A DNA stretch of 32,000 nucleotides. Origin: Dubosiella newyorkensis. Lineage in GTDB: Bacteria; Bacillota_I; Bacilli_A; Erysipelotrichales; Erysipelotrichaceae. The position numbers and the translations under genes are program-made. The stretch spans positions 1-32,000 of the forward strand of contig NZ_MPKA01000062.1 in NCBI RefSeq assembly GCF_001945605.1, in the 5' to 3' direction. Shown here in pieces: positions 1 through 32,000 of the stretch. The notes under the pieces were generated by a model. That model saw nothing but the letters and a program-made list of their open reading frames with translations, did not search any database and was not told the origin of the DNA. Positions within the stretch are counted from its first letter, which is position 1, and each line of letters begins with the position of its first letter.

Positions 1-526
1 TGGCCGTGAGCCTGGGAATCGGAGCCGGAAGAAGAGGAACAGCACCTACTTCATCAAATGCCACGACCTCATCCAGCAGCTGAGAAAAGCCAACGAAGAA
101 AATCGGCTGGAAAACCGTTTGAAGAATTACAGCCGGTACAAGCTGCTGATTATCGACGAAATCGGGTATCTGCCGATCACAAAAGAAGAGTCGAAACTGT
201 TCTTTCAGCTGATCGACAAACGATACGAACAGAAAAGCACGATACTGACAACCAATATCGGCTTTGGCGAATGGGACGAGATATTTCAGGACCCCGTTAT
301 GGCCAATGCGATCCTGGACAGGATCCTGCATCATGCGCATGTCGTGTCCATTACCGGAAAGTCTTACCGTATGAAAGACCATATCAAGAAGAAGCCGCAC
401 ACCGAACAGGAATAAAGCAATTGGTCAAAATCGAAAGAAGGATCGAAAAGATCCTTCAGTATCTTTCAAACAAAATTGAGCATTTTTATCTCATCGAATT
501 TGTACATTTTTAACTTGACATCTACA
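1..526 (+). mobile_element. Right-hand part of an IS21-family insertion sequence (3' part of istB plus non-coding terminal region); the left part lies outside the window
   Basis: The IstB-like ORF ends at 415. A ~110-bp non-coding tail ends ...TTGACATCTACA at 526 (TGTAGATGTCAA... on the other strand, the TG-type terminus usual for IS21 ends). Directly beyond it a phage tape-measure-like frame begins. Confidence 0.7.
2..415 (+). CDS. istB: IS21-family helper ATPase IstB, C-terminal portion (5' end off window)
   Basis: Frame 2 reads ...STYFIKCHDLIQQLRKA...YKLLIIDEIGYLP (Walker B)...STILTTNIGFGEWDEIF...AILDRILHHAHVVSITGKSYR, typical IstB motifs. The first ~12 codons fit IstB better in frame 3 (see findings). 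Confidence 0.85.
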   Translation, partial: GREPGNRSRKKRNSTYFIKCHDLIQQLRKANEENRLENRLKNYSRYKLLIIDEIGYLPITKEESKLFFQLIDKRYEQKSTILTTNIGFGEWDEIFQDPVMANAILDRILHHAHVVSITGKSYRMKDHIKKKPHTEQE

Positions 527-670
527 CTGCGCCTTGATCATGATGTCGCCGATTTTCTTTACCGTTGTGTTCAACTCCGATAATACGGTCTCGATCCTTG
601 ATAACGCCCTGGTCATCCCTTCGTCGCGTGCACTAAGGATCGCCTCGATCTTATGTTGTGTTGAACTCAT
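527..670 (-). pseudogene. 5' fragment (~48 codons) of the tape measure protein gene, truncated by the IS
   Basis: The ATG at 670 overlaps the stop of the upstream chaperone ORF (ATGA, 667-670). It translates MSSTQHKIEAILSARDEGMTRALSRIETVLSELNTTVKKIGDIMIKAQ, then runs into IS sequence and stops at 491. The position after the G/T chaperones is where siphovirus TMP genes start. Confidence 0.5.
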
Positions 671-1002
671 GACCCATCGCCTCCTTTGTTCTTTTGAGCC
701 AGAAACCTTTTATAAGCCTCCAACTGTGGTGACATTTCCTTTTTCTTCGTTTGCTTCTTTTTCAAGCGGTCCAACGCGCGCTCATAGTCATACAGTTTCG
801 TGAATTTCGCGTAGATCAGGCGCCCTTTTTTATCCCGTAAGGAAGCCTTGTTGCTCGCGTAAGCCAGCTCGTGGATCCGATAATCGAGATCGACGTTTTT
901 CAATGCCTGAGCTTCACACAAGAGGCGATATTCATGCATATCCAGGTCGAGAGCTTGCTTCATTGTGTTGTAACCGAAAAAGCGAAAACAGTTGGCTGCC
1001 AC
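667..1002 (-). CDS. Tail assembly chaperone, downstream segment (gpT-like, probably made as a -1 frameshift extension of the 1026-1439 product)
   Basis: Lies between the chaperone ORF and the TMP start. The frame is open upstream to 1155 and is the -1 frame relative to 1026-1439. The listed GTG start has only a weak SD. Confidence 0.55.
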   Translation of the reverse strand: MAANCFRFFGYNTMKQALDLDMHEYRLLCEAQALKNVDLDYRIHELAYASNKASLRDKKGRLIYAKFTKLYDYERALDRLKKKQTKKKEMSPQLEAYKRFLAQKNKGGDGS

Positions 1003-1025
1003 CTCGTCGATCAGCTCTTGGGTGC

Positions 1026-1439
1026 TTATGCTTTCAGCTCGCCCTGTTTCAGCTTGTCCATTTCCTCTTTCACGGCCGCGCCCATCGGATCGGCCATTTT
1101 CTTCAATGCCTTCCTGCAGACATTCGCTTTGTACAAAAAACTGATCACCTCGTCGCTAAAGATATCCAAGTCTTCGCAAGATTCGAGATAGCCTTCAATG
1201 TCCTTTTTCGTCGGCCTTTCCTTGGCCTCGTGATTGCATAAGCTGTAAACGATATCGCGCAGCGCGCAAATATCACCAACCTCCTGCCATTGGATTACAG
1301 CCTGTGCCAGTCCTGTTCCAGCCCCGATCGTCGGGTTGTCCTTCTTGGAAGTTTCGCCAAGCATCTCTCTGTCGATTTCTGCTAAAAACCCAAATGTAGC
1401 CCGCAATTGGTGCACTTTATCTTTGATCGTGATTTCCAT
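1026..1439 (-). CDS. Tail assembly chaperone (gpG-like)
   Basis: 137-aa acidic protein immediately downstream of the major tail gene and upstream of the TMP. Good SD (AAAAAGGAGAAAAAAT-ATG). Confidence 0.6.
   Translation of the reverse strand: MEITIKDKVHQLRATFGFLAEIDREMLGETSKKDNPTIGAGTGLAQAVIQWQEVGDICALRDIVYSLCNHEAKERPTKKDIEGYLESCEDLDIFSDEVISFLYKANVCRKALKKMADPMGAAVKEEMDKLKQGELKA
1134..1140 (-). other. Candidate -1 programmed frameshift heptamer U UUU UUG
   Basis: The - strand reads AGT TTT TTG in the zero frame of 1026-1439, so T TTT TTG has X XXY YYZ phasing. It sits inside the 130-nt overlap with the open -1 frame. Confidence 0.45.
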
Positions 1440-1451
1440 ATTTTTTCTCCT

Positions 1452-1487
1452 TTTTAAAAATAAAAAGGAGTCGTTTAAAGACTCCTT
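1452..1487 (-). terminator. Rho-independent terminator/attenuator after the major tail gene
   Basis: - strand: AAGGAGTC-TTTAAAC-GACTCCTT (8-bp stem) followed by TTTTATTTTT. Confidence 0.6.
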
Positions 1488-2067
1488 ATGAATTGCTCTC
1501 GGCAGCGGTTTGAACTACTGTGTCTTTAAATACGTACTGAGCCGCTTCCAGCTGTTCCTGTGTCAAGGTCGCGTAGCCATCTTTAGGCTCGCCAAAAACA
1601 CCGACCGTTAAAGAATACTCAGTAAAATCCTCCGCATTTGCGGTCAGTTCAAACTCCGTAATATAGCCGTTATAGTAGCAGGATTCGTATTTCCCTGCAT
1701 TCTCTCCCGTACCTTCGATCGCTGTATTAATTTCCCAGACCTCAACGACCTTATCTTTCAATAAAGCCGCTTTTACCTTTTTAACGTTCTCGTCGCCTTT
1801 AGCGAAAAGAGCGTTCAGTGTGATCTCAATCTCTGCTCCTCCTGGAACACGAACTGATCCAGACTTTGTTACAACATTGTCCGCGTCCTTGGAAATGCTG
1901 GTCGATCCTTCCGTCTGAAATGCCAGAATCATCGCCGCTTCTTTTGTCAAATCTTCCAGGACACGAACTAAATACATAATTTTCGATCCCTGCACCGGTT
2001 CGGCCGCAAAGATCTGCAAGTCAAAATTCTGAATATTGACCTTGTTGAAATCAATTTTTGTTTTCAT
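1486..2067 (-). CDS. Major tail protein
   Basis: About 193 aa from the ATG at 2067 (SD GGAGGAAATAAG). Position before the chaperones. Sequence MKTKIDFNKVNIQNFDLQIFAAEP...LVRVLEDLTKEAA resembles phi13-type major tail proteins. Confidence 0.75.
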   Translation of the reverse strand: MKTKIDFNKVNIQNFDLQIFAAEPVQGSKIMYLVRVLEDLTKEAAMILAFQTEGSTSISKDADNVVTKSGSVRVPGGAEIEITLNALFAKGDENVKKVKAALLKDKVVEVWEINTAIEGTGENAGKYESCYYNGYITEFELTANAEDFTEYSLTVGVFGEPKDGYATLTQEQLEAAQYVFKDTVVQTAAESNS

Positions 2068-2068
2068 C

Positions 2069-2464
2069 TTATTTCCTCCAATATTTGTACTCACAATTCA
2101 CCAGCCCATGCATCAGTGGCTCCGATGTCGTATCATCTGGCAAAATGTCTTCGTCTCCTCCAGACATGCACCAGCCGTAAGAGGGCGAGGCGTCGATCGA
2201 TTGTGCGATACGGCGAATTCCAAAAAGCAAGGAGGAAAAATCGCCCCTCGCTCGAATGTTGTTCGTCCACGCGTGAATTGTAATATTTACCCGGCCGAAA
2301 AAGCCGCCTTTCACCTGATAAGAGGCAGAATCCTGCGTATTGCCAATGTAGATGAAAGGGTACGGCGTGTCCTCGGGAGGCAAATCTCCATCGTATACCC
2401 GATCTGGGAACGCTTTTTCAAGTGCCACACGAAACTGGCTGAATAACTCTTGTTGTGGACTCAT
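2069..2464 (-). CDS. Tail terminator / tail completion-type protein (assigned by position)
   Basis: 131 aa, directly upstream of the major tail gene. Stop lies next to the major tail start. Confidence 0.5.
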   Translation of the reverse strand: MSPQQELFSQFRVALEKAFPDRVYDGDLPPEDTPYPFIYIGNTQDSASYQVKGGFFGRVNITIHAWTNNIRARGDFSSLLFGIRRIAQSIDASPSYGWCMSGGDEDILPDDTTSEPLMHGLVNCEYKYWRK

Positions 2465-2808
2465 AGATCACTGATCGCCGCCTTTTTCAAGTCGATAATG
2501 AAGCGGTCTTTCTGGGCGTTGAACGCCGGTTCCATATATGGCTGCGCCTTCATAAATCGAGTGCCCAGCTCGACATATTCGGAATAGTGCGGTGTGGCAA
2601 AAACGACCCCCGTCTTTCCGCCATCTCGCATTTCAAGGCCAATGTTCCGCTTCAATGTTCCGGTATCGACTGGGCAAAGATCTTGTGCGCGCCCTTGCAT
2701 TTCCGAAGTGTTTTGAGCCACAGCTCGTGTGATCTTTGCTGGATCCGCCGCCTTGATCAGTTTCCGCTGCATCTCGTTCAGCCCACTAATATCGCATATA
2801 AGCCTCAT
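2461..2808 (-). CDS. HK97 gp10-family neck/tail-completion protein
   Basis: Motifs ...CPVDTGTLKRNI...YSEYVELGTRFMKAQPYMEPAF are typical of HK97-gp10-like proteins. ATGA overlaps on both sides. Confidence 0.7.
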   Translation of the reverse strand: MRLICDISGLNEMQRKLIKAADPAKITRAVAQNTSEMQGRAQDLCPVDTGTLKRNIGLEMRDGGKTGVVFATPHYSEYVELGTRFMKAQPYMEPAFNAQKDRFIIDLKKAAISDL

Positions 2809-3110
2809 TCCTGTACCTCCGTAAGCACGAACGTCTGCTTATGGCGCAGATTGCGTGCCCTTTCCACTTTGTAAAGTTTTTCGCCGATCCGGATCCGATC
2901 GAACGCCCGATCGTAATGATTTTGGATGTGGGCAGTTACGCTACCATCCTCAATTCGGCCGTAGATCAGACGCATCATGTCAACGCCCGTATCAAAGACG
3001 CTGGCCATCCGTCGCGTTTCAGAGATCGTTTGCGGTCCGTAGTTGCCTGTTGCGGCGTCATACGCGCCGTGTTCGATTTTCTGAAAGAAGATCGGGGTGT
3101 CGTATCTCAT
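2805..3110 (-). CDS. Head closure / head-tail adaptor protein
   Basis: The start at the ATG at 3110 forms an ATGA overlap with the upstream stop. About 101 aa (MRYDTPIFFQKIEHGAYDAATGNY...RIRIGEKLYKV), consistent in size and position with SPP1 gp16-like adaptors. Confidence 0.6.
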   Translation of the reverse strand: MRYDTPIFFQKIEHGAYDAATGNYGPQTISETRRMASVFDTGVDMMRLIYGRIEDGSVTAHIQNHYDRAFDRIRIGEKLYKVERARNLRHKQTFVLTEVQE

Positions 3111-3442
3111 AGGAACCGCACCCGCCCTTTCTTCTGGTCGTGTTGTTTGGACCTCCATGCCTGCATATCATCTTCGAATGGCGCGAAGTCATCATCGGTA
3201 AACGTCATACTTTCGCCTTCGATCGAATGGCTTGCCACGCCTTCCGATCCGATCCGGTTGAACCGTTTGATCGCGACTTCGACCAGGATGTAGGACAGCT
3301 CCTCTGGCATCGTCTGAACGCCCAGGAGCACGAGGAGGCGCGCCTGCGCGAGATTCAGGACCGCTTTGAGTTGGTCATCGTTCGCTTCATCGCGCTGATC
3401 GAGCATCAATTTGATCGTCTGCAACGTTTCCACGTCTCTCAC
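3107..3442 (-). CDS. gp6-like head-tail connector (DNA-packaging) protein
   Basis: 111 aa just after the capsid gene. The N-terminal LKLMLDQRDEANDDQLKAVLNLAQARL pattern is typical of gp6-like connector proteins. Confidence 0.6.
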   Translation of the reverse strand: MRDVETLQTIKLMLDQRDEANDDQLKAVLNLAQARLLVLLGVQTMPEELSYILVEVAIKRFNRIGSEGVASHSIEGESMTFTDDDFAPFEDDMQAWRSKQHDQKKGRVRFL

Positions 3443-3457
3443 CTACGTTTCTCGCTG

Positions 3458-4396
3458 CTACTTCGAGGACGGCGTGGCAGTCGTAGTCAATTTGACTTTA
3501 GCGACAGCCTTCTTGTTAACTTCCGGAATATACTCGCCAGACTTACCATGTCCTTGAAGCGCAACGCCATCAAAATCCTGCGCTTCGATCGTACGAGTCG
3601 TGTTGATACCGGTAAATGCCTTAGCAATGCCTTCGATGTAAGCGTAGACAACTTCGTTCTCCCCAAAATAGTCTTCTGCAACTTCCGTGATGACAAAGCC
3701 TTTGAATTTGCGTGCTTCATTGTCATCGATATTCACTGTGGATCCTTTGCTCGTTGTTGTCAGCCCGCTGTCTACGATCGCGTTATATACATCTGGTGTT
3801 ACTTTAGCGATTCTCTTACCTTTGGCTTTGACGTTCGTGAAGTATTTGGACAACTCACTGAACAATGCGGCGACCGTATCTTTCGTGATGCTGCTCACTT
3901 CGATCGTTTTCGAAGCGCTCTTCGAAATGAATGCTGCATGCTTACCGTTTAGTTCCTCAGTCACAGCCTGTGCCTGCAGATCGAGGCGATCGGCGATAGC
4001 TTGTTCAAAATCGGCATTGACCGTAGACCGGTCTACACCTTCGTGGAAAGCCCACTCTGCTGTATACGGAACATCGGTATCTTTATAGATGACTTCCGTG
4101 CGGTTTCCAAAACGAGATGTGCTTTCAGTGCCGGTACCAAACGCGACATTTTCGCCTTTGTTGTAAGTCCCGATCGTGACCGGGATATCCGACGTCTTGA
4201 CACTGAATGCCGTCGCGGAATCCCGAACGCCATCCACCACATCGATCTTCCCTCCAACGAAAAAGTCATTGAATTGGGCTTGTACACCGAATACGGCTAA
4301 CATGAGTTCTTTAAACTCCTTGCTGAACACCCGGATGTTCGAATTTTGCGGTTCATCCGCAAACATCTGAAGATTGATCTTTTTCATTCGCTTCAT
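3458..4396 (-). CDS. Major capsid protein with an L27-like N-terminal leader
   Basis: 312 aa following the scaffold gene. N-terminus MKRMKKINLQMFADEP. SD AAGAGG. Confidence 0.8.
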   Translation of the reverse strand: MKRMKKINLQMFADEPQNSNIRVFSKEFKELMLAVFGVQAQFNDFFVGGKIDVVDGVRDSATAFSVKTSDIPVTIGTYNKGENVAFGTGTESTSRFGNRTEVIYKDTDVPYTAEWAFHEGVDRSTVNADFEQAIADRLDLQAQAVTEELNGKHAAFISKSASKTIEVSSITKDTVAALFSELSKYFTNVKAKGKRIAKVTPDVYNAIVDSGLTTTSKGSTVNIDDNEARKFKGFVITEVAEDYFGENEVVYAYIEGIAKAFTGINTTRTIEAQDFDGVALQGHGKSGEYIPEVNKKAVAKVKLTTTATPSSK

Positions 4397-4412
4397 ACTT
4401 TTTACCTCTTTT

Positions 4413-5003
4413 CTATCGTTTATACTTATTCAGTTTTGCTTCGAAAGGGCTTGGCTTTTCATGGTCGGTCCGGTATATTTTCGGAGTTCGTCCCAGTGCC
4501 CTTTCAGCTTCGACTGCTTTACGATCTGCCTTGATGACCGACACGAGCTTCTCGATCCGCACGTTCGTATCTTCGGCAGTTTCTCCGACTACGAAGTCCA
4601 GGATATCCTGGGTAGCCGTGATCTTGTGATTCTCTTGAAGAATCGTGGCAGCGCTCTTGGAAAGTTCAGTACGTTGGGCTTGCTTTTCCAGCTGCGCGAT
4701 CTGGTTTTTCAAGTTCTCGTTTTCCGTCTGGATCTTTTCCTGTTCATACGCCTTTTTTTGTTCTTCGTTCATCTTTGCAAGCTTTTGCGCTTCTGTCCGA
4801 GCTTCCTCGATCTTTTTTTGGTTCTCTTTTTCAGCCCGTTTCAAACGCTCCTTCACGATCCGGTCCAGTTCTGCCTGGGTGAACGTCTTCTCCCTTTTTT
4901 CCTCTTCCGGTGCGTTTTCTTTAGCGTCCGGAGCGGTTTGCTCCTGTGGAGCATCTGTCTCGTCCGCAAAAAGCTGCAAGTTGAATGGTTTCACAATAAA
5001 CAT
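4413..5003 (-). CDS. Scaffolding protein with an L27-like N-terminal leader
   Basis: Start at the ATG at 5003 (SD GGGAGGTAAG). Sequence MFIVKPFNLQLFADETD..., then a long charged coiled-coil region rich in E/K/Q. Confidence 0.7.
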   Translation of the reverse strand: MFIVKPFNLQLFADETDAPQEQTAPDAKENAPEEEKREKTFTQAELDRIVKERLKRAEKENQKKIEEARTEAQKLAKMNEEQKKAYEQEKIQTENENLKNQIAQLEKQAQRTELSKSAATILQENHKITATQDILDFVVGETAEDTNVRIEKLVSVIKADRKAVEAERALGRTPKIYRTDHEKPSPFEAKLNKYKR

Positions 5004-5106
5004 TTTTCTTACCTCCCATAGTTTTACGTCACAATGTTTGACTTCCGTACCTTTTAACGTCTTGAACGTTTGGACATATAAAAAGGACAACGAATTCCGC
5101 TGCCCT

Positions 5107-5421
5107 CTATCCCTTTTTCATGTATGCGCATTTAACATGATCAGGGTACGCGCTGGCGATACTCATGCAGCCGAGCCGAAAACTTTCGACCAGCAGGATC
5201 GCATCATCCTCCGCGTGATTGCCATAAATTTGATGCCAGCCCTCCGTCTGATCATGGTAGATACAGGCACCCGTCAACTCTTCGATCGACTGGATCAGAT
5301 TTTCAAATAGCGCTGAGATTGCGCTGCACACGATGTCTTTTCCAGGTTCTGCGTATTGAGCATGCCCCGTGATCGTGATCACGAACTCTTTTCTTCGCCG
5401 CTCTACTTTGATGTCGATCAT
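5107..5421 (-). CDS. prp: Prp-like cysteine protease (ribosomal-protein-L27-processing protease family, DUF464)
   Basis: Start at the ATG at 5421 (SD GAGGAG). Sequence MIDIKVERRRKEFVITITGHAQYAEPGKDIVCSAISAL carries the His/Cys dyad context (GHA...G.DIVC.A.SA) characteristic of Prp. About 104 aa, as for Prp. Confidence 0.8.
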   Translation of the reverse strand: MIDIKVERRRKEFVITITGHAQYAEPGKDIVCSAISALFENLIQSIEELTGACIYHDQTEGWHQIYGNHAEDDAILLVESFRLGCMSIASAYPDHVKCAYMKKG

Positions 5422-5603
5422 AGCTTGTTCTCCTCGAACAGCTCTAGCAGTGCCTTCTGGAATGCTAATGAAAATACGATAACAAAAGGCAGATACAGCG
5501 GCGAGAATACGATCCACCAGGATAGATCGAAGCCGAAGAAGGTTTTCAAAGCGAACATCCCAATAAACAGGATCGTAAAAAGCCTTGGTAGATATCTTGT
5601 CAT
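5418..5603 (-). CDS. Small two-TM membrane protein
   Basis: The ATG at 5603 is preceded by TAGGAGGAG. 61 aa: MTRYLPRLFTILFIGMFALKTFFGFDLSWWIVFSPLYLPFVIVFSLAF.... ATGA overlap with the prp start. Confidence 0.5.
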   Translation of the reverse strand: MTRYLPRLFTILFIGMFALKTFFGFDLSWWIVFSPLYLPFVIVFSLAFQKALLELFEENKL

Positions 5604-5616
5604 TCGTGATCTCCTC

Positions 5617-6009
5617 CTAATCGTCATGTGTTACTTTGACACCCCATTCTGGCAAAAAGTTTAATTCATAATGGTATGGATCCGAGTTGGCGCCTGAAAT
5701 GTCTTCCATCACATAGATTGTTTCGTCAGACACATGGATAAAGTGTCGTTTATACACCCCTTTCGCCACCTCGCAAGTGACTTCGAGCTCTCCGCGCTCT
5801 GATGTATCCAACGCGAATGTGCCTTCCATTTCAAAAACGACAGTATCGGTCCTGTTGTTGATCACGGTCAAGCGTCGTTGAATATTGAAGTTGTCGGCTT
5901 CATCAGACAAATTATGTCGGACTTTATCGACCTCTGTACATCCAGCTATTCCGGCCATAAGAAAAGCCGTCATAAGGACGGCTGTAATAGATTTCATGAT
6001 TGTTTCCAT
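5617..6009 (-). CDS. Predicted lipoprotein
   Basis: Signal peptide plus lipobox: MKSITAVLMTAFLMAGIAG|C. 130 aa. Confidence 0.65.
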   Translation of the reverse strand: METIMKSITAVLMTAFLMAGIAGCTEVDKVRHNLSDEADNFNIQRRLTVINNRTDTVVFEMEGTFALDTSERGELEVTCEVAKGVYKRHFIHVSDETIYVMEDISGANSDPYHYELNFLPEWGVKVTHDD

Positions 6010-6026
6010 TGAATTTCCTTTCTGAC

Positions 6027-6054
6027 AAAATAAAAACCGTGCACATTACACGGC
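6027..6054 (-). terminator. Rho-independent terminator after the YjcQ-like gene
   Basis: - strand: AGCCGTG-TAATGTG-CACGG followed by TTTTTATTTT. Confidence 0.6.
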
Positions 6055-6062
6055 TAAAGAAA

Positions 6063-6425
6063 TTAAATTTTTGCGGTAAGCCCAGCGATAACGCCTTCTA
6101 AAACAACAAAGAATGATTGGCCGAGAAAATCCTTGGCTTTCGTCATCCCCTGATTTTCTTCCAAGTACTCCACGCCTTTTAACGTGATATGGATTCCATT
6201 ATCAACCCAACCCGATCCGTTTTTCGTCCGGTATGCCATCAACCCTTCGATGAATCCGGAGCGGATCAGCTCTGAAATGATAACCTTCCAATATGCTTCC
6301 GGAATCTCGATTAATTTCGAATTGTATTGCAAATCCGACCATTGCGGAGTCTTCCCGGCTTTCAGACATTCGTATAGGTACATCAAAATCTTGCAGATGA
6401 CGACCTGCATATCGTTGTGTGCCAT
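6063..6425 (-). CDS. YjcQ-family (winged-helix-like) protein with a hydrophobic C-terminus
   Basis: The pattern ...VIISELIRSGFIEGL...ITLKGVEYLEENQGMTKAKDFL parallels B. subtilis YjcQ (...FLKREGYIIGV...LTEKGENYLKENGTWSKAYK). Flanked by terminators on both sides. Confidence 0.6.
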   Translation of the reverse strand: MAHNDMQVVICKILMYLYECLKAGKTPQWSDLQYNSKLIEIPEAYWKVIISELIRSGFIEGLMAYRTKNGSGWVDNGIHITLKGVEYLEENQGMTKAKDFLGQSFFVVLEGVIAGLTAKI

Positions 6426-6446
6426 GGTTACCTCCTTTTTACAGAA

Positions 6447-6475
6447 TAAAAAACCGTGTCGATTGATACACGGCT
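6447..6475 (-). terminator. Rho-independent terminator between the MuF gene/leader and the YjcQ-like gene
   Basis: - strand: CCGTGT-ATCAATCG-ACACGG followed by TTTTTTATT. Confidence 0.65.
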
Positions 6476-6484
6476 TCTTAAATT

Positions 6485-6580
6485 AAGAAACTTTCGCCGG
6501 GCCCCGCCTTCCCCCGGTTCGCTTTTGACCACTTCGGTGCTGATGTTTGCAGGATCGTTTCACATCCTCGAAAGCCTCTT
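6485..6580 (-). ncRNA. GC-rich structured RNA segment (candidate leader or cis-regulatory element)
   Basis: - strand: AAGAGGCUUUCG (6580-6569) pairs with CGAAAGUUUCUU (6496-6485). This is 12 bp including 2 G-U pairs that exist only on the - strand. It encloses hairpins AGGAU/AUCCU, CAC/GUG and CCGGG/CCCGG. Confidence 0.35.
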
Positions 6581-6589
6581 TGTATTTAT

Positions 6590-6617
6590 ATTTTAGCACT
6601 TTATTTCTTTGAGTAAA
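6590..6617 (-). promoter_or_regulatory. Candidate sigma-A promoter overlapping the MuF stop, reading into the structured leader
   Basis: - strand: TTTACT (6617-6612), 16 nt, TAAAAT (6595-6590). Confidence 0.35.
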
Positions 6618-9012
6618 GTATTTCGGCTTTCTTGATAATTTTAGATGTTTTTCTTTCCGACATCATCCAACATGTGATTATTGAGCTAAGAAAATCTGGG
6701 TGATCCTCATCATTATTTAACCTTAACACAGCAAGGATATATTTACCTTCTGATTCAAAACGCTTTAATATCTTTCCTGTATTTTCTTTTTTATCTGCAA
6801 GAATATAATCTGGATCTTTTAAAGCCGTACATAGCTCACCCATAACCAACTTGTAAGCTTCAGGGTGCCTTTCAAGAATATGCCTTTTTTGTTCTCCGGT
6901 TATGATTATTTTATCTTCTCTAATTTCTCCCTTGATATTCAATAGAGCTTGCTTATTAAATTCAATAAAATAACTGGGCAATCTAACCTCTTTTATCCAT
7001 TGAAGAAGGGTTAATTGATGTAGATCAACCTCTTTTTTCCACTTCTCCCTTTCACTATTCCAATCCCTCCAACTCAGCCCGTGCTTGTCATATGTCTCGG
7101 TCCACTCGTCGAATAGTTTGACCTCTTCGTCGCTCACACCGAAATCCGTGCGCTCGATATAAGCAGAAGTAGAACATCTGCAATTACTAGTTACAAAACC
7201 GTTAGCAATGTATAATGTAGATAAACAGGAGGCATCATATACATGACCAGAAAAAGGCACAACATTGATGAAATCAACGTTATCGAACTTTACAAAAGTG
7301 GGAAAACAGTCAACGAAATTTCTAATATTTACGGCGTTCATAGATACACGATCGAAAGGATTATGAAAGCCAATGGAGTCAAATTGCCTGGAGTCCGTAT
7401 CGATCTCGACAGTACTAAGATCGCCGACCTTTATGTTTCCGGAATGAGCGAAAAAGCCATTTCCGAGCAATTCGGAGTAAGTCGCCCCACGATTCGTAGA
7501 CGACTCCTTGATTCTGGTGTCATAATCAGAACTCAAACGCAGGCTAACCAACTCATGATGAGTAAGAGAACCCGAGAAGAGAATATCCGCAACTCTGAGG
7601 CCGCCCATAATGCCATCAGAGGTTATACCTATTCCAGTGAGGAACTTTGACAACGAGCTTTCAAAAGGCAAAAATCTTTCGTTCAATTTGATAGTGCCTA
7701 CGAGGCTTCTATCGCTGATGAACTTAGAAAAAGAGGAATTAAGTTTATCCCTCAATTCGCCATTGATAAATACAATGTCGATTTCGCTATCGGGGATTAC
7801 ATCGCCCTTGAGGTCTACGGAGGTCACTGGCATTCGAAAGGTCGTCATGCTATTCGATTTAACGATCGAAGCAAAAAGATTTTCGATAGTGGTAGAGCTA
7901 TCGTGATTTGCTGGTTCACCAATAACATCACTACCGACATTACCGCAATAACGGACTACCTTATCTCCCTTGATAAGGTTCTTCGCTTTGACCCAGCCTC
8001 TCGCTGTAAGCATTATGTGATTAGGTGTGACGGTAAGTCGAGCTCCATCGGCCGTTCTAATCTCGACTACATCTCCTGAATATTCGCTTTTCATAATCGC
8101 CTCTGCATCAGGGGCGATTATTTGCGTGTCAGGCAAAACACAATTCGGATGCATAGGCGGAGCGTTCACGCCTGGCTGCATATCCTTCATGTCAAAATGT
8201 TTCCCGTTGATCGCTAAACAATGCGGGCAAGCCGTCCCTAGGGAATGGAACGTATATTGATCGAATCCGTTTTCTTCAAACGATCGGCGCTGCGCTTCCG
8301 TTTGAACCCGTGCCATTTCTGTGATCATCAAACGGTTCGCGTCGTATACGCTCGATTTTATCTTTTTTCGAAGCGTCCGCGCCAATTCTTTTGGATTGCG
8401 TCCCTGAATGAGTCCGGTCGATAAAAGGTTCCCCAGCTCGTTTCTTAATATATCCTGGTGCTTCCAGATCCGGTCGCTCCAAGTCGCGTTGTGAAAGCTG
8501 GCGTTCACGATCGAATGTGCGTAGCGGGCATTGTCATGGACCGTACGACCTAATATACCGGCTTGCCGTTTGAACGTCTCGATCGTGCGCTTGGTCAGCT
8601 TCTCTTCAAAGAAACGCTGCAGTTCGTCGAAGCCGCCGACCAGATGCATTCCGATGTTGGCTTTCAACAGCTCCAGCCGGTTCACCTTCATCGTGAGATT
8701 GTAAAGTCTCATCTCTTCATTGGCCTGATCGGAGAAATTTTTCTCGGCCACATACTTTTTAGCGAGCTCGGCATACGTTTTTATATCCAGTTTAGAGACT
8801 CTTTTTTTCGCTTCTGCATAGGTGATTCCCTCTTTTGTGGCGTATCGAGTGTAGAAATTGTTGATCTGGATCTCGATTTCATTCATCATCTGTCGGTAGA
8901 TGCGTTCGATCTCTTGGCTGTATGTCTTCTCTTCTTGGATATTGTGTTTCCGCTGCTCTTCTTCCCGCTCGCGCCAATAGTCGGCGCTACTTTTCGATTC
9001 CGGCTTCGCCAT
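6601..9012 (-). CDS. MuF / SPP1 gp7-family minor head protein, interrupted by an intein and fused to a C-terminal PBECR-type toxin-like nuclease domain
   Basis: N-terminal part: ...ITEMARVQTEAQRRSFEENGFDQYTFHSLGTACPHCLAINGKHF...APPMHPN|C (MuF domain). C-extein: CRCSTSAY.... C-terminus: ...IIITGEQKRHILERHPEAYKLV...DPDYIL...YILAVLRL (PBECR-like). Follows the portal gene. Confidence 0.85.
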   Translation of the reverse strand: MAKPESKSSADYWREREEEQRKHNIQEEKTYSQEIERIYRQMMNEIEIQINNFYTRYATKEGITYAEAKKRVSKLDIKTYAELAKKYVAEKNFSDQANEEMRLYNLTMKVNRLELLKANIGMHLVGGFDELQRFFEEKLTKRTIETFKRQAGILGRTVHDNARYAHSIVNASFHNATWSDRIWKHQDILRNELGNLLSTGLIQGRNPKELARTLRKKIKSSVYDANRLMITEMARVQTEAQRRSFEENGFDQYTFHSLGTACPHCLAINGKHFDMKDMQPGVNAPPMHPNCVLPDTQIIAPDAEAIMKSEYSGDVVEIRTADGARLTVTPNHIMLTARGWVKAKNLIKGDKVVRYCGNVGSDVIGEPANHDSSTTIENLFASIVKSNSMTTFRMPVTSVDLKGDVIPDSEIDIVFINGELRDKLNSSFSKFISDRSLVGTIKLNERFLPFESSLSKFLTGIGITSDGIMGGLRVADILFSGSLTHHELVSLRLSSDYDTRIKESSTNRGATYSELLGNGFFAHSGNIKVGDLSTVEIDTDSRQFDSIGFHNPFDRVSMNAVNIRNFVDCFPTFVKFDNVDFINVVPFSGHVYDASCLSTLYIANGFVTSNCRCSTSAYIERTDFGVSDEEVKLFDEWTETYDKHGLSWRDWNSEREKWKKEVDLHQLTLLQWIKEVRLPSYFIEFNKQALLNIKGEIREDKIIITGEQKRHILERHPEAYKLVMGELCTALKDPDYILADKKENTGKILKRFESEGKYILAVLRLNNDEDHPDFLSSIITCWMMSERKTSKIIKKAEILYSKK
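7243..7650 (+). CDS. Antisense-nested ORF, part 1: double helix-turn-helix DNA-binding module (homing-endonuclease-type targeting domain)
   Basis: AGGAGG at 7227-7232 and TATAAT at 7211-7216. Two repeats: INVIELYKSGKTVNEISNIYGVHRYTIERIMKANGV and KIADLYVSGMSEKAISEQFGVSRPTIRRRLLDSGV. Ends at an in-frame TGA (7648-7650). Confidence 0.7.
   Translation: MTRKRHNIDEINVIELYKSGKTVNEISNIYGVHRYTIERIMKANGVKLPGVRIDLDSTKIADLYVSGMSEKAISEQFGVSRPTIRRRLLDSGVIIRTQTQANQLMMSKRTREENIRNSEAAHNAIRGYTYSSEEL
7651..8079 (+). pseudogene. Antisense-nested ORF, part 2: Vsr/DUF559-like PD-(D/E)xK nuclease segment, same frame as part 1, with no start codon of its own
   Basis: SAYEASIADELRKRGIKFIPQFAIDKYNVDFAIGDYIALEVYGGHWHSKGRHAIRFNDRSKKIFDSGRAIVICWF fits the DUF559/Vsr-like pattern (E..L...G...Q....Y..DF......ALEV.G..WH......D..R...L...G..V). 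Open from the TGA to the stop at 8077-8079. Confidence 0.6.
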
Positions 9013-10396
9013 CGTCTACTTCCTCATGATCGTGTTCCGCAAAAAGTCCCTGGATGAGCTCGCTGTCCTTCGTCTCTTCTTCCTGGATCCGTTCCAATTC
9101 GGCGTCCGGATCGTCGACATAGGATAGCAGCGAAAGCTGGGTCCGTTTGGATACAAGGCCTTCGGCATCCTTTGCGATCGAAGTCTCTTCTGCCCGGTTG
9201 TTCGGGATATTTCTAGATGTCGTGATCACGATTTCTTTCCAAGCATCCGGATCGGGCACGTTTGTAGCCAGCGAACAGAAGATCTTGTACCGCTTTTTCA
9301 GCGATTTTTCAATTTTTCGATCAAATCCAAGCGCCAGATTGCTCATGGCCTGCAGCTTGTAGGCCAGTGAAACTCCGCTGGTCGCGTTGCCGTAAGCTTC
9401 ATCGCTGATGTTTGCGACCATCGAGATCTGATAGATCTGCTTCTCCAGCCGATCGAGGAGGTTTTCTTGTGTTCCGTCTGCCGTGGGTTTGGTCAAAAAC
9501 TGGACCACGACGTCCGAGGCGTTGTCTGTACCGTAAAAATTAATGACTCTCTCGTCCCGGATGCGTTTTACGTTATCCTCGTCGACTTCGGCTCCCAGGA
9601 TCGCTAGATAAGCCTCTGCGAATGCCTCTACATCGTTTGCTTTTTCAGAGATCACGCGGTTATACTCTTCGATCAGTCCGCCCACTGTTTCGAACAATCC
9701 GATCCGCTCGTCATTGAGACGGTATTCAACCACAGGAATGTATCCGTAGGGATTTTCTTGCGTATCTTCTTTCTTTTCGCCATCGAACGCGATGATCGAG
9801 TCTCTCGTAAGGATCTCGCCATACATATCGCCAAGATTTTGATCGTTGCTGGTTTGGCTGTTGTTTTCGTGATAGCCGTAGCGCACCGCGAACAAGGCGC
9901 GCTGCTTCAACGTATCGTCATAGACCACAAACAACTCGTCTGGTTTGACGGCCGTCATTTTTGTTTGACTCTTCTCGTCCTGGTAGAGATATTCGAAAGC
10001 ATGACCAAAAATACAAACATATTTCAAGAGCTCGAACTCATGATCCGAGATCTCATTGGCATCTTCGAATGCAGTGATCGTGTCCAAAACGGTCTGATCG
10101 GGATGTGTCTTCTTGATCCGGTTGCCATAAGCATAGCCCATGAAGGTGTCGGTAATGTAACGGGGGAAATTGGCCACAAGCCGGTTGTCCGGTTTCCAAT
10201 TCGGCTTGTTTGGAGAAAAAAAGATATCGTGAAACCCTTTGTACATCATCTCCAGGTACCGATATCTTTGTTTTCGTTTGTTATGCAGTTTGATATATTC
10301 TTCGACCAGCTCCATCGATATGCCGTTTTGGATACGGCTTGGATCGCATACAAGCGGATCCGGAAGCTGATAGGGGTTTTTTGATCGTGTCATCAT
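8987..10396 (-). CDS. Portal protein (SPP1 gp6-like)
   Basis: 469 aa between TerL and MuF. ATGA overlap with the TerL stop. N-terminal region YLEMMYKGFHDIF...KPDNRLVANFPRYITDTFMGY is typical of SPP1-type portals. Confidence 0.85.
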   Translation of the reverse strand: MMTRSKNPYQLPDPLVCDPSRIQNGISMELVEEYIKLHNKRKQRYRYLEMMYKGFHDIFFSPNKPNWKPDNRLVANFPRYITDTFMGYAYGNRIKKTHPDQTVLDTITAFEDANEISDHEFELLKYVCIFGHAFEYLYQDEKSQTKMTAVKPDELFVVYDDTLKQRALFAVRYGYHENNSQTSNDQNLGDMYGEILTRDSIIAFDGEKKEDTQENPYGYIPVVEYRLNDERIGLFETVGGLIEEYNRVISEKANDVEAFAEAYLAILGAEVDEDNVKRIRDERVINFYGTDNASDVVVQFLTKPTADGTQENLLDRLEKQIYQISMVANISDEAYGNATSGVSLAYKLQAMSNLALGFDRKIEKSLKKRYKIFCSLATNVPDPDAWKEIVITTSRNIPNNRAEETSIAKDAEGLVSKRTQLSLLSYVDDPDAELERIQEEETKDSELIQGLFAEHDHEEVDDGEAGIEK

Positions 10397-11640
10397 ATTC
10401 CTCCTTTGAACGTTTTCAATTTTGGGCTTCCTTTCGAGAAGCGCTCGACGCTGTATCGCATCGCGTCCATCAAATGGTTAAAATCATCGATCGGACGGTT
10501 GATCGTTTTGCCAAACCGGTCCTTATCCCACGTATAGTTGGAAATTTCCGTAATGAAATGGACGCAGCGCGGATGGACAAGGATCTCATAGTCCTGGATG
10601 AACTGGATCCCGTGATTGATGGAGTCGGGTCCTTTGACCGAAGCTGCCACACGGAGGCCGTACCCTCTCAGCTCATCGATCGATTTGGGTTCGGCGCTGT
10701 CCGCCACGATCTTCTTCTTGGCGTAGCCTGACTTCGTCACTTCTTCATAGATCTTTCGGTTGGTCAGTCCTTTTTTGTATACTTCATCCCAAACGAAGAT
10801 CTTCTTTCTCTTCTGATCGATAAATCCGATAAAGAGGGCTGCCGGATCGTTCGAGTATCCAAAGTCCAGCCCATTGATCGATTCGCACTGCTGAACGTCA
10901 TCGAGCGTGAACTCGGCCTCCTGCCAGTTCTCGAATACCAGCCCTTCCACGATCCCCCAATGACCAAGACCGGCTACCTGATAGCGTCTTGGATTATTTT
11001 TCTTCATATCCTCGAACAGCTTCAGATCGGCTTCGTCGAGCCATTCGTTGCATTGATAGTTGGTCGTGATCGCCAGCACATTTGGATCCGGTGTATCGAA
11101 GAAACGCTTCTTGATCCAATGGTGTTCGTTCCACGGATTCAGAGTCAAGGTCCATTGTTTCCAAAGGCCTTTTGGAAGCTCTCCTCGGATCGACTCGTCA
11201 AGCATGTTGAAATCGTCCTCGCTCATGAGCTCATATGCTTCTTCGATCCATCCCCAGCAGAGAACGCCTACCGATACAGTGATCGATGTGACTTTAAGCG
11301 GATCATCCAGGCCCCGGAACAAGATCTTCTGCCCCGTCGGCTTGTAAGTGGCTTCGAGAGGGGAAAGTTTGAAATCCCAAAGGTGCGCCACATGCAGCCG
11401 TTCGCACGCCCACTGCAGATCGGTGAAGCAGCTGTCTTTGAGTGTCCGATACGTCTTCCGGACCACCAGCAGGTTGGATCCTGGATATTTCATTAAGTTG
11501 TAAATAAACCATAGAGCCGTAGTCTTGGATTTTTTGGACGCGCGGGATCCTTTTACTACCCGGTATCTGCCACGAAAGTCCCAAAACTGTTTGTATCCTC
11601 TGCCGACCAGATTTGGAAGATATACGGTCCTAGTCTTCAA
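10393..11640 (-). CDS. terL: Terminase large subunit (PBSX/XtmB-like)
   Basis: 415 aa. N-terminal ATPase region ...YRVVKGSRASKKSKTTALWFIY..., C-terminal nuclease region ending ...IDDFNHLMDAMRYS. Follows terS. Confidence 0.9.
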   Translation of the reverse strand: MKTRTVYLPNLVGRGYKQFWDFRGRYRVVKGSRASKKSKTTALWFIYNLMKYPGSNLLVVRKTYRTLKDSCFTDLQWACERLHVAHLWDFKLSPLEATYKPTGQKILFRGLDDPLKVTSITVSVGVLCWGWIEEAYELMSEDDFNMLDESIRGELPKGLWKQWTLTLNPWNEHHWIKKRFFDTPDPNVLAITTNYQCNEWLDEADLKLFEDMKKNNPRRYQVAGLGHWGIVEGLVFENWQEAEFTLDDVQQCESINGLDFGYSNDPAALFIGFIDQKRKKIFVWDEVYKKGLTNRKIYEEVTKSGYAKKKIVADSAEPKSIDELRGYGLRVAASVKGPDSINHGIQFIQDYEILVHPRCVHFITEISNYTWDKDRFGKTINRPIDDFNHLMDAMRYSVERFSKGSPKLKTFKGGI

Positions 11641-12046
11641 GGTCGGACTCTCCTGTAAAGACAGGAACCTCGATCGAGAGGTTTACGTTCTTTTCAAAAG
11701 CTCCATACGATCTAGCCAGCAGCTCCGCCGCTTTGTTCCGCTCCTTCGTGTTCGATCGAAGAAGTTCGATATCTCCGTTCATCGTAAGAACTTCATCTTT
11801 CTGCTCTCCGCGCATTACAGCCGTCAAGTATTCCATGACTTCCTGGATATCGGCAGTATTCTCGTCGTGGATCTCCTGCATCCGCTGTTCTTTATAGGCT
11901 TTGACGTCCGGTTTGGAAAGAAGCCGGTTCCCTGCCGAGCGGGCGACCGAATCGCTTCGAACAGTCTTGTAGACTTTTTTATAGGCTCTGGTCACATTCA
12001 TGCATTTCAGATACTCATCAACGAACAGCTTTTGTTTGTCAGTCAT
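11630..12046 (-). CDS. terS: Terminase small subunit (Terminase_2/P27-like)
   Basis: ATG at 12046 after GGAGGGGG. Sequence MTDKQKLFVDEYLKCMNVTRAYKKVY...SAGNRLLSKPDVKAYKEQRM. Confidence 0.8.
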   Translation of the reverse strand: MTDKQKLFVDEYLKCMNVTRAYKKVYKTVRSDSVARSAGNRLLSKPDVKAYKEQRMQEIHDENTADIQEVMEYLTAVMRGEQKDEVLTMNGDIELLRSNTKERNKAAELLARSYGAFEKNVNLSIEVPVFTGESDLED

Positions 12047-12080
12047 GGAACCCCCTCCTTTCCTTTCATAGTCCGCATCC

Positions 12081-12107
12081 AAAAGAAAAGCGCCCAAGTT
12101 GGACGCT
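12081..12107 (-). terminator. Candidate terminator between mazF and terS
   Basis: - strand: AGCGTCC-AACTT-GGGCGCT (7 bp, one G-U) followed by TTTCTTTTGG. Confidence 0.45.
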
Positions 12108-12159
12108 ATCTAAACTTTATAATGATTTTGTTTGCATTTCTAAGCTATCTGATTTACTA

Positions 12160-12495
12160 TCAAATCAGAAAAAGTTGAATAATATTTTTTACGCTCTCGA
12201 GGATGTTTGGTGGACACTCCTCTATTTTTTTTGCGTTTCTGGCATCCAAGTCCATTGCCCGGACGTGTTCGCAAAAAATTTTCCCTTTCACATCCTTTGT
12301 TCCTTCTAGAGCAATGTGCAAAGGGAAATCTTTGTTGTTTGTAGAAATAGGACAAACCAAGTACATCCCTGTTTTTTGGTGGTATGTGTCATTTGACACA
12401 ATTACTCCGGGGCGATGCCCTCGTTGTTCGTGCCCTTTAGTTGGACTAAATTCTAAAAATATAATATCTCCTTCCGTAAAATTCGTTTTATTCAT
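12160..12495 (-). CDS. mazF: MazF/PemK-family type II toxin endoribonuclease
   Basis: GDIIFLEFSPTKGHEQRGHRPGVIVSND...LVCPISTNNKDFPLHIAL is the typical PemK/MazF signature. 111 aa. Confidence 0.85.
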   Translation of the reverse strand: MNKTNFTEGDIIFLEFSPTKGHEQRGHRPGVIVSNDTYHQKTGMYLVCPISTNNKDFPLHIALEGTKDVKGKIFCEHVRAMDLDARNAKKIEECPPNILESVKNIIQLFLI

Positions 12496-12510
12496 AAATC
12501 TCCTTTCTCT

Positions 12511-12783
12511 TTATATGGATTCTTTTCCTTCATAATCCATACCTTCCCAAGCCTCCATCTCATCTCCGAATAGTTCTTGATAAGATGGGCCTGAATAACT
12601 AGCAAACAAATCTTTTAAAGTTTTGATCTTTTTTGGTTTAGCAGGTGTTAATACGATTTTATCGCCCTCCACCTCTAACAGCAGTTCATCGCCGATATCA
12701 ATCGACAGTAAATTCAATATAGCTTGTGGCAACCTAACGCCTCTACCGTTGCCCCATTTTGCTACGGTAAGTCCTTTCGTCAT
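12511..12783 (-). CDS. mazE: MazE/AbrB(SpoVT)-fold antitoxin
   Basis: VAKWGNGRGVRLPQAILNLLSIDIGDELLLEVEGDKIVLTP is a swapped-hairpin AbrB/MazE motif. Immediately upstream of mazF. Confidence 0.8.
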   Translation of the reverse strand: MTKGLTVAKWGNGRGVRLPQAILNLLSIDIGDELLLEVEGDKIVLTPAKPKKIKTLKDLFASYSGPSYQELFGDEMEAWEGMDYEGKESI

Positions 12784-12821
12784 TTATAAATCCTCCTTCA
12801 AAATTTATACCTTGTATAGAC

Positions 12822-12849
12822 ATTGTATCATTTTCTTGTGTTTATACAA
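12822..12849 (-). promoter_or_regulatory. Candidate mazEF promoter
   Basis: - strand: TTGTAT (12849-12844), 16 nt, TACAAT (12827-12822). TGTAT/ATACA repeats around it may be operator sites. Confidence 0.5.
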
Positions 12850-12939
12850 AGTAAAAACAATCTTTTTTATGTTTTTGTTAACGTCATCTATGTTTCATGT
12901 AAATGAAAAAGCCGAAAATCAACAGACTCCCGACTTGAT

Positions 12940-12979
12940 CACGCATCGACACGCATCGACACGCATGTTCACGCATCGA
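12940..12979. repeat. Four tandem 10-bp repeats (CACGCATCGA x2, CACGCATGTT, CACGCATCGA)
   Basis: Read directly from the sequence. The period is about one helical turn. Intergenic. Confidence 0.9.
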
Positions 12980-13027
12980 ATAGCACTTGGCTTTTCCGGT
13001 GCTCTTTTTACATTTCTTGATGATACT

Positions 13028-13036
13028 ATTATAGCA
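13028..13036 (-). promoter_or_regulatory. Extended -10 element (TGcTATAAT) pointing toward the 10-bp repeats
   Basis: The - strand reads GGTGCTATAATAG just downstream of the DUF2335 terminator. Confidence 0.35.
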
Positions 13037-13068
13037 CCTTGACACGGTTCACTAGTGTACTCTTTCAG

Positions 13069-13103
13069 AAAAAAAATAACCGGAAGTCGATCGACTCCCG
13101 GTT
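13069..13103 (-). terminator. Strong rho-independent terminator after the DUF2335 gene
   Basis: - strand: AACCGGGAGTCGATCGACTTCCGGTT (about 10-12 bp stem, one G-U) followed by ATTTTTTTT. Confidence 0.7.
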
Positions 13104-13587
13104 ACTTATCTCCATCCTTATCGGATCCTTGGTATCTCCCGCTAATAAAAATAAATACCAGCGTCGCCGCCGCGCCGACAAGAGTTGTAAAGCCTTCAAG
13201 AGCGCGCCCCTGCGATAAGAGGAACATCCCCCCGCCCAGCACAATCAGTGCTATTATAAAGCCCATAAACTGACCACGTTTCTTCGTTTTCGCATCTTCT
13301 CGAAGCATATACGTAGCGTTTACCAATCTTGCTTCCTGCTCTTTTTCCGCCATAGCAATTATCCGATCCGCTGCATCGGGGTGGGCCTCATTGTACTTGA
13401 TCAGTTCAGAAGCCGGAGGAAGAGGGCCTTCATATATTTGACTGCTCTCCTCATAGCGTTCTATAACTAAGTTTCGTTGTCGAGGTGAAAGCTTATCAAT
13501 CTCGGCTTCAACCTGCTGAATCTCACTATCCTGCTCAGTCGGCGTAAGCGGTTCATTATCCGTTTTTGTATTGTCTTTCATAATCAT
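13102..13587 (-). CDS. DUF2335-type membrane protein
   Basis: YEGPLPPASELIKYNEAHPDAADRIIAMAEKEQEAR matches the DUF2335 core (..GPLP.P..L..Y....P.AADRII.MAEKEQ..R). Two C-terminal TM helices. Confidence 0.7.
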   Translation of the reverse strand: MIMKDNTKTDNEPLTPTEQDSEIQQVEAEIDKLSPRQRNLVIERYEESSQIYEGPLPPASELIKYNEAHPDAADRIIAMAEKEQEARLVNATYMLREDAKTKKRGQFMGFIIALIVLGGGMFLLSQGRALEGFTTLVGAAATLVFIFISGRYQGSDKDGDK

Positions 13588-13765
13588 TCATCGCCCATTT
13601 CAAGGACTTCCCTACATTCTCCCAATCTTTCTGGATCTGTTTGGCGTCCTGCCTTCTTCCAGCTACATTCGGCAATTTTAAAGGCTGCGGCCAAATGACC
13701 ATAAAAGAAGCCAAACCTGAAATAAACGCTTTCTTTAACTCTCTTTTAAAAGTATTCTGTTTCAT
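13556..13765 (-). CDS. Small hypothetical protein, first gene of the DUF2335 cassette
   Basis: 69 aa. SD AAGGAGG before the ATG at 13765. Has its own promoter candidate upstream. Confidence 0.45.
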   Translation of the reverse strand: MKQNTFKRELKKAFISGLASFMVIWPQPLKLPNVAGRRQDAKQIQKDWENVGKSLKWAMNDYERQYKNG

Positions 13766-13787
13766 AATTTAACCTCCTTGTACACAT

Positions 13788-13817
13788 AGTATATCCATTT
13801 TGCTTGCAATTTTGCAA
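13788..13817 (-). promoter_or_regulatory. Candidate sigma-A promoter of the DUF2335 cassette
   Basis: - strand: TTGCAA (13817-12), 18 nt, TATACT (13793-88). TTGCAA occurs twice in tandem. Confidence 0.45.
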
Positions 13818-13837
13818 CTATAACAGCCAAGCTTGGT

Positions 13838-14281
13838 TTACAATACCTTTTCAATCACCACGTTGATGTGCTTATACATTCCCCGCTTTGAATAGCCGTG
13901 ATCGCCAGCCACATCTTCTGCCGATCGGCAAGAGTGATACAGATCCTGCAGCAGCCTCTGGTCCTCCACGCTCAGTTTCTTGACGACATCCGCCTGCTGC
14001 AGCGACAGCGTCAGCGCATCGATCTGCACCTCCTTTTCGGTCTTCTTCTCGATCAGATCCAATAAGCGACCGTTCGAGTGGCTCGGGGACGTCGTGGTCG
14101 GCATGGGAAGCGGGCTCTTAGCCTGCTCCTCGGTCAGTTCGATCCCGGAATGAGTCAGCCCCATCATTTCCTCTTCTATCACCTCGATCTCCAAAGTCAG
14201 TCGGTCAATACATTTCTGGTACTCATACTTGTGACGATATGAATCAATCACCAGCTTCGTTAGTCCTGTCATAATCCTCAT
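13838..14281 (-). CDS. Putative late-gene transcriptional activator (sigma-70 region-4-like HTH; ArpU/RinA-type by position)
   Basis: The C-terminus LSVEDQRLLQDLYHSCRSAEDVAGDHGYSKRGMYKHINVVIEKV looks like a region-4 HTH. It is the last regulator-like gene before the packaging module. Start is at 14281 or 14272. Confidence 0.5.
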   Translation of the reverse strand: MRIMTGLTKLVIDSYRHKYEYQKCIDRLTLEIEVIEEEMMGLTHSGIELTEEQAKSPLPMPTTTSPSHSNGRLLDLIEKKTEKEVQIDALTLSLQQADVVKKLSVEDQRLLQDLYHSCRSAEDVAGDHGYSKRGMYKHINVVIEKVL

Positions 14282-14366
14282 CTCCCTTTCGTGCCACAAT
14301 GCGCATTGACATGATTCCCATTCCGATATAGATACCAAAGGCGAATCCAAAAAGAAACTTGATCAT
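14244..14366 (-). CDS. 40-aa single-TM peptide
   Basis: MIKFLFGFAFGIYIGMGIMSMRIVARKGDEDYDRTNEAGD. ATGA overlap with the upstream stop. Confidence 0.4.
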   Translation of the reverse strand: MIKFLFGFAFGIYIGMGIMSMRIVARKGDEDYDRTNEAGD

Positions 14367-14620
14367 GCTTCCGACTCCTGCATAGCGTCCTTGATCAGCA
14401 GCAGCGCATGCTTGATTGTCCGGTCCCGATGGACTCCGCTCCATAGTCCGGATGTGATCCCTACCGCCAAAGTGTTTGGAGAAGCTGGCCAAATATGGGC
14501 AAATTGTCTGCCATTACGCATGATATCGATAGCAAGACCCACACGTCTTATCTCATAACCTTCGGCTGTAAAGATCCCTCTAGCCTTCTCGATCAAATCG
14601 AGTTTTCCTGCTCCGATCAT
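14363..14620 (-). CDS. Hypothetical protein
   Basis: The ATG at 14620 forms an ATGA overlap with the upstream stop. 85 aa. Confidence 0.5.
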   Translation of the reverse strand: MIGAGKLDLIEKARGIFTAEGYEIRRVGLAIDIMRNGRQFAHIWPASPNTLAVGITSGLWSGVHRDRTIKHALLLIKDAMQESEA

Positions 14621-15135
14621 TGGTCTTTCCCCCAAACGCAACCGTGCTTGATCTTCTCAAACAAGGCGATTTCAGCAAGGCCGATGACCACATCGCGCGC
14701 ATGGCTCTCCCCCTGTTTTCCAATCTCAGCCAATGAATAAAACGCATCCGCTACCTCTTCAAATGTTGGCAGCGCATTTTGTTTTTCTAAACATGCACTT
14801 ATTGTTGGCACTTCTTCTGTTGTACTTATCTTTAATTTTTCCATAATCTTCTTCTCTCTTTCTTTCGCCTGCTGTTCCGCTTTTTCCTTGATCCTGGCGC
14901 TCTGCAGCTTTTCAAAATTCTTGGTGACCTGCTCTTTAGCCTGTTTCAGTGTGTAAAGGATTTGCTCCTCGGAACAATATGTCGTATCGCCTATTCCATC
15001 GATCTGCACTTTGATAGGGTGGCTACCGGTCTCCGCAATAGACCTGATCGTTGCGGCCTGAACCACAAAATAATCACCGCTGATCGAACCCGTAATATAA
15101 ACACTGTCCCCGACGCGTTTCTTTCTTCTGCCCAT
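14617..15135 (-). CDS. Hypothetical protein with a central K/E-rich coiled coil
   Basis: 172-aa ORF, translationally coupled (TGATG) to the upstream ORF. Confidence 0.55.
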   Translation of the reverse strand: MGRRKKRVGDSVYITGSISGDYFVVQAATIRSIAETGSHPIKVQIDGIGDTTYCSEEQILYTLKQAKEQVTKNFEKLQSARIKEKAEQQAKEREKKIMEKLKISTTEEVPTISACLEKQNALPTFEEVADAFYSLAEIGKQGESHARDVVIGLAEIALFEKIKHGCVWGKDQ

Positions 15136-15335
15136 CAGAGGTCTCCACCGATCAGATCTTCCAAAGCTTTACATGCCTCTTTGTATGCGGTTTTCAATCT
15201 TTTCGTGTACTTCTTGTACTGATCTTCAGGTGCTCTTTCGTTGTTTAAGACACCGATAACTCTATCTGCGGTTATGTACAGAGATTTAAGCCTCTGCGAG
15301 GCGATAAGCTTAGTTTCATTTTTTGTAAGTTTCAT
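15135..15335 (-). CDS. Hypothetical small protein
   Basis: 66 aa from the ATG at 15335 (MKLTKNETKLIASQRL...). The longer N-terminal extension in the ORF track is antisense to a better-signalled + strand ORF. Confidence 0.45.
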   Translation of the reverse strand: MKLTKNETKLIASQRLKSLYITADRVIGVLNNERAPEDQYKKYTKRLKTAYKEACKALEDLIGGDL

Positions 15336-15361
15336 TTTTTCGTCCTGCTTTCTAATTAAGT

Positions 15362-15370
15362 TGTTATAAT
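15362..15370 (+). promoter_or_regulatory. Consensus extended -10 promoter element (TGtTATAAT) on the + strand
   Basis: TTGTTATAAT at 15361-15370, 9 nt upstream of an AGGAGG SD. Confidence 0.45.
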
Positions 15371-15390
15371 TCGTCCATAGGAGGTCCGAT

Positions 15391-15747
15391 ATGAACGAAG
15401 ACTTTTCAAACGTAAATCTGTTTTTGTCCGAAAAATTCAAGCTCTTTCTTATGCGATTCCGAAAAGGAGTCGATGGAAGTTTCTTGGGACGTTCACTGGT
15501 TTCTCTGCTAGGCTTGAGATTTATCACGGCAAGCTATCCTTTCTGCGATACTCTTAAAACCGAAGGCGATAATCCCAAGGCTCTGTACACCCTAACAACT
15601 CGTTATTGGCGGTACTGCGTATGGAAAAGAAACCGTCTCTTTGACAAAATCCTAACTTCCATCATTATTCCAATTTTCGTTTCTGTAGCTACAACGCTAT
15701 TGCTGCTAAAACTGCAAGAACTAATAGAACTATTAAGGCAGCAATGA
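15391..15747 (+). CDS. Opposite-strand hypothetical protein with a C-terminal TM helix
   Basis: AGGAGG (15379-84), 6 nt, ATG. 118 aa. Fills an otherwise gene-free ~350-bp gap in the - strand operon. C-terminal ILTSIIIPIFVSVATTLLLL. Confidence 0.45.
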   Translation: MNEDFSNVNLFLSEKFKLFLMRFRKGVDGSFLGRSLVSLLGLRFITASYPFCDTLKTEGDNPKALYTLTTRYWRYCVWKRNRLFDKILTSIIIPIFVSVATTLLLLKLQELIELLRQQ

Positions 15748-15868
15748 TGATCTTCAGCAGCTCGAACCTCCCGTCAATGTATTCAAAGAAGTCCATCTCT
15801 TCTTCAGAGACCCCATAGGTTTTCATGAACGCTTCCCTGCGTTCTTTTTCTTGTTCTAGTTCTGTCAT
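15689..15868 (-). CDS. 59-aa tail-anchored membrane peptide
   Basis: MTELEQEKERREAFMKTYGVSEEEMDFFEYIDGRFELLKIIIAALIVLLVLAVLAAIAL. Below the ORF-track length cut-off. The SD is weak or distant. Overlaps the 3' end of 15391-15747. Confidence 0.4.
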   Translation of the reverse strand: MTELEQEKERREAFMKTYGVSEEEMDFFEYIDGRFELLKIIIAALIVLLVLAVLAAIAL

Positions 15869-15886
15869 ATATCTTCTATGCCTCTT

Positions 15887-17245
15887 TCATCTTCTTAACG
15901 CGTCCAGAAGAGTGCGCTGAGTGACCTCTTTCGACTGGAGGGCTCTCAGCATGTCTTCATCGATCGTGCCCTTTGCCAGGATGTGATAGATCACGACAGG
16001 ATCCTGCTGTCCCTGACGATAGATCCTGGCGTTGGCTTGTTGGTACAGCTCAAGGTTCCAGTTTGGCAAGCTGTACCACACACCAATGTGGCCACCTTTT
16101 TGAAGGTTCAGTCCATGCCCGGCACTGGCAGGATGGACCAGCAGCATGTCGATCTTGCCGACATTCCAGTCTTCGATGTCCTGGTGCGTGTCCAAGGCGC
16201 GCACGCTGTACTGCTTTTCGAAATGGTTTCGGATCCGATCGGCTTCGTGCTTGAAATAGTAGAAGACCATGACTGGCTGGCCATTGGCGGAAGTCATCAA
16301 GTCTTCCAGCTCCAGGAGCTTCATATCATGCAGCGTGTGGACATCTTTGTGATCGGATGTATAGATCTGTCCGGAAGCAAATTCCGAAAGAAACAAGGTC
16401 AGGACGCCAGCATTGGCGGCCATGATCGCGTCGTCCATCTGTCCTTGACACACTTCCAGGATCTTCTCTCGTTTAAACGTTTTGTACTTCTGCAAAGCCA
16501 CTCCAAGATCGATCAAACGGTCGATATAGGTGACGGGAGGAAGATCGGCACATTCCGACTGCTTGATACTCATGCAGATGTCGCCGACCGTGTCATAAAT
16601 CTGCTCCTGCGCTCCGTCTTTCACGCCCCAGTCGTATACGACATGGCCATTCATCCGGGCCGGATACAAATATCGGGCCTGAAAGATTCGCTGTGTTTTT
16701 CCCAGGCGTTCCCCCTGATCCATCAAATAGATCTGCGCCCAAAGATCAGGGATGCCTTTCGGGGCAGGAGTTCCGGTCAGCCCAATGAATCGCTTCGTCG
16801 CTGGCATCACACGGCGCAGGGCCTTGAAGCGCTTGGCTTTTGGACTTTTGAAAGTCGACAGCTCATCGATCACGACCAGCTCGAACGGCCATCGCTGATC
16901 AAGGTGATCGATCAGATCGGCGACATTGTCCTTGCTCACCAGATAGATGTCTTTTCCGGAAGGAATCGCCGCCTTGCCTTTGGCCATCGGCGCTGTGATC
17001 AAAGCCCAGGTCAGGAACCGGGTATGGTCCCACTTTTGGATCTCGTCCGGCCACGTCGATTCAACGACGCGTTTCGGACCGATGATCAGGACCTTTTGGA
17101 CATCGAACATCAGAAGCTCCGAGATCACGGACAAAGTCGACACCGTCTTGCCGGCGCCCATCGGCAGGAACAGGCCACACGTGGGCCGATCCAATGCCCA
17201 CGCGATCGCCTTCGCCTGGTACGAATGCGGGCGGAATACGGTCAT
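15887..17245 (-). CDS. SNF2-family DEAD/DEAH-box helicase
   Basis: The ATG at 17245 (SD GGAGGGAAG) forms an ATGA overlap with the VRR-NUC stop. Motifs LPMGAGKT (I), VVIDELSTFK (II), GLTGTP (III) and QANARIYRQGQ (VI). Confidence 0.85.
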   Translation of the reverse strand: MTVFRPHSYQAKAIAWALDRPTCGLFLPMGAGKTVSTLSVISELLMFDVQKVLIIGPKRVVESTWPDEIQKWDHTRFLTWALITAPMAKGKAAIPSGKDIYLVSKDNVADLIDHLDQRWPFELVVIDELSTFKSPKAKRFKALRRVMPATKRFIGLTGTPAPKGIPDLWAQIYLMDQGERLGKTQRIFQARYLYPARMNGHVVYDWGVKDGAQEQIYDTVGDICMSIKQSECADLPPVTYIDRLIDLGVALQKYKTFKREKILEVCQGQMDDAIMAANAGVLTLFLSEFASGQIYTSDHKDVHTLHDMKLLELEDLMTSANGQPVMVFYYFKHEADRIRNHFEKQYSVRALDTHQDIEDWNVGKIDMLLVHPASAGHGLNLQKGGHIGVWYSLPNWNLELYQQANARIYRQGQQDPVVIYHILAKGTIDEDMLRALQSKEVTQRTLLDALRR

Positions 17246-17580
17246 ACTTCCCTCCGGAACCTCAGCGCGCACATCATTCTGTCAACCATCTCTTTGTTCC
17301 AGATCACGAAGACCGGAACGTTTTGATGCTGAAGCTGCTGGATCTGATATTTCTGCACTTTCGATAAGCGGCCAGAGTCGCGTTTCAATTCAACGAAAAA
17401 CTGGATCCCGTACAAAGTGCACCACCGGTCCGGAACGCCCTGCATTCCTGGTGATGTGAATTTCCAGCACAGACCTCCCTTCGCTTCGATTCTTTCCTTC
17501 AAATACTTCTCAACATCTCTTTCGTACTCCACTTTTCTCCTCCTATCTATGCGTACGGCAACAAATGTAAACAAAGTCAC
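17242..17580 (-). CDS. VRR-NUC domain nuclease
   Basis: ...GGLCWKFTSPGMQGVPDRWCTL...FFVELKRDSGRLSKVQKYQIQQL is the PD-(D/E)xK pattern of VRR-NUC proteins. Confidence 0.8.
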   Translation of the reverse strand: MTLFTFVAVRIDRRRKVEYERDVEKYLKERIEAKGGLCWKFTSPGMQGVPDRWCTLYGIQFFVELKRDSGRLSKVQKYQIQQLQHQNVPVFVIWNKEMVDRMMCALRFRREV

Positions 17581-17599
17581 CCCTGTTTCTAAACTTTAA

Positions 17600-17846
17600 A
17601 AAAGTGTACTTTATAGGATTTATAGAATTTCTATACCCCCTTTATTTCTATAATTCCTATATACCTACTTTTATTACTTTACTGATTAAAGTTTGTTTAC
17701 TTTGTTTACAAAATCACCATTTCCGCTTTAGCTATCGTGTTTTTCCTGTAAACAAAGTTTTTAAGTTTGTTTACGTCCGTTTACGTTTTTAGAAGTTTGT
17801 TTACGCCCCGCTTACTTTATTTTTTTGCTCTAGCGTAAACAAACTT
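17600..17846. repeat. Probable phage replication origin: AT-rich tract plus iterons (A)AGTTTGTTTAC in both orientations
   Basis: Direct copies at 17688-17700, 17701-17709, 17763-17774, 17775-17784 (variant) and 17793-17804. Inverted copies (GTAAACAAAGTTT / GTAAACAAACTT) at 17748-17760 and 17835-17846. Very AT-rich at 17600-17687. Adjacent to the primase gene. Confidence 0.6.
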
Positions 17847-17854
17847 TTTAGCTG

Positions 17855-20215
17855 CTATCGCTTCCTAAAGCCTCTTTGGGCCCCATATCCTCCTGAAAAC
17901 CTTATTGCGCCACTCGTCCTTTCCCACCCGCACTTCTCTATGATCATCTTGATCTCTCGCTGTTCAGAGTTCGGGAAATTGGCCTTTGAACCATTGAGAA
18001 GTTCGCACCATACTTCCAGGGCGCATACCTTCGTTCTCTCTTCTGTTCCTTCGTTGTCGGGGTTGGCCAGCCACTCCGATCTTTCATAGGCGTCCTTCTT
18101 GTCCCAGTCCTTAGGGAGCTTGCGCTCCAGGAAGTTTCTGATCAGTTCTTCGCGACTGGAATGGAACCGGAACTCTTCCTGCTTGTCGAGTGCCATGGCT
18201 TCCAGTTCTGGTTTCAGAAAAAGCTCTTCCCCTTCTTTGTAGCGGACGTAGGCTTCGGCAAAGATCTCGTCGCGTTCCTTTGGCAGCTCCTTGAAAAGGT
18301 CTTTCTTTACCGGATGCTGTCGCACGAGAAGCGGCCAGTATCGGCGGTTGCCTGCGTAGTCCCGCAGGAACTCCACATCGTTGGTCGTACCGAAAAAAAC
18401 GCACTGGCGTGGGTTGTTGGACACCCGTCTTCCGTAGGCCTTGCGGTACTTGTCATGGGTCTTGGTCAGAAACTGGCGCTGTCCTTCGATGTCGGTACGC
18501 CTTGTGAACGTCAGTTCGGCCAGCTCGATGATCCAGGATCCGTCCAGGGCTTCATAGGCTTCCTTGCCTTTGATGTCGCTGATCGTGTCGTTGAACCACT
18601 TGCCGCCCAGTGTCGCGAACGTCCAGCTCTTTCCTGTGCCCTGCTGAGGCCCGACAAGCACCAGGGTATAGTCCATCTTGCACCCAGGCTCCATGACCCG
18701 CTTTACGCAGGCTGTGATGGCTTTGCGCGTAACAGCTCTCGTATACTCGGTATCCTCTACACCGTGATAGTCGATAAACAGCGTGTCTAGTCGCGGAGTT
18801 CCGTCCCATTCTGGCAAGCCATTCAGATAGTCCCGGACCGGATGGAACTCGTTGCGCTGGTGTACGACGCGCAGGCCGTCCTCGATCGCGCTCTTGCCTT
18901 TGAGCTGGTACTTCTTTTCGAGATAATAGCGCAGCTGGGCGTCGTCGCTGTCCGACCATCCGGGCTTGGTGCTGTCATATCTCCACCATGGCAGATCGCC
19001 GGACTTGACCGGATAACCGTTGAACAGGTCATCCCCTCCGATCCCTTTCAGTGCCTCATCGTTGGTCAGGATCAGCACCGCGTTGTCGATCGTCGTCTTG
19101 ATGTTGCCGCGCTTGTCGGTCTCCAGCTGGGTCAGCCAGTTCGTTCCCGTCCCTTCCAGATCCTTGAAATCCTCCTCTGCGCTGCTGTACCGTTCTTTCA
19201 TCAATGTTGCTTTGCAGTCCGGATCTTCTTCGCAGAAGTCGAGCATACGCGTCCAGGAAGGTCGCTTGATGGTCGGTGTGCCTGGCGTGATGTCTTCGTC
19301 CAGATCACGGAACAAATGGATCCTGACCAGGTCGAACGCGTTGCATAACTGTGTGCTCGTGGGATCTGTGGCGTGGTTCGAATAGGCGAACTTATCGTCA
19401 TAGATTACAAGACCCTTTTCGGTGGAGCCCTGAATGTACGTATAGCGGTCCTCGCTGTCTGTAGCCTCATAGACGTCGGGCAGAAACTTGGCGATGGCCT
19501 CCTGGATCGAGTATGTACGGCAGAAGGCGCCGACGAAGCCTGTCTTTGCCAGCGGATCCTCCTGCTTGTCGACGGCCCGCTTATGGAGCTCCTGCTGTCT
19601 TGATGAGCGCGGCCAGCTCGTAATGTCTTTCCAGTCGATGTATTCGTCAAGCAGCAAGTCCGGATCCAGTTCCTTCCCTTCCTGCTCGTAGAACTCATAT
19701 ACGCCATCTTTTGGTGTGGATGGCCAGAACATCAGTCTCGCCGCCTGATAGGTCGTGTCGTCGAAGTAGTCGATCCCGAGCATCGAAGCGACCATGCGAG
19801 CCAAAGGCTCGTACTCGTCCGGATTGATCTCTCTGGATAGTGGGACGATCAGCCGATATTTCGGCTTTTCGGGAACGTGTTTGTGCGTTGAGTACATAGC
19901 CAGGCAATTGCCCGGAAAGACGTGCTGCATTGCCTCCCAAAACCCGACCGGCGCGAAGTCGATATCGAGCGTGATCAGCGATCGTTTGATGATGGACAGG
20001 CTGTTGCGGTGGCCGTCCTTGAGATACCCGCCGACAAAGCCTCCCACATCTTTAATGGCCCCCTGTTCCTTCTTCGACATCCTTCGATATTCCTGGACTG
20101 TCTCTTTTGTATGGTAAGCCGGCCGGATCCGATCGAGCAGCTCATCCCAAGTGACGGACTCGTTGCGGTAAGGATTCTGCCAGCGGTTCTTGCATGTAGC
20201 GATTCGAAATTGCAT
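17855..20215 (-). CDS. VirE-family primase/helicase (VirE N-domain plus virulence-associated-E ATPase)
   Basis: ATG at 20215 after AAGAGGTG. ...LITLDIDFAP... N-domain. ATPase core LVLVGPQQGTGKSWTFATLGGKWFND...ELAELTFTRRTDIEGQRQFLTKTHDKYRKAYG...FFGTTND..FLRDYAGNRRYWPL. Confidence 0.85.
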   Translation of the reverse strand: MQFRIATCKNRWQNPYRNESVTWDELLDRIRPAYHTKETVQEYRRMSKKEQGAIKDVGGFVGGYLKDGHRNSLSIIKRSLITLDIDFAPVGFWEAMQHVFPGNCLAMYSTHKHVPEKPKYRLIVPLSREINPDEYEPLARMVASMLGIDYFDDTTYQAARLMFWPSTPKDGVYEFYEQEGKELDPDLLLDEYIDWKDITSWPRSSRQQELHKRAVDKQEDPLAKTGFVGAFCRTYSIQEAIAKFLPDVYEATDSEDRYTYIQGSTEKGLVIYDDKFAYSNHATDPTSTQLCNAFDLVRIHLFRDLDEDITPGTPTIKRPSWTRMLDFCEEDPDCKATLMKERYSSAEEDFKDLEGTGTNWLTQLETDKRGNIKTTIDNAVLILTNDEALKGIGGDDLFNGYPVKSGDLPWWRYDSTKPGWSDSDDAQLRYYLEKKYQLKGKSAIEDGLRVVHQRNEFHPVRDYLNGLPEWDGTPRLDTLFIDYHGVEDTEYTRAVTRKAITACVKRVMEPGCKMDYTLVLVGPQQGTGKSWTFATLGGKWFNDTISDIKGKEAYEALDGSWIIELAELTFTRRTDIEGQRQFLTKTHDKYRKAYGRRVSNNPRQCVFFGTTNDVEFLRDYAGNRRYWPLLVRQHPVKKDLFKELPKERDEIFAEAYVRYKEGEELFLKPELEAMALDKQEEFRFHSSREELIRNFLERKLPKDWDKKDAYERSEWLANPDNEGTEERTKVCALEVWCELLNGSKANFPNSEQREIKMIIEKCGWERTSGAIRFSGGYGAQRGFRKR

Positions 20216-20227
20216 CGCGTTCACCTC

Positions 20228-22192
20228 TTAATCTTTCTTGTAGTAGTCGGATACAAAGCCGTCGGCCGTCAGGATCAGTCCTGGCGCCCAGTCGATCGGT
20301 TCGGCCATTAGATCCTCCAGAATCTGTAAAGACTCTTCAGCCCGATCGGCCGGCACTTCGCAGATGATCTCGTCATGAACATGAGCGATGATCCGGAAAT
20401 CGGTTCTTTTAGTCACCCGTTCGAGTGCTACGGCCAGACAGTCCCGCGCGATGGCCTGAACGATATTCTCCGTCAGCTTCCCGCCAAAGGTATCGACGCG
20501 CGACATCTTCGTTCCTGTGTGTTTCGCGTACGAGATTTTGTCGTCCTTGAGCGTCGGCATCCAGTAGGCCATGCACCGCCCAGAAGGCAACTGGATGAAT
20601 ACATAACCTGGCCGACGAATGAACCGGATGCCGTGGCGGAGATTTACAGCCTCCCCATTGAGGCATCGCTTGAAGCCCGATTCGATTGAACGCCATAACT
20701 TGCATATGTGAGGCGAAGCCCCTCGCCACTTCCTTACGATTTCTTTCATCTCTGTCTCATTAAGCCCCATCTTGTCGGCGCCAAACGCGATCAGCGCGCC
20801 AATACCACCCTGATAGCCCAAAGCCAATTCTGCCACCTTGCCCTGTTTGCGCAGATGGCTGTTGACTCCATGCTTCTCGACTGGTACGCCGAACATCTGG
20901 CTGGCTGAAGCACAATAGATATCTTTCCCGTCGGCAAAGGCTTTCATGCGCCACCCTTCATCAGCCAGCCAGGCAATCACTCTTGCTTCGATGGCACTAT
21001 AGTCAGCCACGATCAATTTGTGGCCTTCTTCTGGCACGATCACGGTCCGAATGAGAGTCTTGGCTGCTTCGGTGATCGATCCGTACAATAGTGTCAGCAT
21101 GTCGAAGTCGTTGTTGAGCACACATTGACGCGCCGGATCGAAGTCGTAGAACGCCAATTTAGAGGGCATATTTTGAAATTGGACCAAACGTCCGGCCCAT
21201 CGTCCGGTACGGCCGCCAAAGAAGCGGAAGCATCCGCGCACACGGCCGTCATCGGAAACGCATTTAGTCATCGCGATATATTTTTTGATCGAGCTCGATC
21301 CGGACTCTAAGCGAAGCTCCAGAACTCTTCTAACATCCTCCGGGAGCTCGCCTTTGAGCAGTTCCTTGATCGTCGGCTTGTTGAGCGACTCGATCTGCAT
21401 CCCAGTCTCCTGATAGATCCACTCCTTGAGCTGGATGATCGAGTTCAGGTTGATACCGCCCGTGATCTTCTCGCATTCTTCTTTCATCTCTTTGACCATG
21501 AGCGGGTATTTTTCTGTCAAGTTCTTGATCATCGTCATCTCGAGACGTACTCCAGTATCATTGATTCGCTGATCAATGCAGTAGCGCATCCACTCCTCTT
21601 CCGGCATCGGGTATCGCCGCAGCTTGTTGTAGATCTCTTGTTCGACCTCGACGTCGCGTTTGTTGTAGAAGACGAAGCGCCCCCACTTTTCGGGATCGTC
21701 TTCGGGCATGTTCCGTGTCCGTCCTCCATTGGCTTTTGTCGGCTTGCACGGCTTGGAGAAGTAGTTGATCAGAAGAGTTCCGGCGCTGTCTTTGGCCAAC
21801 TCGCACCCGATCGCTTCGGCACAATGTTTCAGAGATGCAGGCAAGCCCAGCTCGCACGCGTGGATCATCGTGCAGTACCAGGCTTTCGGATCAAGGTAAT
21901 TATGGTTTTTTCCATCGCCAAACGCGTGCGACAGACAGATCCTTTCGAAGCTGGCATTGTGCGCCACCTTCATTACTTCGGGGTCCAGGATGTCCCGTAG
22001 CACCTTCGCCGGCATGGTCTTCCGGGTCGGCATCTCGATGACCTGGACCGGATCGTCGTTATAAGCAAAAGCGAGGAGCAGGATCTGAAATCCGGCATCC
22101 TCGCAGTAGTTGTATACAGATGATTTGCCGAGGTCGATCGGCGAGTACGTTTCGAGGTCGATGTGCAGCACCCTAGGCGAACGGGTCTTCAT
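20228..22192 (-). CDS. Family-A DNA polymerase with N-terminal 3'-5' exonuclease
   Basis: Exo I HIDLETYS. Motif A VADYSAIEARVIAW, motif B RKQGKVAELALGYQGG, motif C AHVHDEI. The start is uncertain (22192 chosen; the ORF is open to 22282). Confidence 0.9.
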   Translation of the reverse strand: MKTRSPRVLHIDLETYSPIDLGKSSVYNYCEDAGFQILLLAFAYNDDPVQVIEMPTRKTMPAKVLRDILDPEVMKVAHNASFERICLSHAFGDGKNHNYLDPKAWYCTMIHACELGLPASLKHCAEAIGCELAKDSAGTLLINYFSKPCKPTKANGGRTRNMPEDDPEKWGRFVFYNKRDVEVEQEIYNKLRRYPMPEEEWMRYCIDQRINDTGVRLEMTMIKNLTEKYPLMVKEMKEECEKITGGINLNSIIQLKEWIYQETGMQIESLNKPTIKELLKGELPEDVRRVLELRLESGSSSIKKYIAMTKCVSDDGRVRGCFRFFGGRTGRWAGRLVQFQNMPSKLAFYDFDPARQCVLNNDFDMLTLLYGSITEAAKTLIRTVIVPEEGHKLIVADYSAIEARVIAWLADEGWRMKAFADGKDIYCASASQMFGVPVEKHGVNSHLRKQGKVAELALGYQGGIGALIAFGADKMGLNETEMKEIVRKWRGASPHICKLWRSIESGFKRCLNGEAVNLRHGIRFIRRPGYVFIQLPSGRCMAYWMPTLKDDKISYAKHTGTKMSRVDTFGGKLTENIVQAIARDCLAVALERVTKRTDFRIIAHVHDEIICEVPADRAEESLQILEDLMAEPIDWAPGLILTADGFVSDYYKKD

Positions 22193-22805
22193 CGTTGTCG
22201 CCGCTGCCAAAAGCCGATGCCGAAGCCATGTCTGCGAAATCCGACTCTGCCGATGCGGATCCGGTACCCAGCGGTTCGCCATCCGACATCTTGCACACGT
22301 TGTTCAACCCTTTCGAGATACCCATACCACCCTGCGGGTGATTATACGGATACATGGACAGCGTGACCTGGCAATAGTCGCCGCCCTGAATGTCTTCTTC
22401 GCCAAGATGGACGAGTGCCCCGTCCTGGACGGCTACGACGCCCGGCTTGTTCTTGCGCTTCAGGTTCATCAGGTAACAGCCTTTCACGTCTTCCGCATCC
22501 AGCGAGTCAGGACGCAGATCGGAATCGCAGTCGATCAGGATACCCTTGTTGCCGCCGTCCGGACGGATGAGTGGCGTCTTCCCCTTAGACTGGAACTTTG
22601 CCCCGTGTTTCTTCACGCCGGCTTCGAAAGCCGCCTTGTAGGCCGCGTTGATCGCGTTCAATGTCTTCTTGTCTTCCTTGTCGATCAGGATGGCCACGCT
22701 GTACGATGGCTCCGAGTCCTGATTTTCCGATGCGTATGGTGCGAATAAGTGCGGCCATACGATCCGCACGGTTCCAGTTCTTACATCTTCTGGTCTTTTT
22801 GCCAT
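22173..22805 (-). CDS. DUF2815-family protein (phage replication-module protein, possibly ssDNA-binding)
   Basis: N-terminus MAKRPEDVRTGTVRIVWPHLFAPYA...SYSVAILIDKED and its position between DUF2800 and PolA fit DUF2815. Acidic C-terminal tail. Confidence 0.65.
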   Translation of the reverse strand: MAKRPEDVRTGTVRIVWPHLFAPYASENQDSEPSYSVAILIDKEDKKTLNAINAAYKAAFEAGVKKHGAKFQSKGKTPLIRPDGGNKGILIDCDSDLRPDSLDAEDVKGCYLMNLKRKNKPGVVAVQDGALVHLGEEDIQGGDYCQVTLSMYPYNHPQGGMGISKGLNNVCKMSDGEPLGTGSASAESDFADMASASAFGSGDNDEDPFA

Positions 22806-22807
22806 GA

Positions 22808-23929
22808 TTATTCTCCTCCTTTGATCATGTCGCTAAAATCTTCGACCGCATCCGAATAGACGGGCCTTTTATCTGTGATTGGAACAAGCACAGGCTTGCC
22901 GCGCGGTTTATCGATATAAACCTCCGCCAATTCTGCGAAACGCTTTTTTCCGCACATCTTTTCAAGGCCGCCAATGCCAAGCAGCTCTTTCGGCTTATAG
23001 AGCTTGTTTTCTTCGTATCCTTCAGCAAGCAGCTTCTGGACGAGACTTTCTTTATCGCTGATCGTACGTCGGCTCGTCCCTTCGACAACTTTCCAGCCTT
23101 CGAATTCTGCTCCTTCCAAAGCTTGTCTTAAAGCTTCGTCCTGAAGTTCTTTGGCCCACGCCTGGATCGGATCGAGCTCATTAAGAAGCAGAGAGATCTC
23201 TTTTTGAGAAAGAAGATGTCGTCTTCGATAGGCTGCGATCTCTTCCATCTGCGCGGCTCTTGCTTTGCATGTCGATCGCGCCTTGCAGAATCGGCAGTGA
23301 GCGCCGGCGCATGCTTCTCCTTCGCCGGTCATTGCTTTTTGAGCGGCTGGAACAACGATCGTTTCAAGCCAGTCAAGAATGGCTGTTTTGGTCGTCTCCC
23401 ACGACGCTACGTTTTGGATCCTAGGCTGGAAGATGTGCAGTGTCACTCGTTCGAAGTCATAGAAGCTTCCGAGCAGATCGATCGCGCCGGCCGCATAAAG
23501 CATCAGCTGAGAGTTTTCTTCCGGATCGACCGGGACGCCTTTGCCATACTTAAAGTCGATCACATCAAGTCCGGCGTCAGACACGATCAAGGCGTCGCCT
23601 GTTCCAAAACCAGACGGAACCCAGCGCGAATAGTCGAGACGCTCTTCGATCAGCAGTTCCGGATTGTTGTGGCTGTTATAGATGCTGACCACATAGTCTT
23701 TGTAGTCGGTCGTGGCCTCATCCATCTCCTTGTCGGAGCACTCGATCTTCTTGCGCCCCTTCGACTTCCACTTCTTCAGCTTCTCTTCACAGATCGAGTG
23801 GGCAAGCGTGCCTTCCTGCGTGTAAATGGTGTCGGTATTCGGGAACGTCGATTCGAGCTTGGCTGAAACTGGACAGTTCAGCCATTTGCTCGATGACGAT
23901 GCCGATAAGAACGCGTGTTGGCTAGGCAT
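22808..23929 (-). CDS. DUF2800-family Cas4/RecB-like PD-(D/E)xK nuclease with an Fe-S cysteine cluster
   Basis: N-terminus HAFLSASSSSKWLNCP. DALIVSD...IDFKYGKG nuclease motifs. C-terminal C...CRFCKARSTC cluster. Confidence 0.75.
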   Translation of the reverse strand: MPSQHAFLSASSSSKWLNCPVSAKLESTFPNTDTIYTQEGTLAHSICEEKLKKWKSKGRKKIECSDKEMDEATTDYKDYVVSIYNSHNNPELLIEERLDYSRWVPSGFGTGDALIVSDAGLDVIDFKYGKGVPVDPEENSQLMLYAAGAIDLLGSFYDFERVTLHIFQPRIQNVASWETTKTAILDWLETIVVPAAQKAMTGEGEACAGAHCRFCKARSTCKARAAQMEEIAAYRRRHLLSQKEISLLLNELDPIQAWAKELQDEALRQALEGAEFEGWKVVEGTSRRTISDKESLVQKLLAEGYEENKLYKPKELLGIGGLEKMCGKKRFAELAEVYIDKPRGKPVLVPITDKRPVYSDAVEDFSDMIKGGE

Positions 23930-24326
23930 GATCAATCAGCTCCATCAGCTCGCCGTACTTCGCAGGGTCGAGTGTCGTTAGATTCTTGGCGCCAAGCTGA
24001 CTCAGCAAAGCCTTGAATCTAGGCCCATCCAGTTTTGACATCGCGGCCGCTCGAACTTCTTCGAGTGTGTAGGCTTTCTCTTCAGTTGGCTTTGGTTCAG
24101 TTTTGGTTTGAGTGTTGGTTTTGGTCACTTCTGGTCGCTTGATCGCCTGCTTGGTTGCGTGCTCGTCTTCGAACGGTCTGTCCAGATCGTCTTTGGTCAG
24201 TTTCTGTTTTTCTAAGGTGAATCCCATCTGATCGGGTTCGATCGTGGCCGATGGGTTGGCTAGGAAGCCCATCAGCTGGGCTTCGATTTCGGCGTAGCTG
24301 TCGCCTGTGATTTCTACTCTTATCAT
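23922..24326 (-). CDS. Hypothetical protein
   Basis: 134-aa ORF, coupled to the downstream gene. T/K/P-rich linker. Confidence 0.55.
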   Translation of the reverse strand: MIRVEITGDSYAEIEAQLMGFLANPSATIEPDQMGFTLEKQKLTKDDLDRPFEDEHATKQAIKRPEVTKTNTQTKTEPKPTEEKAYTLEEVRAAAMSKLDGPRFKALLSQLGAKNLTTLDPAKYGELMELIDHA

Positions 24327-24335
24327 TCTTTCCTC

Positions 24336-24551
24336 CTATATATGTTTTTGTTGCGTTGAAAGTTGCTTACCCTCTGCTATAAGGCTTCTTCTCTTCCACG
24401 GCTCGTCTCGACCGCAGATCAGGTCGCGATGACGTTTCTCGCGTGCTTCTTCTTGTTGTTTAACGTAATGCAAATAGCTAGCGCATTCGCCGTGGCATGT
24501 CGGCGTCCGTTTCGGGCACCGATAACATGGCGCTGTTGCGCCGGGTTTCAC
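24336..24551 (-). CDS. Small Cys-rich (zinc-finger-like) protein
   Basis: CYRCPKRTPTCHGEC... motif. 71 aa. Confidence 0.5.
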   Translation of the reverse strand: MKPGATAPCYRCPKRTPTCHGECASYLHYVKQQEEAREKRHRDLICGRDEPWKRRSLIAEGKQLSTQQKHI

Positions 24552-24844
24552 GGCTTGTCCTTTTCTGCTTTTTCTAAAGGCCCTTTATTGATTGCGGCAC
24601 ATTTTGTCCGCAAAACGGTCATGGCAAAACGAGCGTCTGTAAGTGCTGATTCCCACGATGTCAAATGATCTTCCATATCATCCAAAAGGAACTCAAAGTT
24701 GATGATGCTCATCGGGTCATCCACATGGATCCGACGAGATTCTTTGGTTAAAAGGTCTACGCCTTTTTTCGCCTTTTTTGTGATCTCCTGGCCGAAAAGG
24801 ATGTTCTTTTCGAGCTTCTGGAGATTCGATTTGATTAAGTGCAT
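24548..24844 (-). CDS. Hypothetical protein
   Basis: 98 aa. SD AAGGAGA before the ATG at 24844. Confidence 0.5.
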   Translation of the reverse strand: MHLIKSNLQKLEKNILFGQEITKKAKKGVDLLTKESRRIHVDDPMSIINFEFLLDDMEDHLTSWESALTDARFAMTVLRTKCAAINKGPLEKAEKDKP

Positions 24845-24862
24845 TTATGTCTCCTTGTTAAG

Positions 24863-24957
24863 TTCCGACCCCCTCAAAGAGCTGCCAAGCAAAAGAAAGG
24901 AAAAGCGCTTGTTTGAATTGTGTATAGTATCTTGACAGCTCCGTGACGGAGCCGGAA
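24863..24957 (-). ncRNA. Structured intergenic RNA element, copy 1 (~25-bp irregular helix with a 41-nt apical region)
   Basis: - strand: UUCCGGCUCC/GGGGGUCGGAA, a G-G mismatch, UCA/UGA, a C-U mismatch, then GGAGCUGUCAAG/CUUGGCAGCUCU. The 4 G-U pairs are valid only on the - strand. Confidence 0.5.
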
Positions 24958-24970
24958 TCTATCTTGTTTT

Positions 24971-25147
24971 TTATTTGTTGTTGATCAGTTCTTTAAGGCA
25001 TCTCGCCGCCTCCGAGGCGGCATTCACGAGCTGATCGCGCTCGCTTTTGTAAAGCACATCTGTCTCTTCCAAGCACTGCACGATCGACACGCTCTCCAGG
25101 AGCTCGCCGATGCACCGATGCGCCCATGTTTCAGTTCTTGTGTCCAT
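24971..25147 (-). CDS. 58-aa hypothetical protein
   Basis: MDTRTETWAHRCIGELLESVSIVQCLEETDVLYKSERDQLVNAASEAARCLKELINNK. SD AAGGGAA. Below the ORF-track cut-off. Confidence 0.4.
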   Translation of the reverse strand: MDTRTETWAHRCIGELLESVSIVQCLEETDVLYKSERDQLVNAASEAARCLKELINNK

Positions 25148-25167
25148 TTGGTTCCCTTTCTGTGATG

Positions 25168-25270
25168 CTCCGGTCCCCTCAAGAGCCTGCCGAGATTTGA
25201 AGCTTAAAGCGTTGATTTATAAGGAGATTTACTATGGTCTTTTCACGACAGACTCGTGACGGGACCGGAG
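25168..25270 (-). ncRNA. Structured intergenic RNA element, copy 2 (paralog of 24863-24957)
   Basis: - strand: CUCCGGUCCC/GGGGACCGGAG, a G-G mismatch, UCA/UGA, a C-U mismatch, then GAGUCUGUCG/CGGCAGGCUC. Same architecture as copy 1, with compensatory substitutions. Confidence 0.5.
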
Positions 25271-25330
25271 TTTGTGTTATAATTCAGTGTGTATATTTTT
25301 TCTTGGAGGGCTTTCGCGAGTCCTCCTTTT

Positions 25331-25513
25331 TTAGCTGTTTACGGTCGCATTTTGCTGTCTGCTAGACGGATCATGGACTCTTCCAGATACTTTCCGAAGT
25401 TCCCTTTTCTTTTTCCAGGCTTCGAATTCAGCCTGTACAGTTGGATCAGCGTAGAACTCTGTAAGCTTCTCTTTTGTGATCCCGCGCGCTAGACCTTCTA
25501 TAATTTTTTCCAT
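25331..25513 (-). CDS. Hypothetical small protein
   Basis: ATG at 25513 after GAAAGGAAG. 60 aa. Confidence 0.45.
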   Translation of the reverse strand: MEKIIEGLARGITKEKLTEFYADPTVQAEFEAWKKKRELRKVSGRVHDPSSRQQNATVNS

Positions 25514-25526
25514 TTTGTTCTTCCTT

Positions 25527-25706
25527 TCAATGTGGCGTCTCAAGCATGAAAGTCAGCAGGATCAGAGCTGCGCCGATCACGCTGGTGATGATTTGGATCT
25601 TTCGATGTTCTTTTAGAGCTTCGGTTTGGAGCTCGATCATCGCTTTTTCCTCAAGATGCTTTTGGATGTTCTTGTTGACCCTGGCCATGAACTTGTAGTC
25701 AGTCAT
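25527..25706 (-). CDS. Hypothetical small protein with a C-terminal TM helix
   Basis: ATG at 25706 after AAAGAGGAAAA. ...IQIITSVIGAALILLTFML. Confidence 0.4.
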   Translation of the reverse strand: MTDYKFMARVNKNIQKHLEEKAMIELQTEALKEHRKIQIITSVIGAALILLTFMLETPH

Positions 25707-26058
25707 GAGGTTTTCCTCTTTGGAGAACTTGCTGATAAGCAGCGTCTCCAATTTTTTCAAAGACTGAGTCGATCAGCGACAGCGCTACCCGATATGCTCT
25801 TTCTGCCCCCAAGGCATTCCAATATTCTTCCGACTCGTCTTCCTCTTCGTCTTGCGCATCTAAAACTACAGATAAACGAGCATTCAACTTATCACCAATT
25901 CGAGTCAATTCCGCTAATAGATCGACTCCAAAAGCAGGATCTGCAAGTTCCATATCTCTAAGAGCATGTTCAAAGCCGGCAAAATAAGATTCATTGATAG
26001 ATCCATCTGCCAAAGACCGTGCAGCCATCTGATGTAGCCGTTCAATTTGATTTTTCAT
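25699..26058 (-). CDS. Hypothetical acidic protein
   Basis: ATG at 26058 after GGAGAAAAG. 119 aa. Confidence 0.5.
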   Translation of the reverse strand: MKNQIERLHQMAARSLADGSINESYFAGFEHALRDMELADPAFGVDLLAELTRIGDKLNARLSVVLDAQDEEEDESEEYWNALGAERAYRVALSLIDSVFEKIGDAAYQQVLQRGKPHD

Positions 26059-26284
26059 ACGCTTTTCTCCTTTTCCATTCTTCTTTGTAGCAATCCTCAC
26101 ATACCGCATAGCCGAAGCCTGCAAAGTTGTGAATTTCCAGCGAAGTAAAAGTGTCTCGATACCGAACTGGCTTTCCACAGGCTGCACATACTATCGGAGC
26201 ATTAAGATTTGCGATTGTCACGCTTCCGAGTGGCAACTCATAGGGATCGTACTCGCGGGATTCATAATTCCATTTACCTACCAT
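26042..26284 (-). CDS. Zn-ribbon (CxxC...CxxC) small protein, paralog B
   Basis: WNYESREYDPYELPLGS...IVCAACGKPVRY...AVCEDCYKEE. Confidence 0.55.
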   Translation of the reverse strand: MVGKWNYESREYDPYELPLGSVTIANLNAPIVCAACGKPVRYRDTFTSLEIHNFAGFGYAVCEDCYKEEWKRRKAYEKSN

Positions 26285-26561
26285 TTTGCTTTTCCCTTCT
26301 TGCTCGATTTGCTGCCGTTACTCTCCTGATTTCTTGTATTTCGCATTGTTTACAAACTGCAAACGGCTCATGATCAACATCGAAAATTTCTCTTGAACTC
26401 ACGGCTCTTCCGTACTTTATTTCTTTTCCGCACGAAGCACATTTGATCAAAGTGCGATTTAAAGGGCTGTGATACGGTTCCATTAAGGCGCTTCCTTCTG
26501 GAACTTCGTATGGTTCGTGCTTCTCGGTGAGCGGGTTCCATTTAACGTTTTTTTCTTTCAT
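26274..26561 (-). CDS. Zn-ribbon (CxxC...CxxC) small protein, paralog A
   Basis: WNPLTEKHEPYEVPEGS...IKCASCGKEIKY...AVCKQCEIQE. Confidence 0.55.
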   Translation of the reverse strand: MKEKNVKWNPLTEKHEPYEVPEGSALMEPYHSPLNRTLIKCASCGKEIKYGRAVSSREIFDVDHEPFAVCKQCEIQEIRRVTAANRARREKQNGR

Positions 26562-26584
26562 TTCCTTTCTCCTATCTATTCCTC

Positions 26585-26842
26585 TTAAATGCCGTTTAGT
26601 TCGGCATAATCCTTCCGGATCTTTGTTTCGCTTGTATTAAGCTTCTTGATCAGTCTAGAAACATGGACACCGCCTTCAAGGGCCTTTTTCCCTTCCTTGG
26701 CTACTTCTTCATTGATTTCGTTCATGATCTTTTTTGCGCTTCTATAGCCGCACGGCCAGAATTGTTGGATATCCTGGTTATTGCACCAGCCTTTGACCAG
26801 AAGCTCATAGCGTGCTTTTGCGAGTTCTTTGACATCGGCCAT
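26585..26842 (-). CDS. Hypothetical small protein, possibly DNA-binding
   Basis: ATG at 26842, 9 nt after AAGGAG. 85 aa. Confidence 0.4.
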   Translation of the reverse strand: MADVKELAKARYELLVKGWCNNQDIQQFWPCGYRSAKKIMNEINEEVAKEGKKALEGGVHVSRLIKKLNTSETKIRKDYAELNGI

Positions 26843-26858
26843 TTTTCTCATCTCCTTT

Positions 26859-27050
26859 TTAATACTCATTGATAGATACGATCGGCATGCTCAGCACTCC
26901 GATCATCTCCAAAAACCTTTTAGTAACCCTTCTGCCTCGAGACCATTGCCGTCCCGAGATGTACTGTTTCAAATAAAAGCCGCCTTTGAGATGCGACACC
27001 TCCCAAACCTTGTGGGAGTTGTATGGATCTTGATATCTGATTCTTCTCAT
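26859..27050 (-). CDS. Hypothetical small basic protein
   Basis: ATG at 27050 after AAAAAAGGAGAG. 63 aa. Overlaps the 3' tail of the Bro-N ORF in another frame. Confidence 0.45.
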   Translation of the reverse strand: MRRIRYQDPYNSHKVWEVSHLKGGFYLKQYISGRQWSRGRRVTKRFLEMIGVLSMPIVSINEY

Positions 27051-27378
27051 TTTGTTCTCTCCTTTTTTGATTTCTTTCCTCTCTATTCCAGCGTTTGAAG
27101 CGTTTGGCTTCCTCAAGTTTTGAACCAAATATCAAGCTGTATAAGCCTGACTCCGAAATCGCAATCGCTTTTGTGGGGCTACCGTTTTGGGCGGTTAGAT
27201 TATTTAAATACACTGGTTGTTTATCTTCCGGATCTACATGTTGTCTGATAGCTTTATCCAAATTTGAATATCCTAAAATTCCAGCAACATCTTTTCCAAC
27301 AAAATATGGTTCATCATTGATGATGGTTGTGCGAACTTGTCCGAATTCGTCGTTTTTAAAAATTTGCAGTTCGTTCAT
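26920..27378 (-). CDS. BRO-N domain protein (antirepressor-type), apparently lacking the usual C-terminal domain
   Basis: MNELQIFKNDEFGQVRTTIINDEPYFVGKDVAGILGY...ISESGLYSLIFGSKLEEAKRFKRW is a canonical Bro-N domain. The last ~55 codons are low-complexity. Confidence 0.65.
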   Translation of the reverse strand: MNELQIFKNDEFGQVRTTIINDEPYFVGKDVAGILGYSNLDKAIRQHVDPEDKQPVYLNNLTAQNGSPTKAIAISESGLYSLIFGSKLEEAKRFKRWNREERNQKRREQNEKNQISRSIQLPQGLGGVASQRRLLFETVHLGTAMVSRQKGY

Positions 27379-27389
27379 AAGTCTCCTTT

Positions 27390-27590
27390 CTAATCCACCC
27401 TGATTACGAAATCATCAGGTTTCTTGTTTAATGCGCTGCAAATGGCTAAGAACTCGTTTACGTCGCATTTTCTTTTTCCTGACAAGATTTTCGAAAGTTT
27501 TTCTTCCGAAATCCCTGCTCTTTTTGCAACGTATTTTTGCTTGATTCCGTTATCATCCAAATATTTCTTCAATTTATCTTTATCGAACAT
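27390..27590 (-). CDS. cro: Cro-like XRE-family HTH repressor
   Basis: 66 aa with the HTH KQKYVAKRAGISEEKLSKILSGKR. Divergent from the CI-like gene. Confidence 0.8.
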   Translation of the reverse strand: MFDKDKLKKYLDDNGIKQKYVAKRAGISEEKLSKILSGKRKCDVNEFLAICSALNKKPDDFVIRVD

Positions 27591-27613
27591 ATATGCCTCC
27601 TTTCTGTGTTGAG

Positions 27614-27677
27614 TTTCTTAACACGCCATTACTATAACGTGTATTTTCTTAACAGTCAAGAAAGAAATGTTAAGAAA
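27614..27677. promoter_or_regulatory. Operator sites of the genetic switch (TTTCTTAACA x2 direct plus one inverted copy)
   Basis: TTTCTTAACA at 27614-27623 and 27645-27654. TGTTAAGAAA at 27668-27677. A variant TTTCTTGTTA at 27687-27696. Confidence 0.55.
27631..27659 (-). promoter_or_regulatory. Early lytic promoter (PR-like) for cro
   Basis: - strand: TTGACT (27659-54), 17 nt, TATAGT (27636-31). Confidence 0.6.
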
Positions 27678-27690
27678 TTCAACATTTTTC

Positions 27691-27719
27691 TTGTTATAGG
27701 GTATCTTTCGGGATAAAAT
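27691..27719 (+). promoter_or_regulatory. Repressor-gene promoter (PRM-like)
   Basis: TTGTTA (27691-96), 17 nt, TAAAAT (27714-19), then SD AAAGGAGAG and the ATG at 27744. Confidence 0.55.
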
Positions 27720-27743
27720 ACAAGCAAGAAAGGAGAGCTAAAG

Positions 27744-28469
27744 ATGAACAAATACTTAATTGAGCGCATTAAAGAAGCCCGAAAAGATTGCGGAATGAGT
27801 CAAAAAGAAGTTGCTGACATCCTTGGAATTAATCGTTCTACGATAGCAAGTTATGAAACCGGAAATTCAGAACCTGATATAGATACGTATATCAAACTTT
27901 GTAAAATCTATAACGCCAACTATGTTGATATCCTTAACAAAGCCTATGAATTACAGGAGATTGCCCAATTTACCCCAACTATCGAAGAAGAATACATTAT
28001 CGAAAAGATTCGCGATTTAAACGAAGAAGACAAAGTAATGATAGTTTCTTTAATTGAGCGTTTGACTACTAAATCCTCTTTAAAAGTCGAAGACGTGCCG
28101 ATTCGCTATGTAACGCTGCCTGCTTACGGATATGCCCCGTCGGCTGGTACCGGAAACTATATGCCTGATGACATTCCGGCAAGCACGATCCAGGTTCCGG
28201 AGTCTCCATCGGCCGAAAAAGCTGATTTCGTTGTTAGGGTCAGTGGCCATTCGATGGAACCGAAATTCATGGATGGTGATCTCGTCTTGGTTAAAAAAAC
28301 TGAAGTGCTTGATCCTGGCAAGATCGGTATATTTTCTGTGAATGGCGAAGCGCTGATCAAAGAGTACTTTCCTGATCGGCTGCATTCGCTCAATGCAAGA
28401 TACAAAGACATCGACCTTAATGACGGCGATACAGTGCGCTGCCTAGGCGAAGTAATCGGGAAATTATAA
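27744..28469 (+). CDS. cI: CI-like repressor: N-terminal XRE HTH plus C-terminal S24 (LexA-like) autopeptidase
   Basis: HTH MSQKEVADILGINRSTIASYETG. S24 motifs VSGHSMEP and GEALIKEY. Confidence 0.9.
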   Translation: MNKYLIERIKEARKDCGMSQKEVADILGINRSTIASYETGNSEPDIDTYIKLCKIYNANYVDILNKAYELQEIAQFTPTIEEEYIIEKIRDLNEEDKVMIVSLIERLTTKSSLKVEDVPIRYVTLPAYGYAPSAGTGNYMPDDIPASTIQVPESPSAEKADFVVRVSGHSMEPKFMDGDLVLVKKTEVLDPGKIGIFSVNGEALIKEYFPDRLHSLNARYKDIDLNDGDTVRCLGEVIGKL

Positions 28470-28527
28470 AAGAAAAGAGGAAAATGAGCCCCTGTCTGGA
28501 ATAAAAAATATCTTCCCTGTTCCACAA

Positions 28528-28740
28528 ATGCATAAAGTACCCTTAGTCGGAACGATCTCGTGTGGTGAGCCGATCTACATGGACGAGGAGCGCGGCGATT
28601 CGGAACTGCTCAATAAGTATTTGGAACTGATTCAAGATGAACAAGTCGGTGTCCTATTTGATAAGGTCGGGAAGCTGACTCCCAAACAACTCAAGGCTGT
28701 GTTGACTGTGATTGATGCGATTGATAAGGAAGAAGATTAA
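28528..28740 (+). pseudogene. Possible remnant of a second repressor (S24-type N-terminal motif on a 70-aa ORF without an SD)
   Basis: It begins HKVPLVGTISCGEPI, like the start of an S24 domain (PL.G.I.AG.P). No recognisable RBS. Confidence 0.3.
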
Positions 28741-28746
28741 ATAATT

Positions 28747-30192
28747 ATGAAAAATAACGTCGAAAGAAGAGAAATCAGTTTAAGTTCGCTGGTTATATTT
28801 GCAGAAAACCCGAGACACGAACCTGCGGAAAATGAAGAAAAGGCTATGGAACTCTTATGGATAATAGTTGGAAGTCAAAAAATGGTAAATCTAGCTAAAG
28901 ATATTGCTGAAAATGGATTAAATCCCAACGAACTGCCTATTCTAGTTCCTCTCGCCAGCAAAAAAGGAAAATTCGAAGTTTATGACGGGAATAGAAGGTT
29001 GACAGCATTAAGAATACTGAGTGATCCTGACAAATACGACTTTATCTCCACAAGCCAGAAAAGCAAGCTCAAGAGCATCGCGCAAACAAACTTGAGTCGG
29101 ATCCCGAAAAAAGTCTTTGCTTGCATTACCAGTCAAGAGCACGCTCTGTCTCTTATAAAAAAGACCCATACTGGTGTGGATAGTGGTCGAGGCCGTACGC
29201 CCTGGGGTGCAGAAGAAATTCGAAGGTTTGAATTAAAATATGGCACCAGGAAAGATACAACCGATTATATTCTTGAAAAAGCGAACGAATACTTTGAAAT
29301 CGATAATCTAACCAAACGACTTAGTATCACCTCGATTCGAAGAATCTTTTTTGCATCGGTCAAAAATGCTTTAGGATTCGACGAAAAGAATCCTGCATCT
29401 TTCACAAAAGATAGGATTTGTCTCGCGATAAAACTCATAGAAAAAGCAGCAGAGGAGGACAATAGCGGAAATAAAGTATCGAGATGGCATGCAGCGGATG
29501 CTGAGAAAATGTTAATGCCTATTATAAAAGAAGAAATAATAAGCCGCCCGCTCTCTCCTATACCTGAGCCGATCGCGCAAAATTCTGGTAAAACATCTAC
29601 AAATAATGCCACAAAAGGCAATAAAGACAAAAGCGATAAAAAAGAAGGCAATTCGAACAAGTCGAAAGAAGATAAACCAGAACCTCCCAAAGTTCCTTAC
29701 TTTATGGAAGGCTTGGATTTAAGCGGCTTATCTAAAAACGAACAAGGGAATCACGGGATTATTTCAATTGGAAATGAATTATTGAAGATCTCTAAAAACA
29801 AAGCAGTCGATAATTATCCATTGGCATCAGCAATGCTTTTGAGATCGCTTGTCGAAGCGGTATTGATCCGTCACCTAAAAACAAAAACCGACGAAGAAGG
29901 AAAACCTCATTGGAGTCATCTAGCTAATGAGACGAATGGCTATCCATCTTTATCTAAAATCATCAAATACTATGGTAAGTGTCATCAAGGCCTCTTAGAT
30001 CACACTCACAAAAGAACATTTGATCAATGCTTAGGAGATCAAAGCAAGGTAATCGAACCAATTAATTTATTGATCCACCACCCTGAAAAATTCCGTGAGC
30101 CCGAATATAAAATTAAAGATTGGCCAAAACTTGGTCTACTTGATTTGTTAAACTACCTGATTAAAGAAATTTCTGGCCAAAATGCTATTTAG
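28747..30192 (+). CDS. ParB/Srx-fold N-terminal domain protein with a K/S/N-rich linker and a helical, possibly HEPN-like, C-terminal domain
   Basis: N-terminus ISLSSLVIFAENPRHEP...KFEVYDGNRRLTALRIL (ParB NPR and DG.RR motifs). Linker NSGKTSTNNATKGNKDKSDKKEGNSNKSKEDKPEPP. C-terminus ...ASAMLLRSLVEAVLIRHL...IEPINLLIHHPE. Confidence 0.65.
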   Translation: MKNNVERREISLSSLVIFAENPRHEPAENEEKAMELLWIIVGSQKMVNLAKDIAENGLNPNELPILVPLASKKGKFEVYDGNRRLTALRILSDPDKYDFISTSQKSKLKSIAQTNLSRIPKKVFACITSQEHALSLIKKTHTGVDSGRGRTPWGAEEIRRFELKYGTRKDTTDYILEKANEYFEIDNLTKRLSITSIRRIFFASVKNALGFDEKNPASFTKDRICLAIKLIEKAAEEDNSGNKVSRWHAADAEKMLMPIIKEEIISRPLSPIPEPIAQNSGKTSTNNATKGNKDKSDKKEGNSNKSKEDKPEPPKVPYFMEGLDLSGLSKNEQGNHGIISIGNELLKISKNKAVDNYPLASAMLLRSLVEAVLIRHLKTKTDEEGKPHWSHLANETNGYPSLSKIIKYYGKCHQGLLDHTHKRTFDQCLGDQSKVIEPINLLIHHPEKFREPEYKIKDWPKLGLLDLLNYLIKEISGQNAI

Positions 30193-30224
30193 CGTTTATC
30201 CTTATCACGAGGAGGGTGAAAAAA

Positions 30225-31094
30225 ATGAATAATTCACCACTAAGATATCCTGGAGGAAAACATAAGCTGTTCCGTTTTGTCCAGCAGCTCATCAAAGAAA
30301 ACGGCTGCATAACATATATTGAACCTTTTTGTGGGGGTGCTGCAATAGCTTTAGAACTATTGAGAACCAACACTGTACAAAAAATCATAATGAACGATTT
30401 GGACCGCGGCATCTATCTAATGTGGAAAATGATTCTGGAAAGACCTGAAGAATTAATTGAAAAAATGGACAAAACAGAAATCACGTATGCAGAGTGGGAA
30501 CACCAGAAATGTGTTCGAGCTAATTTGGAAGAGCATTCCGATCTTGATATAGCGTTCTCTACCCTTTTCCTTAATAGGACTAATCGCTCAGGAATCATCG
30601 ATAAAGCAGGCCCTATTGGGGGTAAAAAACAGGATGGGGCTTATAAGATCGGCTGTCGATTCAATAAGGAAAAACTGGCCAAAAAAATCCGTTTAATCCA
30701 TTCAATGAGGAATAGTATTAGTTTGTATAATTTGGATGCCCGTGATTTCTTAGAAAAAGTCGTTGCTAAAGAAAAAAACGCATTTACGTTTTTCGATCCA
30801 CCCTATTTCCATAAAGGGCAGGAACTCTATTCAGATTTTTTAGGGTCTGAAGACCACCAGCAGCTTGCCACGCTCATAGTTGATCATCTTAGGCATGAAA
30901 AATGGATTGTTACATATGATAATGTCCAGGAGATCAAGGATTACTATTCACCAGTCAATGGGTTCGAGTACAGCCTTCAATATACGCTGCAAGAGAAGAG
31001 AAAAGCCACAGAATTGATATTTTTTTCGCCTGATGTAAGAATTCCTAAGTTGTCAAAATATATACATTTCATAGGTAAAACTCCCTTTCGATAG
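30225..31094 (+). CDS. D12-class (Dam-family) N6-adenine DNA methyltransferase
   Basis: LRYPGGKHKL, EPFCGGAAIAL (SAM binding), NDLD, FFDPPY (catalytic DPPY). The ATG at 30225 lies 8 nt after GGAGGG. Confidence 0.85.
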   Translation: MNNSPLRYPGGKHKLFRFVQQLIKENGCITYIEPFCGGAAIALELLRTNTVQKIIMNDLDRGIYLMWKMILERPEELIEKMDKTEITYAEWEHQKCVRANLEEHSDLDIAFSTLFLNRTNRSGIIDKAGPIGGKKQDGAYKIGCRFNKEKLAKKIRLIHSMRNSISLYNLDARDFLEKVVAKEKNAFTFFDPPYFHKGQELYSDFLGSEDHQQLATLIVDHLRHEKWIVTYDNVQEIKDYYSPVNGFEYSLQYTLQEKRKATELIFFSPDVRIPKLSKYIHFIGKTPFR

Positions 31095-31195
31095 TACCAA
31101 TAGTTTATTGGATATAGGGAAACAGGAAGGTTAATAATATTTCAGACACCGATATTGTCATAATTGGCTTTATTATCAAAAAAGGATGTGATGGA

Positions 31196-31456
31196 ATGAC
31201 ATATGAGGATTTTTTAAGATTTAATCAAATTAGTGTTGTTTTTGAACCGCTTCCTTATTCGATCAAGGGCTTCTGCAGGAAGAAGGGCGAATGGATCGTG
31301 ATCGTACTGAATGCCCGCTGCGATCTGGCTGAACAGAGGCGTGCGCTTGATCATGAGCTTGCCCATGCGCTGAATGGTCATTTGGATATGTACGACTATG
31401 AAGAATGCGAGAGTGCTGTTGCTTTTCAGAGCGGACAACGGAAAAAGAAAGGATGA
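31196..31456 (+). CDS. Small ImmA/IrrE-like zinc metalloprotease
   Basis: ...IKGFCRKKGEWIVIVLNARCDLAEQRRALDHELAHALNGH is the HExxH context typical of ImmA/IrrE. Only 86 aa. Confidence 0.6.
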   Translation: MTYEDFLRFNQISVVFEPLPYSIKGFCRKKGEWIVIVLNARCDLAEQRRALDHELAHALNGHLDMYDYEECESAVAFQSGQRKKKG

Positions 31457-31462
31457 ACAAGG

Positions 31463-32000
31463 ATGCCTGTCTATAAAGATGAAAAACGGGGGACTTGGTA
31501 TGTCGATATCCATTATACCGATCAAAACGGAAAAAGCCGACATATAACGCGTAGAGGGTTCAAAAGAAAAGGAGATGCCAAAGCGGCTGAAGAGGATATT
31601 TTGAGAAATCTGGCGGATAATCTTCCCTCTTCAATGACTCTCGATGAACTGGTTGATCAGTTCAACAAAAACTATGCGATCGAAGGAATAAAAGAGTCGA
31701 CAATGATCAGTAATTATTCGGTCTATAAGCAGCATATTCATAAGCAGCTCGGTTCCACAAAGGTCAAGAGCATCAAAGCTAAAACTGTAATGGACTGGAT
31801 GAGCGATCTAATCGCCAAGGAAAAACCGGACGGAAAAAAATATTCAGAAAATACAATCAATAATACGAAAATGACTTTATCGACGTACCTGAGCTATGCC
31901 GTCAAATTGGAGATCTTAGAATCCAACCCATGCCACAAGGTTAAAAAGTACAAAGATCAAAGCCATATGAGCCCAAAAACGGATGCGGAAATCAATTTTT
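31463..32000 (+). CDS. int: Tyrosine recombinase (phage integrase), N-terminal part; continues beyond the window
   Basis: MPVYKDEKRGTWYVDIHYTDQNGKSRHITRRGFKRKGDAKAAE is an Arm-type N-terminal domain, followed by a SAM-like core-binding region (...TINNTKMTLSTYLSYAVKLEILESNPC). The frame is open to the end of the window. Confidence 0.85.
   Translation, partial: MPVYKDEKRGTWYVDIHYTDQNGKSRHITRRGFKRKGDAKAAEEDILRNLADNLPSSMTLDELVDQFNKNYAIEGIKESTMISNYSVYKQHIHKQLGSTKVKSIKAKTVMDWMSDLIAKEKPDGKKYSENTINNTKMTLSTYLSYAVKLEILESNPCHKVKKYKDQSHMSPKTDAEINF

Follow-up and report, generated by a model that had tools for sequence, protein, structure and literature searches.

The window analysed here is a 32,000-nt stretch of contig NZ_MPKA01000062.1 of Dubosiella newyorkensis. 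On its minus strand, a gene of 803 codons plus stop (6601..9012) encodes a MuF-like minor head protein and contains an intein. The 803-aa product matched Phage_Mu_F in Pfam with an E-value of 3.5e-13, and its C-terminus matched the PBECR2 domain (1.1e-6). The intein is 320 codons long (7183..8142, minus strand). Its Cys1 is encoded at 8140-8142 and its last residue, Asn, at 7183-7185; the C-extein begins with Cys (+1) at 7180-7182, and the insertion point is the conserved MuF motif HPN|CRC. The minus-strand translation reads CVLPDTQ...TVTPNH...HVYDASCLSTLYIANGFVTSN|C, and the Hint splicing blocks that a preliminary description, made from the sequence alone, had placed in 7183-8142 of the MuF ORF were found there. 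When the full MuF protein was searched, the Pfam family Intein_splicing covered the whole insert (E 6.2e-9; 36.3 bits against a cut-off of 35.8); the excised intein alone scored 35.1 bits against the same cut-off.

The intein junctions align in about 80 related loci. Cys1, the nucleophile at intein position 1, and block B, TVTPNH (8017..8034, minus strand; TxxH motif, with TPNH at 8017-8028), are conserved among the loci of the alignment. Blocks F-G occupy 7183..7245 of the minus strand and end in TSN|C, that is, Asn followed by Cys at extein position +1. In the window, as in its closest relatives, the penultimate residue is Ser (SN|C); most other loci of the alignment have His. A penultimate His is not obligatory in every functional intein. 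The region between the splicing blocks is Ser-rich (12.5% Ser) and gave no domain or nuclease match in Pfam or PHROG when read in the minus frame, as the preliminary description had it. An AF2 model of the minus-frame intein, built from a 7-sequence alignment, reached a pLDDT of 33, which is too poor for calling the centre disordered. Blastn of the MuF gene against phages returned two records that matched the N-extein alone, and these led to an intein-less MuF allele (locus L087) which reads HPMHPN|CHCSTAAY with no insert. The insertion is thus in frame at a conserved extein site. We read 7183-8142 as an intein of class-1 type, predicted to splice, within the MuF head-morphogenesis gene of a phage or prophage.

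The plus strand of the same interval contains an ORF of 279 codons (7243..8079) which lies inside the intein, is in codon register with its minus frame and is interrupted by one in-frame TGA. The antisense alignment of the two frames, codon by codon, was thus as first described. The ORF contains 14 Leu and 25 Ser codons, and TTA, CTA and TCA are absent from them, again in agreement with the earlier count. Its ATG complements the His codon of block F (CAT, 7245-7243), and at the other end block B overlaps the C-terminal tail of the encoded protein. The Shine-Dalgarno-like AGGAGG noticed earlier for this gene is present at 7227..7232 (plus strand), 10 nt 5′ of the ATG at 7243 and inside the coding sequence of block F. 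Among 79 loci the plus-strand start coincides with the block-F His/Gln codon as ATG in 64, GTG in 10 and TTG in 2, and a Shine-Dalgarno-like 4-mer was found at −16..−5 in 61 of 78 loci compared with 6.9% of background windows. The GGAGG motif is kept despite differing minus-frame residues, DAS here and NLQ or NLE elsewhere. The TATAAT hexamer reported upstream (7211..7216, plus strand) exists, but a promoter role for it is unsupported: it was not called in the promoter scan because it is without an acceptable −35 element. That scan of the window detected no credible promoter for the plus-strand ORF, with hits no more frequent than in shuffled sequence.

Both translations were compared with profile libraries, and endonuclease-type matches were obtained in the plus frame only; the centre of the minus frame gave none. 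The plus-frame translation matched HTH_23 (3.3e-9), HTH_28 (2e-8) and HTH_7 (8e-7). HTH_28 (residues 12-42) and HTH_23 (residues 60-87), each with matches in two stretches, mark two helix-turn-helix DNA-binding repeats at about these residues (7276..7503, plus strand). The nuclease family MTES_1575 was matched at 2.8e-6, under Pfam's cut-off. The Vsr-like nuclease core, of the EDxHD or I-Bth0305I type (7702..7917, plus strand), lies downstream of the TGA; it matched MTES_1575 and PDB entry 3R3P (I-Bth0305I), the latter with an E-value of 1.6e-4 when the family profile was used and 7e-3 with the window sequence. Its residues E154 (7702-7704), D180 (7780-7782), E190 (7810-7812) and H197 (7831-7833) were located on the plus strand. 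In the 3R3P alignment, NVDF...ALEV.G..WHSK stands opposite the D196/H213 region of I-Bth0305I, and E154, D180 and H197 pair with its E170, D196 and H213; the last Asp of the motif is tentatively D208, at low confidence. Of 76 unique proteins, 74-76 retain E154, D180, E190 and R209. The catalytic His of EDxHD is present in the window's subfamily, but in only about one third of the wider family. An AF2 model of a relative with 61% identity (P0001) had a pLDDT of 83.8, and above 90 in the core, with two three-helix units for the HTH region; Foldseek with this model returned 3r3p as the best hit (probability 1.0), followed by Vsr (1cw0/1vsr). The plus-strand ORF is assigned to the I-Bth0305I/EDxHD (Vsr-like) family; its HTH domains, two in number, precede the nuclease, which confirms the domain order first proposed, and DNA cleavage is predicted for the family.

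The antisense arrangement was found in about 80 IMG/VR contigs, with both frames open in essentially all of them. Tblastn with the plus-strand protein gave matches in 122 GenBank phage records; the first 30 of these 122 lie under CDSs annotated as MuF/head, structural or hypothetical, or in unannotated records. In all four GenBank phages checked (Aaphi23, Gordonia Vivi2, Salmonella SE1 and Vibrio 1.113.A) the match lies on the strand opposite the MuF CDS. The arrangement recurs in a Massilioclostridium coli prophage, where the antisense ORF carries an NCBI annotation. The family thus reaches phages of Salmonella, Shigella, Vibrio, Aggregatibacter, Pseudomonas, Klebsiella and Gordonia as well as Clostridia prophages. 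Uninterrupted homologues of the plus-strand protein are 277-282 aa long and 48-61% identical to it. Database homologues come almost all from contigs of ~1 kb with a truncated MuF gene; the endonuclease gene is under-annotated in common phages because gene callers usually miss it in full-length contexts. A scan of genome contigs with the plus-strand protein yielded no confirmed relative. Some pairs of loci differ little in the intein centre and much in the N-extein: L040 and L043 have 1 difference against 45, and L023 and L026 have 2 against 55. Near-identical centres in diverged exteins therefore indicate ongoing homing. The same composite element was also present in a UDG-PolA protein (L078). 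Signs of horizontal transfer are evident in these sequences from the near-identical centres, the empty allele and the UDG-PolA copy.

Substitution patterns were compared between the N-extein and the intein centre in 17 independent pairs. At minus-frame codon positions 1/2/3 the N-extein had 1123/824/1977 differences and the intein centre 1308/466/827. The most variable position of the centre is position 3 of the plus frame, a flip seen in 16 of 17 pairs with p=1.8e-25, although this value is approximate since the pairs share ancestry. In the block B overlap, substitutions at minus positions 1 and 3 are balanced (100 vs 108), and blocks F-G show the minus-frame pattern (49/24/111 at positions 1/2/3). 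NG86 dN/dS in the centre was 0.05-0.67 (about 0.2) for the plus frame and 0.5-2.3 (about 0.85) for the minus frame, and plus-frame identity exceeded minus-frame identity in 2856 of 2917 pairs. Synonymous-type variation, which the preliminary description had proposed as a discriminator, therefore belongs in the centre to the plus frame and not to the minus frame.

Stop codons were counted in both frames. In the plus frame they occur at 565 of 30,307 extein codons (1.9%) but at 1 of 20,255 central codons, a contrast to be read with a mild bias towards intact plus-strand ORFs, the related loci having been retrieved by a plus-frame motif. In the minus frame 0.7-18 stops were expected per locus, but the 75 loci tabulated had none. 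Across ~85 loci the open stretch of the codon-aligned antisense frame measures 470-1400 codons and that of the other two antisense frames 8-240. For the window alone, the probability of no antisense stop was 0.03 with the codon usage of all long window ORFs and 1.2e-4 with that of the MuF extein. Long codon-aligned antisense ORFs are common in the window, and many of its long ORFs are antisense shadows; extein usage and the family-wide comparison were preferred for this reason. Stop avoidance is only moderately significant in the window alone; about 80 related loci supply the strong evidence. Selection for intein readability, first argued from the avoided codons of this copy, thus stands at the level of the family and is of moderate weight in the window. 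The comparison of related loci shows that selection keeps both codon-aligned frames open.

The one plus-frame stop among the 20,255 central codons of 75 loci is the TGA of the window itself (codon 136, 7648..7650, plus strand); the other 74 loci are intact. It lies between the HTH region and the nuclease and reads TCA (Ser) in the intein frame. The same column holds Cys in 23 of 24 close relatives (TGT or TGC), and a single third-position change from TGY to TGA converts Cys136 to a stop. The endonuclease copy is probably inactivated because the TGA sits where close relatives have Cys, a point that the preliminary description had understated; its claim that the plus frame reads here as a real protein is unsupported. 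The locus is most likely a freshly inactivated endonuclease gene in a still-required intein, a post-fixation stage of the homing cycle.

Alternatively, the endonuclease may still be functional, the TGA being either an artefact of sequencing or assembly or a leaky stop (UGA then C) with low-level read-through; in both cases full-length enzyme would be made, perhaps in a deliberately low dose. The rest of the ORF fits this: 142 codons beyond the TGA are open, E154, D180, E190, H197 and R209 are all retained, and a single base separates the TGA from the relatives' Cys codon. The stop is, however, without a counterpart in the other loci, and read-through is therefore no family trait; homing-endonuclease genes are expected to acquire nonsense mutations once fixed. 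We consider a functional copy unlikely. It is more improbable still that the ORF has been domesticated, with the 135-residue two-HTH product acting as a DNA-binding regulator or the antisense transcript regulating MuF. The truncated product would retain both HTH domains, and the catalytic His is absent from many members still under purifying selection. Against this, E154, D180, E190 and R209 are the family's most conserved positions, the near-identical inteins in diverged exteins indicate ongoing homing, and there is no pointer to any regulatory target.

Two readings of the arrangement itself were rejected and have hardly any probability left. In one, the minus frame would be a real, novel endonuclease domain of a conventional intein and the plus-strand ORF a chance shadow, such ORFs being common in the window; phrog_15127 also matched the minus frame over the full intein length (1.6e-30), a match explained by homologous DNA. 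Pfam and PDB matches in the plus frame only, the variability of plus position 3, the dN/dS values of about 0.2 (plus) and 0.85 (minus), the dearth of central plus-frame stops relative to the extein and the conserved start codon and Shine-Dalgarno motif all oppose it. The profile matches, the 1 stop in 20,255 codons and the dN/dS of about 0.2 speak against a chance shadow, and a canonical intein with an in-frame LAGLIDADG or HNH domain was rejected on the missing minus-frame nuclease match (Pfam, PHROG) and the dN/dS of about 0.85 in the centre. The other is a fractured gene with a split intein (Dassa et al. 2009), its MuF halves trans-spliced around a free-standing endonuclease gene; the Vsr-like/EDxHD family is indeed the one found between split-intein halves (PMC2677866), and a few database proteins stop shortly past block B (P0048, P0049), but the minus frame joins N-extein to C-extein unbroken and in register, in the window as in about 80 loci, lacks the stops expected by chance in 75 of them, has no internal stop/start pair in its single 803-codon ORF, and faces an endonuclease gene on the opposite strand, unlike fractured genes.

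The preferred reading is a contiguous MuF intein at HPN|CRC whose central 279 codons are the codon-register reverse complement of a Vsr-like homing-endonuclease gene. We hold this to be highly probable, with a mechanism inferred from family-wide sequence and with the window copy most likely inactivated. The MuF mRNA would be translated straight across the antisense side of the endonuclease gene, giving, between blocks B and F, where inteins usually carry their endonuclease, a minus-frame spacer of ~240 residues with little constraint at the protein level. Splicing by the HINT blocks would then remove the intein and restore HPN-CRC. The endonuclease would be made from the opposite strand, starting at the ATG that complements the block-F His codon, with GGAGG upstream, embedded in the codons of block F. 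In homing, the enzyme would cleave MuF alleles that lack the intein, close to the HPN|CRC codons, and the complete composite element would be copied as the break is repaired. With somewhat less assurance, though on balance favourably, we regard the element as an obligately dual-coded mobile unit whose translation signals derive from block F (the His/Gln codon complementing ATG/GTG/TTG, the NLQ/NLE/DAS codons complementing GGAGG). Its spread may have reached phages of three or more bacterial phyla and several exteins (MuF, Phage_min_cap2, VG15 and UDG-PolA).

Intein homing endonucleases are normally thought of as in-frame domains. The preliminary description knew of no antisense-nested gene in a contiguous intein, but this arrangement had already been reported: in minor capsid proteins of actinobacteriophages, Gosselin, Arsenault and Gogarten (bioRxiv 10.1101/2025.01.02.630785) described full inteins that contain anti-sense VSR-like endonucleases. 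The antisense endonuclease arrangement is thus already known, and the window copy is a further member of a rare kind. As in the window, the actinophage inteins are contiguous, with an opposite-strand ORF between the splicing blocks encoding a Vsr-like endonuclease that matches 3R3P. Their exteins include minor capsid (MuF) proteins, as here, and a DNA polymerase, with signs of horizontal transfer; the MuF inteins of Gordonia phages (Vivi2, Fosterous and others) have the arrangement of the window. The preprint covers PhagesDB actinophages only and does not mention start codons, ribosome-binding sites or features of selection. The window element differs from the actinophage inteins in its low-GC, Clostridia-type prophage context and in its nonsense codon. 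For anti-sense LAGLIDADG endonucleases (Ssp DnaX and others) the preprint cites Gorbalenya 1998 and Gogarten 2002; as cited there, these too have the endonuclease ORF opposite a contiguous intein and differ in nuclease family and exteins.

I-Bth0305I (3R3P; PMC3239194) resembles the window protein in having two N-terminal HTH/NUMOD-like repeats and a C-terminal Vsr-like nuclease. It is the best PDB match by both sequence and fold, with aligned E, D (NVDF) and H (WHSK), but the two are only about 20% identical. The I-Bth0305I gene sits in a group I intron of phage recA and has no coding overlap, whereas the window gene is dual-coded with the intein. The fractured genes (Dassa et al. 2009, PMC2677866) share with the window the same endonuclease family at the endonuclease insertion point of the intein. 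There, a Vsr-like or GIY-YIG gene on the same strand splits the intein, which trans-splices, whereas in the window the gene is antisense and the frame continuous. Fractured genes probably show another way in which the invasion of an intein by a free-standing endonuclease gene can end.

If the element is such an obligately dual-coded unit, the pair, at about 280 codons, would rank among the longest conserved overlaps of two fully antisense genes known from prokaryotic viruses. It would also be a living intermediate for the model of a mini-intein invaded by a free-standing endonuclease gene. The same 840 bp encode an intein spacer, to be translated from one strand, and an endonuclease under selection on the opposite strand, an arrangement that persists across very distant phages. 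The common phages in which the endonuclease gene is under-annotated include the Salmonella Jersey-like phages considered for therapy. The family offers a clean natural system for antisense overlapping-gene evolution. The endonuclease can be knocked out by intein-silent mutations, so that both the homing cycle and the coupling of intein to endonuclease are open to direct tests. To this family the window adds a Clostridia-type prophage example, most likely caught just past endonuclease inactivation.

The MuF gene of the window, an 803-aa ORF on the minus strand (6601..9012; Pfam Phage_Mu_F, 3.5e-13), is interrupted by an intein located at 7183-8142 on the same strand. The insert translates as CVLPDTQ...TVTPNH...GHVYDASCLSTLYIANGFVTSN, then Cys, and contains Cys1, the TxxH motif of block B, the terminal Asn and the +1 Cys. 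Pfam Intein_splicing matches residues 295-607 of the MuF protein (6.2e-9) with a big internal gap. The insertion point is the MuF motif HPN/CRC (slash, insertion point). As the preliminary description had anticipated of an insert-less homologue, the insertion site could be defined by comparison: the MuF of the related gut phage contig L087 (MT835606) has no intein and reads HPMHPN/CHCSTAAY, which marks the empty site. A PBECR2 domain (phage Barnase-EndoU-ColicinE5/D-RelE-like nuclease; Pfam 1.1e-6) is encoded at the MuF C-terminus (6709-6930, minus strand), which gives the window MuF a toxin-like tail and makes it a "polyvalent" protein. In the relative L005 this domain is replaced by an ADP-ribosyltransferase (ADPrib_exo_Tox) domain.

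On the plus strand, an ORF of 279 codons (7243-8079) is exactly codon-aligned with the intein frame and carries one in-frame TGA. AT skew is positive over 7100-7850 and negative in the flanks, as would be expected if coding selection in this interval acts on the plus strand. The plus translation matches HTH_23 (3.3e-9), HTH_28 (2e-8) and HTH_7 (8e-7) of Pfam, with two matching stretches each, as well as phage DNA-binding and endonuclease families of PHROG; its match to the restriction-endonuclease-like family MTES_1575 (2.8e-6) is under the Pfam cut-off. In the PDB, a profile built from 38 homologues finds 3R3P (E 1.6e-4), which is the homing endonuclease I-Bth0305I in its catalytic part; the C-terminal half of the window protein alone matches this structure at 7e-3. 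The minus translation of the intein matches only intein/HINT models, besides one head-protein PHROG whose members evidently carry the same insert. The division of domains between the two strands is thus the one proposed at first reading. An AlphaFold2 model of P0001, an uninterrupted relative with 61% identity, has a mean pLDDT of 83.8 (>90 in the nuclease core), and its best Foldseek PDB matches are 3r3p (probability 1.0), followed by 1cw0 and 1vsr, both of Vsr. AlphaFold2 prediction of the minus frame was uninformative. I-Bth0305I, the prototype of the EDxHD family, likewise consists of two N-terminal HTH repeats and a C-terminal Vsr-like nuclease (PMC3239194). E154, D180, E190 and R209 are nearly invariant among 76 unique family members. 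The His matching H213 of I-Bth0305I is H197 (7831-7833) in the window and is kept in its subfamily (GGHWHS), but about two thirds of the 76 members have another residue in this column (R, K, A or N); active-site chemistry may therefore differ between subfamilies, or some lineages may be inactive.

Although the domain matches belong to the plus strand, the window copy does not read as an intact protein: it is interrupted by the TGA at 7648-7650, which is TCA (Ser) in the intein frame. In 23/24 close relatives this column is Cys (EELCKRA; TGT/TGC), from which the window differs by one third-position change, and the ORF beyond the TGA is intact, including E154, D180, E190, H197 and R209. The simplest reading is that the endonuclease gene recently acquired a nonsense mutation. 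The TGA would be harmless to MuF, since the intein frame stays open, and once the element is fixed, loss of the endonuclease gene would be expected. Less probably, the TGA is a sequencing error, or UGA is read through at a low level.

Codon-aligned antisense frames may stay open by chance. TTA, CTA and TCA are rare in the genome of the window, so that long codon-aligned antisense "shadow" ORFs arise easily and are frequent; further pairs of 200-460 aa lie at 15890-17323, 4374-5090, 22110-22805, 22811-23935 and 9758-10381. The plus ORF has none of the three codons among 14 Leu and 25 Ser codons, as was first noticed, but the significance of this avoidance within the window is moderate and varies with the reference. 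Recoding of the plus protein left no antisense stop with a probability of 0.03 when codon usage was taken from all long window ORFs, and of 1.2e-4 (7.8 stops expected) when it was taken from the MuF extein. Chance is argued against only moderately by the window, and the related sequences settle the matter. Across 75 loci spanning 40-74% GC, plus-frame stops number 565 in 30,307 extein codons versus 1 in 20,255 codons of the intein centre, between blocks B and F (Fisher p about 1e-124), and the sole central stop is the TGA of the window itself. Recoding with local usage predicted 0.7-18 minus-frame stops per locus, while 0 were observed in the 75 tabulated loci.

Because the frames are codon-aligned, position 3 of the plus frame is position 1 of the minus frame. 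Substitutions were counted in 17 non-overlapping sequence pairs of 2-34% divergence, which share ancestry; the central alignment was made from the minus-frame proteins. Differences at minus-frame positions 1/2/3 were 1123/824/1977 in the N-extein, 228/175/463 in the C-extein, 51/25/105 in the intein N blocks and 49/24/111 in the C blocks. The centre gave 1308/466/827, and the overlap with block B was balanced (100/33/108). Position 1 exceeded position 3 in the centre of 16/17 pairs (binomial p = 1.8e-25). Nei-Gojobori dN/dS of the centre was 0.05-0.67 (most pairs about 0.2) in the plus frame and 0.5-2.3 (about 0.85) in the minus frame, compared with 0.04-0.7 for the minus frame of the exteins. 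Conservation confined to the minus frame would have spoken against an antisense gene; the reverse was found in the centre. Amino-acid identity was higher in the plus than in the minus frame in 2856/2917 pairs, and between the window and its nearest relatives it was 0.50-0.60 and 0.37-0.49, respectively. The position flip, dN/dS and identity together indicate that protein-level selection in the centre acts on the endonuclease, while the intein frame stays open there and is otherwise near neutral, and substitutions in the splicing blocks and exteins indicate selection on the minus strand.

The same arrangement was found in other phages. With the plus protein as tblastn query, matches of about 30-34% identity were found in 122 GenBank phage records: 62 of Salmonella phages, 15 each of Gordonia and Pseudomonas phages, 8 of Klebsiella phages, and others including those of Vibrio, Acinetobacter and Haemophilus/Aggregatibacter. 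Among the 30 matches listed, nearly all lie under MuF, head morphogenesis, minor capsid, structural or hypothetical CDSs; one record is unannotated. Four records were inspected (Aaphi23, Gordonia Vivi2, Salmonella SE1 and Vibrio 1.113.A); in each, both ORFs are uninterrupted and the match lies on the strand opposite the CDS. A Massilioclostridium coli prophage also has the arrangement, with the nested ORF annotated by NCBI. A further 79 loci were taken from IMG/VR; related loci were retrieved by a plus-frame motif. Across the plus ORF, the open stretch of the codon-aligned antisense frame measures 470-1400 codons in all loci, versus 8-240 codons for the other two antisense frames. In predicted-protein databases the endonuclease comes almost only from ~1 kb contigs with a truncated MuF ORF; from longer contigs, MuF alone is retained in nearly every gene prediction, and the endonuclease gene is therefore systematically under-annotated. 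In L006 (3383-5655), a metagenome contig of low coverage (2.6x), the MuF/intein frame shifts within the intein and the plus ORF is cut to 185 aa; this would reflect decay of the copy or else a misassembly. The MuF database proteins P0048 and P0049 show an apparent frame change and stop ~90 residues past the intein start. They could represent decayed or split forms of this element, or reflect sequencing errors on short contigs.

The start of the plus ORF is embedded in block F. Its start codon is complementary to the codon of the residue preceding the VY(N/D) motif, His (CAT/CAC) or Gln (CAA); among 79 loci the start is ATG in 64, GTG in 10 and TTG in 2. GGAGG or a close variant of it, 8-10 nt upstream, is the complement of NLQ/NLE codons, or of DAS codons in the subfamily of the window. 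An SD-like 4-mer is present in 61/78 loci versus 6.9% of background windows, the sites being homologous and not independent. Persistence of GGAGG while the amino acids vary among subfamilies points to selection on the plus-strand signal. Of the expression signals first proposed, AGGAGG (7227-7232) and TATAAT (7211-7216) are both present on the plus strand, but no supported promoter for the plus ORF was found in the window.

Several pairs of loci have nearly identical intein centres in diverged exteins, a signature of recent transfer, among them L040/L043 (1 difference in the centre versus 45 in the N-extein), L023/L026 (2 versus 55) and L001/L025 (0 versus 21). The composite lies in more than one type of extein. 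Of 75 N-exteins, 62 are MuF, being reached by jackhmmer from the window MuF; others belong to Phage_min_cap2 and VG15, which are related families, and one type may be a terminase. In L078 the same intein (TNTVR/C...HN/CRPP) lies in a UDG-family-4/family A DNA polymerase fusion (UDG-PolA; 1382 aa, 43-4191, minus strand), with the antisense Vsr-like endonuclease ORF at 3169-3948 (plus strand) and a further, apparently conventional second intein downstream. This is an extein switch, the new site again having an Asn/Arg-Cys-Arg context. L084 and L085 (2965-3837, plus; 3768-4622, minus) carry a free-standing homologous ORF with two HTH domains and a Vsr-like nuclease, immediately downstream of and convergent with an intein-less MuF-like gene. 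This gene ends ...NPNCAGERYGSSCRCV, and the ORF overlaps its last ~70 nt. This state may be ancestral, which is consistent with the composite having arisen by invasion of a mini-intein by a free-standing endonuclease gene.

The preliminary description took the arrangement to be unreported, but it is already in the survey of actinobacteriophage inteins by Gosselin, Arsenault and Gogarten (bioRxiv 10.1101/2025.01.02.630785, version of October 2025). There, minor capsid proteins are among the exteins with non-canonical endonucleases, a VSR-like endonuclease matches 3R3P by HHpred, and Gorbalenya 1998 and Gogarten 2002 are cited for anti-sense LAGLIDADG endonucleases; its text makes no mention of start codons or ribosomes. 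Endonucleases of the same family were described by Dassa et al. 2009 as free-standing, same-strand genes between split-intein halves (PMC2677866), whereas here the gene is antisense within the intein. Given these descriptions, the window element is another case of a recently described, rare type of intein. Several findings appear to go beyond the preprint: the element is widespread outside actinophages, quantitative data support the maintenance of both frames, codon-position differences and dN/dS are reversed in the intein centre, block F contains the start codon and SD of the plus ORF, and a free-standing relative adjoins an intein-less MuF gene. Intein splicing, antisense expression and endonuclease cleavage are predicted for the members of this family.

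Follow-up and report, generated by a model that had tools for sequence, protein, structure and literature searches.

Paralogous hairpins favouring the mRNA strand between early genes of a Dubosiella temperate phage: most likely intercistronic mRNA processing or stability signals

Two elements, E1 and E2, were found in the early region of a Dubosiella newyorkensis phage or prophage, and they form a genuine pair of well-formed RNA hairpins with a preference for the mRNA strand. They match no catalogued RNA family and, as judged from the searches described below, are private to one rare lineage of temperate phages. The elements most likely belong to a known class, the intercistronic signals for processing or stability of phage mRNA. 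Processing by the host RNase III is the single likeliest mechanism, and it is proposed tentatively, with somewhat less than an even chance of being correct. All positions refer to the window, which is the whole stretch of 32,000 nucleotides that was analysed.

The window was recognized as a temperate siphovirus-type phage or prophage, and near-identical prophages are present in two assemblies of Dubosiella newyorkensis (Erysipelotrichaceae, Bacillota), the likely host; a prophage of this type is carried by GCA_949455875.1. A CI-like repressor with an HTH and an S24 peptidase domain is encoded on the plus strand (27744-28469). It is faced by a minus-strand operon, in which the first gene, encoding a Cro-like HTH protein (27390-27590), is followed by a Bro-N antirepressor and then by about ten small ORFs of unknown function. 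The operon continues with DUF2800 (22808-23935), DUF2815, DNA polymerase A, a VapE primase-helicase and an SNF2 helicase. Terminase, portal and other late genes come next, beyond a pair of strong terminators near 13,000. All genes around E1 and E2 are coded on the minus strand, and genes here overlap or abut, with long gaps only at the two elements. The elements, their parts and the two small genes next to them were located as follows.

24863-24957, minus strand: E1, a 95-nt hairpin (from RNA folding, covariance model R1, window ranking and pair counts)
24957-24948 with 24872-24863, minus strand: lower helix of E1
24947-24943 (G UCA C) opposite 24877-24873 (U UGA G), minus strand: central irregular zone of E1
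24942-24931 with 24889-24878, minus strand: upper helix of E1
24930-24890, minus strand: apical loop of E1
25168-25270, minus strand: E2, a 103-nt hairpin (from RNA folding, window ranking and stem conservation)
25270-25261 with 25177-25168, minus strand: lower helix of E2
25260-25256 opposite 25182-25178, minus strand: central zone of E2
25255-25246 with 25192-25183, minus strand: upper helix of E2
25245-25193, minus strand: apical region of E2
24971-25147, minus strand: 58-aa ORF with E2 upstream and E1 downstream; SD GAAAGGGA at 25160-25153
24548-24844, minus strand: 98-aa ORF directly downstream of E1; SD AAGGAGA at 24856-24850

Minimum-energy folding of the minus strand, which is the mRNA sense, reproduced the shared fold that had been described for both elements in an earlier, sequence-only reading of this DNA. 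E1 forms 9-10 bp, an unpaired G opposite G, 3 bp (UCA/UGA), a C opposite U and 12 bp, closing a loop of 41 nt. In E2, 10 bp are followed by the same central zone and by 10 bp plus two weak pairs, below a loop of about 50 nt. The apical region is A/U-rich in both elements and ranges from 41 to 53 nt, and the two loop strings given in that reading were found, AAGCGCUU in E1 and AACGCUUUAAGCUU in E2. The folding energy of the minus strand was -40.1 kcal/mol for E1 (z = -6.65) and -44.9 kcal/mol for E2 (z = -7.03). Dinucleotide shuffles of the elements reached about -22 kcal/mol, and none out of 200 folded as well as either element. The plus strand folded worse: there E1 reached -24.5 kcal/mol (z = -1.9) and E2 reached -38.6 kcal/mol (z = -4.3). 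Support for the two strands is unequal, in agreement with the claim that the fold belongs to the minus strand. With DNA energy parameters the minus strand was again better than the plus strand for both elements. When the 110-nt windows of the 32 kb were ranked, with both strands included and GC corrected for, E2 came first and E1 third of 6380. Both hairpins persisted when the whole 526-nt region was folded, and the SDs were left mostly unpaired. With 10 + 3 + 9-12 bp and two single mismatches, the helices have the irregular form and the length (about 20 bp or more, two turns) of RNase III processing sites of the T7 R-site or SP82 type.

E1 and E2 are paralogous, as had been supposed. Pairs were counted in an alignment of E1, E2 and three orthologous variants, which have 22 pairs in common. 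In these aligned pairs 99.1% of the cells were standard, compared with 39-56% in controls with a slid register. Two-sided differences between E1 and E2 occur at five pairs (1-104, 7-98, 17-88, 18-87 and 19-86) and one-sided differences, G-U/G-C or U-G/C-G, at three (6-99, 8-97 and 16-89), while no pair is broken (0/22). This bears out the paired substitutions that had been noticed in the helices; the basis of the covariation is a single paralogue comparison, the orthologues found all being 94-99% identical. Both mismatches and the 3-bp core (UCA/UGA) are the same in E1 and E2, which had also been seen before. The earlier count of six G-U pairs was reproduced (E1 has four, E2 has two). On the plus strand every one of them would be A-C, and the minus strand of the two paralogues has no A-C pair.

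The position of the elements was also as first described, each lying just upstream of the SD of a small early gene. Between the end of E2 and the ATG of the 58-aa ORF there are 20 nt. E1 starts 13 nt past the stop of this ORF, and 18 nt separate its end from the start codon (ATG) of the 98-aa ORF. The distance from the hairpin ends to the SD is 5-8 nt, and A-rich unstructured RNA lies directly 5' of both hairpins. No U-tract was found 3' of E1 or E2. A search for sense-strand promoters of the sigma-70 type, by scan and by eye, gave none in or beside E1, E2 or their loops. The elements are therefore neither terminators nor promoters. They lie between co-oriented, otherwise tightly packed early genes with no sense promoter or terminator nearby, and the intercistronic setting proposed for them is supported in that both stand between early-operon cistrons of a temperate Bacillota phage. 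The 58-aa product is a predicted alpha-helical hairpin without relatives in Pfam, PHROG or PDB, and a search of the PDB by fold, made for the model of this product only, had no match at E <= 0.001. The 98-aa product is a predicted two-helix hairpin with no relative in Pfam or PHROG. Each of these two proteins is found in only two clusters among 5.8 billion proteins, and a 71-aa protein in only one or two. The sole Pfam match among the neighbouring proteins was a weak one to a CII-like family, below the cutoff (E = 0.009).

Comparison with the relatives showed how the elements are inherited. The stems of E2 are invariant in 5/5 orthologous variants, one of which has a 3-nt deletion in the loop, and the 35-nt spacer just upstream of E2 differs at 5-9 positions among the variants. 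In E1, a U-G to U-A change in the L002 type improves a pair, and a G-C to A-C mismatch in the lower helix of L112 breaks one. The 58-aa ORF differs from that of L002 by three synonymous changes and one C-terminal change. In three relatives (L109-L111) E1 and the 98-aa gene are missing together and E2 and a 57-aa gene are kept; there the 57-aa gene overlaps the next gene by ATGA, with no element left behind. The breakpoints of the L109 deletion lie inside coding sequence and not at repeats, and across the relatives E1 and the 98-aa gene form one presence/absence unit. The hairpins therefore behave as leaders of the downstream gene in an ordinary mosaic region. L112 is without the 60-aa gene upstream of E2 and has kept everything from a plus-strand terminator hairpin on, and its homology to the window begins at the border of the E2 unit.

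The same pattern of inheritance bears on whether E1 and E2 act as DNA, either as replication or recombination hairpins or inverted repeats, or as cassette-shuffling junctions similar to attC or the T4 PeSL, which is improbable. Where structured motifs are found in intergenic regions that follow one another, they can be single-stranded DNA of the attC kind, as Weinberg et al. (PMC5737381) point out. The order element-ORF-element-ORF, with E1 and the 98-aa gene coming and going as a block, would fit such a function, as would the start of the L112 homology at the E2 unit border, a replication or recombination module just downstream and the better folding of the minus strand with DNA parameters. 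However, the L109 deletion left no element and has its breakpoints in coding sequence, unlike a site-specific cassette excision, no relative was found to have more than two copies, and the preferred strand is the mRNA sense. Integron attC sites have R''/L''-L'/R' boxes with a GTTRRRY core and an integron integrase nearby, and excision leaves one site. E1 and E2 were rejected as attC sites, as no core is visible in the arms, an R/L-box consensus is not visible in the sequence, the scanned open reading frames hold no integrase domain and nothing is left by the L109 deletion. The T4-type PeSL are reportedly promoter-early stem-loops flanking small ORFs, a description that is said to go back to Arbiol et al. 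2010. A PeSL, which has an early promoter consensus within the repeated unit, was rejected too, since the sigma-70-type scan gave no sense-strand promoter in or beside E1 or E2.

The distribution of the elements was studied with covariance model R1, which gives E1 a score of 109 bits. Both copies were found in every close relative, with at most two copies per relative. No third copy was found in the window with the filters off, and no E-like element in 80 DUF2800-phage loci. Where long hairpins like E1 and E2 were sought in DUF2800 phages, the top outliers were intrinsic terminators with U-tracts. The region had no BLAST match among 50,697 phage records. A 21-base exact pattern was run on IMG/VR, on 185,579 species-representative genomes and on JGI metagenomes, and two half-patterns were run on viral contigs. 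The scan of the 185,579 genomes gave 16 matches, all by chance, and that of the metagenomes gave one true locus, which is the same phage. Matches outside the lineage were found by sequence reading, model R1 or folding to be chance matches, mostly in GC-rich coding DNA. Being private to the lineage, as far as these searches reach, and present in no more than two copies, the elements cannot be a dispersed MITE.

It is in general highly improbable that E1 and E2 are a non-functional or selfish repeat, such as a MITE or a decaying duplicated palindrome. The length of about 100 nt and the inverted termini of about 27 nt would suit a MITE, and Correia-type MITEs look similar and are also cut by RNase III. 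MITE hallmarks are many dispersed copies in host genomes and target-site duplications. No copy was found beyond the phage lineage in the 185,579 genomes, the JGI metagenomes or IMG/VR, and no third copy is present in the window, even with the filters off. Flanking direct repeats were no better than those of shuffles. All six wobble pairs on one strand, and the higher conservation of E2 compared to its flank, also argue against such a repeat. AACAAG flanks E1, yet 25-40% of shuffles have a matching repeat, and this candidate for a target-site duplication was rejected.

An Rfam search had been suggested in the sequence-only reading. With Rfam 15 the whole window gave no match at gathering score, and in the region 24300-25800 at E <= 10 there were only chance matches to miRNA, snoRNA and sRNA71 families, as from a generic long hairpin. 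That reading had mentioned conserved RNA motifs near DUF2800/DUF2815 genes. For DUF2800 the mention was right in itself, as RF02960 exists and is found near DUF2800, but identity with E1 and E2 did not hold, there being no Rfam match. RF02960, with a gathering threshold of 60.2 bits, was detected in the related phages L013, L040 and L052 at 118-146 bits, where it precedes DUF2800 by about 1.1 kb; the library could therefore have found the DUF2800 RNA here. RF02960 has a 158-nt two-domain fold unlike that of E1 and E2, which also adjoin YqaJ/RecT/RusA modules without a DUF2800 gene (L085-L090, L112, L152 and L153). No discussion of the motif occurs in the main text of Weinberg et al. (PMC5737381). 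A resemblance between CCGUCA/UGAUGG of the L013 DUF2800 RNA and the central zone was put down to coincidence, and this stem is variable in the family consensus.

The sense-strand bias, the intercistronic site near an SD, the lack of a terminator or promoter, the two-turn helix and the conserved centre all point to a cis-acting RNA of the early transcript. In the mechanism proposed, E1 and E2 would be hairpins within the polycistronic early transcript of this Dubosiella (Erysipelotrichaceae) temperate phage, which would extend along the minus strand from the cro side, across the small genes and on to the replication module. The 5' leader of the next small gene would contain the hairpin, E2 in the case of the 58-aa gene and E1 in that of the 98-aa gene. 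The helix of about 25 bp, corresponding to two helical turns, would be cut by host RNase III, and the central distortion (G-G, UCA/UGA, C-U) would be placed at the catalytic centre and direct the cut. Cleavage would free the downstream cistron from the upstream RNA, and the message so released would begin about 30 nt ahead of its ATG. How stable this message is, and how well it is translated, would in this way be set independently of its neighbours. We infer that E1 and E2 are transcribed, and likewise which enzyme cuts them, where it cuts and what follows from the cut.

RNase III was chosen because the geometry matches that of classic substrates, and because a helix of such length is hard to keep from this enzyme, which it is expected to attract. 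The R sites of the T7 early region are hairpins between cistrons that are paralogous to one another and have an internal loop at the centre. In Bacillus, the enzyme is described as acting on stable stem-loops that contain small internal bulges and are cut on one or both sides, and one of these targets is intergenic (PMC4838370). Sites in SP82 early mRNA were described by Panganiban & Whiteley 1983, as cited in PMC4838370. Several points weigh against processing by RNase III. An inverted DNA repeat would also give two-sided changes, and single-stranded DNA tolerates G-T pairs. The covariation comes from one paralogue pair, a natural A-C mismatch is present in the lower helix of E1 in L112, and the element is limited to one rare lineage. 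The apical loop of 41-53 nt is much larger than that of the T7 or SP82 sites. Finally, the conserved mismatches could equally be features for protein recognition or against cleavage.

If the hairpins are not cut, they could stay intact as stability elements, which is unlikely but fits several observations. The A-rich single strand directly 5' of the hairpin would be cleaved by an endonuclease, for example RNase Y. The hairpin would then shield the downstream message at its 5' end from RNase J1, or would be a block at the 3' end of the upstream message. In Bacillota, 5' stem-loop stabilizers and hairpin-guided RNase Y cleavage are established (cggR-gapA and saePQRS), and the host is a member of this phylum. 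A-rich unstructured RNA directly precedes both hairpins, the hairpin is inherited together with the downstream gene, and the SD, 5-8 nt away, is not sequestered. On the other hand, a 25-bp helix far exceeds the need and would be expected to draw RNase III anyway, and a pure stability role would leave the identical mismatches in both paralogues unexplained.

An explanation for the identical mismatches could be that the central zone (G-G, UCA/UGA, C-U) is the binding site of a phage or host protein, either a translational operator or regulator, or a put-like antitermination factor; this is quite unlikely. On either strand of the helix the 5 nt of the central zone do not differ between the copies while the helices covary, a pattern that is usual for recognition motifs. 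The two copies also flank the 58-aa gene, which is of unknown function. No RNA-binding domain was found in the neighbours, however, the 58-aa and 98-aa products being plain predicted alpha-hairpins, and L109-L111 have E2 and the 57-aa gene without E1, so that the pair is not obligatory. Antitermination by a put-like RNA had been listed as a possibility in the sequence-only reading. The put-type RNA of HK022 has two stem-loops just downstream of the early promoter, and downstream terminators are read through. This idea is unlikely for E1 and E2, each of which is a single hairpin. The early promoter region on the cro side is about 2.3 kb away from them, and in the downstream direction about 12 kb separate them from the first strong terminators of the sense strand (at about 13,100 and 12,930). 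Pairing of the loops with an SD was rejected as well. Both loops contain CU-rich runs, but duplexes between a loop and its own SD were no better than shuffled ones (757/2000 and 1215/2000). Cross-pairings between a loop and the other SD were marginal, at about 3%, uncorrected for multiple tests.

A separate unit was predicted on the opposite strand beside E2.

25256-25332, plus strand: predicted antisense unit (promoter and terminator scan), between the stop of the upstream gene and E2

A predicted -35-like GTGACG at 25256-25261 lies in the 5' arm of E2 and is the complement of the conserved CGUCAC. It is followed by a predicted extended -10, TGTTATAAT, at 25275-25283 on the plus strand and, about 20 nt past the -10, by a predicted intrinsic terminator of the same strand, with a stem at 25305-25326 and six T at 25327-25332. 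The unit predicts an RNA of about 43 nt (25290-25332), which would be antisense to the spacer upstream of E2. The terminator hairpin folds better on the plus strand, its G-U pairs being A-C on the minus strand, and three base changes in this hairpin in L112 all keep the plus-strand pairing. TGnTATAAT is present in all variants while the spacer between this box and the hairpin diverges. Box and hairpin are both kept in L002 and L112, despite the diverged spacer and a different upstream gene. There is a slim chance that E1 and E2 are portable 5'-leader modules which move with small genes, and that E2 together with the antisense RNA is an undescribed two-strand switch. Such a switch may gate the passage from the immunity-proximal genes to the replication/recombination module, or may be read by a phage factor via G-G/UCA:UGA/C-U.

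If E1 and E2 are processing sites, a prophage of gut Erysipelotrichaceae would set the expression of its small early genes after transcription. It would be a phage example of intercistronic processing in the style of T7 and SP82, in a bacterial group hardly studied for such RNA biology. The block of hairpin, SD and small gene, which is present or absent as a whole, could also be of use as a compact expression insulator that is complete in itself. Restriction to one rare lineage limits the impact, and there is no sign of a new mechanism.

The elements share features with several known systems. The DUF2800 RNA (RF02960; Weinberg et al. 2017) is likewise structured in the sense of the genes, and it precedes DUF2800 by about 1 kb in an early-operon gap of Bacillota phages. 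It differs by its conserved loops, its length of 158 nt and its two domains, it has no match in the window at E <= 10, and E1 and E2 are found also in relatives without a DUF2800 gene. Correia-type and other MITEs and attC sites are, like E1 and E2, intergenic inverted repeats of about 100 nt, and attC sites also share the alternation of element and ORF and the strand-specific hairpin. Unlike MITEs, E1 and E2 are not dispersed and have no target-site duplications. Unlike attC, they have no box consensus, no integron integrase was found in the scanned open reading frames, and cassette loss leaves no site. The T4-type PeSL are similarly repeated intergenic stem-loops before small early ORFs of variable presence, whereas the helices of E1 and E2 are much longer and the indel breakpoints lie off the repeats. 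Lambda OOP and P22 sar are short antisense RNAs of temperate-phage early operons with their own promoter and intrinsic terminator. The unit beside E2 would resemble them as a short antisense transcript of an early operon with its own promoter and terminator, here predicted; it differs in its length of about 43 nt, in lying over an intergenic spacer by E2 and in being predicted from sequence alone. E1 and E2 can also be compared with the RNase III sites of T7 (R0.3-R1.3) and SP82. No sequence relationship exists, the loop is 41-53 nt here versus a few nucleotides there, the host is an Erysipelotrichaceae gut bacterium and E1 and E2 are putative substrates. In common with these sites, E1 and E2 are paralogous hairpins between cistrons of what would be an early polycistronic transcript, with an irregular helix of about two turns and a conserved central distortion near the downstream ribosome-binding site.

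The small-gene region of the early operon (- strand, 24548-25543) was found to be a mosaic when the window was compared with the related phage or prophage loci L109, L112, L085 and L152. Loci L109-L111 lack the hairpin E1 (24863-24957) together with the 98-aa gene, and L112 lacks the 60-aa gene upstream of the second hairpin, E2 (25168-25270). Two alternative modules were observed downstream in the same comparison, DUF2800/DUF2815/PolA and YqaJ/RecT/RusA/SSB.

A predicted transcription unit directly adjoins E2, and several other features located in the window are listed with it.

25256-25332, + strand: extended -10 promoter TGTTATAAT followed by an intrinsic terminator
28747-30192, + strand: 481-aa ORF beside the repressor
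30216-31094: D12-class N6-adenine DNA methyltransferase, next after the 481-aa ORF
12909-13107, - strand: pair of strong intrinsic terminators, one with a 15-bp and one with a 12-bp stem, each with a T-run
6601-9012, - strand: Mu-F-like head protein, 803 aa

Only about 20 nt separate promoter and terminator in the unit beside E2, which is oriented antisense to the early operon. The unit was retained in L002, L109 and L112, even though the spacer has diverged and the upstream gene is different. Its predicted product is an antisense transcript about 43 nt long.

The intergenic space that separates the divergently oriented cro-like and cI-like genes (27597-27735) contains nested inverted repeats built on TGTTAAGAAA/TTTCTTAACA; these are probably the immunity operators. 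No Pfam match was obtained for the neighbouring 481-aa ORF. A very AT-rich gap (17590-17850, GC 0.23-0.31) follows immediately downstream of the gene for the VapE primase-helicase. It contains several inverted repeats, one of them a perfect 14-bp pair, and may serve as an origin or promoter region. The paired terminators close the early and replication operon, and the packaging genes come next. Two further domains were recognised in the head protein: an intein splicing domain and, at the C terminus, a nuclease domain of the PBECR2 type (Barnase/EndoU/colicin E5-D/RelE-like).

Near-identical prophages (L152, L153), adjoined by a tyrosine integrase gene, were found in Dubosiella newyorkensis assemblies GCA_949455875.1 and GCA_949530325.1, and this species is therefore the probable host.

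Some related phages carry the Rfam DUF2800 RNA, RF02960, on the gene strand:

L013, 1994-2151
L040 and L052, 2709-2868

In these three loci the DUF2800 gene lies about 1.1 kb downstream of the RNA. RF02960 is analogous to E1 and E2 in position, but unrelated to them in structure.

Follow-up and report, generated by a model that had tools for sequence, protein, structure and literature searches.

A gene pair in a Dubosiella prophage is very likely a divergent copy of the anti-phage system PD-λ-5

INTRODUCTION

What do a ParB-like gene and an adenine methylase gene do between the repressor and the integrase of a Dubosiella newyorkensis prophage? We addressed this question in a window of 32,000 nucleotides (contig NZ_MPKA01000062.1, positions 1 to 32,000). 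An earlier reading of the same DNA, referred to here as the original prediction, had described a two-gene, AT-rich insert composed of a ParB/sulfiredoxin (Srx)-type gene with a possible HEPN-like C terminus (gene A) and an orphan D12 methylase gene (gene B). It proposed a modification-plus-sensor defense system different from described ones, by analogy with GmrSD, BrxU, and SspE, and named a phage ParB-like protein beside an anti-restriction Dam methylase as the more ordinary alternative. Both open reading frames and the motifs quoted for them are present as described.

RESULTS

The gene pair occupies an exchangeable slot in the lysogeny region

Genes A and B lie downstream of the CI/LexA-like repressor gene, on the same strand and opposite to the lytic genes (Table 1). 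The integrase marks the int-proximal end of the prophage; it is 386 amino acids long in full-length contigs, in one of which host genes come after the complete gene. The same repressor-to-integrase slot also houses the pair in related Bacillota prophages, and a megablast search of positions 26000 to 32000 against a phage collection returned no match. The position of the pair just downstream of the repressor, on its strand and opposite to the lytic genes, suggests that the pair is expressed together with the repressor in the lysogen. Promoter and terminator scans gave counts at shuffle expectation and were rejected as operon evidence; we infer co-transcription with the repressor from the gene arrangement.

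TABLE 1 Features of the repressor-to-integrase region of the window
Feature	Position (nt)	Strand	Basis
CI/LexA-like repressor	27744..28469	+	HTH_3 (4e-15) and Peptidase_S24 (5.2e-21), Pfam
70-aa chimeric ORF	28528..28740	+	BLASTP, DNA identity
Gene A, PD-λ-5A homologue, 481 aa	28747..30192	+	PADLOC, phrog_9592 (6e-35), hhalign, AF2 (pLDDT 87)
A, ParB/Srx (ParB-CTPase fold) N-domain, aa 1 to ~100	28747..29046	+	Foldseek, Box I/II conservation
A, helical middle region, aa ~100 to 270	29047..29556	+	Conservation, Foldseek alignments
A, K/S/N/P-rich disordered low-complexity linker, aa 271 to 317	29557..29697	+	pLDDT, composition
A, C-terminal helical-bundle domain, HEPN-like, aa 318 to 481	29698..30192	+	Domain-only AF2 model, conservation
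AGGAGG ribosome-binding site of gene B	30210..30215	+	Sequence reading
Gene B, PD-λ-5B homologue, 289 aa, D12-class N6-adenine DNA methyltransferase	30225..31094	+	PADLOC, Pfam, motifs
86-aa M78/ImmA-like metallopeptidase ORF (HELAH)	31196..31456	+	Peptidase_M78 (3.4e-4, below cut-off), phrog_87 (4.3e-7)
Tyrosine integrase, 5' part	31463..32000	+	Arm-DNA-bind_4 (3e-12), Phage_int_SAM_3 (3.4e-8)

The description of an AT-rich insert is weakly borne out, with a GC content of 38.3% for A plus B against 40 to 42% for the immediate flanks, 43.7% for the host flank, and 46.7% for the window. The gap holds three open reading frames, A, B, and one of 70 aa. Over its first 26 codons, the 70-aa frame matches a stand-alone S24 peptidase ORF (123 aa) of a sister prophage (21/26 identical; BLASTP), and beyond them it is unrelated to that gene. 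DNA identity with the sister prophage is 99.4% up to window position ~28577 and 75 to 78% thereafter. The 70-aa ORF has no family matches and no homology to the ~70-aa ORFs upstream of A in two other loci, and we rejected it as a third component. It is a chimeric remnant marking the left-hand recombination junction of the cassette rather than a conserved part of the system. The cassette is swapped as a mosaic unit.

Both proteins match PD-λ-5

The two genes are almost certainly a divergent copy of PD-λ-5, a two-gene anti-phage system validated functionally in E. coli (Vassallo et al. 2022, Nat Microbiol; PMC9519451). Twenty-five PADLOC PD-Lambda-5_A models match the product of gene A, the best with an E value of 7.5e-53 (residues 6 to 291). 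Model PDLC03998 reaches further (residues 7 to 392; 1.1e-48), and residues 393 to 481 are covered by no PADLOC A model. The gene B product matches PD-Lambda-5_B (PDLC04018) over its full length (E = 2.5e-110; positions 4 to 282 of 291). The proposal of a defense module in the prophage lysogeny region is supported. The claim that it differs from described systems is wrong: PD-λ-5 was validated in 2022 and has dedicated PADLOC models, and ParB-HEPN fusions as well as operons with HEPN, ParB, and methylase genes had been catalogued in 2013 (Anantharaman et al. 2013; PMC3710099). The Dubosiella pair is a divergent addition to a known type.

The profile of the A family aligns with the A protein of the P2-hotspot locus of E. 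coli KL53 (WP_001563630.1) along residues 3 to 500 of 501 (hhalign; probability 100%, E = 2.4e-47). Pairwise, the two A proteins are only 25% identical (BLASTP, E = 7e-20), and the corresponding methylases are 41% identical (E = 3e-72). The KL53 pair spans 2,460 bp and the founder, E. coli ECOR7 (proteins RCQ13837.1 and RCQ13838.1; Vassallo et al. 2022), 2,461 bp; by position and span, not by an accession match, we infer that the KL53 locus is of the founding type. It was reached indirectly, through methylase DNA, and no E. coli A members surfaced in a word-indexed profile search.

Of the 10 phages with which E. coli was challenged, PD-λ-5 fails to protect against one; protection is strongest against T-even phages, which have heavily modified DNA, and λvir and T7, which are without hypermodified bases, are also restricted (PMC9519451). 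Cloning required a Δmrr host, and the authors describe the system as 'RM+Abi' and label it 'ParB/HEPN, methyltransferase' in their Table S1 (Vassallo et al. 2022, PMC9519451). A classical restriction enzyme would not usually favor T-even phages, and this preference hints at a different trigger or an Abi-type route. The protection demonstrated is that of the E. coli system; the Dubosiella pair probably has an anti-phage function in its native host.

Gene A combines a ParB-like head with a conserved middle region

The AF2 model of A (pLDDT 87) is folded at residues 1 to ~270, followed by a linker (pLDDT <50 at residues 279 to 305) and a helical C-domain at residues ~330 to 478, in agreement with the three-part layout originally described. 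The linker differs in both length and sequence among family members. Foldseek matches the N-terminal module to CTP-bound ParB, Noc, and KorB (7bm8, 7ng0, 6sdk, 8qa8, and 6ryk; probability 0.98 to 1.0, E 1e-3 to 3e-2) and also to sulfiredoxin. The module carries the motifs ENPRHEP (residues 20 to 26) and YDGNRRLTALRIL (residues 79 to 91), which include Box I (E20-N21-P22-R23-H24) and Box II (G81-N82-R83-R84). Residues N21, R23, N82, R83, and R84 are 100% conserved among 153 diverse family members, and the GNRR of A aligns with the GFRR of PadC. The fold matches and the invariant boxes bear out the ParB/Srx assignment. The UniRef name of the protein is 'ParB/Sulfiredoxin domain-containing'. ParB-CTPase folds bind CTP, ATP, or GTP via the Box II arginine (PMC12704722), and motif conservation predicts that the head of A likewise binds an NTP.

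Sequence models recover little of this. Pfam ParB_N (PF02195) does not match A in the window and matches 3 of 105 family members weakly; a Pfam scan of the 105 full-length members gave effectively no coverage. A search of PDB sequences with the full-family profile (hmmsearch) yielded nothing past a weak match to PadC, and no recognized DNase fold was found in A.

The Foldseek alignments to ParB, Noc, and KorB run for ~250 to 280 columns, so the likeness includes the middle region. This region contains a loop, H141-x-G143-x3-G147-x-G149-x3-W153, plus R160 and R199; H141, G147, W153, and R199 are 100% conserved across the family. The middle region is probably the part that binds DNA or recognizes the substrate.

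The C-terminal domain is possibly HEPN-like but has no canonical motif

Modeled alone, the C-domain reaches a pLDDT of 90.1 and a pTM of 0.88 (AF2). Its top PDB match is the HEPN toxin HepT, which is not significant (TMt 0.59, probability 0.91, E = 0.63); HepT fold matches range from E 0.6 to 1.5, and the others are mostly generic helical bundles. The domain contains the motifs ASAMLLRSLVEAVL (residues 361 to 374) and IEPINLLIHHPE (residues 436 to 447). Three of its residues are conserved across the 153 members, R366 in 83%, E370 in 97%, and H444 in 99%; R366 and E370 share a helix, and H444 is on a different one. The canonical HEPN motif Rx4-6H is absent from A: the residues leading to H444 read E-P-I-N-L-L-I-H, with no Arg 4 to 6 positions upstream.

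Profile searches do not establish a HEPN domain. No HEPN-clan Pfam model matches the window C-domain, and DUF4145 is found in 2 of 20 family C-domains (top 0.066). Among the 105 full-length members, DUF4145 and Csm6-HEPN appear once each, both weakly. HHpred analysis of PD-λ-5 by its discoverers gave DUF4145 at 35.6% and RiboL-PSP at 8% (Vassallo et al. 2022, PMC9519451). The C-domain profile found no informative match among PDB sequences (hmmsearch), and a BFVD viral fold search gave nothing interpretable. The original description of a helical tail that resembles HEPN domains and whose Rx4-6H motif is not intact fits these results, whereas the HEPN assignment itself is unproven. That this tail is the catalytic effector is a tentative idea to which we give somewhat less than even weight.

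Gene B has the motifs of an active adenine methyltransferase

The original assignment of B as a D12 N6-adenine methyltransferase agrees with its match to Pfam MethyltransfD12 (88.7 bits against a cut-off of 22; E = 6.8e-25; positions 11 to 246). The SAM motif EPFCGG is intact and the catalytic DPPY lies in FFDPPY, both conserved in 14 of 14 partner methylases, so that B has, by sequence, all the motifs expected of an active N6-adenine DNA methyltransferase. Its score against the orthodox Dam model (TIGR00571) is 74.6 bits, below the cut-off of 114.85, and its closest solved relatives are 7m6b (6.5e-21) and DpnII M1 (4e-8). The reading frame is open from position 30216, but the ATG at 30225 is the likelier start because AGGAGG lies 9 nt upstream and public gene calls give 289 amino acids. 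A and B are on the same strand, with A upstream, and are separated by a 32-nt gap that holds this ribosome-binding site.

A and B are linked across distant genomes

A DPPY-type D12 methylase lies directly downstream of A in all 14 independent loci, which come from Bacillota, Proteobacteria, Actinobacteria, Chloroflexi, Paracoccus phage Pkon1, and an E. coli P2-like prophage. The co-occurrence of the two genes is strict in these loci, and the term 'orphan' does not fit a methylase that is invariably partnered with A homologues. B is always the more conserved of the two (36 to 82% identity across loci against 25 to 70% for A). The pair also occurs outside phages, at chromosomal sites, for example beside an AbiE system. 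The A family comprises ~7,000 clusters at 50% identity; a genome-collection scan with the single A protein gave 72 pattern matches, none of which was confirmed.

In a sister Dubosiella prophage represented by 16 contigs, an IS200/IS605 insertion splits A at residue 137 and B is intact. Other E. coli prophages carry a methylase of the B subfamily (E = 1.9e-121) whose partner, in place of A, is an OLD/PtuA/AbiL-like ABC ATPase. Both arrangements fit restriction-modification logic. The IS-disrupted variant reflects just one evolutionary event and is also compatible with an A that acts independently of B.

Two other candidates were set aside. A truncated methylase that looked like an A without B is on a low-coverage (8x) contig whose called genes are mostly shorter or split compared with its 15x twin, and we read the truncation as assembly frameshifts. 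Yersinia phage HQ103 carries only the A N-module (373 aa), with an unknown 329-aa partner and no methylase, and was rejected as a PD-λ-5 carrier.

DISCUSSION

We consider it fairly likely that this prophage locus encodes a two-gene anti-phage system of the PD-λ-5 type, most likely working by restriction-modification logic; toward the self/non-self part of this account, taken alone, we lean only slightly. The lysogen would express the pair together with the repressor. B would methylate adenines at its target sequence in host and prophage DNA, marking them as self, and the NTP-gated ParB-like head and helical middle region of A would bind DNA and discriminate unmethylated incoming DNA from self. 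A would then destroy nucleic acid, via either the HEPN-like tail or a ParB-type nuclease center, and superinfecting phages would be stopped, possibly with an abortive-infection component. Our literature search found no mechanistic study and no solved structure of the PD-λ-5A family.

An arrangement of the abortive-infection or toxin-antitoxin kind would make A a latent HEPN-type RNase toxin freed by a phage cue, with B as neutralizer, regulator, or independent second layer. The 'RM+Abi' description (PMC9519451), the documented theme of HEPN domains that provide R-M operons with a suicidal back-up (PMC3710099), the top structural matches of the C-domain, which are to the HepT toxin of the MntA-HepT toxin-antitoxin system, and the T-even preference, which suits an Abi route better than DNA restriction, all speak for it. 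However, A lacks the canonical RNase motif, neither its sequence nor its fold gives a significant HEPN assignment, and a simple RNase toxin leaves the invariant ParB NTP pocket and the middle motif unexplained. The methylase also partners an unrelated ATPase effector, which suits a generic self-marking role. Further, we know of no antitoxin type that is a DNA methyltransferase, and we regard this explanation as unlikely. Selfish stabilization of the prophage, in which B methylation is diluted once the element is lost and A kills the cell, with defense as a by-product, shares the restriction-modification mechanism and differs only in selective benefit. R-M pairs are known addiction modules, and the cassette sits at the int-proximal prophage end and is exchanged as a mosaic unit. 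No observation contradicts this account directly; nevertheless, many samples still carry the IS-disrupted A, implying that the prophage is stable without A, and we find the account very improbable.

A Type IV-like sensor would instead attack modified phage DNA, with B employed elsewhere, for example in shielding prophage DNA from the restriction systems of the host or of competitors. A does belong to the ParB/Srx superfamily that includes the DUF262 heads of GmrSD, BrxU, and SspE, GmrSD_N is its sole, sub-threshold Pfam match, and the E. coli system protects best against phages with hypermodified DNA. Yet the analogy with these proteins, drawn in the original prediction, reaches no deeper than the superfamily: GmrSD_N scores 13.7 bits against a cut-off of 33.2, A has no HNH/DUF1524 nuclease tail by Pfam or by fold, and the structural probability for BrxU is 0.07 to 0.11. 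The restriction of λvir and T7 (PMC9519451) and the constant A-B synteny, non-phage sites included, which is unexpected for an independent anti-restriction B, also argue against such a sensor, and we think it quite improbable. Even less credence, indeed next to none, goes to a phage ParB-like partition or regulatory protein beside an anti-restriction Dam-type methylase, with no defense role. The resemblance of the N-module to ParB, Noc, and KorB, the UniRef name, and the commonness of phage ParB-methylase associations (PMC12704722) are what it has in its favor. Against this, both proteins match models built from an experimentally validated defense system, no ParA is annotated beside A in the window or the fetched loci, A does not reach Pfam ParB_N, B falls below the Dam equivalog cut-off, and the pair is found outside phages.

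Within the restriction-modification reading of PD-λ-5, a more specific and rather speculative possibility is that PD-λ-5A is a novel restriction enzyme, in which a ParB-type NTP-gated clamp loads onto DNA or scans it, reads the adenine mark of its partner, and cuts nucleic acid via a candidate R366/E370/H444 center. If so, a non-canonical HEPN-like center would replace any classical restriction-endonuclease fold, and the methylase would serve as an interchangeable module for marking self, used too by the unrelated ABC-ATPase effector of E. coli prophages.

The Dubosiella pair extends the range of PD-λ-5 to prophages of Erysipelotrichaceae, a family of the mouse and human gut. The A family is large yet without a Pfam model, and the conserved middle loop and the Arg/Glu/His trio of the tail offer handles on a ParB-fold protein and a methylase as a minimal immune system. 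Further handles are the naturally A-disrupted variant, which retains B, and the re-use of the methylase with an ABC-ATPase partner.

Compared with PD-λ-5 of E. coli, the Dubosiella pair is likewise a prophage-borne two-gene operon of identical gene order, with an A made of a ParB-like head, a variable low-complexity linker, and a helical tail, and a B of the same D12 methylase subfamily. The Dubosiella clade differs in its longer C-domain (164 aa versus ~135 to 145 aa), in its departures from the family consensus at several positions that are otherwise well conserved (L136 for W, K233 for D, and M255 for Y), and in its location, which is between repressor and integrase in a Bacillota prophage of siphovirus type rather than in the P2 hotspot. 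ParB, Noc, and KorB clamps are the top structural matches of residues 1 to ~270, with nucleotide-binding Boxes I and II kept, but A additionally has the invariant H-x-G-x3-G-x-G-x3-W loop and a HEPN-like tail, is obligatorily partnered with a methylase, and lacks an annotated ParA neighbor in the loci examined. The HEPN toxin of MntA-HepT (6m6u and 7bxo) is, among solved structures, the one that the C-domain taken alone matches best (TMt 0.56 to 0.59 over ~150 columns), although the C-domain is only 12% identical to it, with E of 0.6 to 1.5, and has neither the Rx4H motif nor an MNT-type partner. GmrSD, BrxU, and SspE, which sense DNA modification status, also join a ParB/Srx-superfamily nucleotide-binding head and a C-terminal effector in one defense polypeptide; their head family is another one, the tail of A is a helical bundle and not HNH, and they are modification dependent and need no cognate methylase, whereas PD-λ-5A is always paired with one. 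By domain make-up, the pair is like the families of Anantharaman et al. 2013 (Saro_3948 type and MAE_28990), which unite a ParB-fold domain, a HEPN-type helical domain, and a DNA methylase in R-M contexts. Those families are defined by Rx4-6H and described as 'mostly active', whereas A in the window is without Rx4-6H and most PD-λ-5A members keep R366/E370 and H444 instead.

The window pair almost certainly belongs to PD-λ-5

As the original prediction had suggested, we compared the ParB-like protein A and the D12 adenine methylase B with the PADLOC models, and both match PD-λ-5: A matches PD-Lambda-5_A (25 models matched, best E = 7.5e-53), and B matches PD-Lambda-5_B over its full length (E = 2.5e-110). 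PD-λ-5 belongs to a set of 21 systems obtained by functional selection in E. coli, originates from strain ECOR7, and acted on all but one of ten phages, with the strongest effect on T-even phages (Vassallo et al. 2022, PMC9519451). Its label in Table S1 of that study is "ParB/HEPN, methyltransferase," and the architecture that had been read from the window genes agrees with this assignment by the discoverers.

A P2-hotspot locus of E. coli KL53 encodes a 501-aa hypothetical protein and a "DNA adenine methylase," flanked by the genes for the replication endonuclease and the portal protein. The two genes span 2,460 bp, versus 2,461 bp for the ECOR7 system, and from position and size, rather than an accession match, we infer that this locus corresponds to the ECOR7 founder. 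A profile of the window-A family aligns with residues 3 to 500 of the KL53 protein by hhalign (probability 100%, E = 2.4e-47). Pairwise, the window proteins are 25% (A; E = 7e-20) and 41% (B; E = 3e-72) identical to their KL53 counterparts. We regard membership of the window pair in PD-λ-5 as close to certain.

The pair lies in a prophage

The neighboring repressor, ImmA-like ORF, and integrase genes are where they had been predicted to be (see the table), and host genes come after the integrase in full contigs. Elsewhere, the window consists of a prophage of siphovirus type, with a portal protein, large terminase, Mu-F-like head protein, DNA polymerase A, VapE-like primase, and SNF2 helicase. 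All of the peptide motifs quoted earlier occur in the two proteins, and A is 100% identical to a Dubosiella newyorkensis hypothetical protein. Gene B more likely starts at ATG 30225 than at GTG 30216, because an AGGAGG box (30210-30215) lies 9 nt 5' of the ATG, with the GTG start overlapping the box spacing, and because identical contigs in public assemblies carry a gene call of 289 aa. The description of the cassette as an AT-rich insert holds weakly: its GC content is 38.3%, versus 40-42% in the immediate flanks, 43.7% in the host flank, and 46.7% in the window.

Three other features of the prophage were recorded. The M78/ImmA-like ORF keeps a HELAH metal-binding motif and scores 20.8 bits in Pfam, just under the cut-off of 22; it could be an anti-repressor protease of the ImmA type in truncated or minimal form, and the neighboring repressor already bears its own S24 self-cleavage domain. 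In the Mu-F-like head morphogenesis protein, aa ~295-607 form an intein splicing domain and the C-terminus is a nuclease-type domain, PBECR2 (Barnase/EndoU/ColicinE5/RelE-like), an unusual combination in one minor head protein. Two adjacent, paralogue-like small ORFs in the early lytic region have two CxxC pairs apiece (CAACGK...CEDC and CASCGK...CKQC), a pattern that suggests tandem zinc-ribbon proteins.

Coordinates of features in the window and in related loci
Feature	Contig	Coordinates	Strand	Remarks
CI/LexA-like HTH+S24 repressor	window	27744..28469		
70-aa ORF 5' of A	window	28528..28740		
Gene A	window	28747..30192	+	481 aa ORF
Gene B ORF	window	30216..31094	+	mechanical start GTG 30216
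M78/ImmA-like ORF	window	31196..31456		86 aa; between methylase and integrase
Tyrosine integrase	window	31463 onward		continues beyond window end
Mu-F-like head morphogenesis protein	window	6601..9012	-	803 aa
Small CxxC ORF	window	26042..26284	-	80 aa
Small CxxC ORF	window	26274..26561	-	95 aa
IS-split A locus	L013 (sister prophage)	3740..7967		also L014, L015
Methylase + ATPase pair	L019 (E. coli L65)	2880..5519		
Methylase + ATPase pair	L020 (E. coli MS21324)	1941..4654		
Methylase + ATPase pair	L022 (E. coli isolate 624)	3416..5976		
Truncated methylase beside intact A	L008 (metagenomic)	5343..5867		methylase 174 aa
ParB-like gene and next gene	L012 (Yersinia phage HQ103)	227..2327		373 and 329 aa

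A and B are linked across a large family

An exhaustive profile search for the A family returned 7,080 clusters (50% identity) at E ≤ 1e-3 and 2,459 at E ≤ 1e-30; nearly all of the best 150 are full length (~420-520 aa). Despite these ~7,000 clusters, domain databases other than PADLOC and PHROGs offer practically no annotation for the family, and its PHROGs entry, phrog_9592, reads "unknown function." No Pfam-A model covers A in a set of 105 family members, with only weak touches from GmrSD_N (6/105) and ParB_N (3/105). Because only five sequences are near relatives of window A (45-70% identity), the remaining ones being 17-25% identical, the Dubosiella clade is a divergent branch.

Co-occurrence of the two genes had been named as a check. 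All 14 of the 14 independent loci carry a DPPY-containing D12 methylase immediately 3' of A and in the same orientation (the window, the sister Dubosiella prophage, three other Bacillota-type prophage contigs, Pseudomonas, Sanguibacter, Solirubrobacterales, Sphingomonas, a Chloroflexi Mu-like prophage, two metagenomic contigs, Paracoccus phage Pkon1, and E. coli KL53). B is always the better conserved of the two across loci (36-82% identity versus 25-70% for A). Two close relatives occupy the same slot 3' of a CI-like repressor, with the integrase next in one of them.

One metagenomic contig (L008, 8x coverage), with an intact A and a truncated methylase, was considered as a natural case of A without B. 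It was rejected as probably an assembly artefact, since most genes called on it are shortened or broken up compared with those of L007, its twin at 15x. Separately, the 373-aa protein of the P2-like Yersinia phage HQ103 has no helical tail, and its match to PD-Lambda-5_A is confined to the N-terminal ~280 residues (best E = 6e-29); the next gene has no PADLOC match, and there is no methylase. These two genes may represent another system that makes use of this ParB-like module.

A joins a ParB-like module to a helical tail

AlphaFold2 confidently models full-length A (mean pLDDT 87) as two folded modules separated by a linker that is disordered, its pLDDT falling under 50 between residues 279 and 305. 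By structure comparison, residues 1 to ~270 match CTP-bound ParB, Noc, KorB, and PadC (probability 0.98-1.0) and also sulfiredoxin; BrxU is a non-match to this module (probability 0.07-0.11). Conservation across 153 diverse members is 100% at N21 and R23 of Box I, at N82, R83, and R84 of Box II, and at H141, G147, W153, and R199, a loop motif of the helical middle region. All of these residues are retained in window A, and its predicted nucleotide-binding pocket is intact. According to a 2025 survey in which the PD-λ-5A family goes unmentioned, families of the ParB-CTPase fold differ in whether they bind CTP, ATP, or GTP, and the Box II arginine is needed for binding (PMC12704722). A search by sequence for a solved structure of A found none.

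The C-terminal domain, modeled alone, gives a very confident model (pLDDT 90.1, pTM 0.88). The original prediction of a HEPN-like C-terminus without an intact Rx4-6H motif is partly upheld. In the PDB, the top two matches are both to HepT, the HEPN toxin of the MntA-HepT pair (TMt 0.59 and 0.56; probability 0.91 and 0.69), but with E values of 0.63-1.5, and the other matches are mostly generic helical bundles. HEPN-clan models do not match the window domain and match 2 of the 105 family members, weakly. The canonical motif is absent (E-P-I-N-L-L-I precedes H444), and the family conserves another trio: R366 (83%, otherwise Trp), E370 (97%), and H444 (99%). The discoverers' HEPN evidence for PD-λ-5 is thin, their HHpred analysis giving 96.4% for ParBc, 35.6% for DUF4145, and 8% for HEPN_RiboL-PSP (PMC9519451). 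Given the missing motif, the non-significant HepT fold matches, and the lack of sequence-level HEPN support, we call the tail HEPN-like only, a designation that is unproven.

B occurs beside a disrupted A and with another partner

The SAM-binding and catalytic motifs of B are intact. Mrr restricts N6-adenine-methylated DNA. Cloning of PD-λ-5 needed a strain without mrr (PMC9519451), which implies that B probably methylates DNA in vivo.

In E. coli prophages, a PD-Lambda-5_B-type methylase (E = 1.9e-121 in the L65 locus) is paired not with A but with a 565- to 577-aa "AAA family ATPase," in either gene order, at int-proximal sites or in the P2 hotspot. The L65 ATPase, the sole one scanned, is OLD/PtuA/AbiL-like and resembles the HEC-04, AriA, PtuA, GajA, and AbiLi ABC ATPases. 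Such pairing would be predicted for a methylase that acts as a generic cassette for self-marking.

In the sister Dubosiella prophage (16 contigs, several samples), an IS200/IS605 element encoding a Y1 transposase (134 aa) and TnpB (379 aa) splits A exactly at residue 137, just ahead of the invariant H141 motif, leaving fragments of 153 aa (N-terminal) and 345 aa (C-terminal). B is intact in this prophage (298 aa, 82% identical to window B), an arrangement that fits a restriction-modification logic in which the half that kills may be lost but the half that protects is kept.

The A-B pair sits in a mosaic cassette. The repressor regions of the two Dubosiella prophages, taken from window position 27300, share 99.4% DNA identity up to ~28577, followed by 75-78% across A-B, and this drop places a recombination breakpoint inside the 70-aa ORF 5' of A. 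The first 26 codons of this chimeric ORF match the sister prophage's 123-aa stand-alone S24 peptidase gene, and the remainder is unrelated.

Proposed mechanism and comparison with known systems

We propose that B would mark host and prophage DNA as self and that A would be an NTP-gated DNA-binding protein that recognizes unmarked incoming DNA and destroys nucleic acid, via either its tail or a ParB-type nuclease center. By analogy with the E. coli system, the pair probably functions in defense in its native host. Restriction-modification logic is somewhat favored, as it fits both the IS-split A beside an intact B and the pairing of the B subfamily with an ABC ATPase; a role for the tail as the catalytic effector is tentative. 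Against a restriction-modification mechanism, A has no recognizable DNase fold, protection by the E. coli system is strongest against T-even phages, whose DNA is modified (PMC9519451), and the IS disruption is a single event. We found no mechanistic paper on PD-λ-5 in the literature.

An Abi or toxin-like reading, in which A is a latent RNase, is unlikely. We consider a modification-dependent, GmrSD-like activity somewhat less likely still; GmrSD_N scores 13.7 bits against a cut-off of 33.2, and A has no HNH tail. Selfish stabilization of the prophage is improbable as the main benefit. Least probable is the ordinary pairing of a phage ParB with Dam that the original prediction had offered as its alternative; it is a poor fit, given that the loci examined have no ParA partner annotated beside A, that the pair is present outside phages as well (in one case adjoining AbiE), and that B falls under the Dam equivalog cut-off (74.6 versus 114.85).

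What the pair is has already been explained, and the remaining interest lies in the mechanism of the PD-λ-5 family. The suggestion that the module differs from described systems fails, since the pair matches PD-λ-5 and since combinations of this kind were listed as early as 2013, both as fusions of ParB to HEPN and as HEPN families whose operons also encode a ParB nuclease and a DNA methylase (PMC3710099). The window copy is instead a new, divergent member of PD-λ-5, carried by an Erysipelotrichaceae prophage.
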